In this document: positions 1 to 64,000 of the stretch, in pieces
Numbering within the stretch: position 1 is the stretch's first letter
Layout of the letters: every line of letters starts with the position of its first letter
Assembly (NCBI GenBank): GCA_032718475.1
Contig: JAUCBJ010008092.1
Location: 48,315-112,314, forward strand
Origin: Nemertoderma westbladi
Lineage: Eukaryota > Animalia > Xenacoelomorpha
Reading direction: 5' to 3'
Length of the DNA: 64,000 nt
Position numbers and translations under genes: made by a program
Notes under the pieces: generated by a model
The model's database searches: none
What the model saw: the letters and a program-made list of their open reading frames with translations, nothing else
What the model was told of the DNA's origin: nothing

Positions 1-1101
1 AATAAGAGCTTTTCTTATAATAATGGTCCGAGATATCGCCATATATTAATTATTTAGTGAATCAGAGGTACGACAACACACAAATCTGATGCAATTGCCC
101 AGATTATCACTGATTCTTAATTATAGTAAGTAACCCACCTGTTGTGGCGCGTGTAAAACTTTCTTGATTCCGTAATATCGGCGATATATTAAACAAACAA
201 TGAGAGCAAATTGAGTTTAACGACAGAATATCAGTTAACAATGAAATTAAAATGGCATCAAGACACAGACATTAACATATTGGTATAAAGACATGAGGGC
301 ATAAAGGTGTATAACATAAAGGCATGTAATAAATGCTAGTCATCAGAAATCTGACCAGCGTATAAAGGCCCTGCATGGGAGGTAACTCCGTAGCAGTATG
401 CAATGTGCTGAGTGAGCAAAATATTCAACCAGCAGAGATTATATATCAGGTTAACTTAAGGCAATAATACGGGCCAATAAGACGTCACAAACCTTAAAAC
501 ATCCTATCACAAACCGAATATGTGTATAATGGCACTAGATGGTGTAAAAACCCTTATCAAAGAATTATTCAACAGAAACAGCCAATATTACACCGTAATC
601 AGCTTTAACAACATAAAATGTTATTTTGCTCTAAAAATCAGTACACTAAGTAATATACTGGCAGAATTTAAGAATGCAGCAACACCGCTTCCATTCATTT
701 AGCCACCAGGGTGTTAAAATTTAAGTCGTTCAAATCGTACATAGAAGAAGGTCTAGAAAGTAAATAGTTCAATTAACAATATCAAACTCAAATTATATGG
801 GACATACGTAACCAACGTATAAAAATATCTCAACTCGTGAACAAAATAAATCAAGTGGATCAATGAATATCTATCACTTCTAAATAAGCGAACTATAGTG
901 CCAGAGAGTATTTAAAACATATATAAAAGGTTTCAGTTTGTGTACAAATAAGCTAAATGAATTATTGGGGACACCACTTACTTATTTTACATATAATATA
1001 AAGTAAAGATATGAGTCATATAAAGTAAAATAGGGGTAATATAAAGTAACCAGAAAAATCAATGTTTATTCCCGGGTCTTTTTCTTTTTGGAGGGTCACT
1101 T

Positions 1102-1436
1102 TGTTGGGTCGGCGGGTGCAATTGTGTGTGGTGAGAGTAGGGCGATAGGTCGGGGAGTAGGTGAGGACCTAAGGCGAGGAAGGATGGAGAGTGATAGTTA
1201 GTAGAGAGTGTGCAAGTGTACCGGTAGGCGGTAGGGCAGTAGAGTGGTACTTGGGTTGCGCGGATTAGGTTTATTGCTCGGATTCAGTAATTGGTTATTG
1301 TTAATTGTGTATACTGGTTTATATTGTTATATATTACATATATATATAATAAATGATTGCATTGAAGCTCGAAGATATATTGATTATTTAAGTGACTGGG
1401 AAGTTTGGGAGAACGTTCGTTGTATTCGATGCTACA
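1102..1436 (+). repeat. 5' LTR of Gypsy-type element
   Basis: TG...CA; near-identical to 7431-7763 (about 2 substitutions and a 2-bp TA-repeat indel seen). Confidence 0.95.
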
Positions 1437-1689
1437 AGCGCGAGGCTGCATTTACTTACTTCCTATTACAGTATTAGGCCTACTGTATTACCGGTCAACC
1501 GGTAACATAATTTTGACACCGCTAGCCTACCACTGTAGGCCCTATACTTAACGGACGCGGTACTTAAAAGTTTAGTTCATACCAGACTGAGGTTTAAATA
1601 TATGGATAACGACGGCCAGGTGACGGGAACGTCGAGAGGTGAAGGTGAAGGTACCGGTAGCAGTGCCCGAAATTTGAGTGTAAAGTTGG

Positions 1690-3790
1690 ATGGCGTTTAA
1701 ATTTACAGGAGTGGACAACCAAAATTTCGAAGAGTGGGCGCAAAAATTCGAAGTTATCGCAGAATTACAGGATTGGGGCACTAGAAAAGCTAAATTCGCA
1801 CCATTGTTCCTCAAGAGCAATGCATTCACAGTATATCAACAGCTTTCAACCGATGACAAGGAGGATTGGGTTGTTTTGAAACAAAAGTTGAGTGAGGCTT
1901 TTTCAGTAACTCGTTTCCAAGCTTATAATTTGTTTAAAAACCGTGTTGTGCGTCCTGGTGAAACATATGAAGTCTGTTCGCGCTTTTGAAGACCTTTAGC
2001 AGTTTAACCTGCCAAAATTTATATGTCTTTTAGTTAATTAACACACCTTTAGCATACGACAATATTTTATGCTAATAAACAAAACATTAGCCGAAGCCAG
2101 CCCATGCGCGATCATTCACCCGATGGATCTACACCCGGGAGGCTGAATTCGGATGCTTAGATTTTATTATTGCAGTGTAAGGTTGCAGTGTAAACTTACT
2201 GTATTATTCGATAGATCGTTAATAATTAATTTCTGACAGATATTATTGGCTTTCGGGAAATATTAACAGTTCCTTTAGGACGTGGCGCTTTATCTATTTA
2301 AACAGAACTAAGACTTATACTAAACGCAACGATACTGCTTGTGATTAAAGTATAAAGCGTATTCTTTAGGAAATACTTTGTTACCAATCACGATCATACA
2401 CACTATTCTGCCGACAGTCAGTACATTTGATCACACATAAAGAGAGCAGTAATTGACTCACGTAGGGTCTGCTAAATAACATTGGATTCAATACACACCA
2501 CATTAATATAAATCGCAATTGTTATGTATAGCCGGTCTCTCTAACCTGTAGTGTATCAAGAAAATTGGGAATTTGGGTGATTTATCCGTATTATCCAAAG
2601 AGCAATATTTCCATCAACAAATAGGTACAATTAATAACTGACAGTAAATAGCAGTACAAACAATATGATTAGTGCAGTTAAATTAAGTGAGGTAACACCG
2701 CCGCCGGTAACAGTTATACTTTCTATAATCTAAGCAGTTTACTAGAGTTCTTACCAAAAAGCCGGTGTTTCTGGCTTAGACAGCAATAACAACAAAGTAT
2801 CAAGTAAAAACAGTAAGACTGAACACTCTCCTTATGATCGGCCGAAAAGCTACACGTCGACAGGAAAAATCGCTCTGATTGGCTCAAGCCAAACAAAGAA
2901 CCATGCATCCAATGGCTGTTTCCATGTCAGCAACCAGCTGTTACATGTCGTAATATGAATCATCACGGCTAAGCTGTGAAAGGTAGTTGGTGCATTGCAG
3001 GTTTTTTTGCCTTACCATGTCCGCCAAAACACGTATATAGCAGAATGACTTTTATGTCCGTTAAAACACCTGTAACGGTACCTTGCGGGCGAGGGGAATA
3101 TATATACAGTTAGAGAACCTTTTTAGAGTATTCCAGCGCCTGGGGGGAAACTGGATTGCGAAGCAAAAGGGGCCAGTTATATCCCACAGAAGCTTTTACA
3201 AAGTCTTCCTAGCCGACTTAAAGCGATTATTATCCTTGGCTGGGATTTCAGATGCGACTAATGTTATGCTACAGAGTCAATTCATTGCGGGTTTACCTGT
3301 GGAAGTTTCTTCACAGCTTCGAAAGTCTTTGGCCGCGGATGGGGTTTCTGTACCGTTGTCAGAGCTGGTTGCTAGGGCTCGTAATGTACTAGCAGCAATT
3401 GAGGATGCTGAGGGGTTTACAATCACTGGAGCCATGGTAAATTCGGATCGTAGCCGTGGAGTTGGGAACTATTCAACCCGCCTGCCTACACGTGGTGGAG
3501 GGGGACAACGTTTTAATGGAGACAGGCTGATGTGTTGGCGATGTGGCCAGGTGGGCCATTTACGTAAATACTGTATGCAGGTTACACCGGTATCTCAGCC
3601 TGTTACTGGCGGGTTAACAGGACCGATGACAGGGGCCCGTTGCTATGGATGTGGGGGAAGAGGACACATGCGTCGCGAATGTACTACAGTAAATGGGCCG
3701 AGTTCGGGAAACTGGCGAGGGGGGGCATCTGTGCAACCTCAGCTTTATATAGCTATAGGTGCTCCCCATATAATAAATGTTTACCTGTAG
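1690..3790 (+). pseudogene. gag: gag with two CCHC zinc knuckles, interrupted by a solo LTR
   Basis: ...RPGETYEV (to 1974) rejoins FLADLKRLL (from 3206) once the insert is removed; knuckles CWRCGQVGHLRKYC and CYGCGGRGHMRREC; -1 slippery heptamer G GGA AAC at 3706-3712 in gag phase. Confidence 0.9.
1975..3200. mobile_element. Solo LTR (1226 bp) inserted in gag
   Basis: TGTTCGCG...TTTTACA termini, 5-bp TSD AAGTC (1970-1974 / 3201-3205), no internal coding capacity. Confidence 0.85.
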
Positions 3791-6700
3791 TAAATGTTTA
3801 TCCACTGTGTCATTTAATGAAATAGTTTGTAATTTATCAGTGGGATTAGATACATTTTGTACTCATTCATTGATTTCACAGGGTTTTTTAGACCGAAATA
3901 ATGTAAAGTATGATTATTGTGTAAAGACTCTAAATACTTTAGGTGACAAAGTGCCTTTGGTTGGTATGGTGTCATGTACTTTATTCAATGCACCAGGTGT
4001 TAGCCAGCCAGTAGAACTTCAACTGCATGTTGTTGATACAGAATCACTATTTGGGACGGATGCATTATTTGGTATCGATGTAATTCAACATGTTGGTGGT
4101 ATTAACTTATCCTATGACAGGCAGTCTGGTGCAATGGCTGTTTGTTTGACTCAAAGTGTGATCAGTGGTGACAGTAAAGTACAGAGCCTTGGAAGGCTCC
4201 ATAGTGAAGTCATTGAAACACCATTACAAAGTAGTGTTTGCTCTGCTGCTTTCCAGGATGCTGGGGGAGACAAAGTGGAAGTGTATGGGCGTGATGAGCA
4301 GTCTATCAGGGGTGTGCATAGTGAGTTAAATGTTAATGCACCTGAATGGTTCCCCCCCAGACATACTGTTCCGTATCCCCGTCTGGGTAAATTTATTAAG
4401 GTTGCTAAAAGTGTGAATGGAGATGTTGAACTTGTTGAGAAATATTTTGTAGTTACATGGCTGAATGAAAAACGATATTGGGAATTGAAATGGACATGGA
4501 AAGGGGGAAACCCTCCGATAAAACATCTGGGGTCTGGTCTTGGGGATTATGGCATCACTATAGGGCAACCACAAAGTAAACTCCTTAATGCTGAGGTTAA
4601 CAAATGGATAGAAAATGGCTGGGTTGAGAAATATGAGAGGGAAATGCATGGGGAACTGAGAGGACTTCTTCCACTCATTCCCGTATTACAGGAACACAAA
4701 GATACTACTCCTGTGCGACCTGTTTTAGACTATACACCCCTAAATAAGTGTGTTCAAGCTGATCCAGGGCGCCAAGTCGCAGTTTGTGATAAAGCTGTGC
4801 GTAGCTGGCGAAAAATGGGGAATCATACTAGGAGTCTAGACCTATCTAAGGCATACTTACAAATTCATGTTGTAGATGACCTTTGCCTATATCAGGGTAT
4901 GCTTTGGGATGGAACCATTTATATTATGAAACGTATGGGATATGGCTTAGAAATTGCACATAAAGTGTTGAATGCTGTTGTACTCTTTGTGTTAGATACA
5001 GCTGGATACTCCCCTGATGAGGTAGAAAAATATGTAGACGACATATATGTCAATGAGGATAAGGTCAAAGTGGAAGACGTTAGGGTTAACCTTGCATGCT
5101 ATGGGTTAGTTACCAAAGAACCCACAGGTCCAAATGAAATGCGCCTACTTGGCATAGATGTTCAATCCAATAAGTGTGGTGTTTTGCAATGGAAACGATT
5201 TTTAAAGTCATTACTGTCTGTGCCGCATCCGTTGACCAAACGTCAGCTGTTTTCTTGGTGTGGTAAGATTGTTGCGCACTATCCTGTTGCAAGCTATTTA
5301 CGTGTGTGTTGCTGCTGGCTTAAACGCCAATGCAGTGATGGAATGTGGGACAGTAGTGTTAATGATGTAGTTGAGACATTAGCCCACGATCTATATCATA
5401 TGATCGAACTCGATGATCCTGTGAAGGGGCAATGGACAGTGCTGGACAAAGATGATACTAAGGTTGACATCTGGGTTGACTCTAGTGATATTGCACGAGC
5501 AGTTGTTTTGGAAGTTGATGGTGTTGTGGTGGAGGATGGTGCATGGTTGCGAAAATTAAAAGATTCAATGCACATTAACATTGCTGAGCTTGATGCTGTT
5601 ATTGATGGTTTAAATCTTGCAGTAAAGTGGAACTTAGTGACTAAGAACTACAATATATTTACCGATTCAGAGACAGTAAATAGGTGGTTGTGCCAAATGC
5701 TTGGAAATGTACAGCGATTCAAAATAGGGGGACTGTCTGAGGTTATTGTAAAAAGACGTCTGCAAGTGATTGAAGAAATTGTTGACTGTTATCATTGGAA
5801 TATTAATGTTATCAAAGTTGCTTCTAAGGATAATAAGGCTGATCGATTGACCAGAATTCCTGAAAGGTGGAGAAAAATTGTTCGGGCAGTTGAACATGCT
5901 GTTGATGATGATGTTATATGTGCTGGTGCACATTTACCTAAGACCGTTGTTGGAATAGATGTTGGTATAATTTGTGCGAGGCAGGATGCTAATCTGGAAT
6001 TAGCTGCCGTGAGACATGCCATAAATACCAATGATTGGAGTGAAGTCTCAAAGCATTGTGTTTATAAAGGTTTGAAGTCGCAGCTGCAAGTTGATTCATC
6101 TGGCTTGCTTTTAAGATAAGTTAAAATTCCTCCTAATGATGTGGTTGATGTACCTGTGATTCCCAGTGATTTAGAGGCTGATGTCATTAGAAGAGGTCAT
6201 TGCTCTTCTGGTCATAGCTGTTGGGAGATATCCAGGAATTATTTACGACGTATATGTTATTTTCCATCCATGGCAATAAAATGTCAGGAATTTGTAAGCA
6301 CCTGTAGAGAGTGTTGTTTGGCTAACCCGGTTAAACCAGAAAGTAGTTATCCCTCAGAGAGAACTGTAATAGCTGACCATCCATGGCAAATTGTGTTTGT
6401 TGATTCTCTCAAGGTGGGTGAATCTTCATTGTTGGTTATGGTTGATTCGCTTTCAAAGTGGGCTGAAGTATAATCTGTTCCATCTTTGTCTGCAGCAGAT
6501 GTGACACCTATATTTCTTAATAAGTGTATACAATGGGTCCCCCCTGAAGTCATTCGTTCTGATGCTGGTCCTGAATTTGTAAATGGTCTGATAAAAAGTG
6601 TGCAGGCCGTGTTCGGTTTTAAAATGTTACACGGTGCAGTTAGAAATCCTCGAAGCCAAGGTGTTGTGGAACGTTACCACCGTACTTTTTTGACGATCTT

Positions 6701-7298
6701 AAGAAAAACTTTGATCAACCGACAAACGAATAGTGGTAAATGCACAGTAGAACAAGATGAGTTAAATTGGATTCTTTATTACTACCGTAATCGTCCTAAT
6801 ACTTCAATTGGTATATCACCCATGAAAGCCTTTTGTGGTTGGGAACAGGGTGCAATCAATTGGACAAGTGCAAAAGGATACAGCCCTAGTACATGGGTTG
6901 GTTACCGCATGAAACTAGCCGCCGAGTTGTTTGATTTCTTGGAGCTACAACTCTCAGCATTAGATAATGACCTAAAAATTGTAACAAGGCAGTTCACTGC
7001 GGGGGACAGTGTTTTTCTACGAAGAGACCCCAGGGCCGGAAAGGCATTCACTCCCTGGGAAGATGGGTGGATGGTTGTGGGACAGAAGGGACTGGCTACT
7101 TACCTGATAAAGCACAAAAACCATAAACGCCGGCAAAAGATTGTAAATGTAGATTTGTTGAAGACACCCGATGAAACAACAAATAAAACTAACATTACTC
7201 TTAACAACTTTACAACTGGTCCCATTCGAGAAGTAGTTACCGATTCGAATTCATTAGATGAAGTTATTGTTGAATTGGAGTCTCCAAAGTATTGGTGA
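3777..7298 (+). pseudogene. pol: pol (protease, RT, RNase H, integrase) with two in-frame stops
   Basis: Protease LDT; RT LDLSKAYLQI...YVDD; RNase H DSS...AELDA...TDS...NKAD; integrase H..H..C..C, SDAG, VER. ORFs 3777, 6141 and 6486 share a frame, with stops at 6117-6119 and 6471-6473. Confidence 0.92.
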
Positions 7299-7430
7299 AG
7301 GAGTCTTATCTAGTAGTGAGAGCGATGTTAGTGAGTGTGAGGACACACGTGGGGTTATCACTAGGAGCGGCCGGATTGTGAAACCTCCAAAATACTATGG
7401 TTATTGAGAAAATACAATTGCAGGGGGAGA

Positions 7431-7763
7431 TGTTGGGTCGGCGGGTGCAATTGTGTGTGGTGAGAGTAGGGCGATAGGTCGGGGAGTAGGTGAGGACCTA
7501 AGGCGAGGAAGGATGGAGAGTGATAGTTAGTAGAGAGTGTGGAAGTGTACCGGTAGGCGGTAGGGCAGTAGAGTGGTACTTGGGTTGCGCGGATTAGGTT
7601 TATTGCTCGGATTCAGTAATTGGTTATTGTTAATTGTGTATACTGGTTTATATTGTTATATTACATATATATATAATAAATGATTGCATTGAAGCTCAAA
7701 GATATATTGATTATTTAAGTGACTGGGAAGTTTGGGAGAACGTTCGTTGTATTCGATGCTACA
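7431..7763 (+). repeat. 3' LTR of Gypsy-type element
   Basis: Copy of 1102-1436, preceded by a PPT and followed by the ACTT TSD. Confidence 0.95.
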
Positions 7764-8068
7764 ACTTGCGACGTGTCATTGGTGGGGAACCGTTATTTGG
7801 TGAAGAAGGTGGGGAACTTCGCACTTTTAGCCCTTCAGCGGCGGAAGGGTGATTTCCAAATAATCTGAAAGGGCCGCGACTGCCTGCACATTTGGTCCAC
7901 CAGTGGATGTTTCCGGTTGAGGTTCGATAACCGTAGTTGCCGCCGGAATGGAATAGTGTAATAACTTCACACCCTTTCGGAGTACTTTAGCCAGTGAAGA
8001 TCTAGAGGAAGGGGTTAACGTGGATTGTACCGCTTTCTTAAGTATGGCGGCAGTGACCGGTCCTTTAA

Positions 8069-10318
8069 CCCTATTAAACCCGGGGGGGGGGGGGGGGGGG
8101 GGGTCAATATGAACCCCCCCGTGGTTTTTTTATTATAATTCTGAAACAAACGCAGTTGGGAATCTGAAATTTTATGACTTTTCCTAAAAATCTATTGTCT
8201 TCCTAGAAGTGAAAACCGTTTTCAAAAATATTGGGTACTTTTCGAGTTATAGCACCATTTTTTAGCCCTACTTTTGGCACTTTTTTGAGACGTTTTTTTG
8301 AAAATTACATTTCATTAAATATGAATTGTAACATCTCTATTTTTTATTTACACCGGTTTTTTGGTGTTAGAAATTGGATGGAATTCATATAAATTGATTT
8401 AGAAATTTCAAACTTGTTTTTTTCGGTGGGTGCCAAATTTTGGTGCCAGCACCAAATTTTGAAATATGTCAATTTTGTAAATTTATTGTTTGAAACTTGT
8501 TTTTTACGAAATTGGGGTTTTTTGGGGTTCTGGATTCGATGAAATATATACGAGTTGCACCAAGCGTATCAAACTCGTATTTTTCGGTGCTGTGTGCAAA
8601 TTTTGGTGTTAGCACGAAATTTTGAAAATCCATTCAATAGATAAAATTGCTTGTGACAATTTATTTCTTGCGTTTTAGAGGTTTATGGCTGTTCTGAATT
8701 CAATGTAATATATAATTATCGAACTAGACATCTCAAACTTGTATTTTTCGGATGTGGGTGCAAAATGTGGTGCTAGTACCAAATACCAAAAGCACCAAAA
8801 ATATATCAATTGATTGTGTCACCTTGTTTCATGCGTTATACGGGTTTGTGATGGTTCTGAATTCAATGGAATCAGTAAAAATTTCATAAGAGTTCTCAAA
8901 CTTGTATTTTTCGCCGGTGGGTGAAAATTGTTGTGCCAGCACCAAATTTTGGAAAATATGCAAATTGATCAGTAGATACAGTACAGGCCACCAGAAAACG
9001 CAGATTTGTACAATTGTGAACACATTTTATCAAATGTGTACCAGTGTAATGTAATGTTGTTGAACGGGACAATTGAACATAATTGAATTGGCAACAACCA
9101 AAATTTTTTCGCCAAAGGATACAATTGAATACTTTTGAAACGCTTAGTAATCTGGAAACTCTCTGTAGTTTGCCGCGAACTGTCACTCACTGTAGCTGGA
9201 AATGCGATAAGGATTTTGTTTACCTTTATAGTGTGCAGTTAATAGTGTCTAGTAGGCAGCCCTATAGTTAGTGATGTTAAGGCATCTTCTGGTGTTTCTC
9301 TGTGCCCTCCCGGTGTCAGACTAATGGCGCGACATCTCCCTGCACTGGTCTAGGCTCCTCCATCCACATACCCATCCACTCCCATACACCCCATGAACCT
9401 CCATGTGGTCTTGTATGTAGTTCTCTCTCTACCAATACAGCCCGTGTCCGCAATATTACGCCCTGGGGGCTCTCTCATCTACCTGATATCAGACATACAG
9501 GCGCACCGCACACAAAGCCTTTGTCGGTCCCAGCAAGTTAGCCTCCTGCTGTGTGATCTAGAAGATAACTCGCCATAACCTGCCAATCAGATGACTTGAA
9601 CAAATGTGTTCACATGTGATCACATTGGATGAAATCTGCTTTTTCTGGTGCCCTGTACTCTAGTATCACCTTGTTTCTTGCGTTATACGGGTTTATGAGA
9701 GTCCTGAATCCGATGGGATCAATAAAAACAGCACTGGACATCGCAAACTTGTACTTTTTGGTGATGGGTACGAAATTTGGTGCTAGCACCAAAATTTGCC
9801 AAATTACGCCGAAAAATACAAGTATCAATGATCTGGCATATTAGAAATGTATTCCATTAGAATCAGCGCCCTCGAAAACCTGAAAATGTGAATTTATAGC
9901 ATCGTATAAGTGAATTAAAAATTTTGTGTTCTACTTGAAAAGTGCTGGTTACTTGTTTTTTTCATTTTTTCCCTACGCAGAGAGGACTAAACAGCCATTT
10001 ATAGTAATCATATCATTTTTAAATATTTTACAATGTATTTTGCACCCAGAAAACATGTATTGAAAAATAATTAGCCGAAAATGTAACTTTCAAATTTTGT
10101 GAAAATTGTGCACTACTTGTAATTTTGGTGCTGCAATATAACCACCCCAGTACATTTTTTCGAAAATTTTTTTTTTCGGTCTGATCCAGACAAGTGATAC
10201 CTACGTACAAACAAAAAATCAGACGTTTTCGTAAATATTTGTAGATTTTAGAGGGGGGGTCAATATGACCCCCCCCCCCGGTATTTGTACAACATTTTAT
10301 AGCCCGGTACTAATAGGG
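8069..10318. mobile_element. piggyBac-like non-autonomous element (MITE), copy 1
   Basis: TTAA TSD 8065-8068 / 10319-10322, TIRs CCCTATTA...TAATAGGG, internal degenerate subrepeats; second inverted copy at 14547-16100. Confidence 0.88.
8979..9660. mobile_element. Tc1/mariner-type MITE nested in the piggyBac-like MITE
   Basis: TIRs CAGTACAGGCCACCAGAAAACGCAGATTT / AAATCTGCTTTTTCTGGTGCCCTGTACTC; TA duplicated at 8977-8978 / 9661-9662; the empty site is visible in the second MITE copy near 15200-15210. Confidence 0.85.
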
Positions 10319-13300
10319 TTAAGGGTTTGTGATAAAGTCATGACACCTCCTCTGTCTGAAACATACCTTAGAGGCTTGACTGTCTCTTCCGCAAGATGTG
10401 TGGTATGACGGAGGTATGTAATGCGATCCGAAGTTTGTAACAACTCAGGATTGGCGGCAACGAACTCGTAACTAAGATTGGAGTCTTTTCGAATAAAATC
10501 GATAAGGTTATAAGTTGTCACATCACCGGGGTTCATACGGCGAAGGAATGTGCGCACGTATTGAACGTTGGTGAGCTCCGAGACTGTTAACAGTAGTTGG
10601 TAGTCAGGAAGGTGGGATCGTTGCTCTTCAATCGCAAAGGCATAGGGGTTGAAGGCAAAGACTCCGCAACCGCAATATGAGCGGGAAGACTCATAACGGA
10701 GGCGCGTGATTTGATGTAAATCTGCGGAATGTAATTCCACAATTTAATATACTTTAGGAGGGATGTTTCATCGTCCCGTTGTGTCAAGTGAAAGGGGCAA
10801 GAGCCCAGATAATGTCCCTTTAATAGACATTTGTCGCATTGTTCCAAGAATTGCGGACAGTTAAAGAACGTGTGATCATTAAACAATCTACAATACGGAC
10901 AATGAAGGGGTACGTCAGAACATTGTGAATATGTTTGACAAATCGTGCCGGTAGGTGGCGCTTTATCCGCATGGGAGCCACATTGAATGCAGCGCTTTCA
11001 ACCTTGTGATACGGCGGAACGAAAGTCAAATCTCGTTAATGGCTGTGGTCCAAGGTGCCATGGTATAATAAACTCGCCGTCATCGTCTTACTCAGAAGTT
11101 GGATGGATGGGTTTGGATTCTAAAACTGTCCGCTTGTAAAACGTAGTCATTTAAGTAGGAAGCTAACTGCTTATCCGAGGTTTGGACAATTGAGACTGAA
11201 TACCCAAACTTGAGGATGGGGCGTTCTAGAATAGTGGAATGTAGGTTTTTGACGCACACATCCTTGAATATGGCGAAACCCTTTCGGTTTAGGTCCTCAA
11301 AAGCGGACAAACGCTTATTTACCTATCCCTTCAGAGCAGGGTCATGGAACTGGCTGTCAATGCCGAAGAAGGGGAATAAGAACCTTCGAAAACATTCGAA
11401 ACTTTGGAATTTCCCTTCAAGATTAACCTTAGCAAGCTGGGTTACGAGAAGAAAAGGGTGGGACCTCAGAGTCCTACTACAAGTATCAGCTAACCAACCT
11501 GATACGGCAGAGTTCTCGTAAATCATGTAAATAGTGAGAGAAGGCTGAAGAGGGACACTAATGTTAGAATAAACAGCACCAGGGGCGGTCAAAGGACAAT
11601 TGAAGTAATAAAGGGAATAATTATCACTGTATAGGTTTAAATAACAGTTATACCGACCTTCCTTGAAATCCCTACCGAGTTCATGGAACGAAATGTGTCT
11701 GATGCCGTTACATTCAGCTCTACGCATCCCGTTTCCTACGCGTTCATAAATGACACAGAAGAAGCCACGCCACATTCCTGGGCCCATGGGAGCATCATTT
11801 GAGTGTCCGCAAAAGGGTAAGGGATGTCTAATAAGGAGTCAAAGTCTTTATACAAGTCGGGATATATCGCTGAACCGAGTTTACCGATCCTCTCGTTGAA
11901 CAACAGGTCGAGAACGGGTTGGGGCAACATTGAAGGCTCAATGCCGAGCGTAGGGTGACGTTTGGTTTTAATAACGTATCGGTAGGACTTCTCGAACTGT
12001 CCATGCTGAGGTAGCGCGTCAGCGCTACGGGAGATTCGTGTGAATACATGGGTGGCTCTGGTTAAGCCATGGATATGTATTAATCGGGTAGTACCGAGTT
12101 CATCGTTCGATACAGAACCTTCATTACCGTATAGCATTACGCCATATTGTTGGATAATCATCCACTTCAACCGGCGTCCATAAGCTATCGAGGGAACCAA
12201 TGGAGCTTCGGGCGATAACTACCGATTTGTAGCTTTGGACGCAGTCTAAGGTCGCAGTCACTTGCGGTCGGTCAGATTGTAATTCAAGGCCAGTCAGTAG
12301 TGGGTTGGTTTGTTCCGGTGATAGTGGGTGATCGATTTAGTTTTGAGGGCATAAAGGAGTTACCCGCTTGATTCGAACTGGAATATTCTGGCTCGGGCAA
12401 TTCTCTAGTCGGAGATCTGTCCGGGTCGGAATTTACTGGTATTGCAGTCATGTCAAGTTTGGAAGTGTGGTCGCTGTGGGAACTGTCTGAGGAGCTCTTG
12501 TTGATATTTGAACGATGAGACATTTTGTTAGATTTTATTTTGGAGAAAATGTATTTTATTAACCCTTTAAATAATTATTATGCATCCTTTTATTATCGAC
12601 GATTTATTGTAACAATAATAATATGTTATAAATAATTATTACAATCGCACCCAAGTAAATAATACAGAGGGGGTATAAGCAGGGTAGTTAACTACTGCTA
12701 ACCTACTGCCACCTTCCTATGTAATACGCCTAAATTAACAGCTTGGGCTGAAGGGCTAGCAAGCTGTGCGATGTTTCCTATGGGGGTAACACAGCCTACC
12801 TATTAGTAGCAACCAAACGAGCAGGGTGTATAAGCCTAGGCTGTAGTCAAAGGTTACGCAGAGGTAGGACAAGTCATGTGATACAATATTGCTTGCAGAG
12901 ACAACAAATAATTCTTCCCGAGAATTATATTGGTTTTTTGGAATATTACGCTGACAAGAGGTCCAAGTTGTAAATATTGGATCTGATGGGGAATATATGA
13001 GCTGAAATGTTAAATAGCTCGATGATATGTATGTATATCGGCTAAAAGTTCCTTGATATTTATTATGGAACAATAATCTTGGAATAAAAACCGCACAACT
13101 CAATAAAATAAATACAAAACGTTACTTATACCTACAAATACCTACGTTACGATGGAAGTGCGTAAACTTAGAGTTTACTTTATTGTAGTATACGTAAAAA
13201 ACAAAATTGGCTATGGGACTATGATAAGACTATGGGAATTTACCAGGGAATTTGCAAAACGCTTCGAACGTTTAGGAAGTCGAAACCGGTCAAGAGACAA

Positions 13301-13808
13301 ACATTAATAGCACAAATAAAAACAATAGATACGGTTAGTAGAATGCGTCCCCGCGATTGTCGTAAAATATGCTACCTTGTTCTCTTAGTATATTTCGCCG
13401 AGTATAGGGTATGATGAACGAACTGTTGATGGGCTAAGACCGCATAAAGTGGTTGCAATCGACTGAAAAATTAGAAAGGCAGGAAAAGTAATTTGTCGGG
13501 AATAAAGTGATATCTCCCCCCACAAGGAAATATACAACTTTATGTGTTCCAATAATGGAAATATGAATAATAAAATAATATGAATAAAATGAGGCCTACA
13601 AAACAATTAAGCATTTACTTAATATACTATGAAGCCAAGCAAATTAGATACCGGTAATTTACAGTAGGCAGTCTTGCAGTAAGATTTTTTACAGTAAATA
13701 TGAGATTCCGTCTATTATCTGATCCATAAAGAAAGTTGAGTGCCCAGGTCACCGGGGGAAACATAATAATAAGTTTGTTAGAGGATCTGTTGCTGGTGAT
13801 CAAAAAAG

Positions 13809-16800
13809 TGGGCGAACCTATGCGGCCTATCTCATCCGGGTCCGGCTCACCTGGAGAGAAACCCTCTTGGTTTGCGAGTAAGATCCTCAGCCAAGCGGCC
13901 GCGCTCGTTCCGGAATGACTACGGAATACCGCGGATTTCATGGAACGTGTGGCTCAACTACCGCCGCTTCAACCTGGCGATATGTTGTTCAGCCTCGACA
14001 TTGTTTCAATGTACACGGTAATCCATGTACAAGAAGGGATCGATGTAGTCACTGGTTTCGCCAACCAGCATATGGATGAAATCCACTTATTCGGTTTAGA
14101 TATCCCTGATCTATATGGTTTACTTAAAACCAGTTTAGAATTTACTTTCTTCCGTTTCAACGGTAAATTCTATGAACAAAATGACGGACTCGGGATGGGA
14201 GTTAGGCTTGCCGGACCATTTTCGGGGATCTATATACATGTTAAAGAAAAAATATTTTTAGCGAATTACCATTTAAGCGTTTTTTGCTGGTTTAGATTCT
14301 ACGATGATGGTTGGTCCGTGTGGCAGCACGGAGAGGAAGAGTTAGACAGTTTTCTTGGTTATTAGAATACTTGCCACCCCAATATTAAATATACCATGGA
14401 GAAATCCTATACCAGTCTCCCCTTTCTCGATGTAATCACCACGGTTAATGACCACTGCACATAGACTTCGAGCTCTATATCAAACCTAGTAATGCCGCCA
14501 TAATCCTTAACTACTACAGTAGCCACCCGCGCAACATAGTTCTTAACCCTATTAGTACCGGGCTATAAAATGCAGTACAAATACCGGGGGGGGGGTCATA
14601 TTGACCCCTCCCTCTAAAATCTACAAAAATTAACGAAAACGTCTGATTTTTTGTTTGTACGTAGGTATCACTAGTCTGGATCCGACCGAAAAAAAAAAAT
14701 TTCAAAAAAATGTACTGGAGTGGTAATATTGCAGCATCAAAATTACAAGTAGTGCACAATTTTCACAAAATTTGAAAGTTACATTTTTCGGCTAATTGTT
14801 TTTCAATACAGGTTTTCTGGGGCGCAAAATACATTGGAAAATATTTAAAAATGATATGATTACCATAAATGGCTGTTTAGTCCTCTATGCGTAGGAAAAA
14901 AAGGAAAAAAACAAGTAACCAGCACTTTTCAGTTAGAACACAAAATTTTTAATTCACTTATACGATGCTATAAATTCACATTTTTAGGTTTTCTAGGGCG
15001 CTGATTCTAATGGAATACATTTCAAATATGCCAGATCATTGCTACTTGTATTTTTCGGCGTAATTTGGCAAATTTTGGTGCTAGCACCAAATTTCGTACC
15101 CATCACCAAAAAGTACAAGTTTGCGATGTCCAGTGCTGTTTTTATTGTTTCCATCGGATTCAGGACCCTCATAAACCCGTATAACGCAAGAAACAAGATG
15201 ATACTATCTACTGATCAATTTACTAATTTTCCAAAATTTGGTGCAAAACAACAATTTTCACCCACCGGCGAAAAATACAAGTTTGAAAACTCTTATGGAA
15301 TTTTTACTGATTCCATTGAATTCAGAACCCTAACAAACCCGTATAACGCAAGAAACAAGATGACACAATCAATTGATATATTTGATGGTTTTCAAAATTT
15401 GGTGCTAGCACCACATTTTGCACCCACTTCCGAAAAATACAAGTTTGAGATGTCTAGTTCGATAATTATATATTCCATTGAATTCAGAACAGCCATAAAC
15501 CTCTAAAATGCAAGAAATAAATTGTCACAAGCAATTTTATCTATTGAATGGATTTTCAAAATTTCGTGCTAGCACCAAAATTTGCACACAGCACCGAAAA
15601 ATACAAGTTTGATACGCTTGGTGCAACTCGTATATATTTCATCGAAACCAGAACCCCAAAAAACCCCAATTGCGTAAAAAAACAAGTTTCAAACAATCAA
15701 TTTACAAAATTGACATATTTCAAAATTTGGTGCTGGGACCAAAATTTGGCACCCGCCGAAAAAAACAAGTTTGAAATTTCTAAATCAATTTATATGAATT
15801 CCATCCAATTGCTAACACCAAAAAACCGGTGTAAATCAATAATAGAGATGTTACAATTAATATTTAATGAAATGTAATTTTCAAAAAACGTCTCAAAAAA
15901 AGTGCCAAAAGTAGGGTTAAAAAATGGTGCTATAACTCGAAAACTACCCAATATTTTTGAAAACGGTTTTCACTACTAGGAAGACAATAGATTTTTAGGA
16001 AAAGTCATAAAATTTCAGAATTCCAACTGCGTTTGTTTCAGAATTATAATAAAAAAACCACGGGAGGGGTCATATTGACCCCCCCCCGGGTTTAATAGGG
16101 TTAATACTGCTAGGGCCGCACTCCAACGGGCTATACATAATAGTAATACCAATCTAGGGCGCAAATGTAGCTTAGTTAAAGTAACAAATAACCTAATAAA
16201 TAATGACTTCCCAGCAGCCGTAGTAGACACATTAACCAATACTATACTTAGCGGTAGGCCCCCACCACATAAACACAACTCACACCACACAAACACTGCC
16301 ACCAATGGACCCCGCATACCACTGGTTATACCGTACATCAACGAACACCTGCACAGACACACACAGCAAATTATTAATACCTCCAACTTACGTCACCATA
16401 TCCACCTAGTCAGTACCCCAGGTCCCAAACTGAAACAACTTCTGATTCGAGCTAGCCTAACTACAGACCCCTGCCCAACCACCCGCAACCAACGTCACTT
16501 GTTACACCTGCACCAACAGAGTTAAAAACTGTACAATTAGGAACGTAGTGTACGAACTAGTCTGTACCTTATGTAAACCTATAGTACAAAATTACATCGG
16601 GGAGACCTTGTGCCCTTTATGTGTGAGGATACACCAACATCGTAACTCGATACATGGGGCGAACCGTAAGGAAGCGATGGGAGAACATTACCTTGACAAG
16701 CACCCAGGACACAGTCAACACCCACAACCATTCACACTAACTGTAAAGCATAAATGCAAAGACTGGGCCGACAGAAAAATAAGCGAAAAACACTACATAA

Positions 16801-16856
16801 AACACGAGCACCCCACACTTAACACTCAGTACATACAATATAATCCGGGATGGTAA
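13809..16856 (+). pseudogene. Penelope RT/GIY-YIG ORF remnants, interrupted by a MITE
   Basis: ORFs 13736-13918 (RPISSG), 13940-14365 (RT core) and 16548-16856 (GIY-YIG); stops and frameshifts present. Confidence 0.88.
14547..16100. mobile_element. piggyBac-like MITE, copy 2 (opposite orientation)
   Basis: TTAA at 14543-14546 and 16101-16104; reverse-complement near-identity to 8069-10318 without the Tc1 insert. Confidence 0.88.
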
Positions 16857-17092
16857 CTCTATCACATTGGTTACTAGTACCTATGGGGGTGGAATTGTTG
16901 TTTTTTGGCGCGAAAAGATAAAATATATAAATTCCCCCCCCCCCCCCCCCCTTTGTTGTTTATTATAATTTTGGAATATACTTGGTGCTGTATTGTGATG
17001 TTTTAGCTAGGGTCGATTGTTACCAGTATCCCATTCAGACCTTGTGCTATGTGTAGTAGTTTAGATTCCCAGTAGGTAGCCAGCATTCCGTC

Positions 17093-17162
17093 TGCCCTGA
17101 TGAAGGCCTGTTAGTATATTATAATTTAATTAATTAAATATACATTGGTTGAAATATCGGCA
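17093..17162 (+). ncRNA. Type I hammerhead ribozyme in the Penelope 3' pLTR
   Basis: TGCC CTGATGA ... GGTT GAAA TATC GGCA: catalytic core, stem I TGCC/GGCA, minimal stem III; an established feature of Penelope elements. Confidence 0.75.
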
Positions 17163-17999
17163 ACTCTACCTTTTTGATCACCAGCAACAGATCCTCTAAT
17201 AAACTTATTATTATTATCTGATCCGACCAATCTAGAATTATTGCAGCGGGAATTTACCTATTGTACCCGACTTACGGTAGAAAACGAACGTCTACGTCTA
17301 TCAAGATCCAACAACACATTGGGCGCTATCAGGTAATGTTCAAAACTCACCAATACGTGAAACCAAAAAACAACAAAATACACCAATTATAAATAACGAT
17401 ATATAAAGTACTCCTTTACACTCTCCGGTTATACACCAGTAAATAAGTTTATCAAATACTTGCAGAATACTTACCAAAAAATACAATAAACGGGATCAGT
17501 GTTTACAATATAAATCGATAAATATTTATGCACCAAATTCCTACAAATTACGATGATCAGTCGAAATTAGAGAAAATAAGCACATCAATAGAACAAATAA
17601 GCAAATCAAAAAACACTCGAAGGGGGTCGAAAAACAATTATTACTGAAAAATATTTAATACTGGGGGGGAAAGAAGACACATTTATTATTGTTAGCGCAT
17701 TTGATAAAAAATATGTACTTTCAATCTCAATTTCGTATAATATTTTGACTCTATACTGACTATGTCGGAAATACATGCAGGGTAGGATTTAACTTGCTGG
17801 TCTGATACAATGAGCGGTATACCTTCAACGCAGGGCAATTCACTGGAGCGATTTATCTCCCCTTTTTCCTTCTTATGTATTGATTTGCTCTATATTTTAT
17901 TTTGTTCAATACGGTATTTTTTATTATCTATGGTATTTAACTGAGATATGATAACGGGAGGGTGTGGCAACACAGTATAACAAGCAAATGACTGACTAA

Positions 18000-20996
18000 T
18001 TAATTATGTAAGGACTCAAGCCTAGCACTTGTGTTTCCCTTTAGAGGCAACGTATTTTTCGAGTATTTGTACATTAACAGGGATGACAGGCTTGGAAGGT
18101 GGAACTCTTTTCGTGCTTTCCTGTAGCCATTGATGACACCACAGAAGTTCCCCTGTCTGTTCAAGTTCAAGTTAGATAGAGCACAAAACGATCCTTGTAG
18201 TGTAATGCTGGGACACATTGTGAATCGAAGTACCATTGCACAGCACTCTCGGAAGGCTAAAACTGAGATGGGTTTGCGTCCAGTGAGCTCATAAAGGGTG
18301 CAGTTGGAAACATAAGACCCAACATGAAGAAGTCATCTTATTGTATTCGGATAGTAGGCATCCAGGCTGTCAGTTTCAGACCCAGACAATGCTCCAATGT
18401 GGAAACGAATACTGTATAAGATTGACGATAATGCTATGGAGTCCCATAGTTTAAAAATTGTCTCCAAGTTTAGCCAGCGAGCAGTCCAGTTGTTCTCGTG
18501 AAAAACGTGTGATAGGTAAGCAATCGACTTGATGCACTCTGAATAGGATGTTTTTTGGTTCGAAAGTTTGAAGCCAAGGAAGTTGAGTTTACAGGATTCC
18601 GGTCGGTAGTATGTGTCCAGCCACACTAATATGAGAGGGAGTCTCACTTGTTAGTGTTTTTCCCCAGCACATCCATTTCGATTTACCTTGTTCTATTTCC
18701 AAGTTAAGTCGCTTGCACTGCTCATTCACAATGGTAGCCATTCTCTCAATGTCTTTGGCAGAAGGGCTCACAAGTAGAAAGTCATCTGCATATGCTAGTG
18801 CACCAAGCCAGATGCCATTCGCTCTGCATCCCAGGTTAGCAGATTGAAGCTCTTCCATAATGGCCGCTGTGTAAAAATTAACCAACCAGCTGGATAATAA
18901 TGATCCTTGTTTAACTCTTCTTAGGATCTTGATGCCGTTCTCTTGTTGCCAAACTTAAGAAAGACTTGACTGATTGAGTAATAGTGCATACGTGTCAGGA
19001 GTATGTGTGGGTTCACGACTTTTGGTAGCTTAGTGAAAAGTAAAGAGTGTCCAACATTGTCAAAGGCTTAGGCTAGATCTAGTTGTAAAATATATACTGG
19101 TGATCCACTGTGCTTATAATACTGCAGACACTCCAAGACAGAACCAATTACCAAATCTGTCCCCATATATTATTGATACGCAACTTGGTTAGGGTGGGGT
19201 CTAATATGTTGGTCAATATATTCAGAGATAGTGAGTTGTTCAAAAACCTTAGCAAGCAGTGATATTATCGACACAGGCCAGTAGGAGTTAGGGTCATAGT
19301 GAGTGCGCTGCTTACCTTTGTGCACACTGGTAACTATTGTTTTCCCAAAAACTGTGGGGACAATGTGTAGTCTGTATTGAAAATTAGGCATAGGAAAGGA
19401 CAAACAACATCAGGATTGGCATGAAGTAAATGTTCCACCTGCATTGATGAATAGTCAGGTGATTTGTTTTTGGAAAGTGAACCAATTGCTCGTTTTACTG
19501 TAAGTGGTGAAATTGAAGGTGGAATACTAACATCACACTTGCTAGATAGTTGTGATCTCAAGTTATTCATCATTTGTATGTCCTTGGTATCATTGGGTGC
19601 AGTGAACTTATCTACATAATGTTGACGAAGCGTTGCGTGCATAGAGAGTGGAACCGTATCATCACGATTGGTTTTAAATCGTCTCCAAAATTTACGCTGA
19701 TTGGTACTACAGGAGTAGACCCATTTATTTGCCCTATGGGAAATAACATGCTTAGAGAGCCAATTTTTCAATCGCCGTGTGTTGCGCTTCGATTCTTTAT
19801 ATTCATCATGGATATAGTCATCCTCTATTTCACCTCGACATTTCCACATTTCATACAAGTCACTAGCAAGTCAGCAGCATCATTTATAATTCCCTGTAGT
19901 TCAGTTGTGAGGTGGTTTAGTTGGTCAGTAGACAGATTAGTAACATTGTGAACAGTACCTAGAAGGATATTAACATTGGCATCAATTTCATTGCAGTAAC
20001 ACTGTAGTTGCTGCTTTGTTGCTTGTTCCCAGCAGATTCTAGGTGCAGATTGTTTACGGTTTACGGGGTAATGATCTATTACAGGACTATGGGTTGAAAT
20101 AAGGAATTTGCCAACAACAGGTAAATGGTCAGAAAAGTTATTCGCTGGTTCACGGTTATACACAGTACCCCCCACATTGAAGAGTGAACTACTTGTGACT
20201 ACATGGTCTATGTATGACACTCCATTGCCACAAAAGTTAACACAAGGTCCATTGAATGATGTTTTAGTGTCAGCCGTGATCAAGTTATTATCAATGAGGA
20301 AGGTATTAAATGTTTTACCTCTAGCTGTCGGAGATCCTTTAAGTGTGCGGGGACCTTGTATCGGCCCTAAGTCAGCATTTGCATCCATAAGGAGAATTGG
20401 TACCGAATCATTGTTTGCCTCAATTATGGCTTGTAGTCTACCAATGAAGTTGAGGTAAGTAAGGTTACTCTTGTTAGAGTCAGGAGCATAGCAGCTTAAG
20501 ATGATAAATTTGGTAATAGGATAATAAAGGATATATTAAAGGATACACGAGATCCTATAATATCGTCATCAGACTTCATATGTGTGTGTTCAGAGACAAG
20601 GTTCTTTTTTATGAACAGTGCAACACCACCAGATCCACGTATTCTATCGGGATTACTCATTGCAGATCCAGAAGAATAGTTACAGTAAAAATGTTTGTCA
20701 AGGTCATCCAAGAGAACTCTACCCTCAATCTGATCAAGCCAATGCTCCTGTATTCCTAAAAAATCACATTTAGTTAGAAGTTCACAGATATAGTCTGAGC
20801 TTGTGTTAAAGCCACGCATATTAAATGTTCCTACAGTGAACGTTAATGTTTTGACTGAAGTATCCATCGACTCCAATTTAACTTGTTCCTTAAATTCAGC
20901 ATCATTTACATCAAAATAACTGCCTGTGACTAGGTGCTGTGGAGTGGTTCTGGTCATCAGTACTTTGGCCATGGAAGTGGTGATGTCAGTAGTCAT
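18000..20996 (-). pseudogene. LINE ORF2 (AP endonuclease + RT), heavily degraded
   Basis: APE motifs TFNMRG, IQEHW, GSGGVA, DANA, SYIDH, SDHLPV; RT YWPVS...KVFE, LAYADD. Confidence 0.9.
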
Positions 20997-22959
20997 GATG
21001 TCTTTGTTTTCCCCAGTTCATGTAGCAGGCTTCATTCTGATAACGTGATTGGTCTTTGGATTGGTGTTGGGGATTGTAGTCGGTTTGAAAGTGGAGGTTG
21101 TTTGTGTTGTATCTTAACTGATGTATAGTTGGATAGTGGGATTGACTTTTGGTCTGATGGTGGGTTGTGTGATCCTTTTGGATGTGATCCTTGTCTTTGA
21201 TATAACGTGACTGATGTTTGGTTGGGTAGTCAAAGTAGTTGGTATGATGATGGGTGCAGTAATGTCCAGTATGTGGGCTGTTACTATCTAAGTGGTGTTG
21301 TTGATAGTAGGATTTAGGCGTCTGTTTTTGTGGTATGGTATATCTATTACCTCTCTCACCCTTACTTGATGTGCATGCATGTCGATGGTTGAATGGTTTG
21401 TATGAGTGTCTAGGATTGAATTTCCATTCTCTGCAGATAATGCCATCTGGCCAGAAGCCTTCAGAGGTTACTAAAAAGACCTTCTCATTCGTTACCTCAA
21501 CTTTCATGTTCTTGGAGTCATTATACTTGCACGTAGTGATGCGATTGATGCGAATGTGATGACTGTCCAGAAAGCTAATGACATCATCCTGTGTTCTTAT
21601 GGTTAATGCCAGTTACATAGACAGCAGTGTATTTTTTCGATTCTGAACATTCGAGGCTAGATGATGATGGTTGGCGACTATGCAATGTATATGGTTGATC
21701 ATTGTGGGTGTTATGTTTAGTGTATTTAGTTTTTCTTGATGTTTGGAGAGGATGACTATCCATCATAGGACTTGGAACAGGTTGATGTACTGTATCCTCT
21801 GCAATCAGTGTAAGGCGTTGTTGAATATCTACTGGTATGTGTAAGGTGTGTTTACTATGTGTAAGCCTGTAGCATTGTTGTATTGAATATTGAAGCATGC
21901 AAACCAGTTATGGGTATGGGGATGTTTTGAAATTGGAATTGATGGTTGAACTTGAATGTCAAACCCTATGTTATTGGCAGTAGCATGGGAAGCAGATTTC
22001 TTAGTGGTGACTTTACTCCAGATGTGGGGATTATTGTCCTCTGGAATTGGAGATTCGATGGAGTCTGTGACAATGTACTGAGAGTTTGACTCACCAAATG
22101 TATTATCTACTCTGCTGATTACTTCAAGTTTAGCCTCAAGTAAAGATCGTGCCTGGCGTTCAAATGACAGTTCTTCATTTAGCTTATTGTATGCTTCCTT
22201 TGTCCTACTTTGGTGATTCTCGATGATGCACATGCGTGATTGAAGAACTGCGATTGCCGCTAGGAGATTGTGAATAAGTGGTGATGTAGTGTTATCATCC
22301 TCATCAAGGGTACACTTTTTCAATCTCTTACGGCATGATTCAAGGAGCTGTTCCTCTTGGCAGCAGCGTAGTAATTCGAACAGATCTAAGGAGGCTTCAT
22401 TAACTGAAGCTCTCTGTTTCAGTTGTAGTGAGACATACTGGGTTGGTGACATGAAGGGTTTAGTTAACTGAAAAATCTTCTCTCTGATACTAAGCAGCTT
22501 TTGCATTCCCATATTGGTGAATTCCCCTGAGCCTTTGATCTCCCCTGTTGTACTATAGATAGGAGGGCTGATTTATCCAATTCTTTGCTACCATCATTGG
22601 TGACAATGGTGAGATTGTCAGTCAGTGACTTTGCTTTAAAGTGTGGTATATGAGGTAGATCTGGGGGAAAAAGGTGTTCGTCCAGAGGTATTAGTTTAAT
22701 GTTGGACACATTCCATGACCCATGTATGGAGGCGGGTTGTTTCAGTGTGTTCGGGTGCAATAATGGTATTGGAGGATAGAGCAGCTGCGTAGATGCATAA
22801 GAGGGGTCCACAGTCCCAATAGTTGTCATTTTATTGGCTAGGGAATGGGCGGACGTAGCCATTCGCTATTGTCCATGGTGCTGGATCTTGCTCACTGGAA
22901 TTTATAGTGGTAATTAAGTTGAGTAGCTTGCATATTTTATGTGATACTGGAATAACTTT
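20986..22959 (-). pseudogene. LINE ORF1, 3' part (C-terminal half of Ulp1-like domain, coiled coil, RRM-like region)
   Basis: PSQ*NDNYWDCGPLLC near 22800-22840; coiled coil in 21829-22512; AVYVTGI...FWPDGIICREW, resembling CR1/L2-group ORF1 C-termini. Confidence 0.7.
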
Positions 22960-25191
22960 TGATAAACAACCGCGACACCTATACTAACAGCAGAACTGTT
23001 GAACAGACAAATACCCGTTAATACCTTTCTGCCAACCTAATGAGCTCTCGCCTAACCAATAAGACACAAAGACTGCTCTACTGTTAAGTAAAGGGGATCA
23101 GGAGCGTGATATTACTAAATTGTAAAGGTTGCTAAATACAAAACCGCTACTTACCGTTAGATGGCGCTAATCTGCCGTCCGCTAATATAATTTACTAAAT
23201 TTACACGGCTCCTGCAAAATCGCTTGTTCCTTTCTCTACCGATTGCTCGATAGAGAGCTAACTGTTCGAATCTATGAGCCACGCGGGAATAACCAAAACA
23301 ATAAACCCGAGTCGGCTCCCTAAGCTTACTTAAGACGAGTGCGAGAGGCTTTGCACTCAGAGTATTCTTACGCCTAATTTTAACACTATTAAAGCACGCT
23401 ATTGCCTACGTCTTTTCTAATCGCGAATACTGAGGGTTCCCTAACGAAATGTATGAATGCGAGAATATTTAAATTATCAAAATGGTACAGTATTTGTCTC
23501 TACGTAAATAGTACCGCTCCGGGTCTAAACTTGCCTGCAGCTGGCTTTAGGCCAGCAAATTACTAGCGTGTTGTGCGTACCGAATAGTGCGATCTAGCTG
23601 ATTGCCCGCTAATGCAAATAACTGCTCAGCGTGAATAGTTTACAGTACCCTAATTATTACCTTAGCTACTCTCCGCTATGCTGCGTACTAATTCTTAATT
23701 TTACTAATCAATTACAGTCACAAATATGTAACAGCGTACTAATTACTAAGAGTTCCAGAATGCGTAATTCTAATTTATTACACAACAGGTTTCGCTAGTA
23801 ATAGCCTAAATTGCCGTATTACTTTGAACTAATCAGTAATTATTTGTTGTAACTAAGAAATAGAAATCAATCAAAGAGAAAGGGGCGCCTACCTAAACAT
23901 TCGTAATCATAGGCACACTTCAATAACACACCAATCAGCGTCAGCAATCACAGTTCGCAATTATGCAGTTAACTACTGTATAGCCCACAGTTGTGCGATT
24001 CACTATTCGTACTCCACACTCCACGCTGTAGTACGCGCAGGCCTCTCCCGGATACATCTAGGCTTCCTAAATAACCCGATTCCTGCCCCCCTAATACTAA
24101 ATAGAGACGAAACCTGGATCATCAGCCCCCTAATTACTGTACTGACGAATGGTCTGCGTGCTACAGTGTGAAACGCCCGACAGCAACGGTGACCCCCCGC
24201 CAGCGTTGCCCGCCTTTGAATCCTCCGCTCTCCCTTAGTCGCTCAACCCCCCGATGTGCCCACCGCCTACTGGCACCTTAGCCCTCCATTATGCTAATAG
24301 CTACCGTAGCATGCAACATCACAAAGTCTGACAGTCTCAGAAAATCCCTTAGGATTATTGCGTAGAATTGAATCACATAGAACCATTAACAAAAAGGGTA
24401 GAAATCATAGTTCCGATTGTAATTAGCAGTAATCGATAGGATTGATTGAGAAACGCAATTGAGAATAGTAGCACTAACAAATCATTTCAAGAAATTAATC
24501 GAAAAATAGCAAATTGCAGAAATACGCAAGATTATACTTCTAACTTAATGGTACAGGTAACAAACAGATTGAGTTGAGATTGAGGTAAATGAGGGATTGG
24601 AATTGGTACAGCTCTACTGGCAAGCCGCCAATTTATAGGTGATCCGAGAAGGGTGATGCAATAGGGTGACGCAATCGCTCTCCTATTGGCTCTCCAGTCC
24701 GCGCTAGCATTAGACCAACCTGGAAGCAGTTAGTCCAATAAGAAGGCCGGATTGTAGCCCTATTGCTCCCCTAACCCTCAAATTATTACCATATATGGTA
24801 ATGGATCATGTCCCTGGCTGCTGAATGGCCAGGACAGCGTCCCTATATGCTAGCCCTATTGAAGCTAATAACAGCAAGCACAAAATCCAGGGTCCAACTA
24901 ATCCAGGGTCCAACTAAACTTGCTACCCTGGAACTATCTACCTATATCCTAATACAAAATTACGTAGGTAGGGCTACATATTATACAAAATGGATGAATT
25001 CAAAATATATGGGCGTTTTGATTTCCCTATCTAAATATCACCGCGCTATTATGCCTTATCTAAAATATTATGCTGCACAACGGACTAATATTGCGTACAG
25101 TATAACGAACTAATATATTATACTGCGTAATGGACCAATATATTATACTGTATAATGGCTAATAATGTGTACAGCGCCATATACCGTAACA
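22960..25191 (-). repeat. 3' LTR (2232 bp) of BEL element 1
   Basis: Near-identical to 41519-43730 apart from small indels; CCAAT boxes about 24680-24740 and TATAAA about 24630 on minus. Confidence 0.95.
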
Positions 25192-27019
25192 CCGCTCCAA
25201 GGGAAATCATACAATGTTTCCCTCCAATTGTAGAAGAGTATAAGGTGATGTATACAAACAAAATAAATTTCTTTCAAATAATCTAAATACTTAATACTAT
25301 AATCCTACTATTTACAAAATATTGCTATAGATATTGCATAATGAATTGCATACAAATTAAATTTACAAATATTATCTCTCTCACTGTTTAACGATTATTA
25401 TATACAAATTAAATTTACAAAAAATGTTTCTCGTTCGTACTACATAATGATTACTACATACAAGATCAAATATATAAAAATTTTGCTAGGGCAAGTGAAA
25501 GGAGTAAGCCAAACCCGCAGGTTTGTCTCCCCAATCACTTCCTTCGCCTCTCTCATAATATAAATTCAAAACAGCTCAACTAGTGTATATGAGTCTAGTC
25601 GGATATTTCTAAAATGCTACAATATACATCAGAGCAACGATGATGTATATATCTAGAGTCTGTCGCCCTGTGATACGATGCATTATCGACCCGCTCCTGG
25701 GTTCTTCGGGCTCGCTCCTCTCTTTCGCCCCCTGCCCAGATACACCAGTCGTCTGCCAGTCGACTCTGTTGACGTGGTCCGTGAGGCGTCACTCCCCGGA
25801 ACCGGCGACGATGTTCCCTGAGCCCCGACAGATTCCCGACTCGTGCTTCTCCCTCGGCCTCGTCCCAATTGTCGTGCTCCCGTGGTCGCTTCTGCCAACT
25901 CTTCCTTCTGCAGTTGCACCGCTTTCGTCCTTCTGGGCTCCTCCCCGAGGCGCACCCGCGAGGCGGACGTGATCCACCACCCCTGGGGCCAGTCTGACTG
26001 ATGTTATTATCAGACCGGGCCGGGGGATGGCCCGATGCTTCCCGGGTTCAATTTTCAATTCCCCGATCACACTGGCACAGCTCGTCGAACGTGTAGCCAG
26101 ATGGGCGGCTACTGTCAACTTACTGTGGCCTGACTGTACATTGAGCCAACTCAGAGAGTCAACCGGCAGGTGGGCCAGTCGATAGCGATCGAGCACCAAG
26201 GTCGCCCTTGGGCCTAACCGACGGTCTTGTCCCATGTGGGCTTGCGCTACCCAACATGGAATTTTGACTCGTTTTCACCTGCCTCGCCTGCAGTATTGAA
26301 AAACAATACTGTCTTGCTCAAAAGCTAAGAACAAGTAACCACTTACCAGTCACTGTACACGTGTACTCAACAGATGTTCACAATATCAAGTACACAAATT
26401 GGACACATACCATGCACACACAGAGGACATAATCGGTAAAGACTAAAATCGGGGTCAAAATCAGGAGGGACTAGTTGTATCGACTAGAGAGAACATGAAA
26501 GTCGAGAGTACCTTATTTTGCCGTCAGGGCAAAATAACTTTGTGTGTACAAAGTATGCTGGGGCGCAGTAAAATATGGTCCTACTAATACCAGTGGCGAC
26601 TGAACCAACTGGCAAGGTTTCCCACACTCACTCGCAGTGGCCATACACACAATCACGTGTACTCACGTACCCACAGCAACAGAAAACTCAAAGGCCCAAA
26701 CAAATCCCAAAAACCAATCAGCTGAACATGGAGACAATAATATATAGTATCAAAAAAACGGAACAGCTGATGGCCAAAGGAACCCATCCGAGCCCCAAGT
26801 AAACTGTCACTGATCGCCCACATACAAACCACAGTTCACACCACATGACACCACAAATCACGCCATGCCACCACCCCTACTGTGTACAGGACTGGCAGTA
26901 CGGCAACATGCCGACTAGACGGAACCACGGCACCATGGCAATTCATGGTTCGCTAGACACGAGGGCCATCAGTATCTCCCTTGCACTTAGAAAAGGAAAT
27001 TTAACGTGCCCCCAGACCC

Positions 27020-30000
27020 TCACGAGTCAGCCGCCGCCTGTTGCGCGCACCCTATAGAGACCTCACCTCTTTCAGTACGCGCCTTCTCCGACGCTCCCTG
27101 CGCCTTGTGCTGCAACCTTTGCGCTTCTATAATAGAGTGATAGTGGTCGTCCTTGACTTGACGCTTGTCTCGGACCTCTCCTCCTGGTTCTTTCCGCGAG
27201 CCTTGAGCTCCAGCGGTCGACGTTGTGGTCGCTGCAATCCTCTGTTCCTGTATCCTCTCAGCGGTCAATGACCCCACTGGCACATGAGTCAACAAGAATT
27301 CGTTGCGGTATTGTATAGCCGCCATCCTCCAATCACCTCGTGCGCGTACCACTTTTCTAGTCTCCGAAAATACACCCTTCGTGATTCGATCGCAAATAGC
27401 AACGAAGTTCCAAGTGTATTTGTTATCCATATTCAACTGCCTGAAGTATTCTCGGACTACGATAACTCCAGTGTTCTGTGGAAGGTCTTGAGCAGTTAGG
27501 ATGAGCTCCTGATATTGTGGTAGCGACTGTAGATATGGCTCGTACGCAACATGTGATGGGTCTACCGCCCAAAATCCATATCCCGCCTTGAATGGTAACC
27601 AACGCATCTGCGCTTGAATATGGTAGTCAGCCACACTCTCCCACTTATCTAACATCTCCCGAAGTAGGTTAGCGCTATGGTTTTGGAAGGAATCATCTCG
27701 CAGCTGACATCTCGCGCTACAATGTCCCTTTACCCCACAATATCCACATTGAGAAATGAAGACGGTGCACGTGTGAAACGAATGGTCGGTCTCATTACAC
27801 CAACGACAGACCTTATGCGCCGCCTCTACTACCGCGTCGCACGACTTTAGATTGTGCCTTGTGCTGCCGCACAACTTGCACCTACGCGCTTGTGGAAACC
27901 AGGCCCTCTCGTATATGAGGTCTCCAATCGGTTTTGCACTTCCTTCTTTCCCAATGTCTAATACGATGTCGTCCTCTCCGGTCAGCGGTTGTCGATCCGG
28001 AACAAAGTAAACATCCTCGCCCTTGTCCTCTATCTCCAATATTTCCTCCCGCGTTCGTTTCGGATATGTCTTCTCCACCGGAAGATCTACTCCGAACACC
28101 TCTACTAACGTCTCCGGCCAGCCCTCCTTAACAGGTCTATCAGCCTCCGAGTGGAAGGGAGTACCAAACCCGCGGGTTTGATTCCCGAACCACTTCTCCA
28201 AAGCTTCTGGCGTCGGATATTCCATCGACGGTCGGTCTCCCAAATCTCCGATGTTCTGTCGATATACTCCTTCGAATATCGCTAATCCTCTCCTAACCAT
28301 CAACGTATTCTCTAACGATTGGTTGAAGAACGGGGTTAAGAAACGCTTCATCACGTCGGATTGGATTCCCCCTTTCGAGCGAACGTATTGATCTCCTCCG
28401 AATACCAATGGATGACGCTTCAAAACTCGCGCAACGATATCCGCTAATAAACAAGTCACCGTGTTCGACTCAAGCACCAAATAATATTGTAGCGACGCAC
28501 GGGGTGGCGCGCAAATGTTCCAATACACTAACGCTTACCGCTTGAAGTGGGATTTGAACTCCGCTCCTGGTGGCGTGTTGTATTCGCCATACGCCTCCTC
28601 GTATTTCTTCTGTGTCTTTAACTTAAAGTCCCAATTATACAATAAGTGTGCTATGAAGCCCATGCCAGTCTTGGAAGAGTTGGGATACTCCCTATAAATT
28701 CCAATATCCTGTGCCCATAGCAACAATAGCTTGGTGTCGACAAACGGTCTCGGCAATCTATCTTACAGATCAGTCATGGCGTTGAAGTCACTCTCCAAAT
28801 CGCTCTGGACTCCCGATCCCACCTTGACGTAATCTTGGTTGAGAATAGCCTCTCTAACTTTCTTGGGTAGCATCCTGGCGTCGATACGCTCCGCTCCGTG
28901 CATACCTCCTCGCCTGCATACCTCCAAAATCTGCTCCCTAGGATCCTTCCCCTTCCGATATTGTGTCGTTATGATGGGCTCTGGTCTCTCTCGATCCGCC
29001 CTCACACGCATAAACACATGAGTCACACCATCGGCCGCACGAATCTGAATGCACTTGCTAGTCAAACATTCTTGATGGGACCCTCCTTCATTGTCACAAA
29101 ACATCACCCTCCAATCTTGCAGTGATTCCTCCGTTTTCCTCCACTGACGCTGAATCTCGTCTGATGGGGTCCACATGCGCTCGATAGCCTTGTGGTCATC
29201 ATATCGGGTATAAGAACCCTTCCTCCTCAGCCACGTCTGGTCTACCTCCTCGTCATCTGGGAATGTAGCCACCGCAACCCATACCTTGATGTACTTATCC
29301 AACCATCCAAATAGTTTGCTCTCCTTCCCCGGAGTTCCAATCTTATCCAATGTGTCGTAATCTGTGATCTGCATTGGGACATCACGCAAGAACTTCGCGC
29401 ATAAAACTTCCCGTAGACAGTCAACGTTCCAATGATCCGCCATTCTTACCATCGGCAAGAATCGTATCGCTTCTCGCGACTCCGGATGATCTACTAATAT
29501 CGCAGGTTCGGTGCCATCGGAATAATACACCGGTCGGGGTTGAGATACGACCTGTGGAACAAATCCGGTCACTCTCCTCGTCTCCTCTTGATGTCTATCC
29601 GCGGCCTTATTATACTCCGCTATCCTGTTCTCGAATAACTCTTTCGCCTTCGCCGCTCGCTCCTCCTGCCGCAACGCGTCTATGTCGTCCTGATGCTCAG
29701 GCGTGAGGCTTCTCACTCGGTGAGGCGAAGTAAACGCAGTCCAGGGACTCGAGAGCTCCAAACCCGCGGGTTTGGTACCCGAGTCCCGTGCCGCTTCGCG
29801 CCGCGCCTCTAGATCCTTATAGGCTCGGTACAGTGAAATGGCCGCTGCCGTCTCTATCAAACTGGGTGTCGAACAGGGTTTAATCTCCGTATACGGATCT
29901 AATGTCGTAACGGTCGGCGTAATGGGTCTCGGAGGTCGCTTTCCGCTGAAGTCGATACTGATCATCGGGTTGCTCATCGGGTAACCTCCCTCGTTGTATC

Positions 30001-30430
30001 TAAGGAACTGGTGAGCTGGACATCGCGTTAATATCGGTTCTGGATGTTGCTCGTCTAGTCGGTCAGGAATCGCCACGTCTTGCTTGTTCATGCATTCACC
30101 ACACTTGTAGAACAGCTTGTACACGCTGAAGATTTTCGGTGTCTCCTGATCCTCGCCTCGAGTCCTCCGGTACAGATGCATTCCGTCGAACTGATCTCGG
30201 ACTGCAGGTAGAGGTTCTTCGTGTCGTAAATACATATTCATATGGTACAGTCGTGCGATCTCCTCATCCGGGTCTGCACTAATGTCACATACGTCCAAAG
30301 CGAAGTCGTAGGGATACCGAGTGCGATACTCTCTCTGCAAAACTTCCATCCGGTCCCCCAACGCTCTCATTCTTTCCCTCCGTAATTCCTTATCGTAAGT
30401 AGGTTTGTATTTCCCGTTTAGCTCCATCAC
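27020..30430 (-). pseudogene. BEL accessory gene (about 1135 codons), CxxC...CxxH motif and three CCHC knuckles, two in-frame TAA stops
   Basis: ORFs 28763-30430, 28535-28756 and 27020-28528 share a frame; knuckles CKLCGSTRHNLKSC, CRWCNETDHSFHTC, CGYCGVKGHCSARC; the homologue at 11.3-12.2 kb reads across both stop positions. Confidence 0.8.
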
Positions 30431-31303
30431 GGACCGCCCATGGTAGTAAACGTTAGAATCTTTACATCCTGGTCACGCGAATGGTAGCTACGCCTCCTCT
30501 CTGGCAGTAAATCCTCTGCGCGGTTGCGCTCTAATATCCTTCTCCATTATGCCCCGCGTATATACATATATATATCCCAATAAGTGCCGTTACGTAACCA
30601 ATTACACTGTGGGTAAATCAGTTAGATGTCGCCGAAGGACAGACCTCCCGAACCCTCCCGCCTTCCAGCAGTTCAGGTTCGACTCTCTAGATCCCGTCTC
30701 TTCCTAACTAACTATCCTCTAACCTATTCCCATGCATAGCGCAAAAACTTTGGAGATAAACTGGCCGTGACCAACTCACTTTTTGATGCCCAAACTACTC
30801 CCATTACTCGTACTAGACTACAGTAGTTAGAAAGGACTATAGCCACAATACTCGACTATACCAAACCCACAGGTTTGATAATCGAACATCACACATCACT
30901 GCAAACTACTGAGTGGGGTCCATGTACGCCTCTGGTGCTACTAACCTTTAGCACCTTAGTTGCACTGTTGGCACCAATCCGTGGAAGTTGCTAAACTCAA
31001 TTTACACTCCTACGTAATATAGCCATCACCATGGTTTCTAAATGCTATTTTCCAGGCTTCACGACTTTTCAAATTACTGTTTATCTATAGACGAATTCTA
31101 AAACGCGTCTATACACAGCGTCTGGAATTGTTTTGGGTTCACTTCTAATTTTTAAAATTTTTAATTTTCCAAAAATTTTGAAAATAAAATTTTGTTTTGA
31201 TACCCACCAGACATAACTCAACGCAAATCACCACAACCCCGCTCCTATGCATTTCCTAGTATTTGCATACGAGGAATGCATACGAAGTGAGTTGCGTCCA
31301 ACA

Positions 31304-34300
31304 CTAACTCTGTTTTGAGGCAGGAGACAAATTATAATCTCCCGTCTTGATGCGTGTCTCCTCTAATAACACGATATCTTGGACCGGTCTGTCCAAGGTG
31401 TGTAAACCATTAGTTTTACACTTTTTTGGGTGCGGACACTTGCACCTAATTTTCACAGTGACTGTGCGCACTATGTTTTGCACGTCTGGGTGTATGTGCA
31501 AGATCACTCCAGTCTCCCAATACTTTATCTTGACAATTGGCTCGGTTATCAGTACGTAATCTCCCTTTTGGAGACTCCGAACCGTTTTGTACCACTTTGA
31601 TCTGGTGGATATGGTGGGAAGATAATATTCCCGCCAATATTCCCAGAATGTGTACGCTACTAATTGTGTCACTTTCCAGCTTTTACGACTATATAGGTCG
31701 GCACTAATGGGTTCTGATGCCGGCACAAGAAACACTGGACTCTGCATTAGCAAATGATTCGGCGTTAATGCAACACCGTCTGGCAACATAGCTATCGGCC
31801 TCGAGTTTAATGTATGCTCGATTTCAATGAAAGCTGTAACCAGTTCGTCGTCGGTAAGTTGTTTGTTCACAGGCAATGTTTTGGCAATGGCCTGTTTTAC
31901 AGAGCGAACTAAACGCTCCCAACTTCCTCCTCTCCAAGGACTTTCTGGAGTATTAAATCTCCACTCTACTCTTTGCGGAAAAAGTGCTGCAGAAATTTCC
32001 TTATTCTGTGCTGCTTTGTGAGTCGCGTTCAACTCGCTATTCCCTCCGACAAAGTTTGTACCCTTATCGGAGTAGAACGCCTTTACTAGTCCTCTCCTGG
32101 CCATAAATCTCTTTAAGGCCAGGAGCAGAGATTTGGTCGACATGTCTGCCACACGCTCGATATGTATGGCTCTACTAGCCATGCATGTCAGTAGCAGACC
32201 CCATCGCTTGTGGGTCAGCCGTCCACTCTTTGCTTCAATCGGACCAAAACAATCCACCCCTGTGTTCATAAAGGGTGGGTCATATGCCTGCACTCTCGCT
32301 TCCGGGAGTTCAGCCATCTCCTGTTCCAATACTCTGGCGTTCACTCTCTTGCAAACCAGACAGGCATCATACATGGTGCCTACTGCCCTGCTTGGCTGCA
32401 ATAGAATGAATCGCTGTCTCGCTGCCGACAAACAGTGTAACTTTCCCGCGTGATGTAACCTCTTGTGTATATCCCATAGAATCGCTCTTTGCAATTCTAT
32501 TGGGTGACTAGGGATTATCACTGGGAACCGAAACTGTGAGTTTATGTCGACAGTCTGGATTCTCGATCTATGACAAATCAAACCCCTATGGATTAATGGA
32601 CTCCATTTTCTAAGGGGTTTATAGAGAACTGGTCGTTGAGCCGATAATAGATGGAATTCTTTTGGGAAGGCACACATTTGATAATTTTTCAAATGCTTTA
32701 ATTCCGCTTGATCAATCTCATCCTCTGTCAGAGGTTGTTTCAATTTCTGAATTCGCTCACTATTGGCGCTCGATGGTTCTCTCAAATGTTTCGAATGTTT
32801 TAAACAAAGGTACGAAACGTAGCGGCTTAACCACGCAGTTCTTTTACAAATTGTCAGCCAAGAGGCAGACGAATATAGTAATTTGTCATAAATACTACAT
32901 GGCTCTAATGCCAGCAACGGTTGTCCGCTAACTAATGGAAGTTTCGAATCCAAACCCGCAGGTTTGGAAACCAAAGGCTCCATTTTGTCGGTCATTTTCT
33001 GTCCGTCACTTACCAACTGTGACTCTGCTTTAGTCTGTAAGGGTGGTTTTATGTCATAACTTACCCTTCCTGACCTAGTAGTCACGTAAGTCTGTTGGTC
33101 TGACAGGTCTCCGGGCCGCTCCAATGACTCTTCAGGCCGCTCCAATGACTCTTCAGGCCGCTCCAATGACTCTTCAGGCCGCTCCAATGACTCTTCAGGC
33201 CGCTCCAATGACTTGAGTTTGGCTTTAGACTTTGTATTAGAAACTTTCTCCACCTTGACTTCTGCATCTTCAGGCATCGGATTGGTCACTATCTTTAGTC
33301 GCTCTGGCCAATGTTCCTGCGTCCTCGTTAGAAAATCAGGTCCATGCAACCAAAACTCCTGAGACTCTTCCTGACAGAATTCCGCCGGCATTGCACCTCT
33401 CGAAGTTATGTCGGCCGGGTTCAACACTCCCGGACAATGTCTCCATTGTTCCTTCGTCGAAAAGTCAACGATCTGAGCGCGTCTATTTGCCACAAATGTC
33501 TTTAGTGCAATATTGTCGGCCGCAATGTATACTAACACTAAGGATGCGTCCGTCCAATAGAATAAGGTCAATGTCGTGTCTAACTCCTCAATTATCTGCT
33601 TACTTACCTCGACCGAAACTACAGCCGCCTGTAACTCTGCATGAGGGACAGTCATGTATTTGACCGGCATTGTCTTTGATCTAGAAGCTACAAAGGCCGT
33701 CTCAAACTTGTCCTGACTCACCTCTCGGCGAAGGTAGGCTACCATACCAAAGCCGGTGTCACTTGCGTCACTGAACAGATGCAGTTCGAGATCAGCTGGA
33801 AATACCAGCTGATTCGGAAAGTAGGAACGGGGTACGTCTATGTTTTTCAATAGATGTAACTCGGCTTCCCACTCCCTCCACTGCTTTGCATGTATAGGAG
33901 ATATTGGTTCGTCCCACTCTACGTCGGACAACCAAATTTTCCTCATGCACGCTCGTGCCTGTAATATAACCGGACTGATAAAGTTCATCGGGTCAAATAG
34001 TCTACTTAATGTCGATAAGCAAATTCTCTTTGTCAAAACTTTGTCTGGGCTACTGGGCTCAAATCTAACTCTTACCTGGAACTTGTCTGAGTTCGGATTC
34101 CAAGCGAGTCCCAGTACTCGCGCCATGGGGATTGGTTCTACCCCCAATTCTATGTCTCCGCTCCCGCGATCTTTCACCGGGAACGACTCTAATAGGGCCT
34201 CCGAGTTTGTAGTGAACTTGGTCAGAGGAAAACCCCCTGTAGCCAAGCACTCTTGCAGGCCGTGAGCCACTTCTATGGCTTGTTCCGCCGTGTCCTTGGA

Positions 34301-37300
34301 CACCAATCCGTCGTCCATATAGAAGTTTCTCAAGATGGACTCGATAACCTCTACTGGGTACTTACCAATCTGGGCTGTTGCCGTTTTCTTTAGAACAAAC
34401 AGCGTGCCGTTTGGACTATCGCGGGCGCCAAATATCCTAACGTACATCTGGTATGTAACCACTGGGCCGGATAAGTCTTCATTCTCATACCAGAGAAAGT
34501 GAAGGCTATCCTGGTCTGCCTTACAGGCTCTTACCTGGTGGAACATCGCCTCGATGTCACAAGTAAATGCGAATCGCCGCTGTCTAAAACGTAACAGTAT
34601 TCCAATCAAATAATTATTCAGGTTGGGACCGTCCATCAACTCTGAATTCAGGGACATGCCTCTATAGACTGCTGCGCAGTCATTGACTACTCGGACTTTA
34701 TCTGGTTTGTCAGGGTGAGTCACATAGTGGTGTGGGAGGTAATAAGTCTGGTCTGTCACTAAGTCAGGGTCCTCTACCTTCCCAGCAAATCCCTTGGCGA
34801 AATAGTTGTTGATCTGGGTGCAATACTTCTCCCTAATGTCTGGATTCTTCAACAACCGAGCCCTTACTTTTAATCTTTTCAAGGCTAAGTTGTAGTTGTT
34901 CTCCAACTTAGGTGGTTGTCGACGCCACAACATTCCAACTTCAAAATGTCCAGTCGGTAGCAGACGTATGGTGTCTTCCATCATCTCCAGCGACCGTTTC
35001 TCATCAGTGGACATGACTAGGTCATATCCACCGGGTTCCATTGCGTCCCTATCCAGCCATTCGACGGTTCTGGCTCCTGTCTCGAGGTCCTGGCGTATCA
35101 ATTCCTTCTGTAATTCCTCCTCACTGTATTGGAAAATGTCGAGGTCTCGATATTTAGCCACTTGACCCTCCACTATGTCAGTATAAGTCAAAACGTTACT
35201 CAAATAGGTAGCGTGGGCCGCTGAACCAGACCCACGGGTCTGATAACAGTAGTCTTCGGGTTCACTATCTGTCCGGTCATTATGAAGTGGTTCCGACAAC
35301 CTAACATTATCGGGAATCAACTCCTCGTCCGACTCGCTAAAGTCACTATAGTGGTCAATACAGGTTCTCCTAAACTCGTCTATGTCTGGTGGTTCTACTA
35401 ACGGTGGTTGAGTTATAGGCTGTAATTCGTCATATCTGTCTATTGGCTTGTCGCCACCTGTAAACTCATAAGACATGGGTACTCTTGTATACCAACCTAA
35501 TATAGTCCTATGGGCATGCGGTCCATTGACATGCGGCTCAGCTGGTCTCGTTTCCCATATCTGGTGTGCGATCAGCTGTTCTGCACCAATTAACATAGAA
35601 ACATTCCTATAACCTACCTGATGTCTGGGTATCCTGAGCTTGTCAAAATACTCCTGTGCTATGGGACTCATCGGCGGCACCTTACCTAACTGCCTGCCGA
35701 ATTCCTTCATAGCTAGACACTTAAATCCGTCCAATGGCAAAGCTTTCCGTTCTTGTCGGGTATGCTGGTCTCTCGGAAGTAGGGAATCTAGTTCTACCGA
35801 AATTCTGTGTCCCTTGAGGTCACCTACCCCGTGCATAGACTTCAACTCTATTTGGATCTCCTCGGCGTCCTGGAAGCTAGAAACGGCTCTCGCCACTTCC
35901 TCGTCGATATACGATAATGTGGACGCAGTGTCCAACATCACATATATTCGCTTCGATCCCTTATCGCCAGTGAGTTTCACTGGAATCACGCTAAATATTT
36001 CCGACGTGGCCGATGATAAATACGTCCGTGCGCTGGTCGATGAACTATCCGCGGTGAAACCTTGGCAGGTCACTTCTCTCGCGCTAGACTCGCCATCCTC
36101 GTCCGACGAACCTGGTTGGTAACCATCGTCCTGAATGCCGGTATACGTATTCCTTCTTATCGATACGGGTTCTTTGCTCCCCTTCCTGTGAGGATTTCGC
36201 TGTAAGTAACGGTCCGTTGGGGTATGGAAATCCGCATGTAGCAACTTGTGATGTAGTCTGCCGCATTCCATGCATCCGTCCTTGCTGTTCGGGCACTGCC
36301 GCCGTACATGACCTGGCGCAAGACATGCCCAACAGGTGTCCAACGTCCGCACTTGAACTCTTCTCTGTTCCGAATTTAATTCTTTGAACCGTCTGCAACT
36401 ATCTAACTTATGGTCGTCAGATCTTACCTCCTTTAGTAAACAGTATTGGCAACCTACAAATCCATCCGGCAACTCCTGTTGCTTTAACCTAGGTCTATCT
36501 AACCGCTCACCTGACCATACTCGCGAGTATGATCTAAAGGCTGGGGTATTCGAATTATATCTGTCTACTGAGTTAAATGTCACAGTGGTCCTGTCATCGT
36601 CAAAACTTACCATAGACTTACCGGTAACAGGTTTAGACTCTCTCATATTCTCCTCTGAGAAGTTTGATTTCATCTCTGCTACTGCGTCTGTGGCTATCAT
36701 GTCATGAATATGCTGAAGTGTCAACACCTTACCTTGACCTTCCAACTTATTCTCTAATTTGCGCCATTTCTGTCTGTAACGCATGTTTAGACGTCTTATT
36801 ACACTCTTCAAAACTTCGGCGTGATCACCATGATGAGGTAGATTCACCGTCCTCAAGATGTCCAATGCGTTTGAAATAGCGTTCGCTAAGTTCAACAGCT
36901 CTAACGGAGTTGTAATCCTTCCGCCCTTACCCAAGTCTTCTACTATCGACTGCGCCATCTTGGTTTTATTCCCGTAGATGTCACTAAGCGTCTTCATTGC
37001 CAACTCAAATGCCCTTTCATTGCCGACGAAGTTGTCAGCAATAGCTCTCGGTTCTCGATGGAGCATCTGAAGCAAATAGTTGAACTTCTCGTTGGGAGTA
37101 AAGGTGCTGTTGGTTAGCTGCTCGTTGACATAGGTTTTGAATGTCCTCCAGTGCTTGTGGTTACCCATAAACTTCTGGGGTTGTTGCGTCGGCAGTCCTT
37201 GCCTAGCAGCAAACTTACCTATGTCCCTAAGGGTTGCGTCGTTCCGGGTTAACAAATGGTTTAGTTCCGCAGGGTTGTTAAGTCTGGTCCTTTCCCGGTG

Positions 37301-37366
37301 GTTCAAACTTACCTGCTCCGCGTCCGTCCTTCTTTCCTTATAGTTTCGGGACTTCTGACGTCTCAT
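31304..37366 (-). CDS. pol: BEL/Pao polyprotein: capsid (DUF1759-like), Cys/His knuckles, protease, RT, RNase H, integrase, DUF5641-like C-terminus
   Basis: FMGNHKHWRTFK; CWAC..H..C, CMEC..HH.LLH; LDTAS; DIEAMF...YMDD; LFSDAS; DCFGP, SDKGTNF, GGSWER; LTPNHLL, FWEYWREYYL. The frame is open upstream to about 37510. Confidence 0.95.
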   Translation of the reverse strand: MRRQKSRNYKERRTDAEQVSLNHRERTRLNNPAELNHLLTRNDATLRDIGKFAARQGLPTQQPQKFMGNHKHWRTFKTYVNEQLTNSTFTPNEKFNYLLQMLHREPRAIADNFVGNERAFELAMKTLSDIYGNKTKMAQSIVEDLGKGGRITTPLELLNLANAISNALDILRTVNLPHHGDHAEVLKSVIRRLNMRYRQKWRKLENKLEGQGKVLTLQHIHDMIATDAVAEMKSNFSEENMRESKPVTGKSMVSFDDDRTTVTFNSVDRYNSNTPAFRSYSRVWSGERLDRPRLKQQELPDGFVGCQYCLLKEVRSDDHKLDSCRRFKELNSEQRRVQVRTLDTCWACLAPGHVRRQCPNSKDGCMECGRLHHKLLHADFHTPTDRYLQRNPHRKGSKEPVSIRRNTYTGIQDDGYQPGSSDEDGESSAREVTCQGFTADSSSTSARTYLSSATSEIFSVIPVKLTGDKGSKRIYVMLDTASTLSYIDEEVARAVSSFQDAEEIQIELKSMHGVGDLKGHRISVELDSLLPRDQHTRQERKALPLDGFKCLAMKEFGRQLGKVPPMSPIAQEYFDKLRIPRHQVGYRNVSMLIGAEQLIAHQIWETRPAEPHVNGPHAHRTILGWYTRVPMSYEFTGGDKPIDRYDELQPITQPPLVEPPDIDEFRRTCIDHYSDFSESDEELIPDNVRLSEPLHNDRTDSEPEDYCYQTRGSGSAAHATYLSNVLTYTDIVEGQVAKYRDLDIFQYSEEELQKELIRQDLETGARTVEWLDRDAMEPGGYDLVMSTDEKRSLEMMEDTIRLLPTGHFEVGMLWRRQPPKLENNYNLALKRLKVRARLLKNPDIREKYCTQINNYFAKGFAGKVEDPDLVTDQTYYLPHHYVTHPDKPDKVRVVNDCAAVYRGMSLNSELMDGPNLNNYLIGILLRFRQRRFAFTCDIEAMFHQVRACKADQDSLHFLWYENEDLSGPVVTYQMYVRIFGARDSPNGTLFVLKKTATAQIGKYPVEVIESILRNFYMDDGLVSKDTAEQAIEVAHGLQECLATGGFPLTKFTTNSEALLESFPVKDRGSGDIELGVEPIPMARVLGLAWNPNSDKFQVRVRFEPSSPDKVLTKRICLSTLSRLFDPMNFISPVILQARACMRKIWLSDVEWDEPISPIHAKQWREWEAELHLLKNIDVPRSYFPNQLVFPADLELHLFSDASDTGFGMVAYLRREVSQDKFETAFVASRSKTMPVKYMTVPHAELQAAVVSVEVSKQIIEELDTTLTLFYWTDASLVLVYIAADNIALKTFVANRRAQIVDFSTKEQWRHCPGVLNPADITSRGAMPAEFCQEESQEFWLHGPDFLTRTQEHWPERLKIVTNPMPEDAEVKVEKVSNTKSKAKLKSLERPEESLERPEESLERPEESLERPEESLERPGDLSDQQTYVTTRSGRVSYDIKPPLQTKAESQLVSDGQKMTDKMEPLVSKPAGLDSKLPLVSGQPLLALEPCSIYDKLLYSSASWLTICKRTAWLSRYVSYLCLKHSKHLREPSSANSERIQKLKQPLTEDEIDQAELKHLKNYQMCAFPKEFHLLSAQRPVLYKPLRKWSPLIHRGLICHRSRIQTVDINSQFRFPVIIPSHPIELQRAILWDIHKRLHHAGKLHCLSAARQRFILLQPSRAVGTMYDACLVCKRVNARVLEQEMAELPEARVQAYDPPFMNTGVDCFGPIEAKSGRLTHKRWGLLLTCMASRAIHIERVADMSTKSLLLALKRFMARRGLVKAFYSDKGTNFVGGNSELNATHKAAQNKEISAALFPQRVEWRFNTPESPWRGGSWERLVRSVKQAIAKTLPVNKQLTDDELVTAFIEIEHTLNSRPIAMLPDGVALTPNHLLMQSPVFLVPASEPISADLYSRKSWKVTQLVAYTFWEYWREYYLPTISTRSKWYKTVRSLQKGDYVLITEPIVKIKYWETGVILHIHPDVQNIVRTVTVKIRCKCPHPKKCKTNGLHTLDRPVQDIVLLEETRIKTGDYNLSPASKQS
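33113..33213 (-). repeat. 21-bp tandem repeat in pol (ESLERPE, about 5 copies)
   Basis: GGCCGCTCCAATGACTCTTCA repeated in frame between RNase H and integrase. Confidence 0.9.
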
Positions 37367-37484
37367 TTCTTCCTCTTCATCGCTTGACTTGGTGTCAGTC
37401 CTTAGCGCTCGCGATGGTTTGCGCGCCGAGGCCCTGACCCAAGCCTCCTGTATAAATTTCTCGGCCGAATTTTCGAAATTGGGA

Positions 37485-39611
37485 TTATGGATATTTGGGA
37501 CAGGCGGCCTTCCTTACCTGAGGTCTATGTGGTATAGTCTCCTCCGATATGCGTACTCGTTGACTAGGCTGAACTTTATCTAACTCAGGCCTGCTAGGAT
37601 TTGAATTACTTCTTACCTGGGCTGCTTCCTTTAACCGTAGGTTGCTAAGCATGTCTGTTATAGGTTGGATGTGTGGCGATATAGCTTGCGCTAAACTAGC
37701 ACTTAACTCATCCCTCGTAATAAATTCCTGGCTAGGGTTATGTTGTATAGTCGGCTCTATCTGAGTAATCATCCGCTGTCTCTCATATGATCCCTCTTCC
37801 GGTTTAACCCGAAAGTTCTCCGTCGAACTGGGTCGGCGCTCCGTCCACGTATTCCAAACCCGCGGGTTCGGTTCGCCCAATACTCGTCCTGTCGGAGTTT
37901 CTCTAAACTCTCCGTTGTCTCGTTCGGTGTATAGTGGTGCGGTGTTCCGATGACGTAGATCCTGGGCGATGGGTGAAGCACTTATAGCAACTGGCGTGCG
38001 ATAGGTAGAGAATGGTTTAGCGATCCGTGTACTCGTAATAGCTGGACCGGGTATAGGAATTCTGGTCGTCGTCGACTCGCGTATAGTCGGAGTTCTCGCT
38101 TCCTGTTCGGCCTTCTGCAGTGCGAACAGTTCTCGCAACTCTGTCCCTACACTCGCCCCACATTCTTCGAACATTCGCATCCCCTTCTCGGCGATTTCGT
38201 TCGCCTTCCTAGTCCGTTCTTCGCTCTCTAAACTTAATCTCGCACTTTCCAACTGCGCCAGTTTACGTTCTTCTTCTTCCCTCGCTCGTCTCGCTGCGCC
38301 CTCTTCTTCCACACGCGCCTTTTCTTCATACAACATCTGTCGCTCCTTCTCGATCTCGAGTTCGCGTTCTTTGCGCTCGCGTTCGAGCTGGAGTTTGCGT
38401 TCCTTGCGTTCGCGTTCGAGCTTGAGTTCGCGTTCCTTGCGTTCGCGTTCCGCTTGCTCGCGCTTACCTTTCTCTTCCAACTCTCGCAACTTTGCGTCTA
38501 ACTTACGTGTGCGCTCCCGTTCCCGCTCGGCTTCCTTCCGTGCTTCCGATGCACGCAAAACTTCCGCCTGTTGTTCGTCCAGTCGGCGTCTTCTCTCCTC
38601 CGCCGAGTTGTGAGAAACAAGGGATCTAGCACATATAACCTTCCCTCGCGCGTGACTAACCTGGGAATCGCCACTGTCTCTGGATGCGTCGTCGGGTGGA
38701 GTCAACGTCCTCTGTTGAATGTTCTCCATCGTCGGTAGCACCTGGCCTGGTACCACCACTCCATTCTGCATCAGCCAGCTAGTAACTTCCCTCTGATAAC
38801 GGCGCTCTTCTTTATCTTGGATCTCTTCCCGCTCCACTAAGTCTCTCAACTCTGCGTCACTCACCTGAGTCGCCTGCGTTTGTGTTGCCCATAGCAGCCA
38901 GTTCTCCGTCCTAACTCGTCGGAATTGCTCCGATAACTCGCGGTGCTCCAACAAGGCTGCTAAAACCCTGTCGTAAATCCTCGTCGCCACGTCGCTCGAC
39001 TGAGACTCTACTGCCTTCTTCGCTAGGACTGCAAGCTCCTCCGTCTGCTTGAATAACGCTGAGTTATATCCTCTTCTAATCTCTACTAACTCTACCCTTC
39101 CGATGTTCGCTGAGTCAGCTAACATCTTCCTTACCTTGTCCGTCGTCCGAGTTATATGTCCGGCATGCGCGCGAAGTTTCTTCTTTATCGCAATATCAAG
39201 TTCTCTCTCACTTACCTGACTCACACTCGGTGGACTTGAAGGATTATTTCGGGAACTACGGGTACTCCTAACAGCCGTTGGGACCACGGCACTTACCATA
39301 CCCACAGATCTGGAAACCGGGCTCCGGGCTCTCGCTTCTGCTACACTACCCTCCCTATCACTCACCTCTGGTTGGGTTGCTGTACAATCCTTCCTTACAG
39401 TAGCGGTAGGGGATCCTAATACTATTACCTCTGGTTGTTGTTCTTCCTCACTGGTCACTGTCTCGTCCTCCTGTTCACTTACGTCAGCGTCGCTCGCTGC
39501 GTCGTCATAGTCGGCATTGTCGTCAACAGTAATATTTACGCTATCGTCAGTCGGCGGTCCAGCCGCCGTCTCATAGCTGTCCTCTAGTGCCTCCTTGTCT
39601 GAGACACTCAT
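37485..39611 (-). CDS. gag: BEL gag N-terminal ORF (acidic region, E/R/K coiled coil)
   Basis: 708-aa ORF directly upstream of pol; LRAHAGHITR motif and long charged coiled coil; +1 offset to the pol frame. Confidence 0.85.
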   Translation of the reverse strand: MSVSDKEALEDSYETAAGPPTDDSVNITVDDNADYDDAASDADVSEQEDETVTSEEEQQPEVIVLGSPTATVRKDCTATQPEVSDREGSVAEARARSPVSRSVGMVSAVVPTAVRSTRSSRNNPSSPPSVSQVSERELDIAIKKKLRAHAGHITRTTDKVRKMLADSANIGRVELVEIRRGYNSALFKQTEELAVLAKKAVESQSSDVATRIYDRVLAALLEHRELSEQFRRVRTENWLLWATQTQATQVSDAELRDLVEREEIQDKEERRYQREVTSWLMQNGVVVPGQVLPTMENIQQRTLTPPDDASRDSGDSQVSHARGKVICARSLVSHNSAEERRRRLDEQQAEVLRASEARKEAERERERTRKLDAKLRELEEKGKREQAERERKERELKLERERKERKLQLERERKERELEIEKERQMLYEEKARVEEEGAARRAREEEERKLAQLESARLSLESEERTRKANEIAEKGMRMFEECGASVGTELRELFALQKAEQEARTPTIRESTTTRIPIPGPAITSTRIAKPFSTYRTPVAISASPIAQDLRHRNTAPLYTERDNGEFRETPTGRVLGEPNPRVWNTWTERRPSSTENFRVKPEEGSYERQRMITQIEPTIQHNPSQEFITRDELSASLAQAISPHIQPITDMLSNLRLKEAAQVRSNSNPSRPELDKVQPSQRVRISEETIPHRPQVRKAACPKYP

Positions 39612-40483
39612 AGTCTAATAATGTTTGCCTTCCGGCAAAAATATCTCGCAAAAGTTCGAGATATAATTATGATTTAACCGAAATACGGTCAAATTATTTG
39701 TCAAATAATCAGTTGGTCCAAAATGTCAAATAAATTCGCAATGCAATATTGTGAATTTAATGAGGTATAGTTATAGCAAATACTAGCACAATATTTAAAC
39801 AAAAATATTATTATATAGCTACTATAGCAATTTAAATACCGGTATAGCACAAAATAACTTTGAATCTAATACAAAATATTCAAAATAAACTTGCCACCCG
39901 AATAATTCCAATTTTGCATATATAGCTCTAATCAACGTAATTTTAATTTTAAATATTATATGTATCCACTAGCGCGTGGCTACATCTTCGGGTTGCGACT
40001 CTCTCTAACTCTCTCTCTAACTTGAGCGATTCAAAAAACCATGGCCGGCTAAACCTAAATAACCTAACTAATAAATTGAGTTCAGCTTCGCAGTTAAACA
40101 ACCGATAATTTTTTACTGCTTCCACAAACACTATGGTGCCAACAGAACAACTAACCTTGTTTGCTGTGAGATTCCACGTCCGCGTCCAAAGATTCAGGCC
40201 CTTCGCTGATTGCAAACCGAACCCGCAGACCCACACGAACCCCAAACTCAGAAGTTCCGTCTTGCCATGTATCTCCAGATGGTATAAAATAACTAAGCGG
40301 TTACCTAACATACCCGTACAAAACTCTAGAATTTTACAAAATAATTTTGACCGAAACTGAATTCTCGCAAACCTAGCTAAAATTTTCAAAAAACTTACTA
40401 ATTACAATTTGCCCTAAGGCCTAAGGAACTGCTGTATTCGCAATTAGCAAAAACGCACTACCGTACATCCACTGTATGCAGTA

Positions 40484-41107
40484 CACGTTCGTGGGGACTT
40501 CGCGCAGCACGTAGTCGGCAAGCCTTGGCATACGGTTCATATAGAGCAAATGGGGCATGTCTAGTTTGAACCCCATATCCCATGCTATAAATGTATTCAT
40601 TCGATATACAATCATATGTTAATCCGCTAGGTGGTGTCAAATTGTTATTCTGCAATTTTGTACTTACCAGTGCAGCACTGTACAGCAGTACCGTACCGGT
40701 AGGCCTATGTCATTACTTCTGAGTCTCTAGCGGATCTCCAATTAAATGTCTTAACTTTTCAATTTCGTAAAAGATAGACTTCATGATTCTCTACAGGCCA
40801 CCAAAATTTCAGCTCAGGAAAATGAGGCCTTCCCGAGAAATTTAACATTTTCTAAAAACCACAAAATCTGTCGTAGCTGACGTCAGACTGCATGATTTTT
40901 CACCAAACTTTACAAACTTTCTAAACTTTCTCTCTACTACTTGCCTACTAAGTTTGGTTCAATTCCGAACCAGCGATGCCGAGAAATTCGCGTTCAAACA
41001 TTTACCAGACAGACGGACAGACAGACGGACAGACAGACAGACGGACATGCCCCATTTACCCTATATGAACCGTATGCCAAGGCTCGCCGACTACGTGTCT
41101 CGCCCCA
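40484..41107. mobile_element. Non-autonomous DNA element with about 55-bp inverted repeats and (GACA/GACG)n tract in the BEL leader
   Basis: CACGTAGTCGGC...GGGGCATGTC (40508-40561) inverted at 41044-41096; similar ends recur at about 48471 and 51620-51690. Resembles MITE or Helentron/DINE-type elements. Confidence 0.6.
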
Positions 41108-41518
41108 CAGTAAGTAAAACAGTACACCAACCTAACAGCCTAATGATACTGTGTGTGGTACGGCAAAACAAATGTCCCTTCTACCGTACGCAGTAATAGC
41201 AATCAGCCTAATGTACTACTGTACTATTGTACGCGACCAGTAAATACAGTAATCTAAACTAGCAGCCTAAGAATACCTCAATGTTCTACTGTACGCTGTA
41301 GCCTACAGCAGACAATATCACGTGCTCTAACTTATTACTTAACTACTGCAGTAACAGTGATCCTACCCAACAGCCTAAGAATACACTCTTGACTGCTGCA
41401 AGCAACAGCCAATAAAAACGCGTATTACTGATACGAAGTATCAGTAATCTAAACTAACAGCCTAAGAATACTCTATTTACTGTACGCTACAGCCTACAGC
41501 AAACAAAATGCGTATTAC

Positions 41519-43730
41519 TGATAAACAACCGCGACACCTATACTAACAGCAGAACTGTTGAACAGACAAATACCCGTTAATACCTTTCTGCCAACCTAAT
41601 GAGCTCTCGCCTAACCAATAAGACACAAAGACTGCTCTACTGTTAAGTAAAGGGGATCAGGAGCGTGATATTACTAAATTGTAAAGGTTGCTAAATACAA
41701 AACCGCTACTTACCGTTAGATGGCGCTAATCTGCCGTCCGCTAATATAATTTACTAAATTTACACGGCTCCTGCAAAATCGCTTGTTCCTTTCTCTACCG
41801 ATTGCTCGATAGAGAGCTAACTGTTCGAATCTATGAGCCACGCGGGAATAACCAAAACAATAAACCCGAGTCGGCTCCCTAAGCTTACTTAAGACGAGTG
41901 CGAGAGGCTTTGCACTCAGAGTATTCTTACGCCTAATTTTATCACTATTAAAGCACGCTATTGCCTACGTCTTTTCTAATCGCGAATACTGAGGGTTCCC
42001 TAACGAAATGTATGAATGCGAGAATATTTAAATTATCAAAATGGTACAGTATTTGTCTCTACGTAAATAGTACCGCTCCGGGTCTAAACTTGCCTGCAGC
42101 TGTCTTTAGGCCAGCAAATTACTAGCGTGTTGTGCGTACCGAATAGTGCGATCTAGCTGATTGCCCGCTAATGCAAATAACCGCTCAGCGTGAATAGTTT
42201 ACAGTACCCTAATTATTACCTTAGCTACTCTCCGCTATGCTGCGTACTAATTCTTAATTTTACTAATCAATTACAGTCACAAATATGTAACAGCGTACTA
42301 ATTACTAATTGCGTAATTCTAATTTATTACACAACAGGTTTCGCTAGTAATAGCCTAAATTGCCGTATTACTTTGACCTAATCAGTAATTATTTGTTGTA
42401 ACTAAGAAATAGAAATCAATCAAAGAGAAAGGGGCGCCTACCTAAACATTCGTAATCATAGGCACACTTCAATAACACACCAATCAGCGTCAGCAATCAC
42501 AGTTCGCAATTATGCAGTTAACTACTGTATAGCCCACAGTTGTGCGATTCACTATTCGTACTCCACACTCCACGCTGTAGTACGCGCAGGCCTCTCCCGG
42601 ATACATCTAGGCTTCCTAACTAACCCGATTCCTGCCCCCCTAATACTAAATAGAGACGAAATCTGGATCATCAGCCCCCTAATTACTGTACCGGCGAATG
42701 GTCTGCGTGCTACAGTGTGAAACGCCCGACCGCAATGGTGACCCCCCGCCAGCGTTGCCCGCCTTTGAATCCTCCGCTCTCCCTTAGTCGCTCAACCCCC
42801 CGATGTGCCCACCGCCTACTGGCACCTTAGCCCTCCATTATGCTAATAGCTACCGTAGCGGCGCATGCAACATCACAAAGTCTGACAGTCTCAGAAAATC
42901 CCTTAGGATTATTGCGTAGAATTGAATCACATAGAACCATTAACAAAAAGGGTAGAAATCATAGTTCCGATTGTAATTAGCAGTAATCGATAGGATTGAT
43001 TTGAGAAACGCAATTGAGAATAGTAGCACTAACAAATCATTTCAAGAAATTAATCGAAAAATAGCAAATTGCAGAAATACGCAAGATTATACTTCTAACT
43101 TAATGGTACAGGTAACAAACAGATTGAGTTGAGATTGAGGTAAATGAGGGATTGGAATTGGTACAGCTCTACTGGCAAGCCGCCAATTTATAGGTGATCC
43201 GAGAAGGGTGATGCAATAGGGTGACGCAATCGCTCTCCTATTGGCTCTCCAGTCCGCGCTAGCATTAGACCAACCTGGAAGCAGTTAGTCCAATAAGAAG
43301 GCCGGATTGTAGCCCTATTGCTCCCCTAACCCTCAAATTATTACCATATATGGTAATGGATCATGTCCCTGGCTGCTGAATGGCCAGGACAGCGTCCCTA
43401 TATGCTAGCCCTATTGAAGCTAATAACAGCAAGCACAAAATCCAGGGTCCAACTGAACTTGCTACCCTGGAACTATCTACCTATATCCTAATACAAAATT
43501 ACGTAGGTATGGCTACATATTATACAAAATGGATGAATTCAAAATATATGGGCGTTTTGATTTCCCTATCTAAATATCACCGCGCTATTATGCCTTATCT
43601 AAAATATTATGCTGCACAACGGACTAATATTGCGTACAGTATAACGAACTAATATATTATACTGCGTAATGGACCAATATATTATACTGTATAATGGCTA
43701 ATAATGTGTACAGCGCCATATACCGTAACA
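41519..43730 (-). repeat. 5' LTR (2212 bp) of BEL element 1
   Basis: Copy of 22960-25191, abutting the ACTTT TSD. Confidence 0.95.
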
Positions 43731-46118
43731 ACTTTGGTCCGTGATAGACTACAAACCGTGATTAAAACTTTTTTAACAGTATCTGCAACATGTAGAATAA
43801 AATGAGTACCATCACAATCTGGAAAGAAAATCATTGGTGTTGTATTAATGTCACAATGATTAGTTATGTACATGACAGCATCATATGATTGAGGCTGATG
43901 CAGCTTTGTGCATAGTGCAGAATCGATACAGCTAATAGATCCTTCCATATGTCTCTCCAGGATAGAAAGAAATGAGTCAATGATTAGGGTAGAGAATAAA
44001 TTTCTTCCTTTGAAGAAATTCCAATCAGGATTGGAGGGTTTTAAGAGAACAAGAGTTCCATTGGATGGTCTAGTGGTTGCTGCAATGACCACTGCTTCAT
44101 CATGGAACCCTTTACAAATATCTGGAAAGATGTCAATGTGTTCAGCAGACCCTCCCTGAATTTCATCAACATCATTAGTACTAGGGCTATGAGGGGAGTT
44201 GTGTGTATGTGCTGAGTGATACTGTGGTTGTGTTCTGCATACCCATGTACCGTCATCCATTAAGTCATGTACTTCGACCTCACCACAATGAAGGTTGTCA
44301 GGGTATGGAAGTGTATCTGTGTGATGTCTCGGAATCGGGATAGGAGAGGAGTATGTCAGTGTCTGAGTGGTGTTTATACATGTTAGTGGTGTAGTAGTGA
44401 GTAGTGGAGTAGTAAAAATAGACTTTGGAGGCTCAACTAAAAAATTATTAATGGTACTACAGTTTTGAGCTGCCCTAGTATAAAGGGGCCTACTCCTATA
44501 TTGAGAATTAGTAAAGTTAATGTTACTATTTACAAAAGTCTCACAAACTCCAGGTTCTGGTGCTGCTCCATCGTACATTATACACTCCCCAATACCACCA
44601 TGGACTTGGGGAGTTGCAGGGGAACCATTATCCGAGCTGTAAGGAAAGGAATCCATGATCATAGATTGGATTGTTGGTATCTCCGAGACAGTAGTCAGTG
44701 ACCCTGAGTCTGGATGGATCACTCTGGTTCATTACTCATCCATGCAGATTGGGTTATTTGTCACACCAGACTCAGTAATCATTGACCCGGAAACTAGAGC
44801 AACTGTTATTGCTTCTGGCTCTGTACCTGTCCATCCAGATTGGGTTGTTGTTCCTCCAGATTCGGAAGTTGTCAACCTGGAACCCAGATGGATCGCCGTC
44901 GTTCTGGGTTCACTACTTGTCCATCCAGATGCAGATTGGGTTTCTGTTCCTCCAGATTCGGAAGTCGTTGACCCTGAACCCAGAAACACCGTCGTTGCTA
45001 TGGGTTCGGTACTCATCCATCCAAATTGGGTAGCTGTTTGTCCAGATTCGGAAGTCATCAACCCTGAACCTGAACCCATAATTATCGTTGCCGCTACGGG
45101 TTTGGTACTTGTCCATCCAAATTGGGTAGCTGTTCATCCAGAATTGGAAGTCGTCGACCCTGAACCCGGAATGACCGTCATCACTACCGTTTCAGTACAC
45201 ACCGATGCAGTTTGGGTTGTTGTTCCTCCAGATTCGGAAGTCGTTGACCCTGAACCCGGAAAGACCGTCGTCACTACTGGTTTGGTAAATGCCCATCTAG
45301 ATTGGGTTATTGTTCCTCCAGATTCGGAAGTCGTCGACCCTGAACCCGAAAAGACCATTGTCACTACCGGTTCGGCCTATGCCCATCCAGATTGGGTTGT
45401 CATTCCTCCAGATTCGGAAGTCGTCAACCCTGAACCTGGAAAGACTGTCGTCACTACTGGTTCGGTACACGCCCATCCAGATTGGGTTGTTGTTCCTCCA
45501 GATTAGGAAGTCGTCAACCCTGAACCCGAAAAGACCGTCGTCACTACCGGTTCGGTACATGCCGCAGTGCCCATCCAGATTGGGTTGTTGTTCCTCCAGA
45601 TTCGGAAGTCGTCGACCCTGAACCTGGAAAGACCGTCGTTGCTACCGGTTCAGTATGCGTCCATCTAGATTGTGTTGTTGTTCCTCCAAATTCGGAAGTC
45701 GTCGACCCTGAACCGGGAAAGACCATTGTGGCTACCGGTTTGGTACGCGTCCATCCAGATTGGGTTGTTGTTCCTCCAGAATCGGAAGTCGTCGACCCTG
45801 AACCAAGAAAGACTGTCGTTGCTACCAATTCGGTATACGCCCATCCAGATTGGGTTTTTGTTCCTCCAGATTCGGACGTCTCCGGCCCTGAACCCAGAAT
45901 GACCGTTGTCACTACCGGTTCAGTACATGCCCATCCAGATTGGGTTGTTCCTCCAGATACGGAAGTTGTTGTTGACCTGGACCCCCGAACGACAGTGGGC
46001 GCTGGTGCCCCTGGTTGGATTCTTGTGCTTCTTGATGGCGACAAGCCATGGGTCCGGTGCTGGGCCCTTGCTGCTGGTGTGTGGGAGCTTCTTTTGGCGT
46101 GTGCTGAACTGGTGCCAT
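43731..46118 (-). pseudogene. Probable LINE ORF1, 5' part: Thr/Ser/Gly-rich repeats then N-terminal half of a Ulp1/C48 protease domain
   Basis: IIDSFLSIL...CIDSALCTKL...IFFPDCDGTHFILHVAD; the frame continues across the ACTTT TSD into 22959 and below. Confidence 0.7.
44690..45990 (-). repeat. Coding minisatellite, 90-bp unit, about 14 copies
   Basis: Unit encodes about TTSESGGTTTQSGWAYTEPVVTTVFPGSGS; the proximal copies share a frame with the downstream protease-like ORF. Confidence 0.9.
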
Positions 46119-48669
46119 GGCTAGGGTAGTTATGTAATTGTAATAATCTGTAGGCCTAGTATAATACTGTATCTAATTGTATTATATTATTGTGGGTCAG
46201 TCAGATAGCAGCTCATACTGATTTATACAAATATAATGTGGCCAAGTACAAAGTATGTGGCTATGTTGACGCACTCAGCGACTAATTGGCTGGTAATGTA
46301 TGTCGTCATGGGCAAGCTGTAAATTACCTTAGGAGTTAAATAAAGTTATGGGTTTTAATAAACACAGTCGAGATTATTTCTGTAAAGCAATGTTATTATT
46401 CTTATGAATATATTAGGTCTAAAGTCGCCTGTAATCCAAACAAATAGTTATGTTTAGAGTGAAATTGGCGTGGGGTGTCTGGTCCTCTGTTCTAAACACA
46501 AGGATTAATGTATATTAAGATTGGGTCTGTCACTGTCTGTTAAATAAGCAGTTCAACGGCCTAACTAGAGATGGAATAAACAATTATTATAGTATGTAGG
46601 TAATAGAATGTACTTACACAATATCTTTTGGGAGCTGTACACAACGTTACAGATTTAGGACAATTGCTTGTCCTTCAAAAAATAATAATATGTAGGGCAG
46701 TAGGGCGTATGTATGATAGAGCAAATGAAATACCTTGGTTAATTAAGTTACTGAAGTAAAAAATCTGAAAGGGTAATACAATTTTAATAATTAATAACGT
46801 CCGCAACACACAACACAAGCTGACCAAGTTATTAAGTAACGGTAATGAGTGTAGAAATCCATCGGTAATTAATTGCTTCACACGCAGGGATTGCCTTGTG
46901 TTCACTTCCGCAGGTAATAAGGTCTTACTCTCTCACTGACTTACGAACTTGCAACCAATAATGTCAAAATTTAACCACAGTCACACAAGTAAACTAAACG
47001 TGAGTAAACCAAACAATCAGTACCACACCAAATAATATCGGGATTATCTATGCTGTCTGTTGTCAAATAACAGCCTTCCCAGTTCAACAAGCCTTTTGCT
47101 TGCATCCATGTCTATAGCTCGAGATTTACAACTCCCTCGGGTGACACAAGACTTTCTCCTACACGTTTGGAGGATTTCACATCGGGGACAATGCAGAATT
47201 TCAAAACCTTCAATAATTCGTCAATAAAGCATTCAGTTCTCAATATCAAGCAGAATAAAAACATATACGAATAACACAGCACTAGCTCTACACGCATTTG
47301 AAGCAGTTTGTTTACACAGGAAACCACTGAATGAAGTAGGTATAATAAAGTGTACAGTTTTAATACAACCTACCTCAAACAGTTCCTAAGGATGTTAAGA
47401 TGGTCATTAAGTAATTGATTATATCTCAAATGAGGGGTAGTACTTCACTGTCTTGGGAACAGTATGGAGAAAATAAAGCTTCACTGTCCTGTGGACAGTG
47501 TGAGAAATTAAATTTTCACTGTCGAGGCTTTTACTGATGGGCTGACAATAAACTAACAATTGTCCCCAAGCTTAACTCGTGCATCTACTTAAATCAGGTT
47601 CTGTATGTTTTAGTCTGTGAACTGAACACTAACGTTGCCTCGGGATACCTACCACACGGTAGGAGTGTTCACTGATTTGTGAATATATATTATATAATAT
47701 ATATGTCGAATTAAATGGCATAATCAAATATTTCGGGTAAGGGAGTTTAGGGCATTAGAAACTACTTCAAGGAGTAGGCCTAATATATAATTACTATACG
47801 TGTAAACTATTCCTTTATGCTGTGCTGTCTGTGAACAACTGTACGTGCGACTTATTACGAATTGTGGGTAGGACGTTATATGGGGCCTAGTGCGGTGTAA
47901 ATGCACATTGCATGCGTGTTGCATACATGACGGTATAGATATATATCACAGTTGTAAGTTGTTTAGTTGGGAATAATATTACAGTACTGAGAATAACATA
48001 CACACGCAGTGAGTTTGAACTGAGCCTGATTTAGATTAATGTTACAGTTTACACTCACCAGGTTGAAAACGATGCAGTATGATCTTGAGTCAGTAGTATA
48101 TTCTCCAAACAATACATACAATAATAGTAACTATAATATAATGAGGCTGTATCGCCTGGCCTGTACTGCAAACACGGTGAAAATTTATAGGTTTCTAGTG
48201 TCTAAAGAGAACCCGAAAAAATTTAGCGGCTTAAAATGATGTAAGTAAAGCTCAAATTTGATTCAAAGCACAGAGTTCTACAGTATATGTAAATCCAAGG
48301 AGTGTAACAACCAATGAGATGGGAGCTAAAGCTCAGATCAACACCCTATGAGATTCTGATACAACACAAAGGTGATGCTAGGCAACGCTATAAACATATT
48401 GATAACACTGTGGCATAAAGATTAAAGATTGTACATGAAGACAGACAAATTATGTATGAAATACAGTATTACACGTTCGTGGGGCCTTCACGCAGCACGA
48501 GGCCTAGTTAAGAGATACAAATTAAAATTGAGCGACTGTATCACAAAATCAGGTTTTGAGAAATTTACCCACACCACCAATCAATCAAAGAAAGGGGGAC
48601 AGTACGTGTTCACCCCTTTTAATCTCCCCACCCCCCCCCCCCCCCCCACCCTTCCCAAATCCAAAAAAT

Positions 48670-50498
48670 TTTACTCTGCTAATCTACAGGAGCTAATAAA
48701 CCAACAGGTTGATGCCATCAATGATGTTGACGACAGCAGGCAATCATCCCAGGCATGGAAATCGATCAATCTGCTTACTGGGCGGAAAAGCCAACCAACC
48801 ACCAAGGTTAAGGCTGAATCACCAGCCGATCGCCTCAATGGTTGGAAAGCCCACTTTGAAAAGCTCCTCAATAATGACAGGGTATTGCCTGATAACTTTA
48901 TAGAAGTAAAAGTGTCTGAGTCTGTACTCCCAGATATTTCCATCGGCGATATCTCCTTTGCAGAAGTGAAGGGTGCTGCTGCAAAGAGCATTAAGACCAA
49001 TCGTGCCAGTGTAGTAGATGGTGTTCCCCCTGAGGTCTTTAAAATACCTGAGTGTTTAAAGCTCATCTATCCCATCATAGTAGACATGTACCGAACAACA
49101 AGAGTCCCACAAGAAATGAAAACAAATAAGTTGGTGCCAGTTCCCAAGAAGGGCAACCTAACACTCTATGGTTCTTTTCGGAGAATCTCATTGATCTCGA
49201 TTGGTGCAAAGCTATACAATAGGATTCTATTAAATCGCATCAGGGATCCCATTGAGAGACTGCTCCGTGGAAATCAGAATGGGTTCCGTAAAGGTCGTGG
49301 GACCATGGAGCCCATTTTGGCACTTAGAAGGATAATTGAAGAGTTATCAAAAAAGAGAGACAGGCATCTGGCTGTTATCTTTGTTGACTTCTTCAAGGCA
49401 TTTGATTCAGTCTCTCGCTCACGTATGTTCAGCATACTTTCATTATATGGGATTCCTGATGAAATTATTGCAGCAATCAGATCAGTATACGATGGTACAA
49501 CAACATTTGTGTCTACTGTTGATGGTGGCACAGAACCATTTGAAGTGTTATGGGGCGTCCTCCAAGGAGACACACTTGCACCATTCTTGTTCATTATTGT
49601 GGTTGACTATGTTCTACGCATGTCCTTAGATCATTATAATGATGATGGGGTGATGATAACTCCACCTACTGGCTCCAGAAGTCGAGGAAATCCTGCCAAG
49701 TACCTAACTGATCTAGACTTTGCTGATGACTTAGGAGTACTCTCAGAATCATTGGAGGGAGCCCAACGGCTCCTCAGCTCATTAGAACATGCTGCTTCTA
49801 GTGTTGGTCTTTTTATTAACTCCAGAAAGACCAAAATTCTGACAGTTAACTTTGAAAGTCCTCAGCAAGTCTCTGATCGGATGAGCATAAGCTCAAAGGA
49901 TGGTATGCTTGAGCATGTGGACGACTTCTGTTACCTGGGATCATGGATCCGGAAGTCAGGTGAGGACCTTCGAATACGTAAGGGAAAGGCATGGGCAGCC
50001 TTGAATAGGCTTTCCAGGATTTGGAAGTCACCGAGAATTAATCGGAAACTTAAGGTCCGATTATTTAGAGCAGCAGTAGTTCCAGTACTCCTCTACGGGA
50101 GTCCATGCTGGGCTCTAACTGCTGAGGACACCAAATCTCTGGATGGCACATTCACAAGAATGCTACGCCGGGTTCATTGTGTCAAGTACAATGCACACAT
50201 CTCCAACCAGACACTATATAACATTGGAGGAGTCTCATTGGTTCCCCCAAGCTTGACACTAGAACAAAATCGCCTCCGCTTTGCAGGACATTGCTTTCGC
50301 CGTGAGGACCAGCCAGTGCATAATCTTGTACTTTGGCAGCCTCATGGAGTGAATAAGCATGGTGGACAGCCCATGACTTTCTTGAGACGCATCTTAAAGG
50401 ACACTGGCCTTAAAGATGCGGATGATCTAGCAAATGTCATGGGTGATAGGGAGTTGTGGCGGTGCAATTTTGTTGACAAGCCGGCACAGCATTCTTAA
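48670..50498 (+). mobile_element. 5'-truncated RTE-like LINE; RT ORF open, endonuclease missing
   Basis: FRRISL, NQNGFRKGRGT, FVDFFKAFDSV, GVLQGDTLAPFLF, LDFADD, YLGS, RLRFAGH. Confidence 0.9.
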
Positions 50499-52269
50499 AA
50501 ATGCAGCTGCAATGCAGCATGCCGATCCTAGTAGTACCCTTCCCAACCACCAATACATTACCGCGACATCTACAACCCACGGAAGGGTAGAACGAACTTA
50601 TTTCCAATCGCACGTTCAATATGCAAAGCCAGGTGGTGTATACTGTATAGGAATATAATCAACGCCCTACTCGTCTTAATTATTATAAGCGTCGTTGCGC
50701 TCGTCCTGTTTTGTATTTAAATATATTTCCTAAACGCGGACTGACAATCTTTATAACTATCGATACGTGCAATATGCGAAACCAGGAATGGTTTATAGGA
50801 ATATAATCAACACAGAACGCAGTACTAAATGCAGTCGATGCAGTAATGATATTCAAATAATTAATTTAATACCAGTACCCTCTGTTAATGCCTCAGTGTA
50901 AAAACTTAGACAATTCAACTACACGGAAATCCCATAAAAAAAATAAGCCTAATATTTATGAGGAAAAAAACAAGTATGGATATAAGCCTTTTGCAGTGGT
51001 AAAATGTTATTGACTGACATTTATTAAATGAGATCTGTCAAACATGCAATTCACCGATAATAGACTGAAAGTAGGGAAGTCAGATTTCCATTTCGTTAGC
51101 TTGCTATGGCCAATCTGTTTACCTGCCTGTACACATGTGGTTAATTACATTCGCATTCCCATTGGAGAGTAACTGGCTGTTCTATACACACACATCCTTC
51201 CCATTCTATCTACCAGCACCGATCGAACTTGGATGTTAACCAATAAATCAGCAGTATTTAATGAGAATCAATTTTTTATGCCGTTTTAATTACTTTAGAT
51301 CAATTAAAGACACAATTATTAAAGCAAATCACTTGAACTAATTAAAAACTATAATAGAATGGGGTATGTGGATTACATATGTATAATTTTTAAGTATAAT
51401 TATTTAAATCTTATACTGTAAAATAATTAATTTCCTTTAAAAGGCAGGTTCAAAATGCTGTTTTTACCGTAATCAACTTAATTTACTAATTAACTGCTAT
51501 TATCTTAGCTTCTCGAAGGCCACACGGAAAAAAACACTGCAAAAAAAGCGACAGAACGACAGAACGAGAACGACAGGTTTATTAATGGTACCACTACGCT
51601 AAGGCTCACTCACTTCGTGGCTCGCCCCACAGGTTGATTAATGGTACCACTACGCTAAGGCTCACTCACTTCGTGGCTCGCCCCACACAGGTAAATAATT
51701 GAATGGTTCTCAAATGATGAATATAAGAGTCCAATTCGAAGTAGCCGCGTGCATCAAAACACCACCGAGCTAAAATTATCTTTATTTGCTGATTTCATTT
51801 CCGATGTCAGTTTTAATATTTGGTGGATGTAGTCTGTCCGCCCGTCGGTTATCTGTCAGTCTGCCGTAGATTATGACAGACACGTTAGAAGACAGCTTTT
51901 CCGCGATCACTAGAGAACTAAAAGAGATCTCTCTAAGCTGTTTTCAGATTCTAAATCCCCAATACATTCAGCTCTAGATGCAATAAAAAATCAAATTTCT
52001 GAATTTTTTCGAGCGGGGGGGGGGGGGTGTTGCACCCTGCAGGGGGGGTGTTGGGTTGCTACCCCACCCTTAACTGTGTTCAAGACCAGTCCAGGAAGTA
52101 TGGTTTTTTTTCATGGAAACAGACCCTACAGGAGGCCCCTAGGTCTACTGTATGTAGGTAACATACAGTACCTGTACCAGTACTGAATCTCTACATACCT
52201 ACCTAGACTGAAAGCAATATGATAACTTAATAAATTAATTGTTGTGGGGTGAGTGACGGTGAATTAAAT

Positions 52270-52993
52270 ATATAATGTAGATAGGACAATATGATAATGC
52301 GCTCCATAGCGAAGAATATCAACCGACCCTGTTGGGGCTCGAACCTGGTACCTAGGTTTCAAACTTCTGGTTATCATCAGCCGGGTGAGCGTACTGAGCT
52401 ACCAGACCGGATGAATATTTCACTATGGAGTGGGAGATCATATTTAGGCCAACTAATCACTCAAAGGAAAGTACAACGTTATTCCCGTGCTCTGCCAGAA
52501 ATGGCAACCATGCCTCAAAGAATGACTAGTATACGGTGTTGTAGAAACCACTGTAACCCAGTATTGACTGGCCCAGGCTGTTAGTTAATAATATTACATT
52601 CAATTCGTACATATTTCATCATACATATTTCATTCAATTCACATCATACTGTACAATTCACTTATTATTGTTAATTAACAGCCTGGGCCAGGCATGCGGG
52701 GTTACAGTGGTTTCTACAACACTGTATAGTGTATAATAGTTATTCTTTGAGGCATGGTTGCTATTTCTGGCAGAGCACGGGAATAACCTTTGAGTAATTA
52801 GTTGTCCTAAATATGATCTCCCACTCCATAGTGAAATCTTCATCCGGTCTGGTAGCTCAGTACACTCACCCGGCTGGTGTTAACCGTAAGTTTGAAACCT
52901 AGGTACCGGGTTCGAGCCCCAACACGCCAACAGGGTCGGTTGATATTTTTCGCTATGGAGATCATTATCATATTGTCCTATCTACATTATATA
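52270..52993. repeat. Fold-back element with about 320-bp arms carrying Pol III A/B-box-like motifs
   Basis: 52270-52590 is the reverse complement of about 52670-52993; TGGTAGCTCAGT (52850) and GGGTTCGAGCCC (52908). Confidence 0.8.
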
Positions 52994-53309
52994 ATATGAT
53001 ACAGTAACTTACCTTAATCGGCGATTCAATTGGAAACTGTAGAGGAATTCGAATCTCATCACCCCAGGAACTAGAATAGAAGCTTTGGACGATTATTCCT
53101 TCGAGATTACGAGCGCTCCAGTTGTAAATAATTTTGGAATCGCGGGCCGTTTTTACGAGTTTAATAATTCCGCCCTTGGATGGAACTCTGTGGATAAAAA
53201 GTGATGTGATTTATTTAAAAAGGACCACAAATTATTTATTTCACAGATTACAGTTTTCGAACCAAATTATTATATACAGTATATATAATTTTACTCGATA
53301 TTGTTAACA

Positions 53310-53880
53310 ACAATGTTTATTGTTTTGGTTAGAAAAACCCGTCTCTGTAACCTGCTCCTTTCCCTGAATTGGTAACAATTGGAATTGTATTTATCATGTT
53401 GGTACAATAAGCCGTCTCTATAACCTGTTCCTTTCCCTCAATTGGTAGCAATAACATCGTTTATTGTTTTTGTTATAAAAAACCGTATCTGTAACCTGCT
53501 CCTTTCCATCAATTGTAACATCATTGTTTATTGTTTTGGTTAGAAAAAGTCGTGTTTGTAACGTGCTCTATTCTCTATTGCTATCAACAACGTTTATTGT
53601 TTTGGTTAGAAAAAGCCGACTATGGTAAAAATATTTTACTGTATATCTGACTATTGCTGTTTGCTTTATGTGTTTTAGTGTAGTTATACTGTAGTTAATG
53701 TGGTGTTAATAGGAGACGGGGGGGGGGGGGGGGGGACTGGACGCAAAACCCGCCTTGGCGAATTAATATCCTGCCTCAATGTTAAATTCTCAATTTAGGG
53801 AAAGGAGCAGGTTACAGTGGCACGTTATTTTAACCAAAACAATAAACTAAACACAACAGAACAGGTTACAGGATTTTATT
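53310..53880. repeat. Degenerate short-period repeats with inverted copies
   Basis: TTTATTGTTTTGGTTAGAAAAA and TGTAACCTGCTCCTTTCC recur 4-5 times; inverted at 53797-53870. Confidence 0.6.
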
Positions 53881-54225
53881 TTTGAGAGTAACCAGCTGTT
53901 ACAGTATTTGTGTCCAATTTCTCCTGGAGAGGGATGTATTTTTAATGCGTCCAGTCCCCCCCCCCCCCCCCCCCCCCACCCCCTATCTGGTTCATTTATG
54001 TAATTTTTTGGGTCGAATTTCTAACATTAGTTCATCTGTATTTTTTAGTCAACCTAGCCCTCCCCCCGGACAGTAGACCCCCACAAACAAAACTAAAGAT
54101 TTTTAACGGGTTAGCAAAATAATCTATAATATTAATATTGTCAAAAAACATTATAATTATTAAGACATACGTCTAGAAATGTATACAGTAAAATTAAATG
54201 TCATCCTAAATACTATCATCCTCGC

Positions 54226-54257
<32 letters not shown>

Positions 54258-55364
54258 TTGCACGCGGGCTAGTGTCCCGAGTCAGGGGGCTAGGCCTACT
54301 GTCCGGAGTCAGGAGACTAAGCCTACTGTCCGGAGTCAGGGGGCTACTGTTGTGATCTTGTCAAGGAGGGGGGTGTTTGGTAGGGGCTGGAAGGGCTGGT
54401 GTCTGGAGGGCCACTGTCCAATGGGCTATTGTTCGAGGGGGCTAATTGTCCTCTAACTCTATGTATATTTCAAGCAAAAAAAGGTGTTCAGAAAAAGGTT
54501 CAGGTGCGCGAAGAAGTCAGATTGACTCTGATTTCCAGATGGTATCCATTTTCGATAGAACTACCCATGTCTATGCAGGTAGGTACTGGAAGTCGTCAAC
54601 TTTCCATATTTAATTATTATCAAATACAAGTGGTCAAGTATCCATTACCATCAATAATTAAAAGCGTGTTATGAGACCCCTTACAATACCCTTACTCGCC
54701 CCATAAATATTAATCATTAATTAAAAGTCATGTATTCGGTCTTGATAAATTTATATGGAATTCAACTTATTCAGCAGCCGTTTCCACTTTGTTCCGTATA
54801 AGTTTTGCATTATGCTAGCGTATTTGTTAGCGGATCCATACCGCTGCACACCATCTACCGAGATAATGGGGAACAGGGTGATTTACGAATCACCCACAGG
54901 TATCCAATATCCAATATAAATGAGGCGATGTGATGTTAAGCTGGGAGATGGTTAACAATTCATTTCAGGGGAGAAGATAGCATAGGGCCAAAGGAACATG
55001 GAATGACACGAGAGGGGGAAAAACCTAACCAATGGGAGGGCCACACATGGCATGTATAACGTGTATCCACTATCCATTGGTCGGTCACCATGTAGGTAGG
55101 ACTGTGATAAGTTTCCATGTACTGTAGTTTCCATGCAGTTTCCATACATATACAGTATGTTACCCAATATCAATGTTAAGTCGGCTATTATCTACTGTGG
55201 ATGTTGGACGGTTTTTGACCATCGTCGCCTAGTACTTACTGATTGTGCTGTGATCCGTTTACCGGTACTTATATATATATATCAGCTATTATGTACAACG
55301 ATAAACCAATAACTCTTGCTCTACATTGGCCTACGGCCTTTTCAGCCTTTAAAGTTACTAGGGC

Positions 55365-56259
55365 GTGGCGACGCGTACAAAACACGACAAATTTCACCCG
55401 ATCAGGATCCGAGGAGCGGATCCGAAAACTAAGGAAGCGTTCTCCATTTATAAACTGTTCTATAAATGTGGAGGATGTATGCGTGCGCAAGACAACGCGA
55501 TTCCTATGTGCTTGAACCCGGAGAACCCCAAGCCGATATTAGCGCATTGCCCACACCACCAGAGTCTGCGTTACCAAGAAGGTGGATACCCTTTGATGAA
55601 TCCGTACCACTGTTTAAGATGAGTGGACCAAACGTGGGCGAGATTGTTGTTTATGAACCCAAATTAGTCGAACCAGACGTCTACAGTATGGTAATAGATG
55701 AATCTAATAAGTCGACACAAGAGAAATGGGAAGCATTAAGCCTCTATAGGGCGTACAAGGTGTACGAGAAAGGTGAGATCGAGGAGTTTGGCGGAAGGCT
55801 ACCATTTTATTGGATATCCTATGATCAAACCGAACCTAAGGAGATGACACCCAAACTCTTCGATAGTATAACCTTTGCTCAGCTTTGGTCGCAGAGACTA
55901 CAGATACCACACGTCGAGATGACGCGAGAATCTCAACCCCATCCTACCAAGGCGGTAGTACCGGTCGCGAGAACAACCAGCTTTCCTATTAGTATACCGA
56001 CCCGAGAGGAGACAACCTACGAGATCCCCATAGTTGAACACCCGGAGATAATTTCGAACCTGGATTTCCTCCCATCGGTAACGTTTGGCGATGTGTTAGA
56101 GGCGGTGGAGTTGCATATGCATAGAACAATAGTTCAGAAAATGGTACGCAACGTGCCTCCACATATTACCGACTTTAAGGAAGGGGATCGCGTGGGGACG
56201 GATATCGCACCTTGCATCCTGCGAGGGTATCTAGCAAAGATGATTCGATTATGGATCGG
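55365..56259 (+). pseudogene. N-terminal fragment of the BEL accessory gene family (one frameshift), truncated at 56259
   Basis: FSIYKLFYKCGGCM...CPHHQSLRYQEGGYP vs FSVYKLFYKCGECM...CPAHQFLRYNEGGYP of 28763-30430; SLYRAYK; KMVRNVPPHITDF / KFLRDVPMQITDY. Confidence 0.85.
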
Positions 56260-56559
56260 TGTTCGCGGTATTTCAACTTTTCATAACGCGAGTTGAATAT
56301 TTTTTGTATTTATTTAAAATTGATTATTCCGATATTACTACTGGGTGCGGGACCATGGGTTTTGGGCACATTCAATGAACTGGGGGGGGATTGATGGGCG
56401 AACTTTGGGGCAACTTACAGGGTACGGGAATAATTTCATAGTTATAAGGGCCAGGGGTGGGAGGCAAAGTTAAGCAGTATTCAGGTTAGCCTGAGTACTA
56501 TTAGGCCCTGGCCAACTTCCTGCTGCCTGTAGGGGTGGATTTGGTAATGCGCCAGGCCT

Positions 56560-57480
56560 AAAGGACAAGGACTGCCCTTAGCGGTCCCTGGCCAACAGCA
56601 GTTATTACGAGACTGAAAAGAACTCGGAACGCTGACTGCTGCTTGAGTCAGGGATTCGCGACGGGAAACGACAGCCCCCTTAGCTAAGCCGTACTGGTTC
56701 TCGATGACCGATCCCTTCGGGGTTCGCGAGGGGTGGGACGGACATGCGAAAGGGTTGGCCGACAAACGACTGCCCCCTTAGCTAAGCCGTACTGGTTCTC
56801 GATGACCGATCCCTTCGGGGTTCGCGAGGGGTGGGACGGACATGCGAAAGGGTGGCCGACTTACAGAGGAAGGGTTTGACGAGGACTGCCCTTAGCAGTC
56901 TCGGGTCAACAGCAGTTATTACGAGCCTGAAAAGGACATCGGAACGCCGGCTGCTTGTACCAGGGATTTGCAACGGGAACCGAAGACAGACCCCTGAGCT
57001 AAGCCGTACTGGTTCTCGATGATCGTTCCCTTCGGGGTTCGTGAGGGGTGGGATGGACATGCGACGGGGTCGAAAGACAAAGGACTGGACGCTACTGGCC
57101 TACCGACTGTTCGGAGCAGTTTCTCGGTTGCCGAAGCGACTACGAACCTGAATAAGGACTCGGAAAGCCTAGGTGGTTGGGTCTCTGCGATGAACTGACG
57201 GACCCGTAGCTAAGCCGTACTGGTTCTCGATGATCGAACCCTTCGGGGTTCGGGAGGGGTGGGACGGATGCTCGAACGGGTCCACCGACACGACAGACTC
57301 CTAGCCAAGCCGTACTGGTTCTCGATGATCGATCCCTTCGGGGATCGGGAGGGGTGGGACGGATAAGCGACAGAGTCTACCGACTGGGCCGACCCTTAGC
57401 CAAGCCGTGCTGGTTCTCGATGATCGAACCCTTCGGGGTTCGGGAGGGGTGGAACGGACACGCAACAGGGTCGACCGACA
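56560..57480 (+). ncRNA. Array of structured RNA modules (6 of motif A, 3 of motif B) upstream of gag
   Basis: Conserved about 62-nt core with cUUCGg hairpin, closed in each copy by a different complementary stem. Confidence 0.7.
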
Positions 57481-58115
57481 CCGACACTACGGCACTAAGA
57501 CCAGGACTGGGGAACATTAGGTAGGCTAAAATCTGGGGAACATTGTGTAGGCTAAAATCTGAGCGAACAGTGGGTAATTAAATAATATACTGTAGGGACT
57601 TATATTGTCATGTGTAATTATTGTGAATATTTGGTGTATATTGATTTGGGGAAGCCCAAAATTATTCTCAATCAGGTTTCAACTGTAGGAAGTTACATTA
57701 AAGAGTATATCCAACCAATGCGACTTTTCCTCAACCGCAATCCTGCATTTAAGAAATTCCTCCTTCTCCAAATTCAATATCCGGTGACTGGGGGGGACTC
57801 TGTGGTCTGTAAAGTCACGTATCCAGCATCGGCGTTTTTCCCCCCTGGTGTAGGGATAACGGCAACAAAATTGAGAATAATTACGGTCAATTTTGACAGG
57901 GTGTCAAAATTGAGAGCAAAACGCGGCCAACTTCAACTGGTGGAAGTTGAGAATCCTTCAATACTCTTTAAAACTCTCTACGTGCTTGCCAGCACCCACT
58001 ACGAGGAAACTCTGGTATTTGAGTTAAGACGAAGTCGTGGTTTTATTAATCAACAAACTCGATCTAACCAACTCGTAGTCGGCAGATCACATATTTGGAG
58101 AGTTGTTAACAGGGA

Positions 58116-58307
58116 ATGGAAGTATCGATCACACCCATTGATATAATCCAAGTTGAGCCAGGAATCTGGCACGTCGAAGTTGAAGTACAAGGAACGAACG
58201 TCGGACGATTCAGGATTACCGTTCGGGTGGTCCAAGCTGAGTACAATACCTACGAGGAACTGTTTTATGACATCGCGTATCTAGCTATCGACGAGGCGCT
58301 ACAATGA
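58116..58307 (+). CDS. Small ORF overlapping the gag start (ATGA)
   Basis: 63 aa; its TGA stop overlaps the gag ATG at 58304. Confidence 0.35.
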   Translation: MEVSITPIDIIQVEPGIWHVEVEVQGTNVGRFRITVRVVQAEYNTYEELFYDIAYLAIDEALQ

Positions 58308-59605
58308 CGACCAATAACGTATCCGATACCGACGAGATGGATCACCACACAGACTCGGAAGCCGACGAGGTACCAAACGTCAAAAACATGACCCGTCGGC
58401 TAGGGGCTCTCAAAGGCGGAGTAACCCGAGCGTATCAACGGATAGAGAAACAACTCAAGGGAATCAAAATCCCCCTCAACGAGATACAAACTCAGCTTCA
58501 AAGTATCCGAAATATCCTACAGCGGTACGAAAGAATGATACAGGCGTACCAAGAGCTAGTTCCCTCCACTGATCAGGAAAACTACCCCAAGTTAGAAGAA
58601 CACGTTGTACATCTAGATGGGTTCCGCAAACAACACCGGAGGACCCTCAGCCTTGTGAGAGGCTATGAAGAACAGTACTACAAGAGAGCTGAAAGAACAG
58701 ACGCGGAATCAGTACGATCCTCCAGCATCAGGACAGCAGTACATCGAAAGAGAATGGGGTCCTCGAGAAACCAGCACTCCAGCGCTCGGAGCACGGTGTC
58801 CGGTTCAGCACACAGCTCTCAAGGGGGTCAACCACTCCGAGACCAGCTACGAGAACAGAAGGCATTAGCCCTCAAAGCTCGGATGGAAGATGAGTACGTT
58901 CAACTGCAAACCGAACAAGATATATTAGCCACCGAAATGCAAAAACAGGAGGCCGAACAAGAGGTCGAACGGCGGGCCGAACAACATAGACAGGAGGTCG
59001 AACAACGGGCCGAACAACATAGACAGGAAGCTGAACAACGTGAACGAAAGGCCAAACAGGAGATCGAACGACGGGCCGAACAACATAGACAGGAAGCTGA
59101 ACAACGTGAACGAGAGGCCAAACAGGAGATCGAACAACGTGAACGAGAGGCCAAACAGGAGATCGAACAACGTAAATGGGAAGCAGAAATGCGTAAACAA
59201 CATGCCGAGGCCCAAGCGATTCTCACCCACAAAAAGAATGCGGATATGGCGAAACTCGCGGAATACGAAGCCGCACTTATAGAACGAGATATTCAACTAT
59301 ACGAGGACTGGGAAAGGGATATAGATCAGGAATATGAGCCAATCCCGGTACCGGAATTAGAGAAGTCATTTGCACCAACAGCGGCGAAACTTCCGAAACC
59401 CGAGATCACGCCTACCATACAGTCTACGTTATCGGCACAAGCACCGGTGTTCCATCCCCCACCGGTTACACTTAAAAATGAGGAACCATATTTCCCGTCC
59501 AACCCCACGGCAACGAGTGTACCCAAGTACAAGCCTGAAAGGGACTCGGAACGGGACGCCACTCCCCGATCCAACAATCCGTTTACATCCCACCACAACC
59601 CGTAG
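58304..59605 (+). CDS. gag: BEL gag N-terminal ORF with EQRAEQHRQE coiled-coil repeats
   Basis: RRLGALKGGVTR motif, coiled coil, LSAQAPVFHP. Confidence 0.85.
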   Translation: MTTNNVSDTDEMDHHTDSEADEVPNVKNMTRRLGALKGGVTRAYQRIEKQLKGIKIPLNEIQTQLQSIRNILQRYERMIQAYQELVPSTDQENYPKLEEHVVHLDGFRKQHRRTLSLVRGYEEQYYKRAERTDAESVRSSSIRTAVHRKRMGSSRNQHSSARSTVSGSAHSSQGGQPLRDQLREQKALALKARMEDEYVQLQTEQDILATEMQKQEAEQEVERRAEQHRQEVEQRAEQHRQEAEQRERKAKQEIERRAEQHRQEAEQREREAKQEIEQREREAKQEIEQRKWEAEMRKQHAEAQAILTHKKNADMAKLAEYEAALIERDIQLYEDWERDIDQEYEPIPVPELEKSFAPTAAKLPKPEITPTIQSTLSAQAPVFHPPPVTLKNEEPYFPSNPTATSVPKYKPERDSERDATPRSNNPFTSHHNP

Positions 59606-62254
59606 TCGCATCATCATTAAAACTCCACCTATCATTGATCCATCAAGTATGGGAGAGAGTGCCGATAATTATAACCCTCCTAGTTATTCCAGGTCGGACG
59701 ACGTCGGCATTATCCGGGCATTGGAAAACCGCCTCTCCATGCCCAAGATGGAGATCCGCGCCTTCGAAGGAGATCCCGTCGATTACCTCAGATTCAAGAA
59801 ACAGTTCTTTGCGCAGATCGGATCAACGGACATAGCCGACGCACAGAAATTGGTATATTTATCGCAATACCTGGGTGACAAACCACGCCGAATTATTGCA
59901 TGTTTTGAGGGAGGTTCTCATGAAGCATACTATGACGCATGGAAAACTCTAGACAAAAGATACGGAAATACCGGGACTATAATTAATAAAACTCTAGAGA
60001 AACTGATACAAGACGCGGGATCACTAGGGGACCCACAGAACCTCCAGGAATTCTCAGATTCCATGAAGGATGCCTACTACACTCTGAAACCCTTAAATAA
60101 GGAGGACCAGGTGAACAACATTCTAAACCTCCGACAGATCGCCCGGAAGTTCCCCGGATGGCTACAAAGTAAGTGGGCCTATAAATGCGTAGATCTCCGG
60201 CGCAGACATCCAGATCGAGACCCCAGCTTCCTTGAAATGTCGGCATTCCTGGACGATATCTCCGAAGCCATGAATGACTCGATGTTCTCGAAACAGAGTC
60301 TCGCCAAGTTGGACGCAATGGAGAGCAATTACCAGAGCAGGGCACCCACTCCAAACCCAAGATTCCCCCCTACTCCCGTGAGTACGATGGCCGTCAGTAT
60401 GGCTGAGGACTCGGATGACGAGGATTACGAGGAACCGACCTTAGCAGAAGAATGGGCATGCTACCTAGCGAATTGGGCACCCAAAAGGGAAGGCACCACA
60501 GCCTCCCCTATATGTCTCTTCTGTGGAGAGAAACATAAATTGGAATTCTGCGGAAAGTTCCAGTTCGCCGAACTCGTCCCACGCTTCGAGGCGATAATGA
60601 AACACCGAGGATGCTTCCGGTGTCTTGGAACGGGTCACTATGTTCGGGATTGTGACCAAAGATCGTGCTGTGCGGTCTGTAACGACCTACGTCATCACAC
60701 GCTCCTCCACATCCCCGCAAACTTCGATTTCACTACCCTCCCCTTTCGGATCGAAGCCAAGCGAAGAGGAGAAACGAACCACGTTTTCAAAGGAACCCGG
60801 ACAACCCAACGGAGAGAAACCAATCCGTTTAAAATCTCCACCGATAAACCACAAGTAACAAATATTTCAGCCACGATTAATCTTATAAATCGCCGTTACA
60901 TGGTCTTCGCAAAGGTAATCCCAGTAAGGATTCAAGGAGTCGGCAAATCCCTGACGACGCTCGCGTTCCTTGATAACGGGTCTGACGGAACCATCATCGA
61001 CCGGGATTTCCTCGAGCAACTCGGCCTAGAATATGAACCTTGTAAACGGCCCATACAAACCATCACCGATAACAGAGAGGTAGAGTCCGGGGAGGTGCAA
61101 CTCCAGATGGAAGGAGTAATGAAGGGCTACGAAACGGTTAAGCTAACCATCAAGAACGCCTTGGTACACACAGACCTCCGAGTGCGGTTCCGACAATCAG
61201 CCGAGTACGCCCCCCTCATACAATTGGACCGAGACGATGTAGATCTGAGGTGTCCGCAGTTGGACGTAAACCGCATCACCCTACTGATCGGACTTGATAC
61301 ACCGGAATTACACATACCAACCGGAGATGTCGCCCGATCCATAAAGAAGGATGACGGCTTTTACGCTGAACGAACAATAATGGGATGGACCCTCTGCGGC
61401 ATCAAGGAAGAAACTACTGACACCTATACATACCTTCCTAAATGTCAGATTAAAGAAAATGCAACATCCGTGGGTTATTGCTCAGCTACAGGCCTCGATG
61501 AGGATTTATTTCCTTGAGACCGAAAAAACCCAGCAAGAGATGACTAAATGCTTTAATCTAGAGACCCAAGAGTTTGCTGAAAAGGACGAGAACCCGTCCG
61601 AGGAGGATCAATATTGTATGGACGTCCTTGACCAGGCCAAGTTCAAAGACGGACATTGGTGCGTCGCCCATGCTTTGGTGGCTAGTAATGTTTTTGATGA
61701 TAATAATGACGTGGATAACATTGACACCATTAATGGGAGAGTATGGACTAATCTGCCGTAATACCCGGATGGCGAACGCCTCAGTTGAGTCCCTCACTCC
61801 TAACCACCTACTGGGGAGACCCAAAACTCATGTTCTCCCAGAGACAATGTTTCCGGATCCCAACGATATCGCGAGACATACAAACTGGAAGAAGGCCCAA
61901 GCATTGGCAGCGCATTGGTGGAGAATCTGGGCCCAGGAGTACCTCATAACCCTCCGGACCAGGAGGAAATGGAACAACACCTACCGGAACGTCGCAGTTG
62001 GCGACATGGTACTAGTAAAAGAAGATCTCAAAGACCGCGTTCACTGGCCTGTGGCGCGGGTCGTGACCATACACCCAAGCAAAGACGGACTTGCGAGGAC
62101 TGTGACGATACGAACGGCAAAGGGCCACTACCAACGCCCTATCCAGAGGCTGTGCCTTCTTGAAGGCAATGATAGCGGTGACTCTACGAGAGGTGATAAG
62201 TTCCCTACTCAAGATCCTGCTGCGGACATTGGTGACAATGATAAATGCGTTTGA
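59606..62254 (+). pseudogene. pol: BEL capsid + knuckles + protease, then a deletion joined to the integrase C-terminus
   Basis: FEGDPVDYLRFK, CLFC..H..C, CFRC..H..C, CAVC..HHTLLH, FLDNGS; frameshift about 61510; jump about 61670-61785 to LTPNHLLG...WWRIWAQEYL...RPIQRLCLL. Confidence 0.9.
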
Positions 62255-62532
62255 ACCCTTCTTATCCTGTTGACAAACTCTTTTAAACTGTGATTTATCG
62301 ACGATGAAAATGGACCCCCCTTAAACCAACTGTAACCACGCAATGGTATTTGTGTTTCCTCGTGTGTTATGTGGAGTCCAGCGTCACCCTGCAGATGTTT
62401 CGACTGACGCAGGGTCGTTTATGTATTGTTTACCCTGATTTTGGTCATCGGGACCAACGATATTGGATTATTGGAAATGGTAAAGATTTGAAGTGGAATT
62501 CATTGTATTCATTGCAGTATGTTATGTTGTCC

Positions 62533-62942
62533 GTTGCGTGCGCAGTTCGGGGCGTAGGCGGTGTAACGAGTCCAGCTGTAGATCCCGGATTGCCGCGCAA
62601 CACCCCCTCTATCCCGTTATTCTGGTGGGTCCATGGTGCATCCACATGACTTCGACGATAGGGGGTTTTATGTTCTCAGTCGCGTTATTCTGGTGGGACC
62701 GTTGCGTGGATTTTGGGGCGTAGGCGGTGTAACGAGTCCAGCTGTAGATCCCAGAATGTTGCGTAACCCCATCCCACATGACTTCGTCGACTGAGCTTTA
62801 TGTTGTTGGGAGTGTTATTCTGGTGGGTCCCTGGTGCATCCACGTGACTTCACTCCCAGCGTCTTCATTGTCCGTTACGTGCGCAGTTTGGGGCGTAGGC
62901 GGTGTAACTAGCCCAGCTGTAGATCCCAGATTGCCGCGTAAC
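62533..62942 (+). ncRNA. Three covarying hairpin repeats between pol and the downstream ORF
   Basis: Core GGGGCGTAGGCGGTGTAACGAGTCCAGCTGTAGATCCC at 62533-62601, 62701-62767 and 62874-62942 with compensatory stem changes. Confidence 0.6.
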
Positions 62943-63499
62943 ACCCCTTCCACAACAAAGATTTCCCAAAGAAGATGATTGAATGTAGTTGGAAATGATG
63001 AAAAGACTCAGACAACTCTACTATAAACCGAATGATGACGCGTATGCTGATGAAAATGTAATGATGCGCACCCTGGTGCTGCGCTTATAACAATGATGAT
63101 AGCCGGGGGGCTATAACCCCAATGATGGTGTGGAAATAAACAAAATTGAGAATAAATGGTGGAACTAAATGTGTTGAAATGTGTTGAAATAAATGAAATG
63201 AGATGAAATAATAAAGAGAAATGAAAAAAGACAAAAAAAAGGTATAAAAAAGTCTAAAGAAAAGAATTGGAAAAAAGAAAAGGACAAAAAAAGTCATAAA
63301 AAACTGGTTGGATATTAATGTATAGCTATAGTAACTGTAAATGCTGAATGTATTAGCAATAAGATGATAGATGTCTATATAGCAATGTTATTAATAAACT
63401 GAACTAAAAATAAACTGAATTATTCTGCAATCGCTATAGTTTCAGACTTTCTGGACTTATAATTAACTGATCTAATTTGTAACGGATATAATCGTAAAT

Positions 63500-64000
63500 A
63501 TGGACCCAAATCGCCAAATTATCGGCGAATTACGTAACACAATAGATCTACTGGAATATTCGCAACCCGGATCCCCTGACTTTGATACAAATTGGAGCAC
63601 CCTGCTAAATGAGAACGTGCGAGTCGTTAAATTCACCGGGCGAGAGGGACCGGATTCAAAGTATCTACGAGCCCTCCGGTTAGCCGATGCTAGTACGAGA
63701 CTGAAAAGAACTCGGAATGCAAAGGCAACCGGAGGGGACGAGTCGTCGTTTTGGGAAACATTCCGACAAAGCGTCTACAAATCCCAATGTTTGATCTACG
63801 ACAACGAGGGAAACGCGACACCCACCTCGAAAGCGATTACGTTGGCGAGATGTCAAAGTTTCGTCAACGACAAGAGTACGTACCTCGCCCACTGGGGAAA
63901 CCTGTCGGAGTGTACTGCGACGCTTCGAGAGGAACGCATATCGATTATCCAGAACCGCGACGACTACCAGGATAAGTACGGGGTGAAAGAATACGGTCGA
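63500..64000 (+). CDS. Downstream ORF of BEL element 2, 5' part, open to the window end
   Basis: ATG at 63500 and 167 stop-free codons (MDPNRQIIGELRNT...QDKYGVKEYGR); not in the supplied ORF track; same position relative to pol as the accessory gene of element 1. Confidence 0.65.
   Translation, partial: MDPNRQIIGELRNTIDLLEYSQPGSPDFDTNWSTLLNENVRVVKFTGREGPDSKYLRALRLADASTRLKRTRNAKATGGDESSFWETFRQSVYKSQCLIYDNEGNATPTSKAITLARCQSFVNDKSTYLAHWGNLSECTATLREERISIIQNRDDYQDKYGVKEYGR

Follow-up and report, generated by a model that had tools for sequence, protein, structure and literature searches.

The third gene of a giant BEL/Pao element

The window, by which we mean the whole 64-kb stretch of DNA analyzed here, contains a complete LTR retrotransposon on the minus strand, and the coordinates of its genes and other features are collected in Table 1. 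The element has TG...CA LTRs and a short target duplication, its coding frames give gag, protease, RT, RNase H and integrase in that order, and its Pfam domains are of the Pao type, all of which place it in BEL/Pao. The gag-pol ORF contains DUF1759, a CCHC motif, a protease with LDTAS, an RT with YMDD, Peptidase_A17 (RNase H), an integrase, and DUF5641, and the Pfam matches in the gag and gag-pol frames include DUF1759 (E 2e-9), Peptidase_A17 (E 4e-38), and DUF5641 (E 3e-16). The two LTRs differ at only 13 of 2,206 aligned bases (99.4% identity), so the insertion is young. We saw no standard TGG primer-binding site 3' of the 5' LTR, Rfam and ARAGORN found nothing on the 64-kb window, and a search of viral contigs returned no relative.

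Pol is followed by a spacer of 0.76 kb and then, at the position of env, by a long frame that reads in the gag-pol direction and that we call ORF3. An earlier note on this DNA, made from the letters alone, had described a frame of about 1135 codons downstream of an intact pol. The frame is real and the arrangement is as described, on the minus strand behind a gag-pol without stops, but the frame is longer, at 1,175 codons, and it is not open in this copy, where TAA codons at 28765 and 28537 fall inside it. Two further stops, at 30490 and 30475, fall between the more upstream ATG and the frame as previously noted. The ORF3 copy in this element is a pseudogene. A predicted splice acceptor precedes the ATG, and consensus GTAAGT donors are found in the leader at 40667 and 40398; these are predictions from pattern matches with no chance control. 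A TATA-like run is also present in the spacer between pol and ORF3.

Table 1. Features of the BEL/Pao element, of its ORF3, and of the ORF3 homologues in the 64-kb window
Feature	Position	Strand	Remarks
Whole BEL/Pao element	22960..43730	-	20,771 bp; TG...CA ends; 5-bp target duplication ACTTT
5' LTR	41519..43730	-	2,212 bp
First gag ORF	37485..39614	-	709 codons, 0 stops; 29-nt overlap with next frame
gag-pol ORF	31304..37513	-	2,069 codons, 0 stops
Predicted splice acceptor	30607..30625	-	CTAAC branch point, short pyrimidine run, CAG; 60 nt 5' of ORF3 ATG
ORF3	27020..30547	-	1,175 codons from ATG at 30547; in-frame stops 30490, 30475, 28765, 28537
C-x2-C-x23-C-x2-H motif (CGEC-x23-CPAH)	30011..30103	-	Putative zinc site; kept in homologue at 55368
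Probable DEDD/DnaQ-type 3'-5' exonuclease domain	28440..29110	-	Exo I, II, and III-like motifs
Exo I D-N-E (VMFCDNEG)	29095-29087	-	
Exo II D (K-V-G-x4-D-L; QSDL)	28801-28799	-	
Exo III-like Y-x3-E (Y-L-V-L-E)	28483-28469	-	E at 28471
Three CX2CX4HX4C knuckles and conserved tail	27380..27880	-	Knuckles at 27880-27839, 27808-27767, 27748-27707; tail with R-W-x5-G and L-P-x-Y blocks
3' LTR	22960..25191	-	2,232 bp; short purine-rich tract TTGGAGCGG just before
Decayed ORF3 homologue in another element	10300..12523	-	Nuclease-like domain, knuckles, tail; frameshifted
Decayed ORF3 homologue, N-terminal third only	55362..56296	+	Matches at 55368-56263

Sister copies and selection on ORF3

We compared the ORF3 region with contigs of four public sequencing runs (X1-X4, of which X4 may be RNA), which we treat as sister copies. 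On 7 kb, X1 gave 9,284 contigs and X3 gave 4,381, and single contigs at a depth of 7,700-9,400 occur alongside divergent contigs at 20-45, although none of these figures is a copy count. The BEL/Pao family bearing ORF3 is abundant. At the stop at 28537, a letter other than that of our copy makes up 100% of the depth in X1, X2, and X3, at 28765 it makes up 100%, 99.5%, and 100% in the same runs, and at 30475 and 30490 it makes up 100% in all four runs. Given that the other letter accounts for 99.5-100% of the depth at all four sites, the stops belong to this copy alone.

Within 28400-28900 (501 bp), we classed all 18 variants present at 15% or more and counted near-fixed differences apart from polymorphic sites. 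All 12 polymorphic sites are synonymous, where 36% would be expected for transitions (P 4e-6), and there are no indels; the six near-fixed differences from this copy are three synonymous changes, one replacement, and two stop sites. Toward the C-terminus, 18 variants within the ORF (27041-27935) were among the 40 of 590 variants listed. Once six near-fixed differences were set apart, 11 of the 12 polymorphic sites among those listed were synonymous (P 4e-5). All 12 indels among the listed variants lie outside ORF3 (110 further indels are found beyond those listed). The other letters at the stop sites, the synonymous excess, and the position of the listed indels show that ORF3 forms a single open frame in the family and that purifying selection acts on it. 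The purifying selection that the earlier note had proposed is supported.

In the copy in the window, the 1,175 codons of ORF3 contain four stops, whereas the 2,778 codons of gag-pol contain none (P 0.008). This copy also has six near-fixed differences in 501 bp vs 1.5 expected from the divergence of the LTRs (P 0.004); both values are post hoc and concern one copy, and both are limited by the loss of rare variants from contigs and by the chance that the sequencing runs stem from other individuals. Together, the two excesses suggest a decay of ORF3 that predates the last insertion. If so, a copy could do without an ORF3 in cis while selection keeps the gene in the family, and this would fit a shared good that acts in trans, for example a counter-silencing factor.

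Homologues in the window and in databases

Two decayed homologues of ORF3 lie within the window, confirming the age of the gene. The match at 55368-56263 (plus strand, E 3e-30) includes 80 aa at 56% and 220 aa at 26%. GC-rich tandem repeats follow it, with a second BEL element 2 kb on. The matches at 12155-10644 (minus strand) have E-values of 2e-14, 3e-8, and 3e-3, and the N-terminal zinc domain was not seen in this homologue. At 10323 it is broken by an insertion of 2.26 kb with TTAA ends (8065-10323), and an open frame resumes to the left of the insertion. Homologues had been proposed at 7768-12523 and 55365-56259, and both are recovered by match; the 7768 end is plausible, since an open frame goes on beyond the insertion. 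The same proposal pointed to an ORF at the corresponding position of the second BEL element (63500). That ORF is real, starting at 63476, but its best blastp match to ORF3 has an E-value of 23, and its first 175 aa, which run to the end of the window, have no detectable similarity to ORF3. We also considered whether the homologue at 10-12 kb could be the cargo of one long inverted-repeat element and rejected this, because the arms are separate TTAA-ended insertions.

Outside of the window, a HMMER scan with the C-terminal 504 aa of ORF3 gave two matches in 1.84 billion, and in each the similarity lies in the knuckles and tail. These are P0001, with an E-value of 2e-12, and P0002, with one of 2e-4, singletons without a name that lie on short contigs. 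P0002 is colinear with ORF3 over the nuclease and knuckle parts (27%), with an E-value of 0.003 outside the knuckles, and it shows D-T-E, D, and Y-M-F-N-D, which is the canonical DEDDy pattern. Word-index protein searches found nothing for residues 630-1060 of ORF3 (4,645 candidates), for residues 425-720 among shorter proteins (790 candidates), or for a two-row alignment (7,999 candidates). Among metagenome contigs, 209 candidates yielded a single locus, the 3.7-kb contig of P0001 itself, which is without pol, and searches of viral contigs and genome contigs found none.

Zinc motifs and knuckles

The earlier note had pointed to an N-terminal CGEC...CPAH motif and to three consecutive CX2CX4HX4C knuckles, and we find these at 30103-30011 and 27880-27707, respectively. 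The knuckles resemble those of retroviral nucleocapsid and Lin28 (best PDB E 0.001), and knuckles and tail are common to ORF3, P0001, P0002, and the window homologue at 10997-10300. Two-row N-terminal profiles had no matches in the PDB, and the searches gave no assignment for the N-terminal 400 residues of ORF3, which include the C-x2-C-x23-C-x2-H motif. A PDB match to rotavirus VP4 (E 0.014, 59 residues) was common to no homologue search and we regard it as chance.

The best 19-residue Kyte-Doolittle mean in ORF3 is 1.34, so there is no hydrophobic segment, in line with the earlier remark that neither a signal peptide nor a transmembrane helix is evident. The combination of signal peptide, fusion peptide, and transmembrane anchor that marks an envelope protein is absent, and the only furin-like motif, at residue 1126, lies within the charged tail. 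Without a hydrophobic segment and with three knuckles, ORF3 fits its first description as a non-env accessory gene with nucleic-acid-binding knuckles.

The middle domain has features of a DEDD-type exonuclease

Between the N-terminal zinc motif and the knuckles, we noted motifs in the order of the DEDD/DnaQ exonucleases, and compared a four-row family profile with bacterial RNase D and PolA exonuclease domains as controls (n=7, then n=23). A first try against the seven controls with hhalign gave a probability of 29% and a score of 31.0, above all 100 column shuffles (maximum 20.0). Against the 23 controls the probability was 55%, with an E-value of 1.2e-4 and a score of 34.8, again above every shuffle (60 of 60, maximum 17.7). 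The bounds of the domain had been set by eye after the motifs were known. The local block covers 47 columns with the catalytic aspartate of Exo II in register, while the global alignment has the D-x-E of Exo I in register and Exo III out of register (probability 5%).

Exo I is seen as VMFCDNEG in ORF3 and as IVTIDTES in P0002, both in register with the DTE of the controls; the decayed window homologue has G in place of the D, and P0001 is without the E. At Exo II, the D of QSDL aligns with the invariant D of the controls, and D-L is common to ORF3, P0002, and the window homologue. In contrast to the Y-x3-D of Exo III, which is found only in P0002, ORF3 and the window homologue have Y-x3-E, and because of this E for D, ORF3 is not a canonical DEDDy enzyme. 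Neither the Exo II D nor the Exo III E has a variant at 15% or more among the copies, so both are the state of the family. A P-F-V-D-T block is also present in the domain.

Single sequences of ORF3, P0001, and P0002 have no exonuclease match in Pfam, NCBIfam, PHROG, or the PDB, and a three-row profile has none in the PDB. When 700 targets were searched with an HMM built from the 23 controls, ORF3 scored an E-value of 15. Single-sequence AlphaFold models had pLDDT of 35 and 34, and Foldseek and VIA-align on the second gave noise only. In the Atlas, P0001 lies near proteins with PF01612 and zf-CCHC (0.86), and residues 40-320 of P0002 lie near RNase_T (0.85) and two Rotifera clusters (0.83 and 0.82). 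Being below 0.9, these are leads, and they concern the homologues, not ORF3; the Pfam families differ but the superfamily is the same.

Based on these comparisons, we consider it likely that the middle domain has a DEDD-type 3'-5' exonuclease fold. By alignment its motif reads D-E-D-E. Given the E for D at Exo III, the G at Exo I in the window homologue, and the missing Exo I E in P0001, catalysis is uncertain. The earlier note had proposed a nucleic-acid-binding family that it did not recognize. The knuckles agree with the binding, but with the profile match, the motifs, and the Atlas leads, the family probably can be recognized, by its middle domain.

Possible roles of ORF3

We tentatively favor a role in which ORF3, as a third gene whose product would join RNA binding to a DEDD-type 3'-5' exonuclease fold, acts in trans, most likely against small-RNA silencing. 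The protein would be expressed from a spliced subgenomic mRNA like that of env, with a leader donor (40667 or 40398) joined to the acceptor at 30607. Its knuckles would hold single-stranded RNA and so place the nuclease fold at 3' ends. There the nuclease domain would trim or cap guides (piRNA or siRNA) or their precursors, and this would blunt the small-RNA silencing of the host. The protein would then be a shared good, and single copies may lose ORF3 and still be copied. The spliced expression, the trimming of RNA ends, and the shared-good mode are weakly indicated by the sequence, and for ORF3 as a regulator of RNA export or splicing, which had also been suggested, we found no specific support. 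Counter-defense proteins are known from few animal retrotransposons. A precedent among viruses is the arenavirus ExoN, which acts in immune suppression (PMC7968707, excerpt). We are rather doubtful of a broader version, in which the knuckle-guided 3'-5' RNase of this giant lineage would be a trans-acting anti-piRNA weapon, with very high copy number and cheating copies, and the nuclease-knuckle module a mobile cassette that retroelements of unrelated classes share in several groups of animals.

The same evidence for the fold (the colinearity of P0002 and the profile matches) would also serve an active exonuclease that works for the replication of its own element, being packaged by way of the knuckles and trimming the ends of genomic RNA, primer, or cDNA, or proofreading the RT, and so sustaining an 18.5-kb genome. 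We regard this as unlikely, although several observations lean toward it: the likeness of the knuckles to nucleocapsid and Lin28 (PDB E 0.001), the size of the element at about twice the usual 4.2-10 kb (PMC3118150, excerpt), the tie between ExoN and genome size in large nidoviruses (PMC7968707, excerpt), and the fact that 3'-end processing was the first suggestion for the ORF3s of rotifer elements (PMC5408684, excerpt). However, the excerpt of PMC5408684 does not describe the rotifer elements that carry these ORFs as giant. The copy in the window, with four ORF3 stops, 99.4% LTR identity, and an open gag-pol, suggests copying without an ORF3 of its own, even though packaged protein could come from other copies.

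The nuclease fold could also be dead or nearly so, as in Maelstrom, EXD1, and Egalitarian, and ORF3 would then be an RNA adaptor for the transport, export, or packaging of unspliced RNA. The change of the Exo III D to E in both families of the window would fit this, as would the loss of Exo I acids in the window homologue and in P0001. However, ORF3 keeps three of the acids together with a conservative E, P0002 has all four and the tyrosine, and the G at Exo I may be part of the decay of the window homologue. The excerpt of PMC5408684 mentions RNA-binding derivatives of DEDD enzymes that have lost activity. We find a dead nuclease improbable.

It is quite unlikely, in our view, that the middle domain is no exonuclease at all, with a chance match of motifs in an otherwise unrelated zinc-knuckle RNA-binding protein. 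All library searches were negative and the profile match is short, at 55%, but the three motifs occur in the right order and spacing context, P0002 has the canonical set, the shuffles score far below the profile, and two Atlas leads point to the same superfamily. The position of ORF3, at the place of env behind a predicted splice acceptor, might also suggest a divergent env or the chance capture of a host gene. This is very unlikely given the purifying selection across copies, the three divergent and mobile-looking versions within 64 kb, the lack of a hydrophobic segment, and the intracellular type of the CCHC knuckles, and the identity of ORF3 as env is largely refuted.

Comparison with known systems

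In its gag (DUF1759 and CCHC), protease, RT, RNase H (Peptidase_A17), integrase, DUF5641, and TG...CA LTRs, the element agrees with BEL/Pao as described in the excerpt of the survey PMC3118150. It is larger, at 20.8 kb with LTRs of 2.2 kb, where the survey gives 4.2-10 kb as usual for the element and 0.2-1.2 kb for the LTRs, and it has an extra gene that is not env. The survey expected elements of 2-15 kb, and the word "exonuclease" is absent from it. Our result suggests that surveys of BEL elements with a 15-kb expectation overlook a class of giant elements.

Cellular DEDDy exonucleases such as RNase D and PolA share with ORF3 the D-x-E of Exo I, a helix-strand block that ends in the Exo II D, and the D-T motif that follows; WRN, EXD2, and Mut-7/Nibbler are further cellular enzymes of this type. 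ORF3 differs from them in the Y-x3-E of Exo III, in the distance from Exo I to Exo II, which is longer by some 35 residues, and in the fusion to knuckles, and it falls below every library cut-off. The ExoN of nidoviruses (proofreading) and of arenaviruses (immune suppression) is likewise a DEDD nuclease with zinc sites in a parasite with an RNA genome (PMC7968707, excerpt). Since ExoN is a DEDDh enzyme of RNA viruses, we take this as a functional analogy and make no claim of homology.

The closest known systems are the exonuclease ORF3s of bdelloid rotifers, found in the Juno and Vesta LTR elements (Ty3/gypsy) and shared with Athena/Terminon (PMC5408684 and PMC6431247, excerpts). As far as these excerpts go, they are also DEDD-type, lie downstream of pol in place of env, have no transmembrane segment, and have an altered acidic motif; Rotifera clusters are among the Atlas look-alikes of the P0002 domain, which is a lead only. 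Their carriers are Juno, Vesta, and Athena, whereas the carrier here is BEL/Pao, and the words BEL and Pao are absent from PMC5408684. Searches of the open literature found no exonuclease ORF3 in BEL/Pao and returned only PMC5408684 and general reviews. Unlike the rotifer ORF3s, the protein here has several domains in 1,175 aa, among them three knuckles of CCHC type and a zinc motif near the N-terminus, and by alignment its acidic motif is D-E-D-E, against DEED in the rotifers. In the excerpt of PMC5408684, activity of the rotifer protein is not shown and there is no significant departure from neutrality, in contrast to the strong purifying selection in the abundant family described here.

In the rotifers, selection on exonuclease ORF3s could not be demonstrated (PMC5408684, excerpt). 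Clear purifying selection on such a gene in an abundant family, here of another superfamily and with an element of twice the usual size, makes its function testable, and raises the question of whether a retrotransposon nuclease works against small-RNA silencing or, like the ExoN of coronaviruses, in the maintenance of a long genome.

ORF3 variants and homologues

A variant of ORF3, the accessory gene downstream of gag-pol in the BEL/Pao element, that is missing the 329 bases at 30073-30401 and has 2 other letters between the flanks was present in three of the DNA runs (X1, X3, and X5), with a contig depth of 1,350 in X1 and 2,742 in X3. The net loss, worked out by hand, is 327 bases or 109 codons, so the deletion is in frame, and it takes out the C-x2-C half of the putative N-terminal zinc motif. 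The variant seems to be an amplified sub-lineage of ORF3 that would have dropped the N-terminal zinc domain and retained the frame. In run X4, which is labelled as a different organism and whose RNA nature is only a guess, contigs that match ORF3 at ~98% identity, 749 and 741 nt long, fall within 27830-30033.

The protein homologue P0001 (L001:79-2025), recognized by its knuckles and tail, has a degenerate nuclease-like N-terminus followed by the triple-knuckle-plus-tail module, which is present twice in tandem. The 3.7-kb contig L001 that bears it has no pol.

Other frames and flanking elements

The further features noted in the window are listed in the table.

Features near the BEL/Pao elements and the decayed ORF3 homologue
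Feature	Position	Remarks
ORF of BEL element 2	63476-64000	1.2 kb behind pol; runs past the window's end
Two beta-rich open frames	57586-58298	186 aa, and 63 aa ending at 58298; just upstream of gag of BEL element 2
Two long overlapping frames	43682-46155	Over 90-nt tandem array, just outside 5' LTR of ORF3-bearing element
Penelope-like element	13763-16850	Points away from decayed ORF3 homologue; RT and GIY-YIG motifs, by eye
Non-autonomous element, two inverted copies	8065-10323 and 14542-16104	TTAA-CCC ends; 162-nt internal repeats

The visible part of the BEL element 2 ORF has no Pfam match and no similarity to ORF3; the ORF may be an accessory gene of another type. Pfam searches gave no match for the 186-aa frame and nothing convincing for the overlapping frames. 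After the 5' LTR of the ORF3-bearing element, a standard TGG primer-binding site was not found at 41333-41518, where imperfect 90-nt repeats occur in a run instead.

The decayed ORF3 homologue (10300..12523) is split by the first copy of the non-autonomous element, which is piggyBac-like in its features, and the Penelope-like element is split by the second. The RT piece of the Penelope-like element had no match in a Pfam search. A distance of 1.2 kb separates this element from the beginning of the decayed homologue, and nothing in the window ties the two into one unit. In rotifers, Penelope-like elements are among the retroelements that share DEDDy ORFs (PMC5408684).

Follow-up and report, generated by a model that had tools for sequence, protein, structure and literature searches.

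Tandem predicted kink-turn hairpins in the inferred LTR of a BEL/Pao retrotransposon from Nemertoderma westbladi

What is a small hairpin, repeated six times, doing in a BEL/Pao retrotransposon, and is it the RNA or the DNA that is being preserved? The locus lies in a window—by which we mean the whole stretch of DNA analysed, 64,000 nucleotides long—of repeat-rich animal DNA from Nemertoderma westbladi. Two BEL families are present in the window, the element that carries the array and an intact neighbour on the minus strand, and each has orphan accessory ORFs and a set of motifs private to it. We lean towards reading the array as an RNA signal that binds protein multivalently and serves in export and packaging, similar in kind to the response elements RxRE and RcRE.

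The first-pass annotation, made from the sequence alone, reported six copies of a conserved core on the plus strand, starting at 56681, 56779, 56996, 57207, 57302 and 57397; all six starts are exact. This 27-nt core has 0–2 mismatches in each copy, and no further core within 6 mismatches was found on either strand of the window. A covariance model built from the six units (hereafter unit A) and run on the window scored them at 98–110 bits and returned no seventh copy—the next-best match reached 12.7 bits (E=0.4). Three units of a second hairpin, B, had been overlooked between the A units, and the order of the interleaved units is B-A-A-B-A-B-A-A-A. The array opens its A series with A1 (56674–56759) and its near-identical duplicate A2 (56772–56856; 98% identity), followed by A3 (56989–57071), A4 (57200–57283), A5 (57295–57378) and A6 (57390–57473). 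Joints in run contigs hint at a variable number and order of units among genomic copies, with the reservation that repeats can produce such joints.

Each A unit, folded alone, forms a single unbranched hairpin. Its lower part consists of an outer stem, a UA/GAA-type loop, a 2-bp GC helix and a 4x4 loop; its upper part of a CCGU/ACGG helix, a G•U-rich helix, a GAUGA/GA junction, a 7-bp stem and a cUUCGg cap. The four differing outer stems that had been reported for the later copies were all found in place, and A1 and A2 close with CCCT/AGGG plus a bulged GCC/GGC. The weakest folder is A3, which has two U·U pairs in its apical stem; A5 carries two-sided changes in both outer and apical stems. 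When 56473–57600 is folded without constraint, three of the six A units form, and local folding yields five of six. A SECIS element was considered and rejected (helix II is 7 bp, and there is no apical AA).

The B units share a core of ANUAC opposite a GGAA internal loop, which we take to be a loop-E-like module, with a CUGAAA-type apical loop. Three lie in the array: B1 (56581–56660), a long hairpin with a z-score of -6.0, B2 (56895–56975; z -2.2) and the diverged B3 (57116–57190; z -0.7). Two others, also on the plus strand, recur in coding regions; B4 (59505–59575; z -0.3) has its core at 59529 inside the gag N-terminal ORF and a weak flanking stem, and B5 (63672–63742; z -6.45) has its core at 63695 inside the element's orphan ORF (63500 onward). 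B3 and B4 are weak folders. B5 has lower-stem flanks that pair despite being unrelated to those of B1. B4 and B5 are in different reading frames, and hairpin D of the neighbour likewise occurs in coding DNA in differing frames (see below); both B and D are therefore preserved at the nucleotide level. A third hairpin of the array's family, C, is tripled between pol and the accessory ORF (C1–C3, plus strand, 62533–62944; z -3.5 to -4.9) and shows two-sided change in 3 of 25 pairs. The possibility that B is loop B of a hairpin ribozyme was rejected, as it has no loop A partner.

The first-pass annotation placed the array in a BEL leader, which is half right: most likely it lies inside an LTR, upstream of two ATTAAA signals. 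The inferred LTR (56261–57867, plus strand) is 1607 bp long, runs from TGTT to AACA and belongs to a high-copy BEL/Pao family; the array's element has one inferred LTR and no target duplication in the window, and the limits given here rest on contig break points. The start resembles the 3' LTR start of the intact neighbour, in which a 5-bp target duplication sets the ends of the LTRs, and the fit of record 24 from run X5 begins at 56260; this record, which contains portions of a single B and a single A unit, may be a collapsed assembly. At the other end, contigs of runs X1 and X3 both depart at 57867, directly past AACA, and in X4 a single low-depth contig runs from 57885 into gag. A 5'-truncated, frameshifted accA homologue (55368–56296, plus strand; tblastn E 2e-30 over two frames, BLASTP E 2e-11) runs into the LTR start. 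This ORF, directly upstream of the array, is homologous to one of the neighbour's two post-pol accessory ORFs and so marks the 3' part of an element; we infer that the LTR is common to a truncated upstream copy and a pol-deleted downstream copy.

Within this LTR, the only TATAA (56443–56447, nt 183) is a candidate promoter. An ATTAAA followed by a GT-rich stretch (57577–57582, nt 1317) is the candidate poly(A) signal, and a second ATTAAA starts at 57697 (nt 1437). The spacing is equally wide in the neighbour's LTR, with TATAA at 539 and AATAAA at 1403. A poly(A) signal with a GT-rich stretch is a conserved LTR feature, and long R regions have been linked to stem-loops, in work that did not model BEL/Pao (PMC3601003). 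Lying inside the LTR and before the ATTAAA signals, the array would sit at the 3' end of element RNAs; for it to be at the 5' end too, the TATAA at 56443 would have to be the promoter. With the transcript presumed to start near 56470 and end near 57600, the array probably fills an R region of ~1.1 kb and thus occupies both ends of the genomic RNA. If the promoter lies further downstream, the array would fall in U3 and be found at the RNA 3' end only.

The same position suits a reading that we consider unlikely, namely that the array governs the 3' end or lifetime of the RNA by suppressing poly(A) addition in the upstream LTR, by shielding the RNA from decay in the manner of an ENE, or by giving rise to a stable LTR-derived decoy RNA of ~1.1 kb. 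Some 100 nt separate the end of the array from the ATTAAA/GT-rich signal at 57577, and a long R region requires, by retroviral logic, that poly(A) addition be suppressed at its 5' copy. There is an ENE precedent in an LTR retrotransposon (PMC12501189); however, neither A nor B has a U-rich internal loop, and B also occurs in gag and in the accessory ORF, distant from the RNA ends. Quite unlikely, in our estimation, is an IRES-like or shunt element that carries ribosomes to gag past a long leader. With a start near 56473, ribosomes would have ~1.8 kb of leader and 17 AUGs to pass before reaching the gag AUG at 58304, enough to block scanning, but the array stops about 830 nt ahead of that AUG, and the neighbour's leader is equally long without such units. 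We also know of no IRES that is built from identical units six times over, or from copies inside ORFs.

The host of the array is a BEL/Pao element, with a gag N-terminal ORF and a gag-protease ORF (58304–61517, plus strand; DUF1759, zinc knuckle, aspartyl protease) followed by an integrase C-terminal remnant (61562–62254, plus strand; DUF5641). No matches to RT, RNase H or the integrase core were found in this copy of the element. DUF1759, the zinc knuckle, the protease and DUF5641 are common to described BEL/Pao elements and those of the window, and the neighbour adds Peptidase_A17 (PMC3118150). Published BEL/Pao LTRs have a median length of 383 and a maximum of 2,427 (PMC3118150 supplement 9), placing the window LTRs of 1.6 and 2.2 kb in the upper tail. 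Unlike the usual BEL/Pao element, those in the window have a separate gag N-terminal ORF, orphan non-env accessory ORFs and private RNA motif sets. The gag N-terminal ORFs of both elements end in CCR-UAR-U (59600–59606; minus strand, 37490–37484) with the next ORF in the +1 frame, a possible sign of programmed +1 frameshifting or splicing. No tRNA-type primer site is apparent after the LTR in either element; a hairpin is found shortly downstream of each LTR (57866–57912; minus strand, 41525–41405), the 3' arm repeating the LTR-end/primer-site junction and the 5' arm complementing it, so self-priming is possible. No tRNA genes were found in the window.

The neighbour, with 2.2-kb LTRs, has an RT region whose nearest named relatives, from corals, anemones, urchins, nemerteans and molluscs, are 35–42% identical. 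Hairpins A, B and C are all absent from its family, and its LTR contains neither an A-like nor a k-turn motif; a k-turn is therefore no general need of these elements. In their place the neighbour has hairpin D, a fixed 16-nt apical hairpin on lower stems that are unrelated and yet pair. D has five exact sites on the minus strand (32950–32965, 30861–30876, 29758–29773, 28164–28179 and 25509–25524), spread over pol, intergenic DNA, both accessory ORFs and the 3' UTR, and is a candidate dispersed packaging signal. A 590-bp insertion with 54-bp terminal inverted repeats, likely a MITE, occupies 40508–41097 in the leader of this element. Elsewhere in the window are a second likely MITE (a 725-bp near-palindrome at 52269–52993), a ~90-bp repeat in tandem, both strands of which contain open frames (44663–45996), and a Gypsy-like element (1102–7764) with 336-bp LTRs that are 99% identical and an interrupted pol.

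After pol, the neighbour carries two orphan accessory ORFs (minus strand, 30472–28763 and 28534–27020). The array's element has one in the window (63500–64000, plus strand), and a third, fragmentary copy of the accessory-ORF pair is located at 12155–10644 on the minus strand. A large inverted repeat, foldback-like and with ~160-bp subrepeats, encloses that accessory-ORF fragment; it spans 8065–16104 and pairs 8065–8978 with 15205–16104 and 9661–10323 with 14542–15206. By eye, three CCHC-like cysteine clusters can be recognized in one accessory ORF. The accessory proteins gave no homologues and no Pfam family in our searches, Atlas matches were all under 0.9, and single-sequence models reached pLDDT values of 35 and 40.

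Is the fold of the hairpins under selection, as the first-pass annotation proposed? Two observations support it: flanks pair with their own partners, and loops stay conserved while the outer stems of A drift (identity among A units is 0.96 in the central arms vs 0.59 and 0.70 in the two outer-stem strands). When flanks were swapped among copies of A, only 3 of 720 permutations paired as well as the true arrangement. The corresponding numbers are 2 of 120 for B, 1 of 120 for D (where the test covered the 5 exact of 7 matches and excluded the mismatched ones at 37854 and 35226, which fold differently), and 1 of 6 for C, a value that carries no information. The closing stems of all six A units comprise 5–8 contiguous pairs; in null trials 5 pairs arose in 14%, 6 in 7% and 7 in 1%. 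In the alignment of the six copies 91.4% of 162 cells are paired, a share that falls to 33–57% when pairing partners are shifted along the alignment; the alignment is matched by 2 of 500 shuffles, a count from six related sequences only and hence not a probability.

Of the 27 A pairs, 5 show two-sided change: four belong to the outer stem and the fifth to the apical stem. The 11 central pairs, being invariant or changed on one side, contribute no covariation evidence. The apical-stem swap described at first reading stands in part: it is two-sided in one of six copies, but three have U·U at that pair. At 57428 the majority letter is U in contigs of runs X1, X3 and X4. Folding z-scores of the A units are modest (-1.05 to -3.71, with A1 and A3 about -1 and A4 at -3.7) and are lower on the plus strand in all six; together with the cUUCGg cap and the many G•U pairs, this points to RNA rather than DNA. 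We accordingly give little credence to an account in which the repeats act as DNA, for instance as a U3 enhancer, or are recent neutral tandem duplications that fold by chance. Tandem repeats are common in LTRs, and the near-identity of A1 and A2 (98%), the z-scores about -1 of A1 and A3, and the variable unit number and order suggested by contig joints would all fit such an account. It fares poorly, however, with own-partner flank pairing in three motif families, with a strand asymmetry that is accompanied by G•U pairs, cUUCGg and non-canonical swaps, and with the unrelated yet pairing flanks of B5 (z -6.45).

What the conserved centre of A might form had been suggested at the outset, and the suggested kink-turn pattern was borne out: all six copies pass the descriptor, with a GAU bulge and then tandem G•A/A•G. 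The descriptor by itself is not rare, with 5.25 matches per shuffled window (20 shuffles) against 7 in the real window, and the six of these that are A copies amount to one motif. In all six copies -1b:-1n and 4b:4n are C:G; 3b:3n is C:C in A1 and A2, U:U in A3 and U:G in A4, A5 and A6, so that both sides vary and the pair is never Watson-Crick. A further non-canonical swap, A•G to G•A, is found in A6 beside the CCGU/ACGG helix. Nearest-neighbour energy folding of A favours a 5-nt-bulge register. When contigs are aligned to copy 6, U accounts for 274k of 359k (X1), 244k of 346k (X3) and 2,190 of 3,061 (X4) of the depth at 3n, figures that are hints only and not copy numbers. Because U has most of the contig depth at 3n, U:U is probably the common family state of 3b:3n. 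A U:U pair at 3b:3n is of the box C/D type, and a U at L3 suits the L7Ae pocket.

Judged by sequence, then, the six A units are supported as predicted kink-turns that fit k-turn folding rules. A Watson-Crick 3b:3n pair would impair k-turn folding, and a C at 3b or a G at 3n folds well in ions; the Actinomyces-1 k-turn tabulated in the same study has three key pairs identical to those of A1 and A2 (PMC8191799). The protein 15.5K binds and folds box C/D and U4 k-turns via G1b and G2n (PMC5579392). With these known kink-turns (box C/D, U4, Actinomyces-1) unit A shares the 3-nt bulge, the tandem G•A/A•G, the C:G pair at -1b:-1n and a non-Watson-Crick 3b:3n (PMC8191799, PMC5579392), and its GAUGA resembles box C. 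Unlike them, A occurs in six tandem copies in a retrotransposon LTR, is closed by a UUCG hairpin and has a weak C-helix with two G•U pairs. The non-bulged strand reads NGA within 20 nt of the C-like box. A box C/D snoRNA was considered and rejected: A has no guide sequences or box D partner arrangement, and the array has no Rfam match.

The first-pass annotation also mentioned a ribozyme. That A cleaves itself as a ribozyme of a new type, either unaided or docked on B and perhaps to make primers, is highly improbable: highly conserved internal loops on variable outer stems, precedents in retrozyme LTRs and Penelope elements and the lack of an apparent tRNA-type primer site after either LTR speak for this idea, but no Rfam ribozyme matched at E<=10, the hairpin is unbranched with alternative G-rich pairings only and no conserved pseudoknot, the plus strand contains none of the core words of seven ribozyme classes, and six cuts within R would destroy the template. 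Known ribozymes (hammerhead, twister, twister-sister, pistol, hatchet, hairpin and HDV-like) were rejected on core or junction features; the minus strand holds three short HDV-loop-like words without context.

We return to the reading of the array as a multivalent protein-binding signal. Conserved loops, exchangeable stems, copies both in tandem and dispersed, and family-specific sets resemble protein-binding cis signals, and the protein-binding or packaging element that the first-pass annotation had in mind gains support, as a reading, from conserved loops on exchangeable, scattered stems. Under this proposal A would kink and bind a host protein of the L7Ae family (15.5K/Snu13 type). B, dispersed along the element, may serve as a family-specific address for an element-encoded protein; candidate readers are the Gag nucleocapsid or an orphan accessory protein. 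Tandem copies would increase avidity, as they do in retroviral response elements, and the resulting docking platform would mark the element RNA for nuclear export and packaging. More speculatively, and with fairly low confidence, we suggest that these are complex BEL/Pao elements that combine long R regions, orphan accessory genes and private RNA codes—in the array's family, k-turns would recruit the host snoRNP/spliceosome protein 15.5K or a relative, and dispersed B units an element-encoded Rev/Rex-like protein—and that may have arrived at export and packaging independently of retroviruses.

Has such an array been described before? The Rfam check proposed with the original annotation gave no window match at gathering score, with chance-level matches only for the array and the C region at E<=10. 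Exact-pattern matches outside the window, one in a metagenome contig and 9 in prokaryote genomes, are ascribed to chance: all ten are without the UUCG hairpin and are 17–38% identical beyond the seed, and the best A-model score among them is 20.8 bits, compared with 98–110 for true copies. Viral contigs gave no matches for two patterns and the gag protein. Five short motif words are absent from 9 supplementary files of PMC3118150, in all 2.0 million characters, among which the sequence file is perhaps partial. Full-text searches of the literature outside subscription journals and Repbase reports turned up no paper describing k-turns, or arrays of structured repeats, in the LTRs of BEL/Pao elements. 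Our verdict is that the RNA modules are real and undescribed, that structured cis elements in retroelement LTRs are already known, and that the function is putative.

RNA selection, export and packaging in BEL/Pao elements are essentially unstudied in the literature searched. The four discrete covarying modules, three in one family and one in its neighbour, are short enough to be synthesized as substrates for tests. If true, k-turns arrayed naturally in tandem within a mobile element would be a new setting for this motif and a possible co-option of a conserved host protein; with family-private motifs near orphan accessory genes, one could also ask directly whether invertebrate retrotransposons evolved Rev/Rex-like regulation.

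Several known systems place structured RNA in comparable positions. Retrozymes and Penelope hammerheads share with the array a location in retroelement terminal repeats (PMC4918200, PMC4209133), whereas the array has no hammerhead core (CUGANGA...GAAA is absent) and no Rfam match. The ENE of the Copia element Evade is, like the array as we read it, a structure that acts in cis close to the 3' terminus of the RNA of an LTR retrotransposon (PMC12501189). Its poly(A) triple helix requires an internal loop rich in U, and A and B have none. The closest comparison is with two retroviral response elements that bind accessory proteins for export: the RxRE of HTLV-1, 255 nt in U3/R (PMC4810248), and the RcRE of HERV-K, 433 nt in U3 (PMC11379458). 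In contrast to these, the array consists of repeated modular hairpins over about 900 nt and belongs to an invertebrate BEL/Pao host. The likeness is one of position and accessory ORFs, with no similarity of sequence or fold seen: RxRE and RcRE are structured LTR RNAs at the 3' end of transcripts from elements that encode accessory proteins, and the array, in its probable LTR, would occupy a comparable place.

Follow-up and report, generated by a model that had tools for sequence, protein, structure and literature searches.

A sequence of about 30 nucleotides recurs at five sites along a BEL/Pao LTR retrotransposon of Nemertoderma westbladi, twice within coding sequence (Table 1), and is likely to be a selected RNA module. 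The window analyzed here is the whole 64,000-nucleotide stretch of contig JAUCBJ010008092.1 (positions 48,315 to 112,314). A first-pass annotation of this window had pointed to a 24-mer repeated exactly, to two variants of it, and to enclosing stems unrelated to one another, and all three observations were borne out. The identical 24-mers lie at 56606-56629 and 63694-63717, and no match, even with 3 mismatches allowed, arose in any of 100 dinucleotide shuffles of the window. Searches for repeats, patterns, and fuzzy matches recovered the diverged variants at 56920 and 57141 and also a fifth copy, at 59528 within gag, that had been overlooked. A structural descriptor returned exactly five matches in 128 kb (both strands), all on the sense strand of one element. 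A covariance model built from the five copies scored these training sequences at 47 to 55 bits, a match by construction, and detected no sixth copy in the window, the next best hit reaching 15.5 bits (E = 0.03). Three copies are non-coding, at the tips of arms in a hairpin array, and the other two stand alone in coding sequence far from that array. The intact sister BEL element in the same window had no convincing copy, and the module is therefore not general to the group.

Table 1. Features of the module-bearing element and their coordinates in the window
Feature	Position	Strand	Description
Broken accessory gene, 5'-truncated	55310..56296	+	homologous to the post-pol accessory ORF of the sister element; 5' limit approximate
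Module copy 1	56599..56634	+	tip of array arm A1; core helix probability 0.96-0.97
Six large B arms	56670..57488	+	interleaved with A arms; kink-turn sequence pattern, UUCG hairpin cap
Module copy 2	56913..56949	+	arm A2; 3' strand with one extra base
Module copy 3	57134..57170	+	branched arm A3; most diverged of the five
gag ORF1	58304..59605	+	433 aa, N-terminal part coiled-coil-like; no Pfam family
ORF2	59370..61517	+	Pfam: DUF1759 capsid region, zinc knuckle, aspartic protease
Module copy 4	59521..59556	+	gag ORF1/ORF2 overlap, about 47 nt 5' of the ORF1 stop
DUF5641	61883..62161	+	Pfam E = 6e-30
Second array	62527..62950	+	lies between pol remnant and accessory ORF; three copies each of two other hairpin types
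Accessory ORF	63500..64000	+	no known family; open past window end, 166 aa in window
Long hairpin	63672..63736	+	perfect 10-bp basal stem, two 3-bp stems, module at tip
Module copy 5	63687..63722	+	within accessory ORF; S-turn (AGUA/GAA), 4-bp helix, bulged A, and UGAAA T-loop predicted

All five copies are predicted to share one fold that includes an S-turn and a T-loop, the three-dimensional shape being read from their signatures. Across the copies, 21 of 36 positions were invariant. The common predicted fold opens with two or three closing pairs and an A-N-U-A/G-A-A internal loop, and continues inward through a 4-bp helix, a bulged A, and one or two further pairs to a UGAAA loop with one extra base. 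Pairing was possible in 39 of 45 cells of the consensus structure (86.7%), a value equalled in 1 of 500 shuffles; slid registers paired only 16 to 37%, in a lenient control for which the structure had been drawn from the same five sequences. The closing stems, unrelated in sequence, lie in register at every site, and two of the closing pairs change on both sides. No covariation was detected in the core helix among the five copies, its letters being almost invariant, so recent copying could explain part of the identity.

The S-turn signature, seen at the level of sequence, consists of five positions that are invariant in all five copies and lie between pairing stems. In an S-turn, a bulged base within a helix is surrounded by a sheared A.G pair, a Hoogsteen U.A pair, and an A.A pair, and replacement of the bulged G by U is reported to cause little loss (PMC7583486). 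Here the bulged base is G in two copies, U in two, and C in one, and the loop-E pattern AGUA/GAA described in the first-pass annotation accordingly holds for the ORF and gag copies but not for the array copies, which read AUUA or ACUA. The T-loop signature, UGAAA plus one base closed by C-G, was present in 4 of 5 copies, copy 3 carrying an extra U; bulged bases after the fifth A are a property of T-loops (PMC3854523). Six pairs separate T-loop from S-turn. The energy model, which does not score S-turn or T-loop motifs, gave the core helix strong support in copies 5 and 1, variable support in copies 2 and 3, and none in copy 4. The pair probability was 1.0 in context for copy 5, 0.94 with 40-nt flanks and 0 with 100-nt flanks for copy 2, and 0.8 and 0.3, depending on flank length, for copy 3; the fold of the gag copy, which has a CCC/GGG closing stem and a mismatch at one core pair, was not predicted by that model (probability ≤0.05). 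A search of Rfam 15, self-cleaving ribozymes included, gave best matches of 11 to 16 bits against thresholds of 40 to 80.

The copy in the accessory ORF lies about 190 nt past the ORF start, at the tip of a long hairpin with a minimum free energy of -33.9 kcal/mol (z = -7.9; 0 of 200 shuffles equally stable). The basal stem of this hairpin is the only perfect 10-bp stem (loop ≤60 nt) in the approximately 20.6 kb of coding sequence of the three LTR elements in the window.

The host is, by its encoded domains, a BEL/Pao LTR retrotransposon. Its ORF2 had one homolog (E = 1e-6), and the element resembles the intact sister element (E = 6e-15). DUF5641, which we take to be the integrase C-terminal region of BEL/Pao elements, was retained, and the reverse transcriptase, RNase H, and integrase core were missing from the module-bearing copy in Pfam searches. 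No LTR pair was found within the window, and the element runs past the window end. For the accessory ORF starting at 63500, there were no homologs among longer proteins and 0 among 1.84 billion representatives, and Atlas matches stayed under 0.8; a single-sequence structure model was unusable (pLDDT 40.5). No homologs were found for the sister accessory ORF either. By tblastn (E = 1e-26 and 1e-9), the broken gene at 55310-56296 is a homolog of the first of the two accessory ORFs that follow pol in the intact sister. The candidate placement of the 63500 ORF as the N terminus of that broken gene was not supported, alignment scores falling within those of shuffles; with the two thus not tied to each other, a tandem or permuted layout may still apply. 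A 178-codon ORF without a Pfam match lies at 57610-58146, between the array and gag, and no tRNA genes were found in the window.

The array that holds copies 1 to 3 had been described as a leader containing a larger motif of which the module would be a minimal version, and neither description was confirmed. None of the six large arms was scored by the covariance model at E ≤ 10; these B arms carry a kink-turn pattern instead, and the reading of the module as a miniature of them was rejected. In a standard kink-turn, two stems flank a three-base bulge and the G.A and A.G pairs that come after it (PMC5061560). The B arms fit this pattern at the level of sequence: a kink-turn descriptor matched four of the six and nothing else in the window, the pattern was visible in all six, and the flanking stems were 94% paired, with covariation not above that of shuffles. 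The basal scaffolds of the A and B arms are similar, which suggests a common origin with different tips, and the modules of the array sit at the tips of long arms beside the kink-turn arms. As for position, the array lies about 270 nt 3' of the accessory-gene fragment and about 800 nt 5' of gag, and neither an LTR pair nor a tRNA primer site turned up that would place it at the 5' or 3' end of an element. What was called a leader may be the 3' spacer of a tandem or permuted copy, following another accessory gene. A candidate polypurine tract/LTR junction at 57535-57545 was weak and was set aside; in the sister element, 34 nt separate a similar string from the start of the LTR. The second array was also more stable than expected (z = -4.3), its sense fold reaching -184 kcal/mol vs -142 kcal/mol on the other strand. 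Loose ends in this second array suggest that the number or order of its units varies among copies.

Sister copies of the accessory-ORF site, the only site covered by this comparison, were recovered as contigs from four public runs (X1-X4, at most three samples). Part of the stretch was present in 6 of the 7 public runs found. Contigs occurred at depths of 5000 to 6700 beside others at 17 to 70, and although depth is not copy number, these values are consistent with a multi-copy family. As the first-pass annotation would have it, the module was kept in the ORF of sister copies: it was present in all four contig sets, and no indel was seen at a frequency of at least 4%. The variants considered were 40 of 140 rows in the wider comparison and 16 rows for 63622-63800 at a frequency of at least 4%. 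Among the variant sites listed in the ORF, 17 of 26 fell at third codon positions (P = 0.0008), a concentration that shows the ORF to be coding. The variants probably come from the ORF site itself, because partially fitting contigs were few (4 of 163, 9 of 113, and 6 of 90) and the letters specific to copies 2 and 4 were absent among the variants listed.

Five sites vary within the hairpin at 63672-63736. At 63718 the window carries a private letter, from which nearly all sister copies differ; in its common form, the ORF copy agrees with copy 1 over 27 nt. The two commonest variants, 63700 A>C and 63709 A>G, were found at 4 to 18% of depth and at similar levels in three runs; together they would swap an A.A mismatch for a C-G pair, a replacement that also distinguishes copies within the window, and 63700 A>C turns Arg into Ser. 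The variant at 63682 lies in a bulge and that at 63683 at a paired base, the three-pair stem being kept in a shifted register if the two are in phase. For both of these pairs of sites, phase was judged from similar depth rather than read. The first-pass annotation had called for a test of suppressed synonymous variation across this hairpin. With paired and unpaired calls taken from the fold predicted before the variants were known, third codon positions varied at 0 of 13 paired sites vs 4 of 9 unpaired sites of the hairpin (P = 0.017) and vs 7 of 27 sites in the flanks (63630-63671 and 63737-63775; P = 0.048); when window-private sites were left out, these values became P = 0.055 and P = 0.12, respectively. 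Overall variation in the hairpin was not lower than in the flanks (5 of 65 vs 10 of 81 sites; P = 0.26). Few variants are involved, and they are consistent with selection on the RNA at the accessory-ORF hairpin, if modestly so.

If the copies were neutral products of template switching, or if only the encoded peptide were conserved, this could account for the 27 nt common to copy 1 and the common ORF form, for the missing covariation of the core, and for an overall variation that is not reduced. Such an origin is nonetheless extremely improbable: the module occurs at five sites rather than as a one-off copy, unrelated stems close it in register everywhere, three of the copies are non-coding, and paired third positions are invariant, yet a pair-adding, non-synonymous change is common.

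Some further observations were made on the same contigs. Loose ends at 63685 and 63719 (X1, X2, X3) point to the module in a further context outside the window, with flanks that, judged by eye, can form about seven pairs; in one X3 contig of low depth, the module seems to be missing its 5' strand (loose end at 63701). Six of the nine window-private ORF differences among those listed were of the CpG-deamination type and point to methylation of the host's DNA; module copy 4, in gag, has its mismatch at a CpA as well.

One ligand for several sites had been proposed in the first-pass annotation, and a common partner is a fair inference, with the structure kept at several sites and in sister copies. 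The maintenance of one module at several sites in unrelated stems argues for one recurring interaction. Two considerations favor a diffusible partner: two copies lie by themselves within coding regions at a distance from the array, and the letters of the core helix are near-invariant, as expected for sequence-specific reading beside grooves opened by an S-turn. Such grooves are used by proteins or RNAs (PMC7583486). We tentatively regard the module as a multi-site tag: a single partner, most likely one of the element's own proteins, would bind the genomic RNA at many module sites, and the bound RNA would then be assembled for export or packaging. The export or packaging step is suggested by the cis RNA elements that LTR elements use (PMC5767303, PMC10309623), and Cer1 CERV is an LTR retrotransposon with its own export protein (PMC10309623).

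The partner need not be a protein, since a T-loop is typically a device for RNA-RNA contact. The main alternative, possible if doubtful, is that the module fastens RNA to RNA, the T-loop taking an intercalating base (possibly the bulged A of another copy) and the S-turn docking on a neighboring helix; distant sites or two genomes would then be clipped together, with the kink-turn arms shaping the array. The UGAAA T-loops of the FMN riboswitch take an intercalating adenine from another loop (PMC3764141), and the S-turn of T-box Stem II docks on an RNA duplex and tolerates a change of the bulge from G to U, matching the G, U, or C seen here (PMC7583486). The invariance of the bulged A in 5 of 5 copies, the tendency of T-loops to bind RNA, and the placement of the array modules at long-arm tips beside kink-turn arms all fit such contacts. 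However, a receptor was not found, kink-turn arms are missing near both of the copies in coding regions, and the hairpins beyond the kink-turns end in UUCG rather than in a docking loop. Rather unlikely is a self-assembling RNA scaffold, in which T-loops would catch the bulged A of other copies or a tRNA elbow and the kink-turn arms would compact or dimerize the genome; the tRNA elbow was considered as a target because the intact sister shows no standard tRNA primer site. If true, this would amount to a riboswitch-grade, self-assembling RNA in an animal transposon, with its outlying copies hidden in coding sequence.

A circuit of the Rev-response-element (RRE) type had likewise been suggested, and of that comparison the location of one copy in an env-position ORF stands as a parallel to the RRE (PMC5767303). 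In its strict form, the accessory protein would bind the module and export only intron-retaining RNA, which we consider very unlikely. The accessory ORF start is preceded, at about 50 nt, by a possible splice acceptor, and Cer1 offers a precedent in an LTR retrotransposon (PMC10309623). The copies, however, are short (about 30 nt) and dispersed over the array, gag, and the accessory ORF, and no single candidate intron holds all five. Nor was a Rev-like protein identified for this role (no homologs; model pLDDT 40), and the most basic patch of the accessory ORF product is encoded by the 63672-63736 hairpin itself, whose RNA sequence may have forced it.

Loop E hairpins are found in IRES domains, and this counts toward a translation element that would contact the ribosome, either for internal initiation or for a change of frame from ORF1 to ORF2. 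Module copies do precede gag, sit 47 nt ahead of the stop of ORF1, and occur about 190 nt downstream of the accessory start. The probability of such a role is slighter still, however: the sister element, with the same +1 relation of ORF1 and ORF2, had no convincing copy near the junction, and an initiation element would not usually be located 190 nt into an ORF.

Export elements such as MTE, PTE, and CTE usually lie between an accessory gene and the 3' end, where the first array may also lie. The MTE of musD, the gammaretroviral PTE (PMC5767303), and the CTE of MPMV (PMC10309623) are, like the present case, multi-domain structured RNAs in LTR elements, but they rely on kissing loops, a pseudoknot, or NXF1-binding loops, whereas here a repeated S-turn and T-loop unit is accompanied by kink-turn arms and also occurs within ORFs. 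The likeness to HIV-1 RRE/Rev and to Cer1 CERV consists in a structured cis element in an env-position ORF and in an LTR element with accessory proteins of unknown family (PMC5767303, PMC10309623). The RRE (PMC5767303) is one large multibranch element on intron-retaining RNAs, in contrast to the five dispersed copies of about 30 nt; both RRE and Cer1 also have a trans-acting export protein, whereas no such protein was identified here. The accessible part of PMC10309623 names no RNA site for Cer1 CERV.

Stem I and Stem II of the T-box riboswitch contain the same parts, namely, an S-turn, a UGxRA-type T-loop, and a kink-turn (PMC7583486). Here, in contrast, these parts are on separate arms of a eukaryotic transposon, the T-loop is single, and paired T-loops, a specifier, an antiterminator, and an Rfam match are all lacking. 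Identity with the T-box was rejected, the kink-turn, specifier S-turn, and double T-loop not being on one stem and Rfam giving no match. The L2 and L5 T-loops of the FMN riboswitch likewise have a UGAAA pentaloop on a short stem (PMC3764141). Unlike that riboswitch, the module has no six-helix junction or ligand pocket, and no receptor loop was identified for it. In its common form, the ORF copy has the AGUA/GAA bulged-G motif and the flanking pyrimidine pair of the sarcin-ricin loop of LSU rRNA. A longer helix and a T-loop, however, take the place of the GNRA tetraloop, so the loop as a whole is not mimicked. The motif class is described in PMC3854523.

Scans with degenerate patterns gave 0 matches in viral contigs and 0 in metagenome contigs, and a scan of prokaryote genomes gave 1 match vs 1.1 expected by chance; that match (L001), in an archaeal coding frame and without a closing stem, was rejected. 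A gag-based search for related loci in metagenomes returned none. In the literature, searched mainly at the level of abstracts and with subscription journals thinly covered, no such module, and no array of kink-turns or of T-loops, was reported for BEL/Pao or other LTR elements, and a mechanism of RNA selection, export, or packaging for BEL/Pao was not found; such arrays are not mentioned in the accessible part of PMC6431247. The module belongs with the cis-acting structured RNA elements of LTR retroelements, with an architecture that we did not find described, and we infer that it works like a response or packaging element. At 30 nt and in unrelated stems, it offers a minimal and directly testable handle on BEL/Pao RNA. 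Should this hold, the S-turn, T-loop, and kink-turn of riboswitches and ribosomes would also serve as modular signals in an animal transposon, including its coding sequence, and the orphan accessory genes of large BEL/Pao elements would gain a candidate function.

The window holds several neighboring elements. The intact sister BEL element (22960-43730, minus strand) spans 20.8 kb, with 2.2-kb LTRs that are 98% identical and bounded by TGT...CA, a 5-bp target duplication, and, after pol, two accessory ORFs that belong to no known family. The sequence that follows its 5' LTR does not resemble the consensus of a standard tRNA 3'-end primer site. Two broken remnants of these accessory gene families were found at about 10600-12200 (minus strand) and at 55310-56296, and their shared domain, with a CxxC...C..H pattern, could bind zinc. 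A Gypsy-like element with 336-bp LTRs (1102-7764), an RTE-like reverse transcriptase ORF (48429-50498), and a long inverted-repeat (MITE-like) element (52269-52993) were also present. In both BEL elements, ORF2 is in the +1 frame relative to ORF1, and ORF1 ends in a proline codon, a stop, and a U (59594-59606, plus strand; 37484-37496, minus strand), forming a candidate +1 shifty-stop site that presumably resembles those of the antizyme type.
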